64,000 nt of DNA from Octopus vulgaris (taxonomy: Eukaryota): NCBI GenBank assembly GCA_951406725.2, contig OX597826.1:26164001-26228000 (forward strand), in the 5' to 3' direction. Positions 1 to 64,000 of the stretch are shown in pieces. How positions within the stretch are numbered: position 1 is the first letter of the stretch; the number at the start of each line of letters is the position of its first letter. A program made the translations under genes and the position numbers. The notes under the pieces are model-generated. The model searched no databases, was not told where the DNA came from, and saw only the letters and a program-made list of their open reading frames with translations.

Positions 1-89
1 TTGTTTTTGTTTTAGCACACGATCTTTAATCAAGTCAATTGCTATGCATGAAGAAATCTGTAATTTAATTTTCATTTGTCAGAATTTTC

Positions 90-710
90 GTTGCTCGACC
101 GGTATGACAGACGAACTTTTTCCAGGACAGACAACAACTGAGAGACTAAATTTAACTGACAGAGTATTTAATATGAAACTTAGGGATCCCTTGCATGATA
201 TCTTGGAGAAGAATGTTTTGTGAGAGGTTGCAGGCGTACATTTGGACCATAGAGTTTCAAAAAGGTTGACTACCCCATTGTCATATGTTGTTCATATTAA
301 AAAATGATCCAGAAAATTATGATAAATTTGTTTATGCAGAACCTCCAAATCCACAAACTCAACCAATTCTGTTTCAACATGTCACCAAAAGCATGCTACA
401 TGATCAATGTAGAAGTGATGAACCCAATGCCACATGTATAGTTGATGGGAAGTCAACCATACATTTCCCTAAAAACTTTAAGGAAAATACATTACACAGT
501 TATATATAATGTATTTACATTACAGGCGCAGGAGTGGCTGTGTGGTAAGAAGCTTGCTTCCCAGCCGCATGGTTCCGGGTTCAGTCCTACTGCGTGCACC
601 TTGAGCAAGTGTGTTCTACTATTGCCTCGGGCCGACCAAAGCCTTGTGAGTGGATTTGGTAGACAGAAACTGAAAGAAGCCTGTCGTATATATATCTATA
701 TATCTATATG

Positions 711-770
<60 letters not shown>

Positions 771-1790
771 TGTTTTTTCTGCTTGTGTCTGTGTTTGTAC
801 CCCCACCATCGCTTGACACCCGAAACCGGTGTGTCTACGTCCCCGTCACTTAGCGGTTCGGCAAAAGAGACCGATAGAATAAGTACTAGGCTTACAAAGA
901 ATAAGTCCTGGGGTCGATTTTATTCGACTAAAGGTGGTGCTCCAGCATGGCCGCATTCAAATGACTGAAACAAATAAAAGAGTAAAAAGAGAATAAAGTC
1001 TAATTTTGAATTAGATAATCAATCAGTAGCTCCATATTCCCTCTTCTTTTTTTAGTCAAATATGGAGGTCATTGTAATGTAGTGATATGTACATCTGTAA
1101 AATCAGTTTAATATATTGGCAGATACATTCATAAAGGTCACGACCGGGTGACAGTCAATATGAGCGGACAAACCAATGCAAGACAAACATACAAAGATTA
1201 AAATTGAAGATTATGTTAATGGACGCAATGTACCTCATCAGAAGCAGTCTGGAGGATTTTATAGTTCAAATTAAAAGGTCCATATTCAGCAGTGAAACAG
1301 CTTACAGTTCATTTAGCCAAACAGCAATACATTTACTTTAATGGCGATGATATTATTGAACATGTTATCCACAAACATGACAGGCCCACTCTCACTGAAT
1401 AGAGACGAGTTAACCGGGAATCACCAGCTAACTCATTTGCATGTACATTACACTCTACTGATTTCCCTGAATTTTACACGTGGAATAATAGTGAGAAAAT
1501 ATGGCATCTCAGAAAAAATAATACACGCTCAATTGGGCGTGTCTACATTGTTTCACCAAAGGAACAAGAGCAATTCTATCTGAGAGCTTTACTATATCAT
1601 ATTCCCGGAGCTACATCATTTGAAGATAAGAGGGCTATTAATGGTGTAGTTTGACATAGTTACAAAGAGGCTGCATTGAAACTGAATGTAGCACGTGATG
1701 ATCGTGAATGCTATTGGATTATGGAAGTTACACATATTTTAGCTACACCATATTAAATGCGATGACTTTTCTGCTCCATTCTTAATTACT
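90..1790 (+). pseudogene. Decayed Helitron Rep-domain fragment, interrupted by a SINE at 525-990
   Basis: Frameshifted peptides typical of Helitron Rep are present: WTIEFQK..LPHCHMLFIL (HUH motif, about 243-300), DKFVYAEPPNP..LF.HVTKSMLH..C, GK..HFPK.F, HCNV.IC.SVKSV..L.RYIHKGHDR (about 1070-1146), EA.WRI, QL.VHL..QQY and FYLRALL.HIPGATSFED. Multiple stops. Confidence 0.8.
525..990 (+). mobile_element. tRNA-headed SINE family A with an internal (TA)n tract
   Basis: Pol III-like head (GTGGCTGTGTGG...GGTTCAGTCC), a conserved body and a TAAAAGAG tail. The same sequence recurs at 18405, 34433, 35836(-), 52495, 59144 and 62225(-). Confidence 0.8.
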
Positions 1791-1824
1791 GCATTCTATA
1801 TGTATACTTGTATGTATACTTGTA

Positions 1825-1942
<118 letters not shown>

Positions 1943-2001
1943 TGCACAAATATATGATACAATGTAAAATACGCTATCTTAAAGATAGCGTGTTCACACT
2001 A

Positions 2002-2040
<39 letters not shown>

Positions 2041-2269
2041 ATCCAAACGTGAAAACACAAAGAGAAAACACAACGACGCAAGGACGTGGAACAAGTATAG
2101 TATTATTGGACGACGCTCAGGAAAGGAAAGAAAGGAGGAGGATTTAACGCTTCGAGCGGAGCTCTTCGTCAGAAACATAGAAAAAAGAAAGATCCAAGGA
2201 ATGGAAAACGGAGGAAAAAATCGCCAACGTTACACACGCGGTCACATATTGAAATGTATATATATACAT

Positions 2270-2332
<63 letters not shown>

Positions 2333-2562
2333 GACAGGATTCTTTCGGTTTCCGTCTACGAAATCCACTCGCAAGGGTTTGGTCGGCCCAAGGATATAGC
2401 AGAAGACACACACAGCCACTCCTGCGTTTATATTTTATGTATCAGACCCAACCGCGTTTATTTCTTTATTCGGTCGCTCTCCATATTCGTTCATCTGGAT
2501 TCGTCTTATAGCCACTCTTTACTGTGTTGACGCACACACACACACACATATATATATATATG

Positions 2563-2600
<38 letters not shown>

Positions 2601-3325
2601 AAAACTTACTTGGAAAAGGGTGCGTGGCGTTCGATCATATAATAATATAAATAATATATAAATATATGCATTTTTACATACATATTTGTACATACCTACA
2701 TCTATATGTAAATATATGGGTACAGGACATTAAAAAAAATGTTGAACACAATGAGAAACGAAAACATAAAAACAAAAACGTGGAAACGAACTTTTTTTCA
2801 ACAACGAAAAAACAGAGTACAAGACATACAACACAATTTTATTCAACAACAACATTAACAACATTTAGCAAAAACATCTTTAAATGATTATTCCGACCGG
2901 TTGCCATGCAAATGGGAAGCAGTAATTGAAGTAGATGGTGAATATGCTCCGGAATAATCATTTAAAGATGTTTTTGTTACATGTTATTGTATTTGTTGAA
3001 TAAAATTTATTGAAACAAAAAGCCGTAATAAGTATGCACCAACCTAATATATACAAGAGTGGGGTGTACTGGGATTTGAGTAAAACAAAATGCAGGTGGA
3101 TCAGTATTCCCCTTTCAAATTCACACTCTTATCACAGTAGTCCTTCAGTTTTCCTATGCTTCCGACCAAACCTTTCACGGTACCATTAAAGCTAGAAACT
3201 TTTCAGCAAAAGCCCTCGTATAAACGTATTCATGCTTGTGTGTTTGTGTATGTGCACGCATGTATGTGTATGTATGTGTGTGTATGTGTGTGTATGAGTG
3301 TGCATATATATATATATATATATAT

Positions 3326-3377
<52 letters not shown>

Positions 3378-3816
3378 GTGTGTGCCCGTGTGTGTAAATG
3401 TTAGCGTATTTCAACCATAATAATTGATCTACACTTAAAGCACTTTACATTTCGAATTTCTTATAATTTTATAGTCTCTGGCTAATTGTCAATTAAGAGG
3501 TCTATTAAACTTGAGGCTTCAAAAAACAATGGTTTTGTTGTTACAAACGTGATTGTTTACAGATAACTAGTATTTGTGCAAAAATAGCATGAAATAATGC
3601 GTGAAAATAAACAACAAGTAAAGTGATTCCTAACAAACTTTTAGACAAATGACTTTTTTGTTCTAAGCGGTTGAAGTGTGTTTTAATGATGCAATTGCTT
3701 AAGTAGTTTCCCATATCAGCCAACTTAAAATAAGCGTTCATCCTGCTCCTGGTATCTTGTATTTGTTTTCAATATCTTATCATTAATCTAAACTGTACTC
3801 GTATCACATTAAACGC

Positions 3817-3824
3817 TATAAATA
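3817..3824 (+). promoter_or_regulatory. TATA box of gene 1
   Basis: TATAAATA lies 110 nt upstream of ATG 3927. The string TATAAATATGGAAC is identical upstream of gene 3 (60903). Confidence 0.65.
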
Positions 3825-3926
3825 TGGAACCGATCGTATTCTTGTTACACATTCGTCTATCATCTGTAACTGTCAAACTTCTGTCTCACTAGCGAGCGAT
3901 TCTGTGTCGAATTTTGAGAAGACGAA

Positions 3927-4029
3927 ATGAAAAGCGCAATGATTGTGATTAACGTAATCTTCTACTTCGCTGTAATGGTATGTCTGGCAAATGGTGCTGC
4001 CATAAAGTTGGAACCAAAGATAAGTAAAG
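3927..4029 (+). CDS. Gene 1 exon 1: signal peptide of a secreted Cys-rich protein
   Basis: Encodes [34 protein letters not shown] plus 1 nt. It is 103 nt like gene 2 exon 1 and colinear with it. The donor AG|GCAAGT lies at the position of the GT donors in the paralogs. Confidence 0.8.
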
Positions 4030-4084
4030 GCAAGTGGTAATCTATTTCTATACAGTATATCCATCCATCCGTACACACACACAC

Positions 4085-4092
4085 ATATGTAT

Positions 4093-4167
<75 letters not shown>

Positions 4168-4185
4168 CATATATATATGTATATG

Positions 4186-4237
<52 letters not shown>

Positions 4238-4310
4238 CATACATACATATACATATGTATATACTTATATATGTACATATATATATATATACATATATAT
4301 ACATATACGT

Positions 4311-4344
<34 letters not shown>

Positions 4345-4370
4345 ATATACATATACATATATATATATTT
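4085..4370. repeat. Compound (TA)n/(TACA)n microsatellite, representative of dozens in the window
   Basis: Seen directly. Similar tracts occur at 1828-1936, 15918-16015 (TATC), 28140-28350, 50638-50802, 53283-53385 (TATC), 58438-58560 and 60263-60330 (ATT). Confidence 0.95.
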
Positions 4371-4630
4371 GTATGTGTAATTGATAATTGTTCCAAATTA
4401 ATTAATTTCACCCTTCATTGTTACTCATAAACCATATTCATCCCAGTAAATGACCACAGCACTTTGTCTTGGCTACACGCGGGTGGGAAGGGACTGGTGA
4501 CACAAGCTTTCATTCATACTTTGAATTTGGTGATACTAGCTGTGGCTTCTAGCTCGCTCTGATACTGAGTTGAGTTGGTGCCTTCTAGTATCTCAAAATT
4601 CAATATTCAATCATTCATGATTGTTAGTAT

Positions 4631-4722
4631 CCTGCGCTGATGAAAGAAGAAGTCTGGGTAAAGTAGAGTTATCTAATTCTTATGCTTTCCTAAGACTTGA
4701 TCTCGAAACGTACGTCCGTAGG
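4631..4722 (+). ncRNA. Type I hammerhead ribozyme motif with long stem II
   Basis: Stem I CCTGCG/CGTAGG, core CTGATGA (4637), stem II A-AGA...TCT-C with an AGTCT/AGACT extension, GAAA, palindromic stem III ACGTACGT and triplet GTC (cut after 4716). Confidence 0.7.
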
Positions 4723-4913
4723 TGACTTAAAACTGTATGATAGATTGCCGTTAATTCATTCTCTTTTACCTGTTTGTGTTTGCCTTTCAAATGCTGTGCC
4801 TTTACTGTGATCTCCTTTTAGTAGAAGAAATAGCTATAATCTCTTTGACTGCTATTTCTAAATTCGGTGTGTGGTAAGGCAATTCGTTGCTAAACCCTTA
4901 ATTGCTTAGTATT

Positions 4914-4974
<61 letters not shown>

Positions 4975-4975
<1 letters not shown>

Positions 4976-5200
4976 TATACATATCCACATATATATACTT
5001 TCTTCAACAAAATATTTAAAAGGAACATCTTTATATGACAGTCCGACTGTTTGCCAAGCAAATGCGAAGCAATGATTGAAGTAAATGGTGAATATGCTCC
5101 GGAATAGCCATTTAAAGATGTTTTTGTTACATGTTGTTAGTGTTTTTGTTGAATAACATTTGTTGACAAAACGCTGCAATAATTATGCATCAACCCAATA
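4975..5200 (+). mobile_element. Mariner 3'-end fragment (related copy at about 2880-3050)
   Basis: Both copies end ..GAATATGCTCCGGAATA..TATGCA(T/C)CAACC(C/T)AATA and encode a WEAVIEVDGEY-like transposase C-terminus. Confidence 0.55.
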
Positions 5201-5220
5201 TATATGTATATATATATATA

Positions 5221-5490
5221 TATTGACAAGGGGGGGGGCAAATACCCTGAAACGCGTCTGTAGCTGTCTGACTAGCAGTGTGAAGCGGCTGACCTCCCTT
5301 GTTCGAAGGTTCTAATGGACACAGTTTGTGTGTCATATAGCTATCATAAGGCGATGGCCTCATGGAGCTAATCAGCGACAGCTTTTAGTCTTATATCTAT
5401 AAGATTGCCATATTAATGTGGCGATAACAATTAATTTCCAGTAACGCTGTCGTAATCTCTTTTAGAGAGACTTAGTAATTTTAATATTTC

Positions 5491-5495
<5 letters not shown>
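5221..5495 (+). mobile_element. 5'-truncated relative of the 363-nt HHR repeat family
   Basis: TTGACAA-GGGG..CCCT-GAAA-CGCG-TC-TGTAGC is followed by sequence that aligns to the reverse complement of 36732-37000. Flanked by (TA)n. Confidence 0.7.
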
Positions 5496-5561
<66 letters not shown>

Positions 5562-5588
5562 TGTATGTATAAAGATATGTATGTATAG

Positions 5589-5622
<34 letters not shown>

Positions 5623-5680
5623 GCATGATATATCGCCGTACTTGAATAGTTAATTCTCTTTTTTTATATTAAATTTACAG

Positions 5681-5893
5681 GTGATAGTACTTATGAAAGA
5701 GTTCTTGTAGAGAAACTGATGGAAAAGATTCAGTTTGATCGAATGCTCGAGAATAATGATATCGAACCTCAGAATGAAATACTGGTCACTGAACTTGCTG
5801 AAAATCGTGATTTGCAAAATCTTGAACATATGAGATGTTCTTGGAATCAGAATATAGGGGAATGCTGTGTTGGGCTGTTTAGACTCCCTCGAT
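5681..5893 (+). CDS. Gene 1 exon 2: acidic pro-region and start of Cys core
   Basis: Acceptor TTTACAG|, donor |GTAAGT, phase 1-1. Encodes (G)DSTYERVLVEKLMEKIQFDRMLENNDIEPQNE...RCSWNQNIGECCVGLFRLPR, homologous to 29701-29919. Confidence 0.85.
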
Positions 5894-6438
5894 GTAAGTA
5901 TTGTTTGTTTATTTGCCCTTCTTTCAATTTATTTGAAATATATAAATTCAGTGTGTGGAAAAGATCGTCAGTTTTAACGATAAGTTATAACTGTTTGGTA
6001 ATGTAAAACTCAAAAGACAGAATGACTAAAATCTCACGGTAAATTGCCAGTGTTGATACAGCGACGGATGTAAAGCCTCGTGATATTTGTTTTCCAACTC
6101 TGAGTTCTGAGTTCAAATCGCACCCAAGATCAAATTTGCCTTTCGACCTTTCGTGGTTGACCAATCCACGGCGGTCTATTGATGGAACAGAAAATATATC
6201 ACAGCAGATACCTAATGTTATATGTTCCATACCTTTGCGTTCTGAGTTCAACTCCGGCCATGGCCTAATTGTAGCCTACGTAATTAATAGAGGAGTCAAA
6301 CGTGAGCTACTTCAACTTTCATGCGCAGATAGTGCAATAAGATGGGCTGTACGGCAAAGCGTGAAGTGATCTGCCAATTTTCAGTTTCAGATTCAAGTAG
6401 CTAACGTTAATTTCTGTAATCAACAAATATATATATAT

Positions 6439-6503
<65 letters not shown>

Positions 6504-6635
6504 TGTCTATCTGTCTCACTCTCTCACTGTCTCTCTCGCTCACTGTCTTTATATATACATATATATTTTTTAATATATAAAACAGTGTTTGGGTGTGTGC
6601 GTGCGTGCGTGCGTACGTGTTTGTGTGTGTGTGCG

Positions 6636-6673
<38 letters not shown>

Positions 6674-7340
6674 CGTATGTTTCTTATGGATTGGAAGAGA
6701 GTTGCTGATTTTGAAGTATAAGGTAGCAAAAGATTCAGTAATCTTTCAGCTACCAAACATAGTATATTTTTTGCTCAACACTTTTTTACTACAAAAGTAG
6801 CCTTGAAAATATGGTCGGGTCCCACTATTTTAAGGTCTTTAGCTAAGGGAGGCTGAACAATATTTATGTATTAGACAAACCATAATGAGAAAATGCTTAG
6901 AATACAAGTTTAAAATACATGTTTAAAAAGTTTTACCAGGGAATGAAACTTCAAAGATATAGTGTCAACTTTAATAGTATTATTTAGTAGATAATATTTT
7001 AATGTGAAGTATGTTTGTCGGTTTTTTGTTTTGCCTAGAGTTGCCTCTGATGTAGCAGACCCATCACATAGTTATTTTTTTCTTCCTGAAATACTGTAAA
7101 TTTGTGTCCTTCTTTCGATGAAAGGGTGTGTTTAAAGAGTGATTTGGGTGCAATTTGTGGTAGTTGAAGTCACCATAAACACGCCTCTGTGTGTGTGTGT
7201 GTATTTTCTTGTGGTGCAAAAAAAAAAACATTTTCTCAAAATACTTTGCAAAGTAATTTTATGAGAAATCGGGACATCTTTCTTACTACTAACCATTCAA
7301 CTTCAAGTTACAATTGTTAATTGTTGGATGTCAAGTAGAG

Positions 7341-7565
7341 TGAGATGGCAGAAACGTTAGCACGCCGGGCGAAATGCTTAGCGGTATTTCGTCTGTCGTT
7401 ACGTTCTGAGTTCAAATTCCGCCGAGATCAACTTTGCCCTTCATCCCTTCGGGGGCGATAAATAAAGTATCAGTTTCGCACTGGGGGCGATATAATCGAC
7501 TCAATCCCTTCGTCTGTCCTTGTTTGTTCCCTCTATGTTTTGCTCCTTGTGGGCAGTAAAGAAAT
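7341..7565 (+). mobile_element. SINE family B
   Basis: TGGCAGAAACGTTAGCACGCCGGGCG...GAGTTCAAATTCCGCCGAG...GTGGGCAGTAAAGAAAT. Recurs at 9736, 12983(-), 20127(-), 51850(-), 59333(-) and 61400(-). Confidence 0.8.
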
Positions 7566-7574
7566 ATATATACA

Positions 7575-8863
<1,289 letters not shown>

Positions 8864-8864
8864 A

Positions 8865-9420
8865 TAATGGTTTGTTGCCAACTTAATGAAGCAGTCCCAG
8901 GAAACGGACGAATGTTACTGTTATTTAGTCCCATGAAACGGCGTTTCTAATTGGCTACGTGACGCAAGCGTTATGTGTCCTTAAGTTTTCAAACAGAAGA
9001 GATAAGCTCCTCCACCCAGCAAAGCCAGCATCCAGATACTAGTTTCAGAGCTTTGCACTTCGCCAGTCTGGAGAAGCTTGGCCTTGCTAGCTGACAATCT
9101 GCTGTTGAATTCTTATACTATTACAAGTGAATTACATTCGCTGATCTACATAAATAGAAATGTTACACTTCTAAATCTTTCACAGAGTGTTATGCTGCAA
9201 CAACTCGATAAAGTGATGGCATGTTGGCAACTTAATGTAACAGTCCCAGGAAAGGGAAGAATGCTACTGTTGTTTAGCCTCAAGAAACGCCGTTTATAGT
9301 TCGCTAAGCGGCACAAACGTTCTGTGTCCTTATGTTTTCAAAGAGGGGAGATAAGCAACTCCACCCAGCATAGCCAGCATCCAGCGAGTAGTTTCAGGGT
9401 TATTGCACTTCATCAGACTG

Positions 9421-9425
<5 letters not shown>
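8865..9425 (-). mobile_element. Diverged tandem repeat (about 350-nt period, 1.6 copies) with two decayed HHR motifs
   Basis: 8865-9075 aligns with 9215-9425. Minus-strand motifs are 9031-9072 (TCCAGA CTGGCGA AGTGCaaaGCTCT GAAA CTAG TA TCTGGA) and 9380-9422 (TCCAGT CTGATGA..GAAA CTAC TC GCTGGA). Confidence 0.65.
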
Positions 9426-9464
<39 letters not shown>

Positions 9465-9570
9465 ACACACACATGCTTGTGGGTTTTCTCTATCATAATA
9501 TTGACTTTACTCACTAAACAGATCGAATGTTGTTCTTCTTGTTGAAGCCATATAACATAATGATATACAT

Positions 9571-9659
<89 letters not shown>

Positions 9660-9735
9660 TACAGAGAGGGAAGGAGTGTGTATGTGTGTGTGAGAGAGAG
9701 AGAGAGAGACAAAGAGAGACAAAGAGAGAGAGAGT

Positions 9736-9960
9736 CGGCGAGCTGGAAGAATGGTTAGCACGCCGTGCGAAACGCTTAGCGGTATTTCGTCTGCCGTTAC
9801 GTTCTGAGTTCAAATTCCGCCGAGGTCGACTTTGCCTTTCATCTGTTCGGGGTCGATAAATTAAGTACCTGTTACGCATTGGGGTCGATGTAATCGACTT
9901 AATCCGTTTGTCTGTCCTTGTTTGTCCCTTCTGTGTTTAGCCTCTTGAGGGCAATAAAGT
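9736..9960 (+). mobile_element. SINE family B
   Basis: Full-length match to the other family B copies. Confidence 0.8.
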
Positions 9961-10008
9961 AATCAGAAAGAGAGAGACAGATAGATAGATCGATATATAG
10001 ATAGATAA

Positions 10009-10049
<41 letters not shown>

Positions 10050-10090
10050 GAGATAGATAGAGAGAGAGATAAATAGACAGATAGATAGAT

Positions 10091-10185
<95 letters not shown>

Positions 10186-10191
10186 CAGAGT

Positions 10192-10523
10192 GAAGGCGCG
10201 TGGCTCAGTGGTTAGAGCATCGAGCTTACGATCGTGAGGTTGTGAGCTCGAATCCCGGAACGGGCGGCGTGTTGTGTTCTTGAGCAAGACACTTTATTTC
10301 ACGTTGCTCCAGTTCACTCAGCTGTAGAAATGAGTTGCGACGTCACAGGTGCCAAGCTGTATCGGCCCTTGCCTTTCCCTTGGAGAACACTGGTGGCGTG
10401 GAGAGAGGAGGCCGGTATGCATGGGCGACTGCTGGTCTTCCATAAAACAACCTTGCCCAGACTTGTGCCTCAGAGGGTAACTCTCTAGGTGCAAACCCAT
10501 GGTCATTGTCTGACCGAAGGGGG

Positions 10524-10526
<3 letters not shown>
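10192..10526 (+). mobile_element. tRNA-headed SINE family C
   Basis: A-box GTGGCTCAGTGG, B-box-like GCTCGAATCC and central TTGAGCAAGACACTTTATTTCAC..GCTCCAG. Related heads or cores occur at 13219(-), 16017, 20910(-), 26697, 28358, 30487, 32858(-), 39850 and 44850. Confidence 0.75.
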
Positions 10527-10559
<33 letters not shown>

Positions 10560-10560
<1 letters not shown>

Positions 10561-12376
10561 TATAAGAAAAAGGGACAGGCAAAACAGGTTGCTTGACCGC
10601 ATTCAAACGTCTATGTAGATTTAGCCTTTGCTCACTCTCTTCAAATATTTTGATGTCGCATGGTCAGAAGGTTTGAGGTACGTAGCATTTGATAAATCTA
10701 TGATAAATCTTTTTCAAAGGAAAGCTGTGCTGAAGAAGGATGTGAAATATACATGCAATATATATGAAATATATTTCAAAAATATATGGAATATATATTC
10801 AATATGTTTATAATCCAGAAACATGATGTTCACAGATAACCGCCAGACTTCGTATTCGTTATCTATTCCTTCTGTTTTGCATATGTGAATTACAGGGTCT
10901 GTCATGCCCGGAGTCCAACTTTGATAGAAATAAGCATTCTTGACTGCTATTTCTATTTTTTCGGTATGCGGTCAAGCAACCTGTTTTGCCTGTCCCTTTT
11001 TCTTATATACAATATATATACCGAACTTTACAGAAGTTCCTGCCGGTAATCGGCTATATTTACATACCGAATTCTACCAGTAAATAATTGGGGTTTTTTA
11101 AAAGCCTTTATAGAAATTATTTACTCTTATCTTTATATTACTATTTGGATTTTTCACTCCCTTTGACAACCTATTTTTGTAATGCGCATGGCAGAATTTT
11201 TGGAGGGAAGATTTATGAATTCAAACGTCTATGTAGATTTAGCCTTTGCTCACTCTCTTCAAATATTTTGATGTCGCATGGTTAGAAGGTTTGAGGTACG
11301 TAGCATTTGATAAATCTATGATAAATCTTTTTCAATGGAAAGCTGTGCTGAAGAAGGATGTGAAATATATATGCAATATATATGAAATATATTTCAAAAA
11401 TATATGGAATATATATTCAATATGTTTATAATCCAGAAACATGATGTTCACAGATAACCGCCAGACTTCGTATTCGTTATCTATTCCTTCTGTTTTGCAT
11501 ATGTGAATTACAGGGTCTGTCATGCCCGGAGTCCAACTTTGATAGAAATAAGCATTCTTGACTGCTATTTCTATTTTTTCGGTATGCGGTCAAGCAACCT
11601 GTTTTGCCTGTCCCTTTTTCTTATATACAATATATATACTGAACTTTACAGAAGTTCCTGCCGGTAATCGGCTATATTCACATACCGAATTCTACCAGTA
11701 AATAATTGGGTTTTTTTTAAAAGCCTTTATAGAAATTATTTACTCTTATCTTTATATTACTATTTGGATTTTTCACTCCCTTTGACAACCTATTTTTGTA
11801 ATGCGCATGGCAGAATTTTTGGAGGGAAGATTTATGAATTCAAACGTCTATGTAGATTTAGCCTTTGCTCACTCTCTTCAAATATTTTGATGTCGCATGG
11901 TCAGAAGGTTTGAGGTACGTAGCATTTGATAAATCTATGATAAATCTTTTTCAATGGAAAGCTGTGCTGAAGAAGGATGTGAAATATATATGCAATATAT
12001 ATGAAATATATTTCAAAAATATATGGAATATATATTCAATATGTTTATAATCCAGAAACATGATGTTCACAGATAACCGCCAGACTTCGTATTCGTTATC
12101 TATTCCTTCTGTTTTGCATATGTGAATTACAGGGTCTGTCATGCCCGGAGTCCAACTTTGATAGAAATAAGCATTCTTGACTGCTATTTCTATTTTTTCG
12201 GTATGCGGTCAAGCAACCTGTTTTGCCTGTCCCTTTTTCTTATATACAATATATATACTGAACTTTACAGAAGTTCCTGCCGGTAATCGGCTATATTTAC
12301 ATACCGAATTCTACCAGTAAATAATTGGGGTTTTTTTAAAAGCCTTTATAGAAATTATTTACTCTTATCTTTATAT
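10560..12376 (+). repeat. 618/619-bp tandem array (about 2.9 copies) with one HHR motif per unit and an inverted 5' segment
   Basis: Near-identical units start at 10601, 11219 and 11838. 10560-10600 is the reverse complement of 10967-11006. Both flanks are (TA)n. Confidence 0.95.
10725..10835 (+). ncRNA. Type I hammerhead motif (also at 11343-11453 and 11962-12072)
   Basis: Stem I CTGTG/CACAG, core CTGAAGA, stem II A-GGAT...ATCC-A closing an approximately 70-nt AT-rich hairpin, GAAA, stem III ACAT-G-ATGT, triplet GTT (cuts after 10830, 11448, 12067). Confidence 0.65.
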
Positions 12377-12982
12377 ATATATAGATAGATAGATAGATAG
12401 ATAGAAAACGGTCATAAATCAAATAATGTCAGTTTGAACAAAATACTTTCCACCGATATTTTAGTGAGGCAGTTCAGAGCTGGAGCAATCTGAAGATAGA
12501 GGTTTGCTAAAGTTGTTATTATCAGTTCCATTGTAAACGCTGAAAGAGAAAATAAGCTTCTGCGTGCTATTAAGAAAATATTATTTTTATTTTATCTTTT
12601 AGTTTTTGTGTTGTAAAGTGGGGTAACTCTGGTAAGTAATCAGTAAGTTACCTCCCTTGATATTTTAGTTTTCATTATACCGACCATATGCCGTAAAGCT
12701 ACGAAAGCGTCATTGAAACGAAAGTGCGAAGGAAAACTAGACTGGTAAAAAGAAAGAAACAGACAGGTAGAAAGGGAAAGAGTAATAAATTATCGGAACA
12801 ATTATCAGAATGCGATCAAGAGTAATAATAACAATAGCAGCAACAACTATAATAACAATAGTTTCAAATTTTGCCACAAGGGCAGCATTATGAGTGAGGG
12901 GATGAGTGGATTACATCGATTCCAGTATTTCACTAGTACTCAATTTATCGATCCTGAACGCTGCAGCAGAGGAAAAACCAAT

Positions 12983-13560
12983 TTCTTTACTACCCACAGG
13001 GGGCTAAACACAGAAGGGACAAACAAGCACAGACAAGCGGATTAAGCCGATTAAATCGACTCCAGTGCGTAACTGGTACTTATTTAATCGACTCCGAAAG
13101 GATGAAAGGCAAAGTCGACCTCGACGGAATTTGAACTCAGAACGTACCGGCAGATGAAATACGGCTACGCATTTCGCCCGGCGTGCTAACGGTTCTGCCA
13201 GCTCGCCGCCTTTGCCAGTTTGCCGCCTAAAGAAAGAAGCACTCCGTCGGTTACGGCGACGAGGGTCCCAGTTGATACGATCAACGGAACAACTTGCTCG
13301 TGAACTTAACGTGCAAGTGGCTGAGTACTCCACAGACACGTGTATCCTTAACGTATTTCTGGTGTTGATTCAGCATGACACACAGTGTGACAAGGCCGGC
13401 CTTTTGAAATACAGGTACGATTCATTTTTGCCAGCTGAGTGGACTGAAGCAACGTGAAATAAAGTGTCTTGCTCAAGGATACAATGCGTCGCCGGGAATT
13501 GAACTCACGACCTAACAATCGCAAACCGAATGTCCTAACCACTAAGTCACGCGCCTTCAC
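12983..13560 (-). mobile_element. Adjacent SINEs: family B (12983-13211) and family C (13219-13560)
   Basis: Reverse complements of the family B and C consensus sequences. Confidence 0.75.
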
Positions 13561-13589
13561 TCGCCGCCGAAACGACAACAATAACAATG

Positions 13590-15330
13590 ATAATAATAAA
13601 ACTCAAGAAGTGTAGAATAATGTACTTTGAAAGAGGCAACCTACAGTCCCCAGCAGGGTTAGAATTACCTAATAGAGAACTGATTAAAGAAACTGAAATG
13701 GAAGGCTACAAATATCTTGGCATTCTAGACTTCAATGTGATAATGGAGAAAGAAAGGAAAGAGCAACTAATGATGGAATATTTCCGAAGACTAAGATTGG
13801 CGTTGCGCTCAGAATTGATTGGATGGAATAAAATCCAAGCATTAATACATGGGCGATGATAGCATCACTTCGGTATGGAGCTGGAATCATAAGATGATTC
13901 CTGATGAACATGGATACGAAGATAAGAAAAATGTTGGCAGTGCACGGAGCCTTCCATCCTAAGAGTGACACTAATAGGCTGTAGCTGTCCAGAAGAAACG
14001 GTGGGAAAGGTTTAATAAGTTGCGAGGATAATGTTGAAGCAGAGGAAAGCAGCTTAGGGTGGTATGTAAAATATATTGTGGAACGAGTGTTGAAACATGT
14101 GAAGAAGGCCGGCGTCTTTGATAATTGTATAGAGAACGAAAGATTTAAAGAAAATAAAGGCATAAAAAAAGTAACAGTATGGAAGGAGAAAATGTACGGT
14201 CAGTTTGCAAGAGATACGAACGCCAAGACAGATACAGAAGATCTGCGTCAATGGATGAGGATATCTATGGATGATAGATATAGAATCATTTATGTACGCA
14301 GCACAAGAACAAGCGTTACGGACTGTCTATGTGAAGTGCAGAATCAACAACACTACCGACAACAGCAAATTCAGAATGTGTGGTGAGAGGGGTGAAATGA
14401 TATCGCACATCATTAGCGAATGCCCGAAATTGGTACAAGGCTAATATAAAAGACGACATAACAATGTGGCAATTGGAAGCTCTGTAGAAATCGCGGCCTA
14501 CAAACAACAAAGAAAAACTTCAGTAGAATTCAATGAGAATGAAGACTGCAAAACCATGTGGGATGCAATGGTTCAGTGCGATCACTGGGCCGGACATCGG
14601 AAAGAGGACATTGTTGTGGTGAATAAAAAAGAAAGGACATTCATGTCCTGGTAACAACACAATCAAAGTTAAAGAAGAAAAACAACTGTTACGGTTTGAA
14701 GTGAAAAATATGACGGTTGTGGTCAATGAGGGGAGGCGACGAGATACTAAGAGTAAAAATCACACTTGGATGCATCAGCACTAAAAAACCAAACATGACT
14801 CAAAAAGATTGGTATAAATGTGGGGACGCTGGCAACGGGTAGTGTCAGAGCTATGCCGTCGGGAACTTCGGTTCCTGGTAGGGCCACCCTAGGCGGATTG
14901 GTCTGACACCGAGTGGTATTAGGGCTACAACCCGGCAGATGGGGCTCTGGTGAAAATCCTCGGAGTGTCTGTTTCGGCAACCGGCGGTTCCTCGGTCGTT
15001 CTGCCACTGCGTCTGCGGACAATCTGCGGCAAACAGGATGTTTCTACATGCGGGATTGTTGGGGACAGCTTGTGAAATCCACATATTCCCACGAAACTTC
15101 TTCCATGAACTCTCAATTCTGGCTCGCTATCTCCAGTGAACTGGCGCAGGACCGTCGTGCGTGGGCTGCCATGTTTCGAGATGCCTCGAGGGTGGTAGAA
15201 GAAGCCGACTCAACCCGCCAAGGGTGAATGTTGCCACAAGTACAAGTAAGTAAGTGGAGAATACCTACAAAAATTTGCATTGCTTGGAATTGCAAGAATT
15301 CTTCGCAGGGTTTTTGAAGCATGACCAGCA
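13590..15330 (+). pseudogene. Decayed R4/Dong-like non-LTR retrotransposon 3' half (RT thumb, CCHC, restriction-like endonuclease)
   Basis: Motifs GYKYLGIL, NKIQAINTWA, HGAFHPKSDTNRL.LSRRNGGKGL, MYGQF, AAQEQAL, RMCGE..SHIISEC..RHNNVA, WD...DIVVVNKKE and LQKFALLGIARIL, with many stops and frameshifts. A separate insertion occupies about 14830-15250. Confidence 0.75.
14830..15250 (+). mobile_element. Non-autonomous RTE-like LINE 3' fragment nested in the R4-like element
   Basis: Encodes ELAQDRRAW, a typical RTE C-terminus, and ends in a short CAAGTA/AAGT repeat tail. It is GC-richer than its flanks. Confidence 0.55.
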
Positions 15331-15800
15331 AGTAAGTGTCACCTTAGTCTTCTGGCTGTGTACAGCTGACACATTTCATCATACCAAGCAAAATAAACTG
15401 AGAGATTTCATCATATACTAATAAGAAGTGCTGTACGGTAGAAGCACTAAAATATGAAATTGCACGAATGCGGGCCGTGAACAGAGTAACTGACATCCCA
15501 GTTGTTGGAGAGGCATTGGGAGTATTATCAATTTGAGCAATTTGTTGGAGAAAGTGAATTGACGAGATGAGGGTAGGACATGTTCAGAAAACTGCACTAT
15601 TGGGTACAGCGTTGATTTTGAGATTTTTACTTGAATGATAAATATCGTGAAAAGAAACACTGACAAGAGGTTGTCGTCTGCTCTTAAAAGCTTAGCCGCA
15701 CCAGCTGAAATGAATGTCTCTGAGGAGTGAAATGATATTAATAATATTAATCTCGATTAAGAAAAAAAATATAATGAGAATGATTATTTTTCTTTTTCAG

Positions 15801-15884
15801 TATGTTTTCGAATGAAAATTTTAAACAAAGCGTTGCAGTTCTCATTAAGAGTAGGTGGTCATGTGATTCTGAGGACAACTTTCC
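15801..15884 (+). CDS. Gene 1 exon 3 (84 nt)
   Basis: Polypyrimidine acceptor TTTTTCAG|, donor |GTGAGT, phase 1-1. Encodes (L)CFRMKILNKALQFSLRVGGHVILRTTF and has the same length as 33558-33641. Confidence 0.85.
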
Positions 15885-15918
15885 GTGAGTATATTGTATT
15901 ATTAACACATGTGATATA

Positions 15919-16016
<98 letters not shown>

Positions 16017-17211
16017 GGTGGCACGTTGTATCATTGAGCACGACACTTTATTTCAATGTTGTTCCAGTCCTCTCAGTTGGCAAAAATGAGTTGTACCTGT
16101 GTTTCAAAGGGCCAGCCTAATCACATTCTGTGTCACACTGAATCTCCCTGGGAACTACGTCAAGGCTATGCGTGTTTGTAGAGTCCTCAGACATATGCAC
16201 GCTAATTTCACGAGCAGAACGATCTGTTTATCGGACAATCTGGAACCCCTGCCGTCGTAACCGACGGAGTGCCACTAGATTTTTCTGAAAACAACTTGCA
16301 GACGCAAGTGCTACTAGTTTAATTCTCCTTATACTGGATGCTAGCAAGTTCATGGCATTATCAGGAAAGAAATCGCGCCGTTTCGAGGCATTCTTCTCGA
16401 CGGCATCATTGCGCACCGCCTCCACCACCACCACCACCACCACCACTCCTCACTGAAGCGAAGCCCCACTTGCTAGATCAACGGATTATTAGGTTTTGCT
16501 CAATATTCCTCCAGCCATTGCTCATCGTCTCTTTTTAACCAAATCTATGTATATGTATATGTATGTTGGTGTGTATATAAATAAATAAAAGCGCCAACTC
16601 TTCTAATTTAGAGCAGCTTATGAATCGCATAAACAATAGCAAAATTTCAATAACCCACCTACTAGATCTAACGAGCATTTGTATCTAAACACCACCCAAG
16701 AGGATGTAAACCGCAATGATAAACATATTACTATTGTTTATGCAATGCTTAAGCTGGTCTAAATTAGCAGAGTTGGCGTAGGATACCTTTACGGTATGTC
16801 GATTAAAAATAGTATGATGCCAAGGAAGGAGATGTAAACTGCAATGATAAGCACCAATTACGACCAATTTGTAGTACTAGAACTACTTATGATACAGCTA
16901 ACACGGTAACAACGCCGGTAAATGGAGTCGGGACTGCCTTATATACAAATAAATACGATAGATGCTCATGCAGAGAAAAATAAAAATGTCCGTTGATGAA
17001 TCTCTGTATGAGTACGACTACGACCGATCTGTATTGTAGAAATACTTATGATACAGCGAACACGGTAAAAACATCAGTAAATGGATTCGGGACTGCCATC
17101 TGCGATTTTAGTTTTGATTTTCTATATAAATGAAGATATTTCCTCCATCTGGGTGCTTTTCTTTCTACAAAAGGTTACAGTGCGGAACAGTCATTTTAGT
17201 GAGTTATATTT

Positions 17212-17317
17212 ATCACGCGACAAGATACATCTGCACCAACGGATGCTCCTGAAACAGTTGTCGAGTGTCCTACCCATGAGGAATCGATGCTAGACGTGTC
17301 GAAACAATTGCTGTGAT
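17212..17317 (+). ncRNA. Decayed hammerhead scaffold, probably inactive
   Basis: Stem I ATCAC/GTGAT, stem II GATACATCT/AGACGTGTC and GAAA-CAATTG are present. The core reads GCGACAA and the triplet is GCT. Confidence 0.4.
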
Positions 17318-17683
17318 TAATAATAATTTCTCGTATATTCCATATTCTGTTTCATTTGCCATATACCTAACGATCACTGCGAAAGTGACCGTGCTTTACC
17401 AGTAAACTACTTGGTATATATATATATATATATATATATTTTGAGTGTGTGTGTTTGTGTGTGTGTTAAAGGAAAATGAAAGCAAACCCAAGGCAGGAGA
17501 ATTTTATCAGATCATTTTGAATATTATAATTACAATAAAGGTGAATGAAAGTTAGAAAAAGTAATGAAAAGCAGAAGTAAATAGAAGTAATGCCTTGGTT
17601 TTGTTTTCTTTTTCCTTTAGTACACACACACACATATATTACATATAATAATTTAGCTGTTATTACTCTTTTCCTATTTTCAG

Positions 17684-18036
17684 GAGGAACATTTACTAAA
17701 ACTTTCGGTTTCAATTTGGGATTTGCTACAATTTCATTTACATTGGCGGTGGAAACTTTAACCCCCCAGGAATTTAAAGCGTGCTTCCGTATAGACTACA
17801 GGGTTTTAATTTTTCATCTCACAACTAATCTCGGTTGTATCCACAAATATTTTCATTCCAATGAAATTAGCTCTCTGGACAGTATAGAAGATTGGAATAT
17901 AAATGATAAAGTTTCTTTTGGGACACAAGTGTTTGGAGCTGACAAGCCTAAGAGACTGGAATACGTTGGCGAAATGAACGAAAATGAAAATTCTCTTATT
18001 TGGCCCAAAGACGCCGAGAAGCAGCGAGCGAATTGA
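17684..18036 (+). CDS. Gene 1 exon 4 (terminal). Spliced CDS is 753 nt, 250 aa; secreted 6-Cys protein, DUF4773-like
   Basis: Acceptor TTTTCAG|. Encodes (R)GTFTKTFGF...FKACFRIDY...NLGCIHK...KQRAN-TGA. The four exons join in one frame without stops. AATAAA at 18073 and 18179. The domain name is from recalled Cys pattern, not a search. Confidence 0.85.
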
Positions 18037-18329
18037 AATATAGTAGTTTCGTTCCTTTGTAAACGGTTCTATAATAAATTAATAATAAAATACTAATATA
18101 GATACATATAAAGCAAAAAAAAACCGGTATAAATTTAGGGAATAATGCATGAGACTTTTTGGAAACCATTTTGTCTTTAATAAATATTTCATTATTGCAT
18201 GTTTTCTTGTGTTGTATATTTGATTTTTATTTCATTCTACAATTTATTTTCTGTTCCATGCAGTGAAGGGGAATATCCCAACAAATATAATGCGAGATTC
18301 TCACATCGTTTCTTTACTGATGAAATTCG

Positions 18330-18383
<54 letters not shown>

Positions 18384-19382
18384 ACAATGGCATTGTATTA
18401 CACAGGTGTGAGTGTGAGATGAGAAACTTGCTTCCCAATCACATGCTTCCGGTTTCAGTCCCGCTGCGTGGCACTGTGGGCAAGTTTCTTCTATTATAGC
18501 CTCGTGCCTACCAAAGCGTTCTGAGAGGATTTGATAGACGGAAACTGAAAGAAAACCCGAGGTATATATACGTGTATGTGTGTTTGAGTCTGTGTCTGTC
18601 TCTCATCACCGCTGGGTACCGATGTTGGTGTGTTTTTGTCTCCGTAACCTAGTGGTTCAACAAAAGACACTGGTAGAATAAGTACCAGGCTTTAAAAACA
18701 AGTCCCAGGGTTTATTTATTCCACAAATATTGTTCAAGGCGACGCTCAGGCATGGCTGTAGTCCAATGAGTAAAACAAGTAAAAGATAAAAAATACTTGG
18801 TCGGAACGGACTTAAATATATTGTGAGTAAAACAGAATATCAAAGTAAGAGGAGTATTATAGAGGTGTTCATTTATAATAATGTAATGCTTGCGCATTAT
18901 TTTTGCTCAGCGCATATGTTTTCAATTTAATCTTTAGTGCAAACAACTGCCAACGAGTGCATGTCGTAAGTTATCATAGAAATAATTACCATAAAGAAAA
19001 ACTGTGGTAATTGTCTACGAAGTGACTGAGGGAATAAAATACACTGAAAATATTTCTTTTCTTTCCTTTTTTTGCTTACTTTGATGCGAAATGTATAAGG
19101 GGTAAGGGGTGAAAAACAGGAATGAAACATTTCTGGTTTTGTATAAAAGAAAATACAGGAAGATCAGTTAGTTATGATTTTATTCAATATATTCCCTTCT
19201 CAGATTTACACACTTACTGCAGCAGACCTTCAGTTTTTTTTTTAAAGACCTCGGGAAACTGGGCCTGCAGCTTGGCTTCTCGCAACACCCTCAAAGATAG
19301 GAACTTGTGTGTATATATATACTATATATATGTATGTATGTATGTATAAATATGCATGTGTGTATGTGTGTGTTTGTATATA

Positions 19383-19751
19383 CAGGGTGATTCAAAAGTC
19401 GCCATACATAGGAACAATTTATCTTTTTATGAGAAACTGTTTATAAGAACAGTTTCTTAATATCTAACAGATTCTATGGTTACCATTGTTTTGAATACAC
19501 ATTGCAATGCGTTTACCCCACTCATTGTGAACTCGTAATTGCACATCTGGTGATACTTGTGCAAAGGAGGCGGTGATGCATTCTTTCAAATGATTTATAT
19601 CTTTTATCTTTCCGCCATTCACCATGCTTTTCAAATGTCCCCAAAGATAGGAATCAAGAGGGATCAGATCAGGGAATCTAGGGGATCTTATAAACCTTTT
19701 CTAATAAAAAAGTAAATTTTTCCTATGTATGGAGACTTTTGAATCACTCTG
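19383..19751 (-). mobile_element. Tc1/mariner-superfamily internally deleted element (MITE-like)
   Basis: TIRs CAGGGTGATTCAAAAGTCGCCATACATAGG / CCTATGTATGGAGACTTTTGAATCACTCTG with TA on both sides. The interior encodes PRFPDLIPLDSYLWGHLKSMV on the minus strand. Confidence 0.85.
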
Positions 19752-20656
19752 TATATATACACACATATATATAACTACTTGGATTTTGAGTATATGCCTA
19801 TTGATATGCTGATTAAAGCACATTCACCGTTTGGGCTACGTGACGTCATCCACAGTTACGAAATAGTAATTGCTTGGTGCAAAAACAACATATCTCACTG
19901 AATGTATTGAGCTCACTTTGCAATGATGTTATCGCTCGATGTACGTGGGTAAACTGATATAGGGTAGAATAATTTTGGGGTTATAACCCTCGAACGGGAC
20001 TGGCTGTAGTTAACAGTGAATATGAAACTTAAATTAAGATAATAAATGATAGAGAATAAAATCTGTCAAAGAAAGTTAAAATTAAGAAGGATGGATATAC
20101 TCTCTTTGACATGAACACATATATTTATTTCTTTACTAACCACAGAGGCGACAAACAAGGACAGGTAAAAGGTTGAAGTCGATTACATCGACCCCAGTGC
20201 GTAACTGGTACTTAATTCATCTACCCCGAAAGGATGAACAGCAAAGTCGACCTCGGCGGAATTTGAACTCAGAACGTAACGGCAGACGAAATACGGCTAC
20301 GCATTTCGCCCGGCCTTCTAACGTCAATATATGAACACATATATTAACGTACACACGCACATACACACACACACACGAGCATCCATCCACACATACGCAC
20401 ACGCACGCACACACAGACACTCACACACGCACGCACGCACGCACGAGTGATGCCATGCGAATGTAATTTTTCTGTGGATAAATGCTATCCATATGATAGT
20501 ATAAGTGATAGACATTTCGCTGTAATGTCACGCTTCGCTGGGTAGCAGATACCGCAGTCGGTCACATTAGATCATTCATTAGGACGTTGTTTCGGCGGAC
20601 ACGCTCACACGAACACAAGTACGTGTTTATATACATAGACGCACACTCATATATAC

Positions 20657-20858
20657 TCTTTTTTTTTACTGGTTTCAGTCATTTGACTGCGGCCATGCTG
20701 GAGTACCGCTTTTAGTCGACCGTATAAACCCCAGGACATATTCTTTGTAAACCTAGTACTTATTCTATCGGTTTCTTTTGCCAAACCGCTAAGTTACGGG
20801 TAAGTAAATATACCAAGAACGGTTGTCAAGCGATGGTGGTAGTAGAACAGACGCACAA

Positions 20859-20903
<45 letters not shown>

Positions 20904-21200
20904 GTTGTTTGTTCCTTCTCAACCAATGTCTGGCTCATAGGGCTGGTTTTCCGGTTTCCTTGGCGTATAGGTTCCCCACCTGGACGGGACGCCGGTCTGT
21001 CGCAGGTGAGCTGCAAGATGCAGGAGGAAAGACTGAGAGAAAATTGTGGTGAAAGAGTCAGCAGAAGTTCGCCATTACCTTCTACAGGAGCCGCATGGAG
21101 CTTAGGTGTTTCGCTCATAAACACACACATCGCCCGGTCTGAGATTCGAACCCGCGTTCCCTCGACCGGGAGTCCGCTGCTCCAACCACTAGGCCATGTG

Positions 21201-21232
<32 letters not shown>

Positions 21233-21345
21233 AATATATACACGACTGGCTTCTTTCATTTTCTGCCTACCAAATCTACTCAAAGCTTTGGTCAGCCGGA
21301 GTGGCTATAGTAGAAGACACTTACCGAAAATGCCACATAGTGGGA
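20657..21345 (-). mobile_element. SINE A with a second tRNA-headed SINE (20910-21205) nested in its internal microsatellite
   Basis: The family A 3' part (20657-20870) and 5' part (21240-21345) flank a complete minus-strand SINE that ends in (AAC)n. Confidence 0.7.
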
Positions 21346-21359
21346 CTTGCTAAACAGGT

Positions 21360-24150
21360 CGGCATTAGAAACTCTGTCTTTTAGCGATTAACCACAGATT
21401 GTCCGCAGACAATCTTTGTGAAAGATGTCTAGTTGTTTAATGTGCCGTCTTATAAGGTGTCCACGATTCTAAGACATGCAGGAGAGAAATAAGAAAGGCA
21501 ACTTCATAGACCTGAACTTTGGTGTCAAGTCTGATGCCCCTTTCATTCCATAGGTGATGACGGAGTTTTGCCAAATGCGTTGGTTGCCTTTGCAACATAA
21601 TTGACGATTCCATCATCAAGGGAAGCCTCGAATTCATTTTACTACCAAGATAGGTAAATGACTTCACATAATTTAGTTTTTTCCCATCAACATGTATAGG
21701 AGTATTTGGGAAACTGTGAACAAGTAGCCTCTGCTTGACACCTCGAATTTGATTAGGAGTAGAGCAAACTTGGAGGATTACTTACTTCCGTCTTCTTTAT
21801 GCTGATGGTCAAACCAAAGGCTTTACATGTAGCAGAAAACTGGTCTAGAAGTTCCCGATCTTACTCTAAGGGTGTCGCTATTAGTGCAACATCATCTGCA
21901 ATAAGTAGATAATGAATGATGCTGGTGCGTAGCACTGTTTTGGCTTTGAAACAATGGTGAATGAAAAGAGAATGCATAGGTCAGGTTCAACGTACTCTGA
22001 GACAGATGAACGGCCCTTGGTGGTCAAACAGGGCTACTGAATCCCAAGAAGCTGCAGACAGAAACGATTCTAGAGCCTTTTTTGGTGGCCTCAAGAAAGT
22101 GTATGGTCCTCAAGAGCACGGTATTAATCCAATTTTGTCATCCAATAGTGAGACACCGTTGACTGACAAATATGATATCCTGAAACGATGGAAAGTTCAC
22201 CATTTGCTCGAAACTGGAATTTGACATCACTTTGTATGTCATCAAATGCATACCTCAGCATCACTGAAAAGAAGAGTACAAACAAAACAGTGGCCATAAC
22301 ACAACATTACTTTGTGCCGTTTGTAACATCAAAGGAAGGAGATGATTTCTCATCGGACACGACAGCAGCCTTCATTCCCTCATGAAAGGAGATGATAGTG
22401 CTTGCCAGTTAACAGTGTCGATGGCCTAATTAAGATCGACGAATACCATGAATAACCCATGATTTTTCTCACGTACCTTTTCCATGACTTGACGAAGAGA
22501 AAATTTCATATCGTTAGTGCCACAACCAGACAGAAATCTGCACTGTGTTATACTGGATAGATACCATTTACAACGTATCTCATGATCCTGTCAAGAATGA
22601 GTCGAGCAAGAATCTTACCAACAATAGACAGAAGCGATATCCCATGATGATTATCAAAGACACTTCTGTTTCCTTTATTCTTATAAATATGTTTTTGGAT
22701 TGAGGCATCCTTGAAGTCCTGTGGTACACGGTCTACTTATATATACTTATGAAGTGATCATGCAATTTATGTCCAGCCTGCGTGTAGATGTCATCATTAG
22801 TTACTGAGGTGGAGTTCAACACGGATTCAAAGTGATCTTTCCATCGTTTCAGGATATCATATTTGTCAGTCAACAGTGTCTCCCTATTGGATGACAAAAT
22901 TGGATTAACACCGTGCTCTTGATGACCATACACTTTCTTGAGGCCACCCCCCAAAAAAGGCTCTAGAATCGTTTCTGTCTGCAGCTTCTTGGAGTTCAGT
23001 AGCCCTGTTTGACCACCAAGGCTCGTTCATCTGTCTCAGAGTACGTTGGACCTGACCTATGCAGTCTCTTTTCTGGATGAGGTCTCATCATTTATCCATG
23101 TTTTACGAGAGCTGTGCATTTTATCTATCACCTTCTGGACGTCTGTGTTGCCATCGCTTGGTGTTTACGAACAGGAATTCCAAGAACCTCTACAGATGCA
23201 GAGTGCGTTGCATCATACAAACCCCTCCAAGATGATTATATGTCATCGTTGATATCAACAGTGTCCATCTTGATAGAGGATTCTTTCTGCTTTTCAGTAG
23301 TTTTCAAAGGCAGAACATCAATGCACTTAGACACTGATAACTTTTGCAGTCTTGTGTGTTTCAGATGGGGCGTAGTCTTACTACAGAGAATAGAATGGTC
23401 AGAGAAATAGCAAATGTTATGAAAGGAAAGTTTAATGTTAACGTCCCTAATGCCTTGCTTCTTAGTGATAACATAGTCTCTGATATGCCAATCTTTAGAT
23501 CTAGGATGCATCCAGGTCGTCGTGCAACTATTTCGCTTTTGAAAAAAGACATTTGTGATGATTAAACCGAATTCCCTGCAGATAGAGAGCACACGCAGAC
23601 CGCTGGAGTTCATTCGACCTACACCATGGTGAACAAGTACACCAGCCCTTGTCTGATACTCAGTACCAACATGATCGATAAATCGCCCATAATGATATGT
23701 TTATCCTTATAGATATGGCGATGACATTGCTGAGTTGGTTGTAAAATTCATCCTTTTCCTACTCAGTGGTGACCATGGTTGGATCACAGCAACTGACAAG
23801 TGTAGCATGGGAGTCATAAACAATTACCAGCTTTAGTATCATGATGCGATCAGAAATATCTTTGGGTAGAAAAAGAAGAGCTCTTGCTATTTCTGTCTTG
23901 ATAGCGAAACCAGCACCAGCGTGGTGCGCCTCGTCCTCATTTCTTCCACACCAGTAAAATATCCACCTCTACTTTATTCTTACTGTGATGATCATGCAAG
24001 ACGAATTTCACCGAGAGCAGCTATATCAATGTTGTATTTTTTTAGTTCAAGGGCAACCAGTGCTGTTTTACGTTTTGGTGCAGTGTGCTTGTGTTGGAGA
24101 GTACACACATTCCAATAACCAAGGTTAATATTTTTAGATTTCTTCATGCT
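21360..24150 (-). pseudogene. Decayed RTE (BovB-like) LINE with APE and RT remnants and an internal inverted duplication
   Basis: Minus-strand motifs WNVCTL..KRKTALVALELKKYNIDIAALGE.RL, TTWMHPRSKDWH.RDYVIT, QEAADRND, WKDHFESVLN, QDFKDA.I...YKNKG, ADDVALIA, FGLTISIKKTEV and FTYLGS. Segment 21960-22195 is a + oriented copy of 22840-23070. Confidence 0.85.
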
Positions 24151-24315
24151 ACGATTGTATTACTGAATAACCAGACAGCTGCAGCGAGCTGACAAGTTTA
24201 AGATAAGTAATCCTTGGGGCTCCTTTTCCCGCTCCTCCCCGTTTTCACACAAACACACACACAGATTCATCCATGCATACATACAAAAATATATGAATTT
24301 GTATATATATATATA

Positions 24316-25049
24316 TATAAATTAGTAATGCAATACTAGAGTATTGCTTTCCAGTAAAGAATAGCCCGTGAGGGAAAAATATACAAAGAAGTAAATATAT
24401 GGCACAACGAAGTACCGATATTTACTGGAAATAGCGAACGTAATAATACGACGCTAATGTATAGCTTCACCGCGTATGTACTAGCAAAAATGCGTGAGTG
24501 CAACAAACTTGAAAAAAATTGTCTTACATCCAGGGAGAACATCTGAAAGATGAAATACCTAGAAAAGGATAATGTGGGACCGGCGCCGGTTTCAGATTTT
24601 TCAAGATATGCCTGCCCACATATACTTGATCTATCTTCATCAGCCAAACATATACCACGACAACATTTCAGATGTTACCACATTAATGCCAATACACTTG
24701 ACTGAAGCTATACATTAGCGTCGTATTATTACGTTCGCTATTTCCAGTAAATATCGGTACTTCGTTGTGCCATATATTTACTTCTTAGTATATTTTTCCC
24801 TCACGGGCTATTCTTTACTGGAAAGCAATACTCTAGTATTGCATTACTAATTTATTGAAACTTCTTCACCGTTCTCGTTCTGTTAGCGTCTCGTTCTGGT
24901 AAGACAATTTTTTTCAAGTTTGTTGCACTCACGTATTTTTGCTAGTACATACGCGGTGAAGCTATACATTAGCGTCGTATTATTACGTTCGCTATTTCCA
25001 GTAAATATCGGTACTTCATTGTGCCATATATTTACTTCTTTGTATATTT
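24316..25049 (-). mobile_element. Non-coding PLE-like element with HHR and inverted 5' segments
   Basis: The body is 24316-24703 on the minus strand. 24704-24855 and 24900-25049 are reverse complements of parts of the body. (TA)n at the left end. Confidence 0.75.
24572..24651 (-). ncRNA. Type I hammerhead ribozyme motif with canonical core
   Basis: Minus strand reads TGG CTGATGA AGAT..TCAAGTATATG..CATATCTTGA..ATCT GAAA CCGGCGCCGG TC CCA. Stem III is the perfect palindrome ACCGGCGCCGGT. Confidence 0.8.
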
Positions 25050-25769
25050 GGCTATTTCTTACTGATGAGTCTAAGGGCCTATGGTGGATTGGCTTGATTT
25101 AATTTAATCAGGTTAGTTTACCATTAAACGGTAGATGAAACGGTGCATCGTCTAAGAAATTACAGGGTAAATGTTTTTCAATTTTCTCCTGGTTTACGGA
25201 ATTAATGTTATTTTGCGGTTAAAGCTTTTGGATGTTATTTCTAGTGGGTGAATGGCCTATTATGGCCGTTCCTTGATTGTGATGTTGAACGTAAAAATGG
25301 TTTATGACTATTTAATTTTTTCCCACTAGGCCGCTGGTGGCAAAAGAATTCTACAAAATTTTTTTTGCCACCCTATATTGATTAATTATGAATTTTCTGG
25401 TTAGTTCCGTAATGGAATCGGTGGCTTATATTTATTTGCTGCCGATAAATTTGGCGCGAGTGCGACGATTTGAAAATTTTAGGTCAGATATTGCCGAGGT
25501 AGCAAGAGGAATGCCTCGTGGAAAATATCTGTTCCGACTTGGCTATTTCTTACTGATGAGTCTAAGGGCCTATGGTGGATTGGCTTGATTTAATTTAATC
25601 AGGTTAGTTTACCATTAAACGGTAGATGAAACGGTGCATCGTCTAAGAAATTACAGGGTAAATGTTTTTCAATTTTCTCCTGGTTTACGGAATTAATGTT
25701 ATTTTGCGGTTAAAGCTTTTGGCTGTTATTTCTAGTGGGTGAATGGCCTATTATGGCCGTTCCTTGATT

Positions 25770-25773
<4 letters not shown>
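25049..25773 (+). repeat. 491-bp tandem repeat (about 1.5 copies) bounded by two HHR motifs
   Basis: 25049-25282 is repeated at 25540-25773 with one visible difference. Ends in long (TA)n. Confidence 0.9.
25054..25160 (+). ncRNA. Type I hammerhead ribozyme motif (second copy at 25545-25651)
   Basis: 8-bp stem I ATTTCTTA/TAAGAAAT, core CTGATGA, stem II GTCTA/TAGAT plus a 19-bp hairpin, GAAA, stem III ACGGT-GC-ATCGT, triplet GTC (cuts after 25152 and 25643). Confidence 0.85.
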
Positions 25774-25848
<75 letters not shown>

Positions 25849-26374
25849 ACCTACATACATACATATATCTGTATGTAAATGTGTGTACGAGTTAATATAT
25901 TTCAATTGCAATAATTGAAAAAAAAAAATTCTTAATTTTCCTAAACTTCCTACGGTAATAAAGCTGATGTTTCAAAGAACAATGATTGCATTGTTGCAAA
26001 AACACAACAAAAAACTGCCCCTATAAAAAAAATAAACAACTAAAAATCAAACAAAATTGAAAGGAAGTATCAAATTTCAAAGAGACACCAAAAATAGTAA
26101 TTTTCCGAGAAAAAGATCTTTAAATTTTGAAGTGTTTTGATATCATCTTTAATGCTAAATTATTTACACTAACCTTCAAGTAAGTATTTATCCTGTTCCT
26201 CTTATTCCGTATTTGCAGTCAACATGGGTTTTTTTAAAATTACAAACCAAACACGAATCACGTGATGCACTTCAAATACAAAACGGATCAATCTCAAGTT
26301 GCACATTTGTCTGTCATCTGTCAAACGTCTTTCTCACTAGCGAGCAATTCTGTTTCGAAATTTGAGAAGACGAA

Positions 26375-26477
26375 ATGAACACCACGATGTATGGGGTAAA
26401 CATTATCTTCTATTCAGCTATAATGGTATGTCTGGGAACTGGTGCTATCATGAATTTGGAACCAAAGATGACCGAAG
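26375..26477 (+). CDS. Gene 2 exon 1: signal peptide
   Basis: Encodes MNTTMYGVNIIFYSAIMVCLGTGAIMNLEPKMTE plus 1 nt, donor AG|GTAAGT. The 5' UTR (TCTCACTAGCGAGC..TTTGAGAAGACGAAATG) matches gene 1. Confidence 0.85.
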
Positions 26478-27646
26478 GTAAGTGGCACTCTATTTCCATA
26501 CAGTATACGCATACATATAAGGTATATCTGGATCGTCGAGTTCAAGTGGTTCGAAGTTTTTTAAGTGGGCTGGCGGCAACCATAAACAGTTAATTTTTTT
26601 TACTATTGACCACAACTCTTGTCTGTATGAATTTATGTATATATTGCTGTATGGATGAATGGATTCATGCTTTAGGTATATATATATATAAGTCCCAGTT
26701 GTTAGGGCAGTGGACTCATGGTCGCAGGATCGCGGTTTCGATTCCCAGATCGGGCGTTGTGAGTATTTATTGAGCGAAAACACCTAAAGCTCCACGAGGC
26801 TCTGGCAGGGGGTGGTGGCAATCCCTGCTGTACTCTTTCGCCACAACATTCTCTCACTCTTTCTTCTTTTGGCCTGCTCTCTTAACCGGCGGGGTGGCGT
26901 CATTTGAAGGCTAAAACAACGCGAAGCGCATTGTGACTAGTGATGTATAAGTCACGGTAATTACAGTGATATATATATATATATATATATATAACATTAA
27001 TTATACGTACAATCTGAATATAAACGCTTTGAAATTATTCAAAGAAAATAAGACTTTGCAGCTCATCAAAGTGTCACGCTTAGAGCTAAGTGCAAAACAC
27101 CAAGAAAAGCTAATCATTAAACGATATATTGCAAACAAGGGGGCGAACAAATCCCAGCCAACAAGTCCAGTGGAACAGTAGACCAGCTAGTTTCAGGTCA
27201 CAGATATTGTATCGTTAAGCAGCTGGGGTTAAAAAGACTAGTAACCTTGTTTTATGCAGAACAATCATGTTGAGGTGGCAACAAACATTACTTTTCAGTA
27301 AACCTCGTATAGAGATTTTTAAAAATAGCAACTTTGCTTGTTGCAAGGTCAGCGGCTGTGTGTCGCTTGTTTATTTATATATTGCGAACTGGGACGAACG
27401 ACTGTCGTTTCTGGCAGACAGGTGTACTAATATTGGGGAAGGGTGAGACTCTGAAACCAGGTGGTCTGTTGATCTTGTTGCCGCTAGATTGGAGTGGTCC
27501 GCTTCCTTGTTTGCAATATATCGAACATAGATATTGTGTCGTTAACCAGGTACAGGATGTGTCCTCTTGGGGTTAAGAAGAGATGTAACATTGTTCTATG
27601 CATATCAACCACTTTAATATGGTAAAAACTGTTACTTATGTGCGTT

Positions 27647-27704
<58 letters not shown>

Positions 27705-27710
<6 letters not shown>

Positions 27711-28137
27711 TAAATGAAAGAATGGAGTCGAACGAAGATGTTAACAAAATTCCTTTACTCTCGACACATGTTTCGAAGATTATCGCTCTGTTTACCATGT
27801 AGGCAATCATCGAAATTTTTGTTTGTCTTGTTGTCGAGAGAGGCTCCCTTTCTTTCCTGATGAGAAGATTGCATCATGCACCCTTTATTCCTTCGGAATG
27901 AAAATATGCTGTCTTCGAAACATGTCTCGAGAGTAAAGGAATTTTGTTAACATCTTCGTTCGACTCCATTCTTTCATTTATTCATATACAACACACAAAT
28001 TTCCGCACATGAACCCGGAGTTTCTACCATTGACAGGTCGCTTCAACCGTGTTTTCTGACGTGAATTTGCTACCCAGGTTTCGGTTAAACGAATTTTCCA
28101 TGCTGACGATAAACATAGGATAATTCATTGACCTACT

Positions 28138-28140
<3 letters not shown>
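27705..28140 (+). mobile_element. Non-coding PLE-like element with an HHR motif (27852-27933) and an inverted 5' segment
   Basis: CTTTC CTGATGA GAAGAT..GTCTTC GAAA CATGTC TC GAGAG. 27705-27780 is the reverse complement of 27912-27987 and keeps the better-paired GAAACATGTGTC. Both flanks are (TA)n. Confidence 0.7.
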
Positions 28141-28209
<69 letters not shown>

Positions 28210-28247
28210 TATAATATAATATAATATAATATATATATATGTATATG

Positions 28248-28353
<106 letters not shown>

Positions 28354-28913
28354 ATGTTGAGGTGTGTGGCTTAGTGGTTAGGGTGTCAGCACCATGATCG
28401 TGAGATTGTGGTTTCGATTCCCGGACCGAGTGACGCGTTGTGTTCTTGACCAAAACACCTCATTTCACGTTGTCCCAGTCCACTCAGCTGGCAAAAGTGG
28501 GTAACGCTGCGATAGACTAGCGTCCCGTCTAGCTGGGGAACATATACGCTATAGAAACTGGGAAACCGGGCCCATGAGCCTGGCTAGGTTTTAACAGGGC
28601 GCGTTGTTATTGTGTAAATATATATATGAATATATGCAACAACATCAGTTTCAACAGCCAAGTAAAGTTACAGCGAAATGGTCATCCTCCTAGGAAACAA
28701 AAACAGTCAAAGAATATCTTCGAACACATGAAATTCATTACTTTTTCACGTGCCTCATTAATTAGACTGCTGCCTAGGAGAAGTTTTAGATGAATAGATT
28801 GACCCCAGTACTTTTGTTTTTGCTAAGCCTGACACTTATTCTATAGGTATCATATGCCGACCCGCTAAGTTATAGAGACGTAAACACACCAATCCCGGTT
28901 GTCAAGTGGCAGT

Positions 28914-28955
<42 letters not shown>

Positions 28956-29700
28956 GCGGTCTTCTAGTTTGGGTCAACTAAATCCATATTTAGAAGGCTT
29001 TGGTCGGCCTGACTCTATTGTAGAAGACTTTTGCTCAAGGTGTCACGTAGTGGAACAGAACCTGGAACCATATGGTTAGGAAGCAAGCTTCTTTTATTCA
29101 TTATATTGGCCATAAAGTCCTTACATAGAAGGGAAGCTACGGGCTGGACATATGCATAATGTTATGGAATCACAAACGAAAAATGATGATAAATGAGGGT
29201 AACAAGCAACGCCCGCCGATTGCTGCTTACCCGAGAAAGCTTCTTAACACACAGCGACACCTACGCCTATCGAGATATTTACAAAATATTTTATTTTAAT
29301 TCTTAACAAATTAATGAGCAGGAAGATATTCAGCAGCATAAGACCAGTCATTTAAAAAAAGGGGACCAAAAGAAACTTTCTAAATTCGAACAGGAAGTAA
29401 TAAATGAAATAGCTGTATCGTAGTTATGATGTGCAACATGAAACGTCAGATATGGTTAAACTACAAACTATGACTAACGACTAAAACCTTAATTTCTAAA
29501 TCCTTAATTTCTAATCTTCAGCTGAAATAAAGACACACACACACACGTGTATGCCCGTTTGGCTATATCTCTTCCAGATAAAATAACTACGCATCTGCAT
29601 ATACATGTATGAATGAATGTGTCTATCTTAATACATATACTCCCCACCTGTAATGTGTTGTCATACTTAAATAGTTAACGTTATTGTATTGAATTTATAG

Positions 29701-29919
29701 ATGAAATTGTTTATGAAAGAGCTGTTTTGAAGAAACTGACAAAAAATCTCCAGATTGATCGAATGATCGAAAATAATGCAGCAGATAACGAACCTCAAAA
29801 TGAAAACCCGACCAACGAAGTTGCTGAAAAGGATGGTTTGAAAAATAGTGCACAGATGCAATGTTCTTGGAAAGGGAATGCGGGGAAATGTTGTACTTAT
29901 CTGCGCCATCTTCCTAAAT
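29701..29919 (+). CDS. Gene 2 exon 2
   Basis: Acceptor TTTATAG|, donor |GTAAGT. Encodes (D)EIVYERAVLKKLTKNLQIDRMIENN...QCSWKGNAGKCCTYLRHLPK. Confidence 0.85.
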
Positions 29920-31059
29920 GTAAGTATTTTTCGTCTAATTGCCATTTTTAAATTTTCTTTGCAACATCTAAATTTAGCCTGCGAATATTGCTGTTGCTGT
30001 AAGTTTGAGCGAATTAGACAATATCTTTGCTCATGTAAGTCTCGAAAGCTAAAATAACATGGGGGATTGGAAGAGTGGATGGAACCTTTGGGCAGAAGAA
30101 TATCGAGCGGTATTTGAGAAGAGATTAACATTAAAGGAGTTATAATGTAGCAAGGCTGGCAACATCGTTAGCACGATGGGACGAAATGCGGCTAAGCATT
30201 TCGTCCGTCTCTACATTCTAAGTCCAAATTCTGCTGAGATCGATTTTGGCTTTCATCCTCTCAGGATTGATAAAATAAGTAGCAGTTGAGCACTGCTCTT
30301 AATGTAATCAATTTATTCCTTCCCCCAAATTGCTGGCTTTGTGTGAACATTTGAAAGCAATATTAAAAGACTCAGTAACCCATGCGCAATACCTAAATAC
30401 AAGTCCCGAAAATTTCGTGCTTTGTTTATATGTGAGTAAGTACAACTTTCGTTACTGGTTTAAACAGTCGTAATATGGTTACTGTGGAGGCGCGTGGATT
30501 AGTGGTTAGGGTGTCAGCATCATGATCGTAAGATTGTGGTTTCGATTCCTAGACCGGGCGACGCGTTTTGTTCTTGAGCGAAATACTTCACTTCACGTTG
30601 CTCCAGTCCACTCAGCTGGCAAAAATGAGTAACACTGCGATAGACCGGCGTCCCGTCCAGCTGGGGAACACATACGCCTTTGAAACCGGGAAACCGGGCC
30701 CATGAGCCTGGCTAGGCGTTAAAAGGGCGCATTTATTATTAATATGGTTACTACTTATCATTCCAGATTTCCTAAAGAATCTCGTTATCTCGTTATCTCC
30801 TTCCTGTTCACCTTAATTTCATTCTTCCTGTTTCTTTACCTGTAGTTTAGTTCCACTTTTTTATTTGTTTCTATCATGCATCATCTTTCACTCTCTTAAT
30901 CGCGTGTTCTTAATCGTTTAGTCTGTTTTGCTTCCTTTTCTTCATCCATTCCCTCCTTCCTTCTTTCTTTAATTCCTTTCATTTCTTTCTTTTATTTCCT
31001 TCCTACCTTTCACCTTTTCTACCGGTCAGTCTCTCACTTTCTTACATTCCTATTTAAAT

Positions 31060-31745
31060 TCTAGAAAACGCAAGATTAAAAATAATAATAACAATTGAAT
31101 TATATGTAGTAAGTAATAATTAAAATCAAACTAAAGTATAATATAATTGTAACATAACAAAAGTAAAAATAGCAATTGGTATAAAATTGCATCAATGATT
31201 TGAACATGAATAAGTGGTTTCACATGAATGGGAATAAATTAAAAATAAAATTAGCGTGCAGAAATGGAATAGTCCAGATGGATAATAAAAAATTAAATTA
31301 AAGAAAAGATTATTGTCTATAAAGTATACAATGTAGAGGAAAAAGAAGATTTGAATACATGGAGGAAAACACCTTCGAAAAGTGTCTTGGTGCGACTATG
31401 AAAGATATCTAATCAGAGGCAGTAAATTGGCCACAATAGAAGCAAGGTTCGAGTCAACGGAGCGTGCAAGGGAGTACTGGACTCGAACTTGCAAAGTGGA
31501 AATATTCCATTTTTACCTCTATATCTGGGACGTAGGACGTCCCGGAAAAAAATTTAAAATGCCCCCCCCCCCCCGAAGTAGAGGTAGGCTGGATTGTATC
31601 AACACTTCTATACAAGAGGGAGGACAAAATACAATTGTTCGAAATTGCAAGAGACGGGCCTACAATTCCAGTCTATTATATATTTTGAGTATTGTTATCA
31701 TTAGCGATATCAAGATATAACTTTGTATTTTGTATTTTACGTGTA

Positions 31746-31779
<34 letters not shown>

Positions 31780-31870
31780 TGTACATGTAATATGTACACA
31801 TATATATACACATATATACATGCACTAGCATTATGGCCCGGCAACGACGGGTCTTTAATGCTAGTGTATT
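31060..31870 (-). mobile_element. Partial inverted copy of the HINE-like element at 47757-48945
   Basis: High-identity reverse complement of 47750-48535. Confidence 0.75.
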
Positions 31871-33557
31871 TATATATTTTGCTATCTTAGTATTCATAAC
31901 GGAATCAGTTGTGTTGCAATTAAGAAAGCAAGGGGAGCGAATTCTTCCCACGGGCACATTTTTCAAACCTGGTGTCTTATCAAAAATTTTCCTAACTCTT
32001 TGCTTACCTATATTAGTAATAGTAAGTTTTATACGTAATGGTATAGTTACTGAAACATGAAATTAATGACTGCAGAAAAAAAAAAAACTGAATTCATTAT
32101 GACTAATGAAGTATTCCGCATAATATAAGAAATGAGTTAGAAATTGCTTGGTATATGTGACGGTACCTTTCTTTTATGAGCTCGCCCCCCTCTAAAAATA
32201 CAAACTGGCTACACCTCGGAACGGAAGTGATTGTAACTTCTTTTGCAGTACCATATCTAGAGGCTGCTCCCGATTCGAAAAGCTGGTTCTGATTATCGCA
32301 TGGAATTCACATTTATCTGATTTTTGAAATTCATAAGACTGTTCGGCACCAAGGCAAGTGTCTTTCGCTCAATCCCTGGGGTGATCAAAGCCTTGTGAGT
32401 GGTTTTGTTAGAGAGAAACTGAAAGGCGCCCATTACTATTTTAGTGTCTCTTATCAATCCCCTACAGCGAGGCTGTGTGGATGCTTTAACATTTTATTTG
32501 ATTACAGCAGCTTTAGTTTAGAATTAAGAGTTGTGTAAGCAACAAAACATCAAAGTCGACATAGCTTAAAAGAAAGCAAATGAGACAAGGTATCGTTGTT
32601 TCATGCACCGATTCTCACATCTCGCACCGATCGAGTCACTCACATATAACTCTGCCTTTCTGTCTACATGTGGATATACGTGGCTTAGTGGTAAGAGTAT
32701 TGCACTCATGATCAGTGATTGTGGTTTCGATTTCTGGACAGGGCGATGAATTGTGTTCTTCAGCAAAACACTTCATTTCCCAAGCTCTCGTCCACTTAGC
32801 TGGCAAAAGTAAGTAATTCTGCGACGGAACAGCGTCGCGCCTCGGCCTTGGGTGAAGAGATATATATACGATATATTGTTTGTTCTTTCTCGAGCCATGC
32901 CTGGCTCATAAGGGTCGGTTTCCCGGTTTCCTTGGCGTATAGGTTCCCCACCTGGACGGGACGCCGGTCCGTCGCAAGTGAGCTGCATGATGTAGGAGCA
33001 AAGAGTGAGAGAGTTTGTGGCGAAAGAGCCATTACCTTCTGCCGGAGCCGCGTAGAGCTTAGGTGTTTCGCTCATAAACACACACATCACCCGGTCTGAG
33101 ATTCAAACCCGCAATCCCTCGACCGCGAGTTCACTGCTCTAACCACTAGGTCATGTGCCTCCACATATACGATATATACCCCTCAGTATTTTTGAAGCAC
33201 TGCAGTTCATTGTATCAACTGAAAATTGCTGTCCTTGTGGATAAATCTGCGACTGTTATAAGGCGATGTATTTTCAAAATCATCTTAAGTTCGATCAAAT
33301 TCATTAGACGTAAGTTTTCTAGGATTTTGCGTCTTGGGTTCAAATTCTGTACTTCGTCGCTTTCGGGATCTACAGAATAAAATGCCTGTTAAGAATTAGG
33401 GACAGTATAACCGACTAACACCGTGTAGAGTTTTACCCATGTGATGTTGTTCGTAAAATCCCTTATTATTTCTATGATTAATGACTAAAACGTAATATAA
33501 ATGTTATTTATTCCAACTAAATGAAAAAAACATAACGTAAACAATTTCTTTTTTCAG

Positions 33558-33641
33558 TATGTGTTCGTATGGCAGCTTTTGAATATATGTTGCAATTCAG
33601 CATAGAATTAGGTGGTTTTGTTCTTATACATAGAACTTACC
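33558..33641 (+). CDS. Gene 2 exon 3 (84 nt)
   Basis: Acceptor TTTTTTCAG|, donor |GTGAGT. Encodes (L)CVRMAAFEYMLQFSIELGGFVLIHRTY, with 12/28 residues identical to gene 1 exon 3. Confidence 0.85.
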
Positions 33642-33829
33642 GTGAGTATCTTTCATGATATTAATAAAATAATCATAGATTTATTTATATTTTGTTTTTG
33701 TAGCAAACTGGTTTGTTTACCCGCTTTGTTGTAGCGTTATCTTATTTTTAAAAGGAATTATTTTGAGGTTCATTACAGAATTCATGGCAGACAGTTTCTC
33801 TTTCTCATCGAAGCTGGAGGCTTGCTACA

Positions 33830-33883
<54 letters not shown>

Positions 33884-34938
33884 TTCTCCAGAATAGTGCA
33901 AGGAGTTAAAATATTCTGACATTGTTTTTCTCTTTCACTGAGATCTATCGTCACTGCTTGGATTAATGCTTTCGTATGCAGCAATTTAAAAGCTGATTAA
34001 AACATTTGCTTTCCTCTTTCTTATCAACTTGAGACACATTCAAATTGGCTTTCTACGTTAGAGTTACTGTAATTAGGTTCAGAATAGCAACAATAATTAT
34101 GATGGGGTTGTCAGCGACTAAACCAGCAACCCCACCAAGTTTGTTTGGGGAGAAAGTCGATGTTTCGATCCATTGCAAGTTGAAAAACTAAACCGGTCAA
34201 CGGTTGGAGGAACACATAAGAATTAACGGCCATTCAACTGAGAGTATATGTTACTTGATGAAAACTCTCCGATCCTTGGTCGGCATGATGTTGCCACGAT
34301 AAAATTATTGGTGATTGCAAAAGCTTATAAATGCTACTTGAAAGTGAGTGAAAATGTCAAATCCAAGTAGCCAGAATAACTACGTAAACGGGGCCTGAAC
34401 TATCAACGGTGAAGATATTGTGTACAGCAGACATGGTTTTGGTAGACGGAAACTGAAAGAAGCCCGTCGTATATATGTATATATATATATATATATGTGT
34501 GTGTGTATATATGTTTGTGTGTCTGTGTTTGTCTCCCCAACATCGTTTGACAACTGATGCTGGTGTGTTTACGTCCCCGTAACTTAGCGGTTCGGCAAAA
34601 TAGACCGATAGAATAAGTACTAGGATTACAAAGGATAAGTCCTGGGGTCGATTTGCTCGACTAAAGGCGGTGCTCCAGCATAGCCGCAGTCAAATGACTG
34701 AAACAAGTAAAAGAGTAAATGAGTAGATATAATTGTATTAGGTATAAGTAACGTATGTATATAATGAATATGTGTGTGTGTGCATGAGTGTATAAGTGCG
34801 TATATGGGTGCATTCGTGCGCAAATGCTGCGTCTGCAAGCGTGGATGTGTGTGTCTGTGTGAGAGAGAGAGAGAGAGAGAGAGAGTAATTTCTTTGCAGT
34901 ATTTTTTCTCTAATTGCCATATATTATTAAATTTACAG

Positions 34939-35258
34939 ATGGTACTTTCTCCAAAACCTACTCATTTCATTATGGAACTGTACATATACAGTTTAAATTT
35001 GTAGTGGAACGTATTAGCCATCGTCACCTCAAGGCATGCTTCAAAATATCATATGAAGTTCAATCTTACCATTTCTCAAAGTCTCTCGGCTGCATAAACA
35101 AACATTTTCCTGCTATTGAAAATATCCACGTGAACAGTATATCGGATTTGAGTTCGAATGGTAAAATTTCTTTTGAGGCACAAGAATTTGAAACTGGAAA
35201 TCTTAACAGTATGGAATACCTTGGTGAAGAAAACCAAAACAAAAATGTTCTCATTTAG
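34939..35258 (+). CDS. Gene 2 exon 4 (terminal). Spliced CDS is 726 nt, 241 aa
   Basis: Acceptor TTTACAG|. Encodes (H)GTFSKTYSF...LKACFKISY...SLGCINKHF...KNVLI-TAG. Cys spacing is identical to gene 1. The 3' flank with AATAAA at 35674 is homologous to gene 1 near 18179. Confidence 0.85.
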
Positions 35259-36731
35259 ACCTAAAATACCGAGAAGAAGCGAGTGAATTAAAGATAGTAT
35301 TTTCATTTGTTTGTATATGATTTGAAATAAAAATATAAAAAACTTGATATGAAATAATCTTTTGAACAAATATTAAGGCTTAAAATACATCAGAAAAGTG
35401 CACCTTGGGAAAAATATCAAGGAGGTATTTATCATATATGTCCAGAGATCAAATCTTTTCTACTCTAGGCACCAGGCCCGAAATTTTGGTGGGAGGGGGC
35501 CAATCAATTAGGTACTTAATGTTTCGACCTCGAAAGGACGAAAGGCCAGGTCGACCTCTTGATATCAAATAATAGTAAAATATTAATACAACTACAGAAC
35601 AATAAATATTGTAACAAAAACCATATAAATCTAAATAATAATTCGTGCGATTTTTAGAAACCAGTCTGTCTCTAATAAAGATTTGAAGAATTTACGTTTG
35701 CTTTTGTTGTTTTCATTTTATTCTATGATTTATTTCGGGATCTGTGTTGTAAGGTTAACATCCCAACAAACATTAAGATTTATGAAATATCTGGACAAAA
35801 CAGGAAAATAAAAACACTAGGACAGCGATATTCTGTTACTCTCTTTTACTCTCTTTTACTTGTTTCAGTCATGTGACTGTAGCCATGCTGGAGCAAAGCC
35901 TTTAGTGGAGCAAATCGACCCCAGGTCTTATTCTTTGTAAGCCTAATACTTATTCTATCGGTCTCTTTGGCCGAACCGCTAAGTTACGGGGACGTAAACA
36001 CACCAGCATCGGTTGTCAAGCGATGTTGAGGGGACAAACATAAACACACAAACATATATACACACACACACATATATATATACATATATACGACGGGCTT
36101 CTTTCAGTTTCCGTCTACCAAATCCACTCACAAGGCTTTGGTCGGCCCGATGCTATAGTAGAAGACGCACACATTCTAATCACATCTCCATAAGTGCTGG
36201 AATTATGTCCTTTCAATGTGAAGTAGCGGCTCGACCTAGACTCGTTGACCTCTCAGCTAGATACCCTGTCAAGTAACGTTATCCCACAGAAATTTTGGAG
36301 GAACCATATTTCGGCCACTTGAATTCCCGATCGGACATTTACGGCTATTACCTCCAAAAGTTTATTATATATCGTTTACGAGCCATTTCATTACAGTTGA
36401 TAGCATAAAGGTGTTTCACTACTGTTACAAAAACACTTCAATTTGTTTTAAAATAATTCTTGAGTCTGTGATATAAAACAGATCCAGAGAGTCGGATTAT
36501 TGTTGCAAACATTCATAGGTTCTAATGGTGTAACTAACTCAATGCCAATATATTCAAGTCTACGTATCACCAGAGTTAATGATTATACTATAATATATGA
36601 AATCATAATTGAGGATAACTACGATACCATCGTGTAAGAAATGGCAGTTAAAATAAATTTTTATTCTCATGCTGGCTACTTGATATGTTCGTTATTTTAT
36701 ATAACGGTCTTTATATACATATATATATATA

Positions 36732-38170
36732 TAATAGAAATATTAAAATTACTAAGTCTCTCTAAAAGAGAACAACGGCAGCGTTCCCGGAAAATATTAG
36801 TTATCGCCATACTAATATGGCATTCTTATAAAAATAAGAATAAAGCTGTCCGCTTATTAGCTCCATGAGGCTATCGCCTTAAGTTAGCTATTTGATACAC
36901 AAACTGTATCCATATAACCTTTGAACAAGGGAGGTCAGTCGCTCCACACTACTTGGCCGGCAGCTACAGACGCGTTTCGGGGTATTGCCCCTTTTCAATG
37001 CAGCGTAGCCAGACCAGTAGGTGTCGCTTCTGACAATCTCTGCTCAAAGGTTTTATTTACCTAGCTTCGGTGGAATACATCCACTTGTTTTCAATAATAG
37101 AAATATTAAAATTACTAAGTCTCTCTAAAAGAGAACAACGGCAGCGTTCCCGGAAAATATTAGTTATCGCCATACTAATATGGCATTCTTATAAAAATAA
37201 GAATAAAGCTGTCCGCTTATTAGCTCCATGAGGCCATCGCCTTAAGTTAGCTATTTGATACACAAACTGTATCCATATAACCTTTGAACAAGGGAGGTCA
37301 GTCGCTCCACACTACTTGGCCGGCAGCTACAGACGCGTTTCGGGGTATTGCCCCTTTTCAATGCAGCGTAGCCAGACCAGTAGGTGTCGCTTCTGACAAT
37401 CTCTGCTCAAAGGTTTTATTTACCTAGCTTCGGTGGAATACATCCACTTGTTTTCAATAATAGAAATATTAAAATTACTAAGTCTCTCTAAAAGAGAACA
37501 ACGGCAGCGTTCCCGGAAAATATTAGTTATCGCCATACTAATATGGCATTCTTATAAAAATAAGAATAAAGCTGTCCGCTTATTAGCTCCATGAGGCCAT
37601 CGCCTTAAGTTAGCTATTTGATACACAAACTGTATCCATATAACCTTTGAACAAGGGAGGTCAGTCGCTCCACACTACTTGGCCGGCAGCTACAGACGCG
37701 TTTCGGGGTATTGCCCCTTTTCAATGCAGCGTAGCCAGACCAGTAGGTGTCGCTTCTGACAATCTCTGCTCAAAGGTTTTATTTACCTAGCTTCGGTGGA
37801 ATACATCCACTTGTTTTCAATAATAGAAATATTAAAATTACTAAGTCTCTCTAAAAGAGAACAACGGCAGCGTTCCCGGAAAATATTAGTTATCGCCATA
37901 CTAATATGGCATACTTATAAAAATAAGAATAAAGCTGTCCGCTTATTAGCTCCATGAGGCCATCGCCTTAAGTTAGCTATTTGATACACAAACTGTATCC
38001 ATATAACCTTTGAACAAGGGAGGTCAGTCGCTCCACACTACTTGGCCGGCAGCTACAGACGCGTTTCGAGGTATTGCCCCTTTTCAATGCAGCGTAGCCA
38101 GACCATGGAGGTAATAAGCGGACAGCTTTATTCTTATTTTTATAAGAATGCCATATTAGTATGGCGATAA

Positions 38171-38175
<5 letters not shown>
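36732..38175 (-). repeat. 363-bp tandem array (about 3.8 copies) with one HHR per unit and an inverted 5' segment
   Basis: Near-identical units start at 36732, 37095, 37458 and 37821. 38102-38175 is an inverted copy of a unit segment. Both flanks are (TA)n. Confidence 0.95.
36963..37004 (-). ncRNA. Minimal type I hammerhead with U3-A8 core (also at 37326-37367, 37689-37730, 38052-38093)
   Basis: Minus strand reads GCTGCA TTGAAAA GGGG caata CCCC GAAA CGCG TC TGTAGC: 6-bp stem I, 4-bp stem II, palindromic ACGCGT, triplet GTC. Confidence 0.85.
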
Positions 38176-38227
<52 letters not shown>

Positions 38228-38759
38228 ATATATATATATGTATGTATATATATGTGTATATATATATGTATATATACTAGCTGACGTTCCCGGTAATTCC
38301 CGGGAAAGTGGGGATTATCCCCTGGTTCCGTTCTCATAATTGTTTCGCTAATCCAATAACAACAAAATGAAGTATGTAGCCCTCAAAACGATTTTTGCGC
38401 ATTTAAAGAGAACAGCGAACTGTCTTACACAGGATCTTGTTTTTAGAAATTCCCAATAAGTTATGAATACCTAAATTGTGAAGTCAGTTATGTTATAACA
38501 TGAAATTTGTTACCCGATAGTAAGAATTCAAATAAAGTGGCCCCGAAAAGTGCCTTAATGCATTCCCAGAGTATACAAAACTTAGAAGGAAATACTAATA
38601 TTGTATGTATACTTAAATTGTGAAGTATTTTACATAATCAGATATGGGATAATAACAATTCAAGGTAAATAACTCTGAAGATGGCTTTCGTGCGTTACCA
38701 GACAATATTACCAGACAATATATATATAAATAGTTAGTGTATATATATATATATATATA

Positions 38760-39725
38760 TATTAATAAAAAGACTTCCAACCTTGTCTGATTTTCACGTT
38801 TTATTTACAATCTTATAATGATATATTATAAGATAATATATTATAATTGAATAAAATAAAATGAAATAGTAGAATGTTAAATATTCATTCTGATTGAACT
38901 AGTACTTTCATGCATTGAATTCTGCAATCTTCGGGTTCATGTAGTAGTGTTGACAGTCATGCTTCACAATTTTTGACTGTAGCAAGATGAGTGATTCTGT
39001 GCTATAAATACAGCTGGGTAGGCTCCAGAGTGCTAGGTTTTGCAAACTGTATTCTGACCAATCAGTGTGTAGTATCACTCAATTACTTAAGCTGATTGGT
39101 TGGTTGAGCTGATTGGTTTGAGGTGATCAAGACGAAGATAGCAGGAAAATTATCTTATTTAGGGTTAAAAGTTCTATTGCCACCACCATCACCACTAGCA
39201 ACAATAATTAAGGTGCTGACAATGATGATGATGACAATTGAAATATAAAAATATAAAAATCTCTGACAAAGGATATTTACAACATTTCTAAAAATAACCC
39301 AACAATTGCTGCTTCGGCCAGGGTCAAGATACAGGACTCTTGACCTGTCCAACAAAGCGTGATGCCTAAACCAATCAGCTCAACCAACCAATCAGCTTAA
39401 GTAATTGAGTGATACTACACACTGATTGGTCAGAATACAGTTTGCAAAACCTAGCACTCTGGAGCCTACCCAGCTGTATTTATAGCACAGAATCACTCAT
39501 CTTGCTACAGTCAAAAATTGTGAAGCATGACTGTCAACACTACTACATGAACCCGAAGATTGCAGAATTCAATGCATGAAAGTACTAGTTCAATCAGAAT
39601 GAATATTTAACATTCTACTATTTCATTTTATTTTATTCAATTATAATATATTATCTTATAATATATCATTATAAGATTGTAAATAAAACGTGAAAATCAG
39701 ACAAGGTTGGAATTCTTTTTATTAA
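38760..39725 (+). mobile_element. Solo PLE pseudo-LTR with inverted partial copy (same family as 7575-8760)
   Basis: 39121-39725 matches 8153-8760, and 38760-39120 is the reverse complement of its 3' 360 nt. HHR motifs occur on both strands. Confidence 0.9.
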
Positions 39726-39773
39726 TATATTCTTCTATACACAATCACACACACCCATATATATATATATCTA

Positions 39774-39829
<56 letters not shown>

Positions 39830-39837
<8 letters not shown>

Positions 39838-40228
39838 GTATTCGGCACGCTATCGTAGGGTTGCGAGTTCGGTTGACGGTAGCCCGTCGTGTCCTTGTGC
39901 AAGACACTTTATTTCACGGTGCTCCGGTCCAGTCAGCTGGCAAAAATGAGTTCTACCTGTATTTCAAGGAGCTAGACGTATTACATTCTCTGTCACGCTG
40001 AATCCCTTTGAGAAGTATGTGAAGGGGTACGCGTGTATGCGGAGTGCTCAGCCATTTGCGTGTTAATCTCACGGGGCAAGCTGTTCTGTTGATCGGTTCA
40101 GCTGGAACCCTCGTTGTAGTAAATGACGGAGTACCATTTTATATGTATTATAAGGGAATAGTTAGTACGAAGCATGGTGTGGAATATAGTTAAATAATAT
40201 TTAATCTCGAATAACTTGTGTGTGTGTG

Positions 40229-40327
<99 letters not shown>

Positions 40328-40631
40328 ATTATGTGAGAGAGAGAGAGATACACGCACACACTTAAATCGTCTTGATAAGAACACGGATCTGAATGTTGTT
40401 TTCATTCTCATAGACACAGCATTGTTTTACAATGAATAACATATAAATGAATATCCTTGTTTTTTTATGATTCTGTAAGGAGCAACTCTCACACAAGAGT
40501 CATAAAGCGTTTATTTTTTCCTTGCATTTTTCCGGTACAATCCGAAAGATTTTCCATTGAACATAGAAATAGACCTTCTTATGCATACATACACACGCAT
40601 ACATACATACATACATACATACATACATACC

Positions 40632-40728
<97 letters not shown>

Positions 40729-40817
40729 TCCTTCTTCCATTTTCCTGAGCGCCTAATAATAATAATACTGTAATTGTTCCATGTGTTGTTGTTTTTTCTG
40801 TTTTCCCGTTTGGATTA

Positions 40818-40866
<49 letters not shown>

Positions 40867-40961
40867 TGAGGGCGGAAAATTGGATATTAATCTGATAACA
40901 TCGATTTAACACCAGTGGTGTAGCATATTAAAAAAACTGAAGGTTCAGTAAATTGCATTCC

Positions 40962-41036
<75 letters not shown>

Positions 41037-41485
41037 TATATATAATATATATGTATAAGAAGGTCTTTTTACATTCTCTCTTTTGATTTCCAATTGTTCC
41101 ATTCTGTTTAAGAGCGTAAGCTCGAAGCATAAGTCTCACCTTCTCGAGCGTTAAACTAAAACACCTATTTATTATTTACACATCTGCCTTCGTCTTCTGT
41201 TTTTTTTTTTGTAAATTCCAACTATACACACACACATATATGTATACGCTTTTGAAAAGCAGTAAAAATATCACGGAAATTGTTACTCAGAGTTTCACAT
41301 TCCCGTTCGTCGTACAGTTTTGTTTAGAAGGGAACAAAAATAAGGTTATAAGAAACAATTTACAATTAGTTTAATAGATACACATTTGAAAATGGTTTTG
41401 TTTCATTGGTCCTTTCAAGTAACTATCTCGTTCATGACAGTTGTATGCAATGAACAAATTGCGGTATATAATATTCTTACTATAA
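39830..41485 (+). repeat. Segmental duplication, copy 1 (copy 2 at 44830-46270)
   Basis: Colinear near-identical sequence that includes a SINE C and unique DNA. Copy 1 has an extra insert at 40725-40822 inside a (TA)n tract. Confidence 0.9.
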
Positions 41486-41607
41486 AAGCGTTATCTTATT
41501 TTTAAAAGGAATTATTTTGAGGTTCTTTACAGAATTCATGGCAGACAGCTTCTCTTTCTCATCGAAGCTGGAGGCTTGCTACATTCATTTCTCTCTCTCC
41601 GTCTCTC

Positions 41608-41646
<39 letters not shown>

Positions 41647-41900
41647 ATTCCTCCAGAATAGTGCAAGGAGGTAAAATAGTCTGACATTGTTTTTCTCTTT
41701 CACTGAGATCTATCGTCACTGCTTGGATTAATGCTTTCGTATGCAGCAATTTAAAAGCTAATTCCTTAAAACATTTGCTTTTCTCCTTATCAACTTGAGA
41801 CGTTTGTTTGTATGCTTATATAGACGCATTCAAATTGGCTTTCTAGGTTCAGAATAGCAACAATAATTATGATGGGGTTGTCAGCGACTAAACCATATAT

Positions 41901-41951
<51 letters not shown>

Positions 41952-42580
41952 TACGACGGGCTTCTTTTAGTTTCCATCTACCAAATCCATTCACAAGGCT
42001 TTGGTCGGCCCGATGCTATAGTAGAAGACGCACACATTCTAATCACATCTCCATAAGTGCTGGAATTATGTCCTTTTAATGTGAAGTAGCGGCTCGAGCT
42101 AGACTCGTTGACCTCTCAGCTAGATACCCTGTCAAGTAACGTTATCCCACAGAAATTTCGGAGGAACCATATTTCGGCCACTTGAATTCCCGATCGGACA
42201 TTTACGGCTATTACCTCCAAAAGTTTATTATATATCGCTTACGAGCCATTTCATTACAGTTGATAACATAAAGGTGTTTCACTACTGTTACAAAAACACT
42301 TCAATTTGTTTTAAAATAATTCTTGAGTCTGTGATATAAAACGGATCCAGAGAGTCGGATTATTGTAGCAAACATTCATAGGTTCTAATGGTGTAACTAA
42401 CTCAATGCCAATATATTCAAATCTACGTATCACCAGAGTTAATGATTATAATATAATATATGAAATTATAATTGAGGATAACTACGATACCATCGTGTAA
42501 GAAATGGCAGTTAAAATAAGTTTTTTATTCTCATGCTGGCTACTTGATATGTTCGTTATTTTATATAACGGTCTTTATAT

Positions 42581-42648
<68 letters not shown>

Positions 42649-43392
42649 AAAGCAATTAAGATTCAAGTCAATTCTAATGAATTCACTTGAATATGGTACT
42701 TAACTTAGATGCACCAGAAAACTATATGGTGTTAACCAATACAGTAGTGTGGGGTGATTATAAACGAGAAAAGAAGCAACAAGAATGGATTAGTTTTTTG
42801 TACAATTGTTTCATACAAAGACAGGCTTTATTAAAAGTTGCAAATATTGCAGCAGATAAAAGTGTCCCGTACTCATCAGCTAAAATACATATGAGTTCTC
42901 TAAACATCTTAGTGGGTGAGGCTACACTCATGAAGTATTGGAGATAATTTCATTATTTCAGTAATGTGGCAAATACCTTATAATATAGCATGAAATTATA
43001 CTCACCTCATTGTGGATTAACCATGGATAAATTCATCGTCTGTGAGTATGAAATACCTCCTCATATCTCTGGAAATTTACACCTACACTATGGATGGATT
43101 AAACTTCTCTGTGAAACTAATAAGCTTTTTTAAAACCTGTGATAAGACTGTGCATCATCATTAAAGAACTTTGGAAGTCTGTTTACAACCTGAATCTGCT
43201 TTTAATGAAATTATCTCCAATACTTCATGAGTGTAGCCTAACCCACTAAGATGTTTAGAGAACTCATATGTATTTTAGCTGATGAGTACGGGACACTTTT
43301 ATCTGCTGCAATATTTGCAACTTTTAATAAAGCCTGTCTTTGTATGAAACAATTGTACTAAAAACTAATCCATTCTTGTTGCTTCTTTTCTC

Positions 43393-43465
<73 letters not shown>

Positions 43466-43935
43466 AGTATGTATATATATGTATATATATGTATATATAC
43501 TAGCTGACATTCCCGGGAATTCCCGGGAAAGTGGGGATTATCCCCTGGTTCCGTTCTCATAATTGTTTCGGTAATCCAATAACAACAATATGAAATATGT
43601 AGTCCTCAAAACGATTTTTGCGCATTTAAAGAGAACAGCGAACTATCTTACACATGATCTTGTTTTTAGGAATTCCCAATAAGTTATGAATACCTAAATT
43701 GTGAAGTCAGTTATGTTATAACATGAAATTTGTTACCCGATAGTAAGAATTCAAATAAAGTAGCCCCGAAAATAGCTTTAATGCATTCCCAGAGTATACA
43801 GAACTTAGAAGGAAATATTAATATTGTATGTATACCTAAATTGTGAAGATTTTACATAATCAGATATGGGATAAATTACAATTCAAGGTAAATAACTCTG
43901 AAGAGGGCTTTTGTGCGTTACCAGACAATATTACC
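41486..43935 (+). repeat. Condensed duplicate of 33735-38712
   Basis: 41486-41895 matches 33735-34122, 41945-42580 matches 36080-36718, and 43497-43935 matches 38275-38712. Confidence 0.85.
42646..43393 (-). mobile_element. Non-coding PLE-like element with HHR motifs on both strands (42795-42885 minus; 43273-43363 plus)
   Basis: TTTTAG CTGATGA GTAC..long stem..GTAT GAAA CAATTG TA CTAAAA. 43207-43393 is the reverse complement of 42763-42950. Both flanks are (TA)n. Confidence 0.8.
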
Positions 43936-44389
43936 CTGAGCGGCGCTAGTGTCGGTATACTTGTGAATAATTCACTAATCGAAATATGTGGATCTATTGT
44001 TTAGGAAAAAACTATTTACTTGTTTAAGGGTTGTACTGGATAAATTGCAAAAATAACTCTAACAGTTTAAATACTAAGAAATAAGCATGATCAAGTTAAT
44101 TTATACCAAATGATTTAGAAAAATGAATTGGTTATTTCCCTTGCCTGGTAAAATTTGGGCGAATGGGTTATTCTCCTTGGCTGTTATAATGAAATATATT
44201 AGATATATATATATATAAGGATCCCTTCCAAGGGCTCTATTGTCAACGTTTCAACAAGTCGAGTATGCCATGAGGTTTTCAGGCATGAGATCCGCTCACG
44301 TGTCAAGTTTCATCAAATTCGAAAAAACGATGTAGGGGATTTAGCTAACAACTCCACAAAACCCACAGACAGCATTTACCACATATGTA

Positions 44390-44395
<6 letters not shown>
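43497..44395 (+). mobile_element. HINE/DINE-1-like non-autonomous Helentron-type element
   Basis: Starts TACTAGCTGAC..TTCCCGGGAATTCCCGGGAA (short palindrome) and ends ACAGACAGCATTT..TATAT. A 5' partial copy lies at 38275-38712. The classification rests on terminal structure only. Confidence 0.5.
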
Positions 44396-44438
<43 letters not shown>

Positions 44439-44787
44439 GATAGAGAGAGATGGGTATTCCTTTATTTCGTCTGTTACTTATGTTTCAGCTTTCTGTGATA
44501 TATAATTTCACTCTGTAAGTGTGCTTCTTAGAGATACATTTTTAAGGACTGCGTGCGTAACGCTGGTGTGCATTTGGTAATTTTTAAATTTTTATTTTTA
44601 TTCATGGATGTGATCTTACATATTCCTGGGTTGTTGATTTTAAAGTTCTCAACCATTTTGCTGTCACATAAGGATTTTCGACAAAATATAAATTTATGAT
44701 AATGAATGAAAATTGAGACTTTTAAATAAATTGCTACTCTGTTAAAATGCAGCAATATATACATATATTTATATATATATATGTATA

Positions 44788-44837
<50 letters not shown>

Positions 44838-45217
44838 GTATTTGGCACGCTATCGTAGAGTTGCGAGTTCGGTTGACGGTAGCCCGTCGTGTCCTCGTGC
44901 AAGACACTTTATTTCACGGTGCTCCGGTCCATTCAGCTGGCAAAAATGAGTTCTACCTGTATTTCAAGGAGCTAGCTGTATTACATTCTCTGTCACGCTG
45001 AATCCCTTTGAGAAGTATGTGAAGGGGTACACGTGTATGCGGAGTGCTCAGCCATTTGCGTGTTAATCTCACGGGGCAAGCTGTTCTGTTGATCGGGTTC
45101 AGCTGGAACCATCGTCGTAGTAAGTGACGGAGTACCATTTTATATGTATTATAAGGGAATAGTTAGTACGAAGCATTGTGTGGAATATAGTTAAATAATA
45201 TTTAATCTCGAATAACT

Positions 45218-45262
<45 letters not shown>

Positions 45263-45581
45263 AGAGAGAGAGAGAGCCAGTGAGGGAGGGATTATGTGAG
45301 AGAGAGAGAGAGAGAGATACACGCACACACTTAAATCGGCTTGATAAGAACACGGATCTGAATGTTGTTCTCATTCTCATAGACACAGCATTGTTTTACA
45401 ATAAATAACATATAAATGAATATCTTTGTTTTTTTTTTATGATTCTGTAAGAAGGAGCACCTCTCACACAATAGTCATATAAGTGTTTATTTTTTCCTTG
45501 CATTTTCCGGTACAATCCGAAAGAATTTCCATTGAACATGGAAATAGACCTTCTTATGCATACACACACACGCATACATAC

Positions 45582-45633
<52 letters not shown>

Positions 45634-45748
45634 TTAAAATGAGGGCGGAAAATTGGATATTAATCTGATAACATCGATTTAACACCAGTGGTGTAGCATA
45701 TTGAAAAAACTGAAGGTCCAGTAAACTGCATTCCCTCATATATATATA

Positions 45749-45819
<71 letters not shown>

Positions 45820-46937
45820 TACATATATATATATATGTATAAGAAGGTCTTTTTACATTCTCTCTTTTGATTTCCAATTGTTCCATTCTGTTTAAGAGCG
45901 TAATCTCGAAAAATAAGTCTACCCTTCCCGAGCGTTAAACTAAAACACCTATTTATTATTTACACATCTGCCTTCGTCTTCTGTTTTTTTGTTTTGTAAA
46001 TTCCAACTATACACACACACATATATGTATACGCTTTTGAAAAGCAGTAAAAATATCACGGAAATTGTTACTCAGAGTTTCACATTCCCGTTCGTCGTAC
46101 AGTTTTGTTTAGAAGGGAACAAAAATAAGGTTATAAGAAACAATATGCAATTAGTTTAATGGATACACATTTGAAAATGGTTTTGTTTCATTGGTCCTTC
46201 CAAGTAACTATCTCGTTCATAACAGTTGTATGCAATGAACAAATTGCGGTATAAAAACATCTTACTATAAAAAACATTCGAAGAAAATCCTAAATAAAAA
46301 ATAGCTTATAAAGAAGGGCAGAACCTGAATACCCAGGGTAATTAATTATCTGTAAAATATTAATCAGTTTATACATCAAATGTTATATCCATTTTAAAAA
46401 AATCGTTGGATTAAATATACATTTAACATTATTTACGCATACCAAACCATCTATAATATACATATATACAGTAAACATGCAGACGCATGTACATAGCTAC
46501 ATATATATACAGACATATATAAATATATATACAAATATAAATATATATACAAATGCATATATATGTATGTACGACACAAACACGCCGCGCATAAAATCTC
46601 CTGGCTTATGCTTATACTAGTTGTTACATGCAAAAGAATGAGAAGGAACAAATCAGAAAATATTAAGTATGGCGGGTCGGAAGAAAATATTGGAAAAAAA
46701 GAAAAAAGAAAAAGAAATAAAAGAAAGAGAAACAGAAAACTAGAGATAAAGAGAAAATAGATAGGGATAAAGAGTATAACATCATGGCGTTCGAAAGTAT
46801 CTAAAGATAATTAGACACTGCGTTTAGCTTGCGCAACGGACACATAAAAATGTACACATGAAATTATATGTATATCTATATAGGCACAAAACACACATAC
46901 AAATATACACATATATAGATACGCATACAAATATACT

Positions 46938-47340
46938 AAAACTAGCAGTATAGCCCAGCGTTGCTCGGGCTTGTTTTCTTTTTGACCCTTTAGAATTAGA
47001 ATTTTTGAAAAGTAAAAATTTTGTATTATGTAGCTTGTTATTCTCTTTAAGTGAACATTTTTCTGGTTGAAATACACCGAAAAATGACAATACAGCAGTC
47101 AAAAAATCGTAAAAAATAGGGATTTTCCTGGAGAAAAAAGCACCTTTTTGATGTAAATAATTTTTAGTGTTAACATGGTCCGATTTGAATTTTTTCTTCT
47201 ACGGAAGGAAAAGCAAGCTTCTTCTTATCATACTCTCAATTTTGGTCAACTTGCGCCTCAGGGTTTCGGAGGAGATAGTGTTATTTGAAGGCTACCAAAC
47301 ATGCCATACACAGACAACTTCAGCTTTATAAATATAGATA
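46938..47340 (+). mobile_element. HINE/DINE-1-like element
   Basis: Starts ACTAGCAGTATAGCCCAGCGTTGCTCGGG and ends CACAGACAACTTCAGCTTTATAAATATAGA. Confidence 0.5.
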
Positions 47341-47515
47341 TAAAAGCAAATACATGCCCACACATATACAAGTACACACACACATATATAGACATTCATA
47401 TATGTATGCATATACATATATATATGTATATAAATATATTCATATATATATTTCGTTTTTGGATTTGGTTTGCAAGATTCTTTAAATGAGTTCGTGTGTT
47501 GAAGCATATTCTGTT

Positions 47516-47736
47516 GTGTCAGGGGAGAGTCATTCTCTTTTAGCGCCTTATTATTTAACACACTCACCGGTAAAATTTCAACTTATTTTTAGTTTCTAAA
47601 GAGAGTCAAGACTATTGAAAAGGTTGCAAGACGCAAAGAAAATTTTAGAAAATAGAAATAAGAAATAAGTGGAAATTTTACCGGTGAGAGTGTTAAATAA
47701 TAAGGCACTAAAAGAGAATGACTCTCCCCAGACACA
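47516..47736. repeat. Inverted repeat with arms of about 70 bp
   Basis: TGTGTCAGGGGAGAGTCATTCTC...ACTTATTT (47516-47588) pairs with AAATAAGT...GAGAATGACTCTCCCCAGACACA (47662-47736). Confidence 0.8.
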
Positions 47737-47756
47737 ACATTCATATATATGTATAT

Positions 47757-48945
47757 ACTAGCATTAAAGACCCGTCGTTGCCGGGTCATAGTGCTAGTGC
47801 ATGTATATATGTGTGTATATGTGTATATATATGTGTACATATTACATGTACATCTATATATATACATCTACACATAAAATACAAAATACAAAGTTATATC
47901 TTGATATCGCTAGTGATAACAATACTCAAAATATATAACAGACTGGAATTGTTAGCCCGTCTCTTGTATTTCGATCAATTGTATCTTGTCCCCCCTCTTG
48001 TATAGACGTGTTGCTACAATCCAGCCTACCTCTACTTCTGGGGGGGGGGGGGGCATTAAAAATTTTTTCCGGGACTTCCTACGTCCCAGATATAAAGGTA
48101 AAAATGGAATATTTCCACTTTGCAAGTTCGAGTCGAGTACTCCCTTGCACGCTCCGTTGACTCGAACCTTGCTTCTATTGTGACCAATTTACCGCCTCTG
48201 GTTAGATATCTTTCATTGACGCACCAAGACACTTTTCGATGGTGCTTTGCTCCAGGAGTTCAAATCTTTTTTCTCTACATTGTATACTTTATAGACAATA
48301 GTCTTTTCTTTAATTTAATTTTTTATTATCCATCTGGACTATTCCATTTCTGCACGCTAATTTTATTTTCAATTTATTCCCATTCATGTGAAACCACTTA
48401 TTCAAGTTCAAGTCATTGATGCAATTTTATACCAATTGCTATTTTTACTTTTGTTATGTTACAATTATGTTATACTTTAGTTTGATTTTAATTATTACTT
48501 ACTACATATAATTCAATTGTTATTATTATTTTTATTGTTAAAGGAAAAGTATCTGACATAAAATGTTTTTATTTCACTTTTAACACGTAATACTGAAATA
48601 GTAGAGAAGATATGATATTGCTATGGGCTCACTCTAGGCAAGAATTTGAACATTTTTTTCTGCCCATGAAACTTCATGGACCCTAAGTAAGGCATGTGTA
48701 AATTTTAAATGAAATTGGTTGTGTAGTTCTCAAGCTTTAGGGAATCGTAGTGGAGAAGATATGATATTGCTGTGGGCTCGCCCTAGGCAAAAAGTAAAAA
48801 ATTTATTTTGCCGATGACACCCCCCGGCACCTAAGTAAGGCATGTGTAAAATTTGAATGAAATTGGTTGTGTAGTTCTCAAGTTTTAGGGAAACACACGG
48901 ACAGACAGACAGACAGACACACATTCTCAGTTTTATATATATAAA
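47757..48945 (+). mobile_element. HINE/DINE-1-like element with an internal tandem repeat of about 150 bp
   Basis: Starts with the hairpin ACTAGCATTAAAGACCCGTCGTTGCCGGGTCATAGTGCTAGT. 48600-48745 resembles 48748-48892. Ends (ACAG)n..TCTCAGTTTTATATATATAAAGAT. Confidence 0.55.
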
Positions 48946-48946
48946 G

Positions 48947-48983
<37 letters not shown>

Positions 48984-49149
48984 CATATATATATATGCAC
49001 ATACACACACATTTTACGCACACAGACATATGCATATACATACACATACATACCTATAATACATACATACACATAAATATATAGAAACATATCTTCATAT
49101 CAAGATAAATATATACATCATAATGTTTAACTATTTAAAAGAAACTGTC

Positions 49150-49950
49150 CGGTGTAAATAATATTAAAACGTAAAAATTTGAAAAACTGTACATTAATTT
49201 GATATAACATAATTAAATACGTGAGTAAACAACAAAAACGAACCTTGGCGAAGCTAAAGCTTTAATTTGTAAAACAGTTGAAAGCTTTCTTAAAAACACT
49301 AGCATTGCAATGCAAAGTAACTATAACGTGTAAAGTCAAATTCAAATGCGACAGTCAAAAGAATATTTCGAAAGTCAAAACATTTTACCCATACGGTATT
49401 TTGTCGGTTGACATTTGAAACTTTACGGCGTGCCTGCAGGAATTTAAGAGCTCGCGCCTCTGGTTTAAAGCATTTTAATCCTGGAACATGATGAAGAACT
49501 TTCCTGAGAGTAGAGTATTACCTTTCATAGGTCTTTTATAAACTCCATGTCTGTATGCTGATGCTTTTTCTAGAATTTCTGCGGTTACATTGAAAGGACG
49601 GGTGTCATTATCTTTCAATACCCAGACATGCTTTGCAAGACTATTCGCTGCCCTATTCTCGGGGTATGGGAAAGAATTTCGGTGGGAATAGAATCGCATC
49701 TTGAATGAATTTTCCGAAGCCCCTGTATATTCTTGCGAGACATCTATTTGCATTTAGGCTCTATAAACAATTCCTTTTTCAAGACATCTACCTTCCAACG
49801 GACAGCAAGTCACATCTTTGAAGTTGCAGTTCCTCAGATAAGATTCGGGTCTGTAGTTGTCTGTAAAAATTTTCGTGTCATGCTGGCTAACAAAAGAGGC
49901 GAAGCTTTTATAACAAAAATAATTTGCAGTGTTCTCCTATCAAATGTCTA
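49150..49950 (-). pseudogene. Decayed Penelope-like GIY-YIG fragment
   Basis: Encodes CNFKD.TCC.PL.G.CL...VY followed by EYTGASENSFKMRFYSHRNSF...NSLAKHVWVLKD....EILEKASAY, with frameshifts. Confidence 0.7.
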
Positions 49951-50166
49951 ATTTAATTTTCTGCTTCTCTTTCTTTTATTTCTTTTCCTTTTTTCTTTTT
50001 TCCACTGTTTTCTCCCCACCATATTTAATATTTCCTGATTTGTTCCTTCTCTTTCTTTCGCATGTAACAACTAGTATAAGCATACGCCAGGAGATTTTCT
50101 GCCTGTGCGTGTGTGTGCGTACATACATGCATGCATTTGTATAAAAATTTGTCTTGCTTACATATG

Positions 50167-50213
<47 letters not shown>

Positions 50214-50634
50214 AGCTATGTACATGCGTCTGTATGTTTTGTCTATATATGTATATTACAGATGGTTTGGTATGTGTATATACTGCTAGACGTATATGTA
50301 ATCCAACGTGATTTTTTTTTTAAACGGATATAAATTTAATGTATTAATTGATTAATATTGTACAGATAATTTTTTACCCTGGGTATTCAGGCTCTGCTCT
50401 TCTTTATAAGCTATTTTCGATTTAAGATATGCTTGTTTTTTTTTTGTTAAATAATAAGATCATGTTTTCATACTGCAGTTTGTTCATTTGATGCAACTGG
50501 AAACGTAAAACTCTGAATAACAGTTTTTGTGATATTTTTACTGTTTTTTAATAGAGCATATTACTCTACCTCTGGTATTTGAGTACTATTTTTACCACCT
50601 TGTTCCGTATTTATGCACTTACTCTGGTGTATGC

Positions 50635-50706
<72 letters not shown>

Positions 50707-50733
50707 ATGTATATATATATGTATATATGTATG

Positions 50734-50793
<60 letters not shown>

Positions 50794-50909
50794 TATATAT
50801 ATCACCGTGACCGACCAGGCTATCAGATGTTGCTACACATCGCTGGTCACAATGCGCTTCGCATTGTTTTAGCCTTCAAATGACGCCACCCCGCTGGCTA
50901 AGCGAGCAA

Positions 50910-51015
<106 letters not shown>

Positions 51016-51034
51016 TATATATAAATATATAAAA

Positions 51035-52475
51035 TTCCTGGGTAAGACTGGAACAATGCGAAATAAATCCAACGTAAGTCACAAGAAAGTAGGCTTATAA
51101 ATTAATGGTGACTTATCCTGCATTCAATACTTTAGGGTTATGAGCCCCTCTTCAGGAATTAGCGAATATTGCAGATGTACACGTGTCGAATATTGTCAGT
51201 GTGTTGTGATTTTTCAATAAGTGATATTAAGAATGTGTTGAGAGCATCTTACATGATGGTATATTAGTGTTTTCTTAGTAATGTACTTGCGTATGAACAT
51301 GCGAGAGGTTTTGAAGCAATTTTGTTTAAAACATTCTTGTAGGTGTGTATTCCTTGAAAGTGCACAAAGAAAAACAAGAAATGCAGTGAAGTGACCGACA
51401 ATGGCACCAACTCCAAGCAGTTCGTCAGAGATCTGTCTCTGAATGGGTACCCAGTGCTTTCTAAAGCTACCACATGCTAATGACAGAACTACTGCTGCGA
51501 TACAACATGCAGTCCGCAAGGAGGGACTCGGCATACAGATAATACACACCGGTCTATCCTTGAGAAAACTTCTGAACTTTTTTCACAACATCGAGGAGTG
51601 TGCATTATCAAATTGCCCTATCAAGGGCCTCAAAATGTGCCCGAGAGCTATGTTGTATACGAGGTCAGCTGCGGCAAATGTGGCGCATCTTACATAGGCC
51701 GTGAAGAAACATCTACGAAACTGCGAGACCCGAGAGTTCACAGTGCACATCAGAGCAACATAGTGCAACAGAGGCAACCTTAGAATCTCCGAAGCCATAT
51801 TCTTTTCTAAACTAAGCACAAAGCCCAAACTTTTGCGGGGGGTGGGGCACGCGATTAAGTCGACCCCAGAACGTAAGTGGTACTTAAGTTATCAACCCCG
51901 AAAGGATGAAAGGCAAAATCGACCTCGGCGGAATTTGAATTCAGAACGTAAACACAGACGAAATACCTATTTCTTTACTACCCACAAGGGGCTAAACACA
52001 GAGACGACAAACAAGGACAGACAAAGGGATTAAGTCGATTATATCAACCCCAGTGCGTAACTGCTACTTAATTTATCGACCCGGAAAGGATGAAAGGCAA
52101 AGTCGACCTCGGCGGAATTTGAACTCAGAACGTAGCGGCAGATGAAATACGGCTACGCATTTCGCCCGGCGTGTTAACGATTCTGCCAGCACGCCGCCTT
52201 TCTCCGAAGCCATATTAATACACCAACGGAAGCAGACTATCAACAACAGAAGAGACTTACATGAAGCTAGCTGGTTCCAATTGCAACAATCTTCTACCCA
52301 TGTCTATTCTCCACATACACACATGCATCTACATCTACAACATTCGCTACTTCCTGAAGAGGGGTCAAAATCTCGAAATATTGAGTGGAAGATAAGTCAC
52401 CATTAATTCTGATCACTGTTTTCTTGTGATTTACCTTGCATTTATTTCGTATTGTTCCGGCGTTAACCACGAATT
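51035..52475 (+). mobile_element. Decayed Penelope-like element: GIY-YIG remnant, inverted terminal segment, two nested SINE B copies
   Basis: Encodes FLKLP...LRKLL..CALSNCPI..MC and, after a frameshift, VVYEVSCGKCGASYIG. 51035-51168 is the diverged reverse complement of 52342-52475, and both contain CTGAAGA-GGGG HHR remnants. SINE B copies lie at 51850-52200(-). Confidence 0.7.
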
Positions 52476-52494
52476 ATATATATATATATATATT

Positions 52495-52905
52495 GGCGTA
52501 GGAATGGCTGTGTAGTAAGTAGCTTGCTTACCTACCACATGGTTTCGGGTTCAGTCCCACTGCGTGGCACCTTAGGCAAGTGTGTTCTGCTATAACTTCG
52601 GGCCGACTAAAGGCTTGTGAGTGAATTTGGTAGACGGAAACTGAAAGAAGCCCGTCGTATATATGTATATATATGTACGTGTGAGTATATGTTTGCGTAT
52701 CTGTGTTTGTCCCCCCCGCAACATCGCTTGACAAACGATGCTGGTGTGTTTACGTCCCCGTAACACAGCGGTTCAGCAAAAGGGACCGATAGAATATGTA
52801 CCAGGCTTACAAAGAATAAGTCCTGGGGGCGATTTGCTCGACTAGAGGCAGTGCTCCAGCATGGCCACAGTCAAATGACTGAAACGAGTAAAAGGGTAAA
52901 GAGTA
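52495..52905 (+). mobile_element. SINE family A
   Basis: Full-length match to 525-990. Confidence 0.8.
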
Positions 52906-52935
52906 TATACATACATACATACATACATACATACA

Positions 52936-52969
<34 letters not shown>

Positions 52970-52998
52970 CAGACACACACACACACACTTATATATAT

Positions 52999-53046
<48 letters not shown>

Positions 53047-53282
53047 CATAAGAAGGCCTATTTGCATATTCCATGGAAAATACTTGAGATTGTACCAGAA
53101 AAATATAACGTCAAAATAAAACACTTATGTGACTCTTATGTGAGAGGTGCTCCTATCAGAAGATATACAAAGATATGCATTAATATGTTTTTCATAAAAC
53201 AATGCTGTGTTTATTTGAATGAAACCACATTCAGGTCCGTGTTCTTATCAAGACGATCTAAGTGTGTGTGTGTATGTGTCTT

Positions 53283-53385
<103 letters not shown>

Positions 53386-53452
53386 CACCGTCTGCCTGTC
53401 TCGCTCTGTTTTTTTCTGACTGTCAGTCTCTTTCTCCCTCTCTCTCTCTTTC

Positions 53453-53485
<33 letters not shown>

Positions 53486-53504
53486 GTCTCTCTGTCTCTC
53501 TGTC

Positions 53505-53572
<68 letters not shown>

Positions 53573-53574
53573 AA

Positions 53575-54545
53575 TAACTATAAATAAGGGTATCTGAGAG
53601 ACACCACCATGCCGAAATAGCAGTCAAAATCCTGACTCTAAAAACCACCTAAAATGTTCATATCGCACCATGAGATAAGACAGAGAGATAAAATAAACTA
53701 GCAAAAAGATATTACTGGATAATTCAAGATCCTGGATTTCTAGCTTTGCTTCAAATAAGCTCTGCTTTCATCAGTTGAATATACCAGATGGGCGCATAAA
53801 TACAAATATAAATATACAGAACACACGTTTTGCTTACATATACGAAAGTCCATACATACATATATATGCACGTATGTACAAGGCCAGATTCAAATTGCTC
53901 GCCAACCACAAAATAGATACCACAGTGAATATAGTGACGAATTATATAAATTTATAAATAAGGATAATATCGATATTTAAATATCGATATTATCAAGTGG
54001 CCAGCATGGGAATAAATACCATACAAAGGTAATAATTTTCTACAACTATAAATAAGGGTATCTGAGAAACACCACCGTGCCGAAATAGCAGCCAACCACC
54101 TCGTAAGCGCCGGGTGGTTGGCGGGCAATTTGAATCTGGCCTTGTACATACGTGCATATATATGTATGTATGGACGTTCGTATATGTAAGTATAACATGT
54201 GTTCTGTATATTTATATTTGTATTTATGCGCCCATCTGGTATATTCAACTGATGAAAGCAGAGCTTATTTGAAGCAAAGCTAGAAATCCAGGATCTTGAA
54301 TTATCCAGTAATATCTTTTTGCTAGTTTATTTTGTCTCTCTGTCTTATCTCATGGTGCAATATGAACATTTTTGGTGGTTTTTAGAGTTAGGGCTTTGAC
54401 TGCTATTTCGGCATGGGGGTGTCTCTCAGATAACCTTATTTATAGTTGTAAAAATTATTACCTTTGTATGGTATTTATTCCCATGCTGGCCAGTTGATAA
54501 TATCGAAATTTTGATATCGATATTATCCTTATTTATAAATTTATA
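53575..54545 (+). mobile_element. Non-coding PLE-like element with two inverted segments and HHR motifs on both strands (54243-54301 plus; 53722-53780 minus)
   Basis: ATTCAA CTGATGA A-AGC..GCT-A GAAA TCC-A-GGA TC TTGAAT. 53575-53908 and 53945-54092 are reverse complements of 54115-54449 and 54400-54547. Confidence 0.8.
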
Positions 54546-56249
54546 TATATATATATATGTATGTATGCACACAAATTGTTTGAGATTAATTTGGCGATCT
54601 TTTTGTCTCGTCTTTTTCTTTTTTCAGAATAAGCTTAATGTATTGGTGAGCAGTCAATTTCTTTATTAACCATGAGTTTGAGAAAAAGAGGGACGATTAC
54701 GAGGACAAAGAAAAGAAAAATTGGGGTTAGGGTATCGAATGAGACAAAACGTATGAATAAACAAACAATTAAAATATATACAATTAAATGAGAATGAGTG
54801 ATTTACAAAAAATGAAGCGGAGGGCGCGGTCGACCCCACAAACCATATACTCACACTGAAGACTTTGCTTTCTCCTTTTTATATTCTCGTTTAAACCGGT
54901 TCTTTCAGTCTCAACATACTTGCTATAGGCTTCCATATTTTACGAAACACACAGTCAGTGGCATAGAGAAATAGAAGCGTCAAAGGTGTAGTTGAGAAAA
55001 AGCTAGTTGAGATGAAGCTACTGAAAGCCATCTGAATATTGGAAGGAGTTACCTATGTGATGATGATATCTCGCGGATGTCAAAATGTCAATGCTATGTC
55101 TTCTGCTAAAAACCCTGTGAACATTGTAAAGTCTGTGAGACGTGACATGGACAACTACAACAGTGTGCTAGGAAACCATGGCTAGCAGAAAAGACACAAC
55201 AGGCGTTCTGACTGCGTTCGTACGACAGGATTCATCTAAGAACTGATGAACAAGGCTTTGGGCTTAATTCCGACGATTATGAGTAGCTACTGGCGACTTT
55301 AGTCAATGCCTGCCTTGAGAGAGTTGATGCTGGAAGGCCATATATATATATGGTAGCAGGATTCGATTCCTTGCCTTACCTCCTCAAAGTATCAGAACTG
55401 GTTGTCGGAAAATTTCTACGACTTCAACAGCCCCAATTTCTGGCCTCGTAATTCCACCGATTGTAATCCTATGGATTACTATGTGTGGGGCACTGTTGAG
55501 AAAGATGCCAGGCATCAAAAGCCTATATGAGAATCTCTCTTGCATTTTCTACCGCAGTATATATATTTTTCTAACAGCATACACATTTAAGTGGGGATAA
55601 TTATTATGAATAACATGAGACCTAAAGTCTTTGAGGTCATTGATCTCTTTGACTTTTGTGAGACAATTGGGATAAATTACGGCAGGTTACTTTCATCTAC
55701 GTTGATGATCACTTATCCATGTATTCGGTTGCTTTTGCATTGAGAGACATGCCAACTTTAGTTACAGCATTCTGCAACAAGTTTTGTGCAATCCACTCTT
55801 GCCGATCTGTGAGTGCAAGATCCACTTCGTGGTAGAGACGCATACACGCGTGCGTGCACACACGCGTGCGTGCACACACACACATTTGAAATATATGTAA
55901 ATGTATATTTATTATCATGGCCAACAAAACTGTGCAAATATGAAGTTGTTGCATCGATACCAGAAATTGGTATTATTTAATTTCTGTATGCTGAATTCAA
56001 ATATGAAGTTGGTTTTTCTTTTAAACTCCAGGGATTTTGTAATGAAGATCTTTTAAAATTTTCCAAATTTCGAATATTTTCCGAGATATGATATAGTCCA
56101 TCTGATAATTTTCTAGTTATACTATCCTTAAACTAGGGGGAAAAGAACAAATACCTATGCATTGAGATCCTAACTTTATTCATATATATGAATTACTACA
56201 CACAAAAAGAATTAGGCTATAAAAATAAAACTTTTTATACTAATGCTGA

Positions 56250-57900
56250 GAAAAATAAATGTTGTCTTGTGCCAGTTTTATTCTCCATCTGCTTTTCAGT
56301 TGAAAACATATATCATATGCAGTTGGTAGTTGTACATAGCTGAGAAATTGATTAGGATGGAAGATGAAGCACAAGTAGATCTTATTCAGGCAAGAATTTG
56401 CGCTTGGAGTTTTTGCGTTTGCAGACTTTCTCAGGTAAATCCCATGTAATGCTCCAGTGTAGTGTCATCATGTTTTTGTCACATTGCCTTTAATCACTCT
56501 TCCATGATCCTGAGGTCTTGGTGGAAGCTCTCACTTTGTTCATCACTTACATCTACAAAGTTTTCGGACAACTGATCGAGGTGACTATGCAGGAAATGGA
56601 GTTTAACACTCATGTTACACCCAAGATCATGAAAGGTCGACAACGTATTATTTACGAGAATGTCATAGTCATCTGCTTTTCCGTTTCCAAGAAAATGTTT
56701 TATGACTGCTACAATCGACAGCCATGCTACTCTTGCCTTGTCATTTATCTTTCCGACAAATTCTTCACTGCGTACAACGGGACAAATCTGAGGTCGTCAA
56801 ACACACCTGCTTTGATCTTCTCAAATCACAAACCAGGTAATGCAGAGGATAGATGTTGAAAACATTCATATCAATCTTAGAGAATTGCTTCAAGCTGACA
56901 TTTATATGGAGCAGTGGGAAAATAATTTTTTTTCTCTGGACCATTCACAATATTTGACACGTCTGATTCCAGAATCTCACGAATTGGTCACGTCTTCTGA
57001 ATCCAGTGTTTCTCTTGAGCTCGGTTGTCTCACATGCAGAGGTAGCAAGGATACTTTGTGAAACCTTTCTGTTGGCTGAGGAGGAAATTGACCATTTCCA
57101 AGTCTATACAAATGGTCTGGTTGTGCTCATGATATTTTAGTTAGTCAATGGCCATTTTTAGGTCATATTCTTGCAAACGCACTGAGTGGCCAAATGGGAT
57201 AACTCCATTAACACTGAAATTGTGTAGGAGAACACACTTTAGGCTGTGCTTTGAACTGGCTAGAAACAGTCGTCAGTCAGTTGAACAGTACGAGTGATTC
57301 CTAATTCTTGGAAAAGAACGGGAATATCGAGGTAAACAAAGTGTTTCTCTTCTGAAAAAAAAAATGACACAAGAATCTGGTCTCGTTTGCAAAGATAAGA
57401 AACTTTAGCCGTTTGGTCGAGTAGATGTTTTTCTTGCAACCTGGACGCTAGAACTTCATTTGTAGTCTTGGGGAGTACCAGATTACGCACACAACTATTC
57501 AGTTCTGTTTGGATACATTTTTGAGGAGTTTATTTTTCGGGACCCTAAGAGGGATCGGTCTTAGAATTCTGAAATAATTATTTGATTTTCGTTATCCTCC
57601 TTGTATTCTTGCTCGCTAGATTTGGAATCGAGAGTGTCTCAGAGTGCATAATATGTTTAATTGCTGAAGGAATATTGGGATAAGATACTTCACACCTATT
57701 TTTCTTGCCGATGCCTTTGTGTTAACTATACAAAAAAAAAAATAATAATAAGTCACTTGTGTGGTTACTGGGCTCTCGCCAAAGCATAGGAACTATAAAG
57801 GCAGACCCTTTCGTTTTCTTTTTGTCAAATCACGAAGCATTTTCTCACAATTTTGACACACAACATGAGGGCCCCTTTCTTTTTCGTCTTGGTCGCCCAG
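56250..57900 (-). pseudogene. Decayed DDE DNA transposase (Sola2-like by recalled motifs)
   Basis: Minus-strand remnants REPSNHTSD, RNLVLPK..EVLASRLQEKHLL, SSKHSLKCVLLHN, VIPFGHS, KYPCYL, KIKAGVFD, HFLHSHLD and VSDEQSESFHQDL. Many lesions. Confidence 0.55.
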
Positions 57901-58454
57901 GGGAACTCATATCGTAATGCAGACCTCAGCATTAAGATCTGAAATGTAAGATTTCAAATACCCTAATTATTGAGGCTTGTCTCATCCAATGTTAAATGTA
58001 CCCATAAGGCCACATTTTGTACTGAAATAAATCCACCAACATTATTATGGATCTCTGAATCATCAGAAACAGCTGTTGGAATTATGATTCCTTTCTTCCA
58101 CTCCTTTAATTTTCTCTGTCGTTTGTATTCTGGGTGAGTTGAACTTGTTGAAATAAGTATCTATATATTTATACATATACAATCATCATTTGAAAGTTTC
58201 CACCTTTGTTGTTTCTCGTTTGGCATATATAGATATATACATATTTTGTATTTGATGTATCTAATATATTTGATATATTTGATGTGTCGAATTTGTTTAT
58301 CCGCATAATTGCCTCTATACCCGCTCAACCTGATCCCTCTTATAACCTTTCTGAAGTAATAAGTAGATGAAATTGAGGTACTTGGTTGTTACTCTAGGCT
58401 TCGTCAGAGATTTTTTATAAAGTACATAAGGTTATGTATATATATATTTATATA

Positions 58455-58528
<74 letters not shown>

Positions 58529-58559
58529 TTATTTATTTATTTATATTTATTTATTTATA

Positions 58560-59090
58560 TAAAATCAAAATAAGTGACAGGGTGTCAAGTATTAGTGCAA
58601 TACGACCGTTTCAAGCAGCTCCATTTAATTGAACAATGCAAGCATTACATCAGTTTAAATACAGTTATATCTCTAGTTGCAATAAACATGGATTTTCAAC
58701 AGACAAGATATACTAATATTAGGCAGATAAAAATATTAGAAATGAATTATAATCCTATGACCCTCACAATGTTCTATGCCAGACCAAATGGTAGTTCTTC
58801 TCTTTTATCATTCTTGTTGTAATAGTGATTGCATGAAATTCTTTCATTCTCCAGCTCTGAGAAAATTATATTAATATATCTTGTCTGTTGAAAATCCATG
58901 TTTATTGCGACATGTTTTTAAACTGATGTAATGCTTGCTTGTCCAAATAAATGGAGCAGCTTGAAATGGTCGTATTGCACTAATACTTGATCCTGTTACT
59001 TATTTTGATTTTATTCACCTTACTTCAAGCTGTGCAGATAATGCCGGACTGACCTGGTGCATCAACTTAAGTAACTAATTCAATTGAATC

Positions 59091-59095
<5 letters not shown>
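58560..59095 (+). mobile_element. TA-flanked element with an inverted 5' segment and HHR-like motifs (variant core CTGATGTA)
   Basis: 58560-58720 is the reverse complement of 58868-59015. The motif CTGATGTA ATGCT..GCTT GAAA (C/T)GGTCG TA occurs at 58923-58974(+) and 58601-58653(-). Stem I is weak. Confidence 0.5.
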
Positions 59096-59143
<48 letters not shown>

Positions 59144-59144
<1 letters not shown>

Positions 59145-59542
59145 GGCGTAAGAGTGGCTGTGTGGTAAGTAGCTTGCTTACCAACCACATGGTTCCGCGT
59201 CCAGTCCCACTGCGTGGCACCTTGGGCTAGTGTGTTCTACTATAGCCTCGGGCCGACCAAAGCCTTGTGATTGGATTTGGTAGACGGTAAATGAAAGCCC
59301 GTCGTGTATATATATATATATCTATATATATATTTCTTTACTACCCACAAGGGGCTAAACACAGAGGGGATAAACAAGGACAGACAAACGGATTAAGTCG
59401 ATTACATCGACCCCAGTGCGTAACTGGTACTTAATTTATCGACCCCGAAAGGATGAAAGGCAAAGTCGACCTCGGCGGAATTTGAACTCAGAACGTAACG
59501 GCTACGCATTTCGCCCGGCGTGCTAACGTTTCTGCCAGCTCG

Positions 59543-59610
<68 letters not shown>

Positions 59611-59793
59611 GTATATATGTATGTGCGTGTATATGCTTGTGTCTACGTTTCTCCCTCCAACATCGCTTGACAACCGATGCTGGTGTGTTTACGCCCCCGT
59701 AAATTGCTAAGCTTACAAAGAATAAGTACTGGGATCGATTTGCTCGACTAAAGGCGGTGCTCCAGCATGGCCACAGTCAAATGACTGAAACAA
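59144..59793 (+). mobile_element. SINE A with SINE B (59333-59545, minus) nested in its internal (TA)n
   Basis: The head (59144-59305) and tail (59630-59793) of family A flank an inverted family B copy. Confidence 0.8.
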
Positions 59794-59799
59794 ATACCC

Positions 59800-60090
59800 A
59801 TGGCAAACGAACCTCCACCAACTATTCTGCCTATAGTGTATGTGCACACCTTTACATGCAGTGTATGCCAGAAGGTTTGCAAAACTAACGGAGGCCTCAA
59901 AAGGCATTTTAAGATCCACAAAGATCAGAACGTATCTGCAGCTCTTGGTGGTCCAAATCGGAAACCGTATGTGCAATCTATGTGGGTGTCTTTTCAGAAC
60001 ATTGTCTGGTTTAAAAAGCCACATCAGATTCCATGATGGTGCTGCGGTGTAGTTACAAGAGGTGGTCAAACTCCTTTGCAAATACTGATA
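59800..60090 (+). pseudogene. Frameshifted double C2H2 zinc-finger fragment, probably a LINE ORF2 3' end
   Basis: CSVCQKVCKTNGGLKRHFKIH and CNLCGCLFRTLSGLKSHIRFH lie in different frames. No splice context links them to a host gene. Confidence 0.45.
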
Positions 60091-60267
60091 GGGCACAGAT
60101 AGTGTGTCAATAGCCAGCTGGAGATGTCTTCCCGGGGCTACAAGCTACAGTAGCATCAACCCTTAAGTGTTAGTCACATTTAGGTCAAATATACTTCACG
60201 ATGTCAAGCAGCTACTGTTTATACCTCGCTCAGGGATTTCTTATTGCTTATATATATATATATATTA

Positions 60268-60319
<52 letters not shown>

Positions 60320-60902
60320 GTTATTATTATTAGCATTAACTGATCTTCTGTCTGAGCTCTTACAGAGATTTTGGACAATTATTAATTATTCCTTTCTGCT
60401 CTAGGAGGAAGGCCTGAAGTTTTTGGAGAGGAGACTAGTCGGCAGAATTTGAACTCGGAGCGTAGAGACAGCCAAAATTTCGCTAGGCATTTTGGTCCCC
60501 AGCGTGAATACAGTTCTAACATTTCGTTGCATTTGGGAAATTGAATATTATTGTAATTCAGAACATTGACACACCTTAAAATATAAGGATGTTAATAAAA
60601 CCGGATGATTTTTGAAGATAACCGATGATCAAGGAAGTGGTAGGATAAACCAAGAAAAAAAACAATAAAAAGAGAGAGAAATACAATTTTAAAGTAGCCC
60701 TTGAACAACAAAATATTATTTAAATAAAAGTGTGATTCAGTGTAAATAAATCCAAACATAATTTAATCCCATTTTTCTTTGTCAAACTAATTTCCTATCG
60801 CACCTATTTTGATGACAGAAGACCCGTATAGATTCTTAGAATTGGGCTTGTTGTTTTGATTTCAGTCCCTGAAACTAGTAAATAGACGGATGTGGATAAA
60901 CC

Positions 60903-60910
60903 TATAAATA
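60903..60910 (+). promoter_or_regulatory. TATA box of gene 3
   Basis: TATAAATATGGAAC, identical to the gene 1 element and 116 nt upstream of ATG 61019. Confidence 0.6.
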
Positions 60911-61018
60911 TGGAACTCTACACTCTGATGTTAGCCACTCGCCTCCATTCTGCCAAACTACTTTCTCATTAGCGATCGAACTTGTGTCGAATTTTGAGAA
61001 AACAAAACCAACACCACG

Positions 61019-61109
61019 ATGAAGATGATGAACACTCTCATTTATTTGGCTCTCATGTTCTATCTGGGAACTGGTGCTGTCGTAGATACTGAAACAAAGA
61101 TAAGTGAAG
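61019..61109 (+). CDS. Gene 3 exon 1 (third paralog; other exons not found in the window)
   Basis: Encodes MKMMNTLIYLALMFYLGTGAVVDTETKISE plus 1 nt, donor AG|GTAGGT. The 5' UTR (GTGTCGAATTTTGAGAA) and coding part align with exon 1 of genes 1 and 2. Confidence 0.75.
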
Positions 61110-61791
61110 GTAGGTACTACTTTAGTGTAACACAATACACGCACATACATACTCACGCACACATACACACGCGCGCACACACACACACACAGACGCTCAA
61201 ACATACACACACACAAACACACACACAACACACAGAGTGTGTAAAAGAAATCGGAAGGTTGGGTCGCCAATCAGGCTTTTCACGATAGCCTTAAAGCTAG
61301 GATTTCTCAGAACCCACTCATACATCTAAATGCACTTAATTTGCTACAAATGGCAGCAAAACTGTCGGGCAAACAGACTATCTTCCATGAAAATATTCTT
61401 TTCTCCTCTAGGCACAAGACCCGAAATTGTGTGGGAGGGCACCAGTCGATTATATCGACCCAAGTACGCAACTGGTACTTAAATTATCAACCCCGATAGG
61501 GTGAAAGGCAAAGTCGACCTCGGTAAAATTTGAACTTGGAACAAAAATACAGACGAAATACTGTTTGGTATTTCGCACCCTGCGTGCTAACGTTTCTTAT
61601 TTCTTTATTACCCACAAGGGGCTAAACATAGAGGGGACAAACAAGGACAGAAAAAGGGATTAAGTCGATTATATAGTCCCCGGTGCGTAACTGGTACTTA
61701 ATTCATCGACCCTGAAAGGATCAAAGGCAAAGTCGACCTCGGCGGAATTTGAACTCAGAACGTAAAACAGACGAAATACCGTTACACACGC

Positions 61792-61828
<37 letters not shown>

Positions 61829-61941
61829 CACACACACACACACAAACATATATATATATATATATATTGGGTTATCCCATAAATAATGCTGTTTTTCAAA
61901 ATGAAAGAAGTATTAATAACTGCATTATTTATTGGATGACC

Positions 61942-61993
<52 letters not shown>

Positions 61994-62583
61994 TTGTGTG
62001 TTTGTGTGTCAGAATATAAGAATAAAAGAATTCACGTAGTCGCAGATAGATTATATCTTTAAAACAATTGTGAGATGTCGACAAAACACGTTGGACAGGT
62101 CTTTTCTACTATATCCCTGGGTCGACAAAGTACCTTGTGAGAGAAATTGGTACACAGAACGTGTATGGAACTCCAACGTATACACACACACACACACAAA
62201 TATATACATATATATATACATATACGACGAGCTTCTTTCAGTTTTCGCCCACCACATTCACTCAAAAGGCTTTGGTTGACCTGAAGCTATAGTAGAAGAC
62301 ACTTGCCCAAGTTACCACACAATGGGACTGAAGCCGGAACCATGTGGTTGGGAAGCAAGCTTCTTACCACTCACCCTATATATATATATACATTTTTTCT
62401 TTCCTTTTTTCTCTCCTGTTTCCTCTCCTTATTTCCCTCCTTGTTTTTTCTGTGTCCCTTTCTGTAGAAGAGCGTAGGCTCGAAACGTAAAATGCTTTTT
62501 CTATCCCTGAGCGTTATACTAATACATCTGTTTGTTTTGTACACCACCTGTCTTCGTCTTTTGTTTTTTTCGTAAACTCTCCC

Positions 62584-62614
<31 letters not shown>

Positions 62615-63339
62615 GCATGTATGTATATATTATTTATCTGCGTGTGTATATGTGAGTATCTTTGTGCATGTCTCTAACCGGGAGCAACCGCTCCTGTTTT
62701 GTCTACGTTCCCATAGCAAATCGTTTCAACAATACAATAGGCACCATGATATATAAGAAATGAACCCTGGTGTCGAATTTTTCCGATTTTTTCGACCTTT
62801 TACTGGTGTCAGTATTTTGGAGCCCATGAACACGGTGTTCTGACAAGGGCTAAGCGGTTAAGAAGGCCTCTTCGTTACCTTGTGGTCTTGTCTTCACCGA
62901 AGGACCCCTGCATTCTCGTGCCCAGTATATTGGGTGAATTAATTCTTTTATAACTTTCTTTCCATTATGTTCTCTAAGAATTGTATTTATTGGTTGATCT
63001 GAAGATTCTGATTCTTACTCGCTTCAAGAAAATAGTGACGGTGACATAATCATCCCAGCGTTATATTAATGATGTCATTAATCTCCCTCTCTCATTTAAA
63101 TGTATATGAAGAATTAGCTTTGTGTGCATGTATGAATACCTGTATATACTCAAACACATCTCTCCCCCCTCTCTCTCACTATGTGTGTGAGAGACAGAGA
63201 GAGAAAGAGAGAGAGTGTGCGAGTGTGTGTGCGCGCGTATCTACTTAAGCTAGTTCCTACCTTTCAAGCAATGTTCTTAAATCCAAGCTTAACTTGCTTT
63301 CTACCTGCCTATATCAATACCTATATATCTACCTATATA

Positions 63340-63900
63340 TTGGGTTGTCTGGAAAGTTCGTGCCGATTTATAGTAGTTTACCTTTCGACTTATTTTAGAA
63401 CATGTTTGAGTCCATAAAATAGGATTTGACTACATCTCCATTTAGAGCACAGTTTAAGCTATCTTTTCGTGGAAGAAGGTTTATGTTCCTATAAACTGTG
63501 TTAATTCTGTAACCCTTTAAAATGGAAGAAAGTTCATTTTCGGCACTTGATGGTTTGGGAACTAGACTAAAATTGCTGCAGCTCGGCTGAGATGTGTTAC
63601 CCCACCCTCCATATTCACCAGATGGTACTCCATCGGATTTCCACTTATTCAGGTCTCTGCAGAATAGTCTTAATGGTAAAAATTTGAGTTTCTTGGATGA
63701 CGTAAAAAGATACCTTGATGAATTCTTTGTCATGAAACCACCTCAATTCTGGAAAGTGGGTATTTTCAAGTTAAAGGAAAAATGGAGACGCATTGTGCAA
63801 CAAAATAGTTCATATTTGGTTGATTAAAAATGTAATGGCAAGTATTTATTGACCCTTTTCTTTCCTTTAAAAATCGGCACAAACTTTCCGGACAACCCAA
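63340..63900 (+). mobile_element. Internally deleted mariner element
   Basis: TIRs TTGGGTTGTCTGGAAAGTTCGTGCCGATTT / AAATCGGCACAAACTTTCCGGACAACCCAA with TA on both sides. The interior encodes HPPYSPDGTPSDFHLFRSLQN...GIFKL..KW. Confidence 0.9.
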
Positions 63901-64000
63901 TATTTATGAACCACATTCGCAAATTTCTACATATCTACACACGACACAAATAATTGAATCTCCTACACCATGACACATGAATCACATCAAATATTATATC

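What the first reader, a model, noticed from the sequence alone, without database searches (positions are those of the whole stretch)
10560..12376. 618-nt x3 hammerhead array in sense orientation inside intron 2 of gene 1
Each unit has CUGUG-CUGAAGA-A[GGAU..70-nt AU hairpin..AUCC]A-GAAA-CAU-G-AUG-UU/CACAG. The units differ by only a few bases, so the array is young. Because it is sense to the host gene, host pre-mRNA would be a ready multimeric precursor for 618/619-nt monomers. The unit is longer than the few-hundred-nt metazoan retrozyme units I recall. The GUU triplet and A-A at 10.1/11.1 are non-optimal, so activity may be weak.
Basis: partly seen in the sequence, partly recalled or inferred. 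Interest (0 to 1): 0.7.

Follow-up and report, generated by a model that had tools for sequence, protein, structure and literature searches.

The report
Penelope-pasted hammerhead retrozyme in octopus intron
This is one of several hundred copies of a small, protein-less jumping repeat that carries a predicted self-cutting RNA and was likely pasted into a TA repeat by a Penelope-type retrotransposon enzyme; the kind is already known, and its place inside a host intron is likely incidental.

Summary
Observation confirmed: 2.87 units (618/619/539 nt, 3-7 differences), three type I hammerhead motifs, predicted cuts after 10830/11448/12067, sense in intron 2 (5894-15800) of an octopus gene. It has a Penelope-type footprint: a 43-nt inverted arm, (TA)n on both sides, and outer ends at two fixed unit positions (about 420 and 539). 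In 29 of 33 two-armed insertions exactly one end lies at about 539 (expected 16.6), and 12 locus-private variants occur in both arms against 2 confined to one. The GUU triplet and A-A at 10.1/11.1 are family-wide, not local decay. The 618-nt length is within the published range (51-972 bp), and intronic copies are common. No autonomous element with a matching terminal repeat was found; cleavage, circles and expression are untested. Verdict: new member of animal non-LTR retrozymes (non-autonomous Penelope-like elements). This scan has already reported the same two-armed footprint for other families in this genome.

The parts
10526..10564 (.). Left (TA)n target tract; its right part overlaps the TA-rich end of the inverted arm
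   Evidence: TRF; sequence
10560..10602 (-). Short inverted arm: unit positions ~366-408 (to ~420 counting TA microhomology, 10549-10602); its 3' end points outward at site A; 2-nt AT overlap with the direct arm
   Evidence: 43 nt, 100% complementary to 10966-11008, 11584-11626, 12203-12245; blastn
10601..12376 (+). Long direct arm, 2.87 tandem units, 3' end at site B (unit position ~539)
10601..11218 (+). Unit 1 (618 nt)
11219..11837 (+). Unit 2 (619 nt)
11838..12376 (+). Unit 3, partial (539 nt)
10725..10835 (+). Type I hammerhead motif 1; predicted cut after 10830
11343..11453 (+). Type I hammerhead motif 2; predicted cut after 11448; long AU-rich stem II; stem III ACAUGAUGU is an odd palindrome (self-duplex -8.2 kcal/mol, no stable hairpin alone)
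11962..12072 (+). Type I hammerhead motif 3; predicted cut after 12067
10831..11448 (+). Predicted monomer RNA 1 (618 nt)
   Evidence: inferred from cut sites
11449..12067 (+). Predicted monomer RNA 2 (619 nt); as a circle it folds at -154.5 kcal/mol against -119.3 +/- 5.8 for 40 shuffles
11558..11638 (+). Conserved 3' block (unit 340-420, in every unit) shared with diverged hammerhead families; ends in site A
   Evidence: 5152 pattern matches in the genome, 0 for the control
12373..12405 (.). Right TA/GATA target tract
5894..15800 (+). Intron 2 of host gene 1 (octopus protein of 250 aa; one homolog is named DUF4773 domain-containing)

Best explanation
This is one insertion of a dispersed, non-coding tandem family with a type I hammerhead motif in every unit, likely a non-autonomous parasite of Penelope-like retrotransposons (an animal retrozyme) whose position in the host intron is likely incidental. 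Shown: dispersal, tandem units, two opposed arms, fixed outer ends, (TA)n targets, no coding frame. Inferred steps: (1) Some array is transcribed, from its own or a host promoter. (2) The hammerheads cut, probably as dimers or with protein help, because stem III is a palindrome and stem I is only partly formed in the models. This releases 618-nt monomers, which a host ligase may close. (3) A Penelope-type RT/GIY-YIG protein binds the RNA, probably at the conserved 3' block, and nicks both strands of a (TA)n tract. (4) Both nicks prime reverse transcription on the same RNA from two internal TA-rich sites 119 nt apart (A ~420, B ~539). (5) One cDNA runs for more than one unit (here 2.87, most simply round a circle), the other stops early (here ~45-55 nt), and they join head to head. 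(6) Some arrays later grow by unequal exchange.
For: Dispersal: 381 exact 20-base core matches; 237 matches from 40 of 1353 candidates scored. Footprint: 33 of 40 insertions have element 3' ends at both outer ends; of 73 such ends, 34 lie at 532-551 and 18 at 420-421; nearly all run into (TA)n. In 29 of 33, exactly one end is at site B (expected 16.6; 0 of 100000 permutations). A sister family 63-71% identical stops at the two equivalent places (about 10 and 10 of 25 loci by a rough rule). An intact 781-aa Penelope-like family in this genome also ends in (TA)n, at one site in 7 of 8 copies and 30 nt further on in 1. One template: 12 locus-private variants lie in both arms, 2 are fixed in one arm only; units differ by 0.57% within arrays and 1.34% between them; only 17 of 111 within-array polymorphisms recur in two or more other arrays, 11 of them at one homopolymer edge. 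Selection: 4 of 131 substitution events fall in 41 hammerhead positions (expected 10.6, p=0.016), and 0 of the 34 array-fixed or shared events. Stem I differs between block-sharing families yet stays paired (CUGUG/CACAG, UCAUG/CAUGA, CUACG/CGUAG, CCACG/CGUGG; descriptor-selected). Literature: tandem plus inverted copy, one-sided tail and (TA)n bias (PMC8557442); both-strand cleavage and two internal RT start sites (PMC11167929); retrozymes as PLE derivatives.
Against: No autonomous element with a terminal repeat like the unit was found: no blastn hit against 5 copies of the 775-aa family, 8 copies of the 781-aa family, or the region 3' of a third, degenerate ORF. No RNA evidence of cleavage or circles was obtained. 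In linear context stem I is mostly unformed (P 0-0.24; 0.25 in the circle). ABAB and AABB unit patterns in L031, L040, L045 and L057 show that part of the copy number can arise by duplication. 13 subfamily variants were in one arm only, against 20 in both. 'Private' is relative to 38 loci. The 119-nt offset is longer than the 30-40-nt tails described. In PMC11167929 the hammerhead was dispensable for insertion in vitro, and in the 2026 preprint 8 of 9 tested dimers did not cleave.
Confidence: 0.75

Rival explanations
1. Same Penelope-type mobilisation, but the template is an uncut linear multimer, the hammerhead is weak or vestigial, and tandem number comes from the source array plus later unequal crossing-over.
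For: Hammerhead mutants still insert in vitro and no RNA ends were seen at the cut site for PAc (PMC11167929); 8 of 9 Xenopus dimers did not cleave; GUU, A-A and low stem I probability; higher-order unit patterns.
Against: Related arrays sharing the same fixed variants (window, L031, L032, L036) share none of their within-array substitutions outside one homopolymer edge; substitutions avoid the hammerhead.
Confidence: 0.3
2. One reading: this copy is a source element driven by the host gene, whose pre-mRNA is cut to 618/619-nt monomers and circles, possibly affecting host splicing or level.
For: Sense, with three intact motifs, in a real intron of a gene whose exons are joined in contigs of one run. 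The window shares all three of its fixed variants with L031, L032 and L036.
Against: Nothing singles this copy out among 381 core matches; two-armed insertions put one arm sense by construction; none of the window's five unit-specific substitutions outside the homopolymer edge recurs in another sampled array.
Confidence: 0.12
3. The unit is the terminal repeat of an autonomous Penelope-like element not yet found, and the arrays are its truncated products.
For: PLE insertions are often 5'-truncated; 24 of 57 Xenopus retrozyme families match PLE ends. My searches scored only top candidates.
Against: No PLE-like ORF joined to the unit or its block in the loci examined (tblastn; one PLE meets a copy tail to tail across a TA tract). 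The unit follows itself head to tail, up to about 13 times.
Confidence: 0.1
4. Assembly artefact or ordinary satellite DNA.
For: Near-identical tandem units between microsatellites are hard to assemble.
Against: Units differ at 3-7 sites; the same period, ends and targets recur on many contigs.
Confidence: 0.03

Closest known systems
Animal non-LTR retrozymes (Cervera and de la Pena 2020, PMC7229834; Li, Clavereau and Pollet 2026, bioRxiv 10.64898/2026.07.22.740005)
   Same: Non-coding tandem units, one type I hammerhead each, dispersed, low GC, co-occurring with Penelope-like elements; length within 51-972 bp.
   Different: Longer than the 170-400-nt RNAs tested in 2020; very long AU-rich stem II, A-A at 10.1/11.1, GUU triplet; no cephalopod family turned up in my searches; expression and circles not shown here.
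EN+ Penelope-like elements and their non-autonomous derivatives (Craig et al. 2021, PMC8557442; Cervera and de la Pena 2014, PMC4209133)
   Same: Partial tandem plus inverted 5'-truncated copy, tail at one end only, (TA)n targets, type I hammerhead with palindromic stem III.
   Different: No ORF; no sequence match to the terminal repeats of the autonomous families examined; offset between ends 119 nt rather than 30-40.
PAc (Poseidon from Anolis) in vitro system (Frangieh et al. 2024, PMC11167929)
   Same: Two internal reverse-transcription start sites downstream of the hammerhead, AT-rich targets, both strands cut and extended.
   Different: There priming used no homology to the target; here both ends fall on TA-rich stretches that resemble the target. 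The template here is non-coding.

Membership tests
Animal non-LTR retrozyme | Two or more consecutive tandem units, each with a complete type I hammerhead motif | tested here: met
   three motifs in 2.87 units; motif fold -25 kcal/mol
Animal non-LTR retrozyme | Non-coding, no LTR features | tested here: met
   longest stop-to-stop frames in the units are 81 aa (+) and 85 aa (-); no tblastn match of the PLE protein to the unit; PBS/PPT not searched
Animal non-LTR retrozyme | Dispersed at many loci as monomers to multimers | tested here: met
Animal non-LTR retrozyme | Expressed as linear and circular monomer RNA | not testable with these tools
   only assembled contigs were offered, none on record as RNA; no reads were laid on the unit
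Animal non-LTR retrozyme | Self-cleavage | not testable with these tools
   needs an assay; models give a competing fold
Non-autonomous Penelope-like element | Partial tandem with an inverted 5'-truncated copy | tested here: met
   33 of 40 insertions; window arm
Non-autonomous Penelope-like element | Tail at one end only (two end sites) | tested here: met
   29 of 33, 0 of 100000 permutations; offset 119 nt, longer than described
Non-autonomous Penelope-like element | Microsatellite (TA)n insertion bias | tested here: met
   flanks printed
Non-autonomous Penelope-like element | Sequence homology to the terminal repeat of an autonomous element | tested here: inconclusive
   no match to three RT/GIY-YIG families; other families in the genome were not enumerated
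Autonomous Penelope-like element | RT plus GIY-YIG ORF between pseudo-LTRs | tested here: not met
Canonical type I hammerhead | Core CUGANGA, GAAA, NUH and paired stems I and II | tested here: met
   GUU is listed among active NUH sites in PMC3138052 (passage)
Canonical type I hammerhead | G10.1-C11.1 pair closing stem II next to the core | tested here: not met
   A-A, then G-C; fixed in 122 of 122 copies on the 3' side; A-C, U-U and A-A occur in other motifs of this genome
Canonical type I hammerhead | Loop 1-loop 2 tertiary contact | not tested
   stem II is extended to about 80 nt; no test run
Dimer-acting metazoan hammerhead | Short palindromic stem III | tested here: met
   self-duplex -8.2 kcal/mol, no hairpin alone; feature described in PMC4209133

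The most novel reading that the evidence does not exclude
Several octopus retrozyme families with different hammerheads share one ~80-nt RNA block that recruits a Penelope-type RT without matching any autonomous terminal repeat, and every two-armed insertion is written from a single RNA circle by two RT events starting at two fixed sites 119 nt apart: a genomic record of twin-primed rolling-circle retrotransposition.
Probability: 0.35. Interest if true: 0.58.

Novelty: new member of a known kind. Interest (0 to 1): 0.33.

Why it matters
The class is known, and Penelope mobilisation of retrozymes through circles was proposed in 2014 and 2020 without a direct test. This family gives two precise start sites, a candidate recognition block and two intact candidate enzymes in the same genome, so the model can be tested in vitro. 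It also offers a natural hammerhead variant (A-A at 10.1/11.1, GUU, 80-nt stem II) that spread to about 380 copies. The intronic copy matters only if it is shown to cut the host pre-mRNA.

Tried and rejected
Rfam at gathering score: 0 hits. Pattern for the same hammerhead with a short stem II loop, as a possible parent: 0 matches. Pfam PF26215 is not in the library. Sequencing runs: no RNA holder listed; no evidence either way on expression. No reads were laid on the unit, so ends and circles stay open. In the one laying made, 3 of 4 runs had no cover of host exon 2, and the run that covered it held next to none of the array's words; absence in contigs is no finding. Search for the autonomous parent: P0005 returned only the 775-aa family; the L135 ORF returned a 781-aa family; neither terminal repeat matches the unit; 19 stretches picked mostly around rarer block variants and 25 sister-family loci held no joined PLE ORF. 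The strand asymmetry as RT wobble error is not significant (p 0.07 and 0.15). My first descriptors missed the window's own motif through a non-greedy match; corrected. Blocked hammerhead in the circle, as in plant retrozymes: not supported, the active fold is isoenergetic with the minimum. Intron-cleavage literature search gave nothing usable. Look-ups of earlier notes by sequence and near this place were empty.

Full report
Observation. The direct array runs 10601-12376 as units of 618, 619 and 539 nt differing at 7, 4 and 3 positions. The isolated motif folds as drawn (-25 kcal/mol, z -2.83). A strict descriptor, written after seeing the motifs, finds 15 in the window, 0 in the reversed window and 1 in 30 shuffles. 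Rfam finds none.

Host gene. Contigs of 1 of 4 runs laid (RNA by guess) cover exon 2 and carry loose ends that match 4004-4023 and 15801-15820. The four exons give an open 250-aa frame with standard or GC-AG junctions. Five homologs were found, all octopus; one is named DUF4773 domain-containing, and they map onto the same four exons. The array is sense in intron 2 (5894-15800).

The family. The unit has 1353 candidates in the genome, of which 40 were scored; an exact 20-base core occurs 381 times. I fetched 38 of those loci; with the window they hold 40 insertions. In 33 of 40 both outer ends are element 3' ends, that is, two arms joined head to head; of 73 such ends 34 lie at unit 532-551 and 18 at 420-421, and nearly all run into (TA)n. 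Both sites are TA-rich, so exact breakpoints are uncertain by about 10 nt. In 29 of the 33, exactly one end is at the far site (expected 16.6; 0 of 100000 permutations; values entered by hand, one corrected from its flank). The window copy is typical: 420 on the left, 539 on the right. All 122 family hammerheads read have GUU and A11.1, and 120 keep GAAA (the 5' core was selected by the search).

One template or many. Over 102 aligned units (506-525 columns; L058 left out of within-array counts), divergence is 0.57% within and 1.34% between arrays; these loci are the closest to the query, so both are low estimates for the family. Of 111 within-array polymorphisms, 17 recur in two or more other arrays, 11 of them at one homopolymer edge. 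Twelve locus-private variants occur in both arms and two are fixed in one arm only; for subfamily variants the split is 20 to 13. This favours one monomer-length template read repeatedly, but ABAB and AABB patterns in four arrays show later duplication or dimeric templates, and a homogeneous linear source outside my sample is not excluded. The window's three units share no derived substitution, so they do not decide this.

Is the hammerhead maintained? Four of 131 substitution events fall in the 41 hammerhead positions (expected 10.6, p=0.016, not corrected for base composition), and none of the 34 array-fixed or shared events. A 3' block (unit 340-420) has 5152 pattern matches, 0 in the control, and sits 108-129 nt downstream of different hammerheads in several families, whose stem I sequences differ but pair and whose stems III are palindromes (pairing was required by the descriptor). 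One sister family, 63-71% identical, stops at the two equivalent sites. Stem III forms a self-duplex (-8.2 kcal/mol) but no hairpin alone, the dimer-type layout of PMC4209133. The monomer circle folds far better than shuffles (z -6.1). Stem I probability is 0.25 in the circle and 0-0.24 in linear contexts, so weak or assisted cleavage is plausible.

Candidate enzymes. A GIY-YIG fragment 2.5 kb upstream belongs to a very young family with an intact 775-aa RT/GIY-YIG ORF. A second intact family has 781 aa and copies mostly 90-99% alike; its 3' ends run into (TA)n, at one site in 7 of 8 copies and 30 nt further on in 1. The 775-aa ORF has the extra cysteine motif that PMC8557442 ascribes to Neptune and Nematis (passage); I built no tree. 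Neither terminal repeat matches the unit, so the partner is unassigned.

Comparison with print. Retrozyme class and proposed PLE mobilisation through circles: PMC7229834 (abstract, passages, Discussion) and PMC4209133 (parts 1-2 of 4). Unit lengths 51-972 bp, about 43% intronic, PLE origin, 1 of 9 dimers cleaving: bioRxiv 10.64898/2026.07.22.740005 (parts 1-3 of 5; supplements not seen; the preprint names four invertebrate genomes, three insects and one coral). Tandem/inverted structure, one-sided tail, (TA)n bias: PMC8557442 (12 passages; supplements not seen). Two internal RT starts, both strands extended, protein-assisted and dispensable hammerhead: PMC11167929 (parts 1-2 of 4). GUU as an active site: PMC3138052 (passages). 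Searches for octopus+Penelope+hammerhead, retrozyme+cephalopod and Penelope+twin priming+tandem+circular RNA listed no description of such a family (listings only; 4 of 5, 1 of 2 and 1 of 1 shown). Twin priming as a term is recalled from the L1 literature.

Earlier notes of this scan. Searches show the same two-armed, two-site reading for 360-, 490- and 535-nt families in this genome. I had seen the arms and both end sites before; the notes prompted the pairing test, the both-arms test and the editing check (negative). They are not independent support.

Verdict. A real and tidy example of a known class. The value lies in the insertion footprint and the shared block, which make the proposed Penelope and circle mechanism testable. 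Interest 0.33; new member of a known kind.

Noticed in passing
window 7462-8760 (+), intron 2 of gene 1; further terminal-repeat copies at 38740-39825: 5'-truncated Penelope-like element: GIY-YIG ORF end plus terminal repeat with a variant hammerhead (CCGAAGA core, U-U at 10.1/11.1, cut after 8621). The 159-aa piece is 100% identical at all 150 sites scored; full copies have a 775-aa RT/GIY-YIG ORF and an upstream 454-aa frame.
   Followed up: partly
window 36731-38177 (-); relative at 5235-5515: Second retrozyme-like array, 363 nt x 3.8, four hammerhead motifs with a U3-A8 core, a 74-nt inverted arm and (TA)n flanks.
   Followed up: partly
window 4632-4915 (+), intron 1 of gene 1: Copy of a different, more abundant hammerhead family (units ~590 nt elsewhere) that shares the 3' block with the array.
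   Followed up: partly
window 53576-54447: Inverted pair of hammerhead motifs (cuts after 53728 on - and 54295 on +) with the same A-A at 10.1/11.1 and an odd-palindrome stem III, in otherwise different sequence.
   Followed up: no
window 27763-27842 (-) and 43274-43362 (+): Two further single hammerhead-like motifs; 15 in all in 64 kb, none found by Rfam.
   Followed up: no
window 3927-18036, 26387-35288, 61019-61111 (+): Tandem cluster of octopus genes: gene 1, a paralog with the same four-exon layout at about 40-50% identity, and a third exon-1-like piece. Gene 1 uses a GC donor at 4030 and starts with a hydrophobic, signal-like stretch.
   Followed up: partly
L031, L040, L045, L057: Unit variants alternate (ABAB) or come in pairs (AABB), pointing to dimeric templates or later duplication; L045 holds about 13 units.
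   Followed up: partly
L049, L053-L066 (most): A subfamily with 642-644-nt units, about 24 nt longer than the window's.
   Followed up: no
L179-L186: Second intact Penelope-like family (781 aa) whose two end sites, 30 nt apart, end in ACAAATATATA and ATCCTATTATA, loosely like the array's two AT-rich end sites; may be chance.
   Followed up: partly
L135:7164-8501: A degenerate Penelope-like element and a copy of this retrozyme family meet tail to tail across one (TA)n tract.
   Followed up: no
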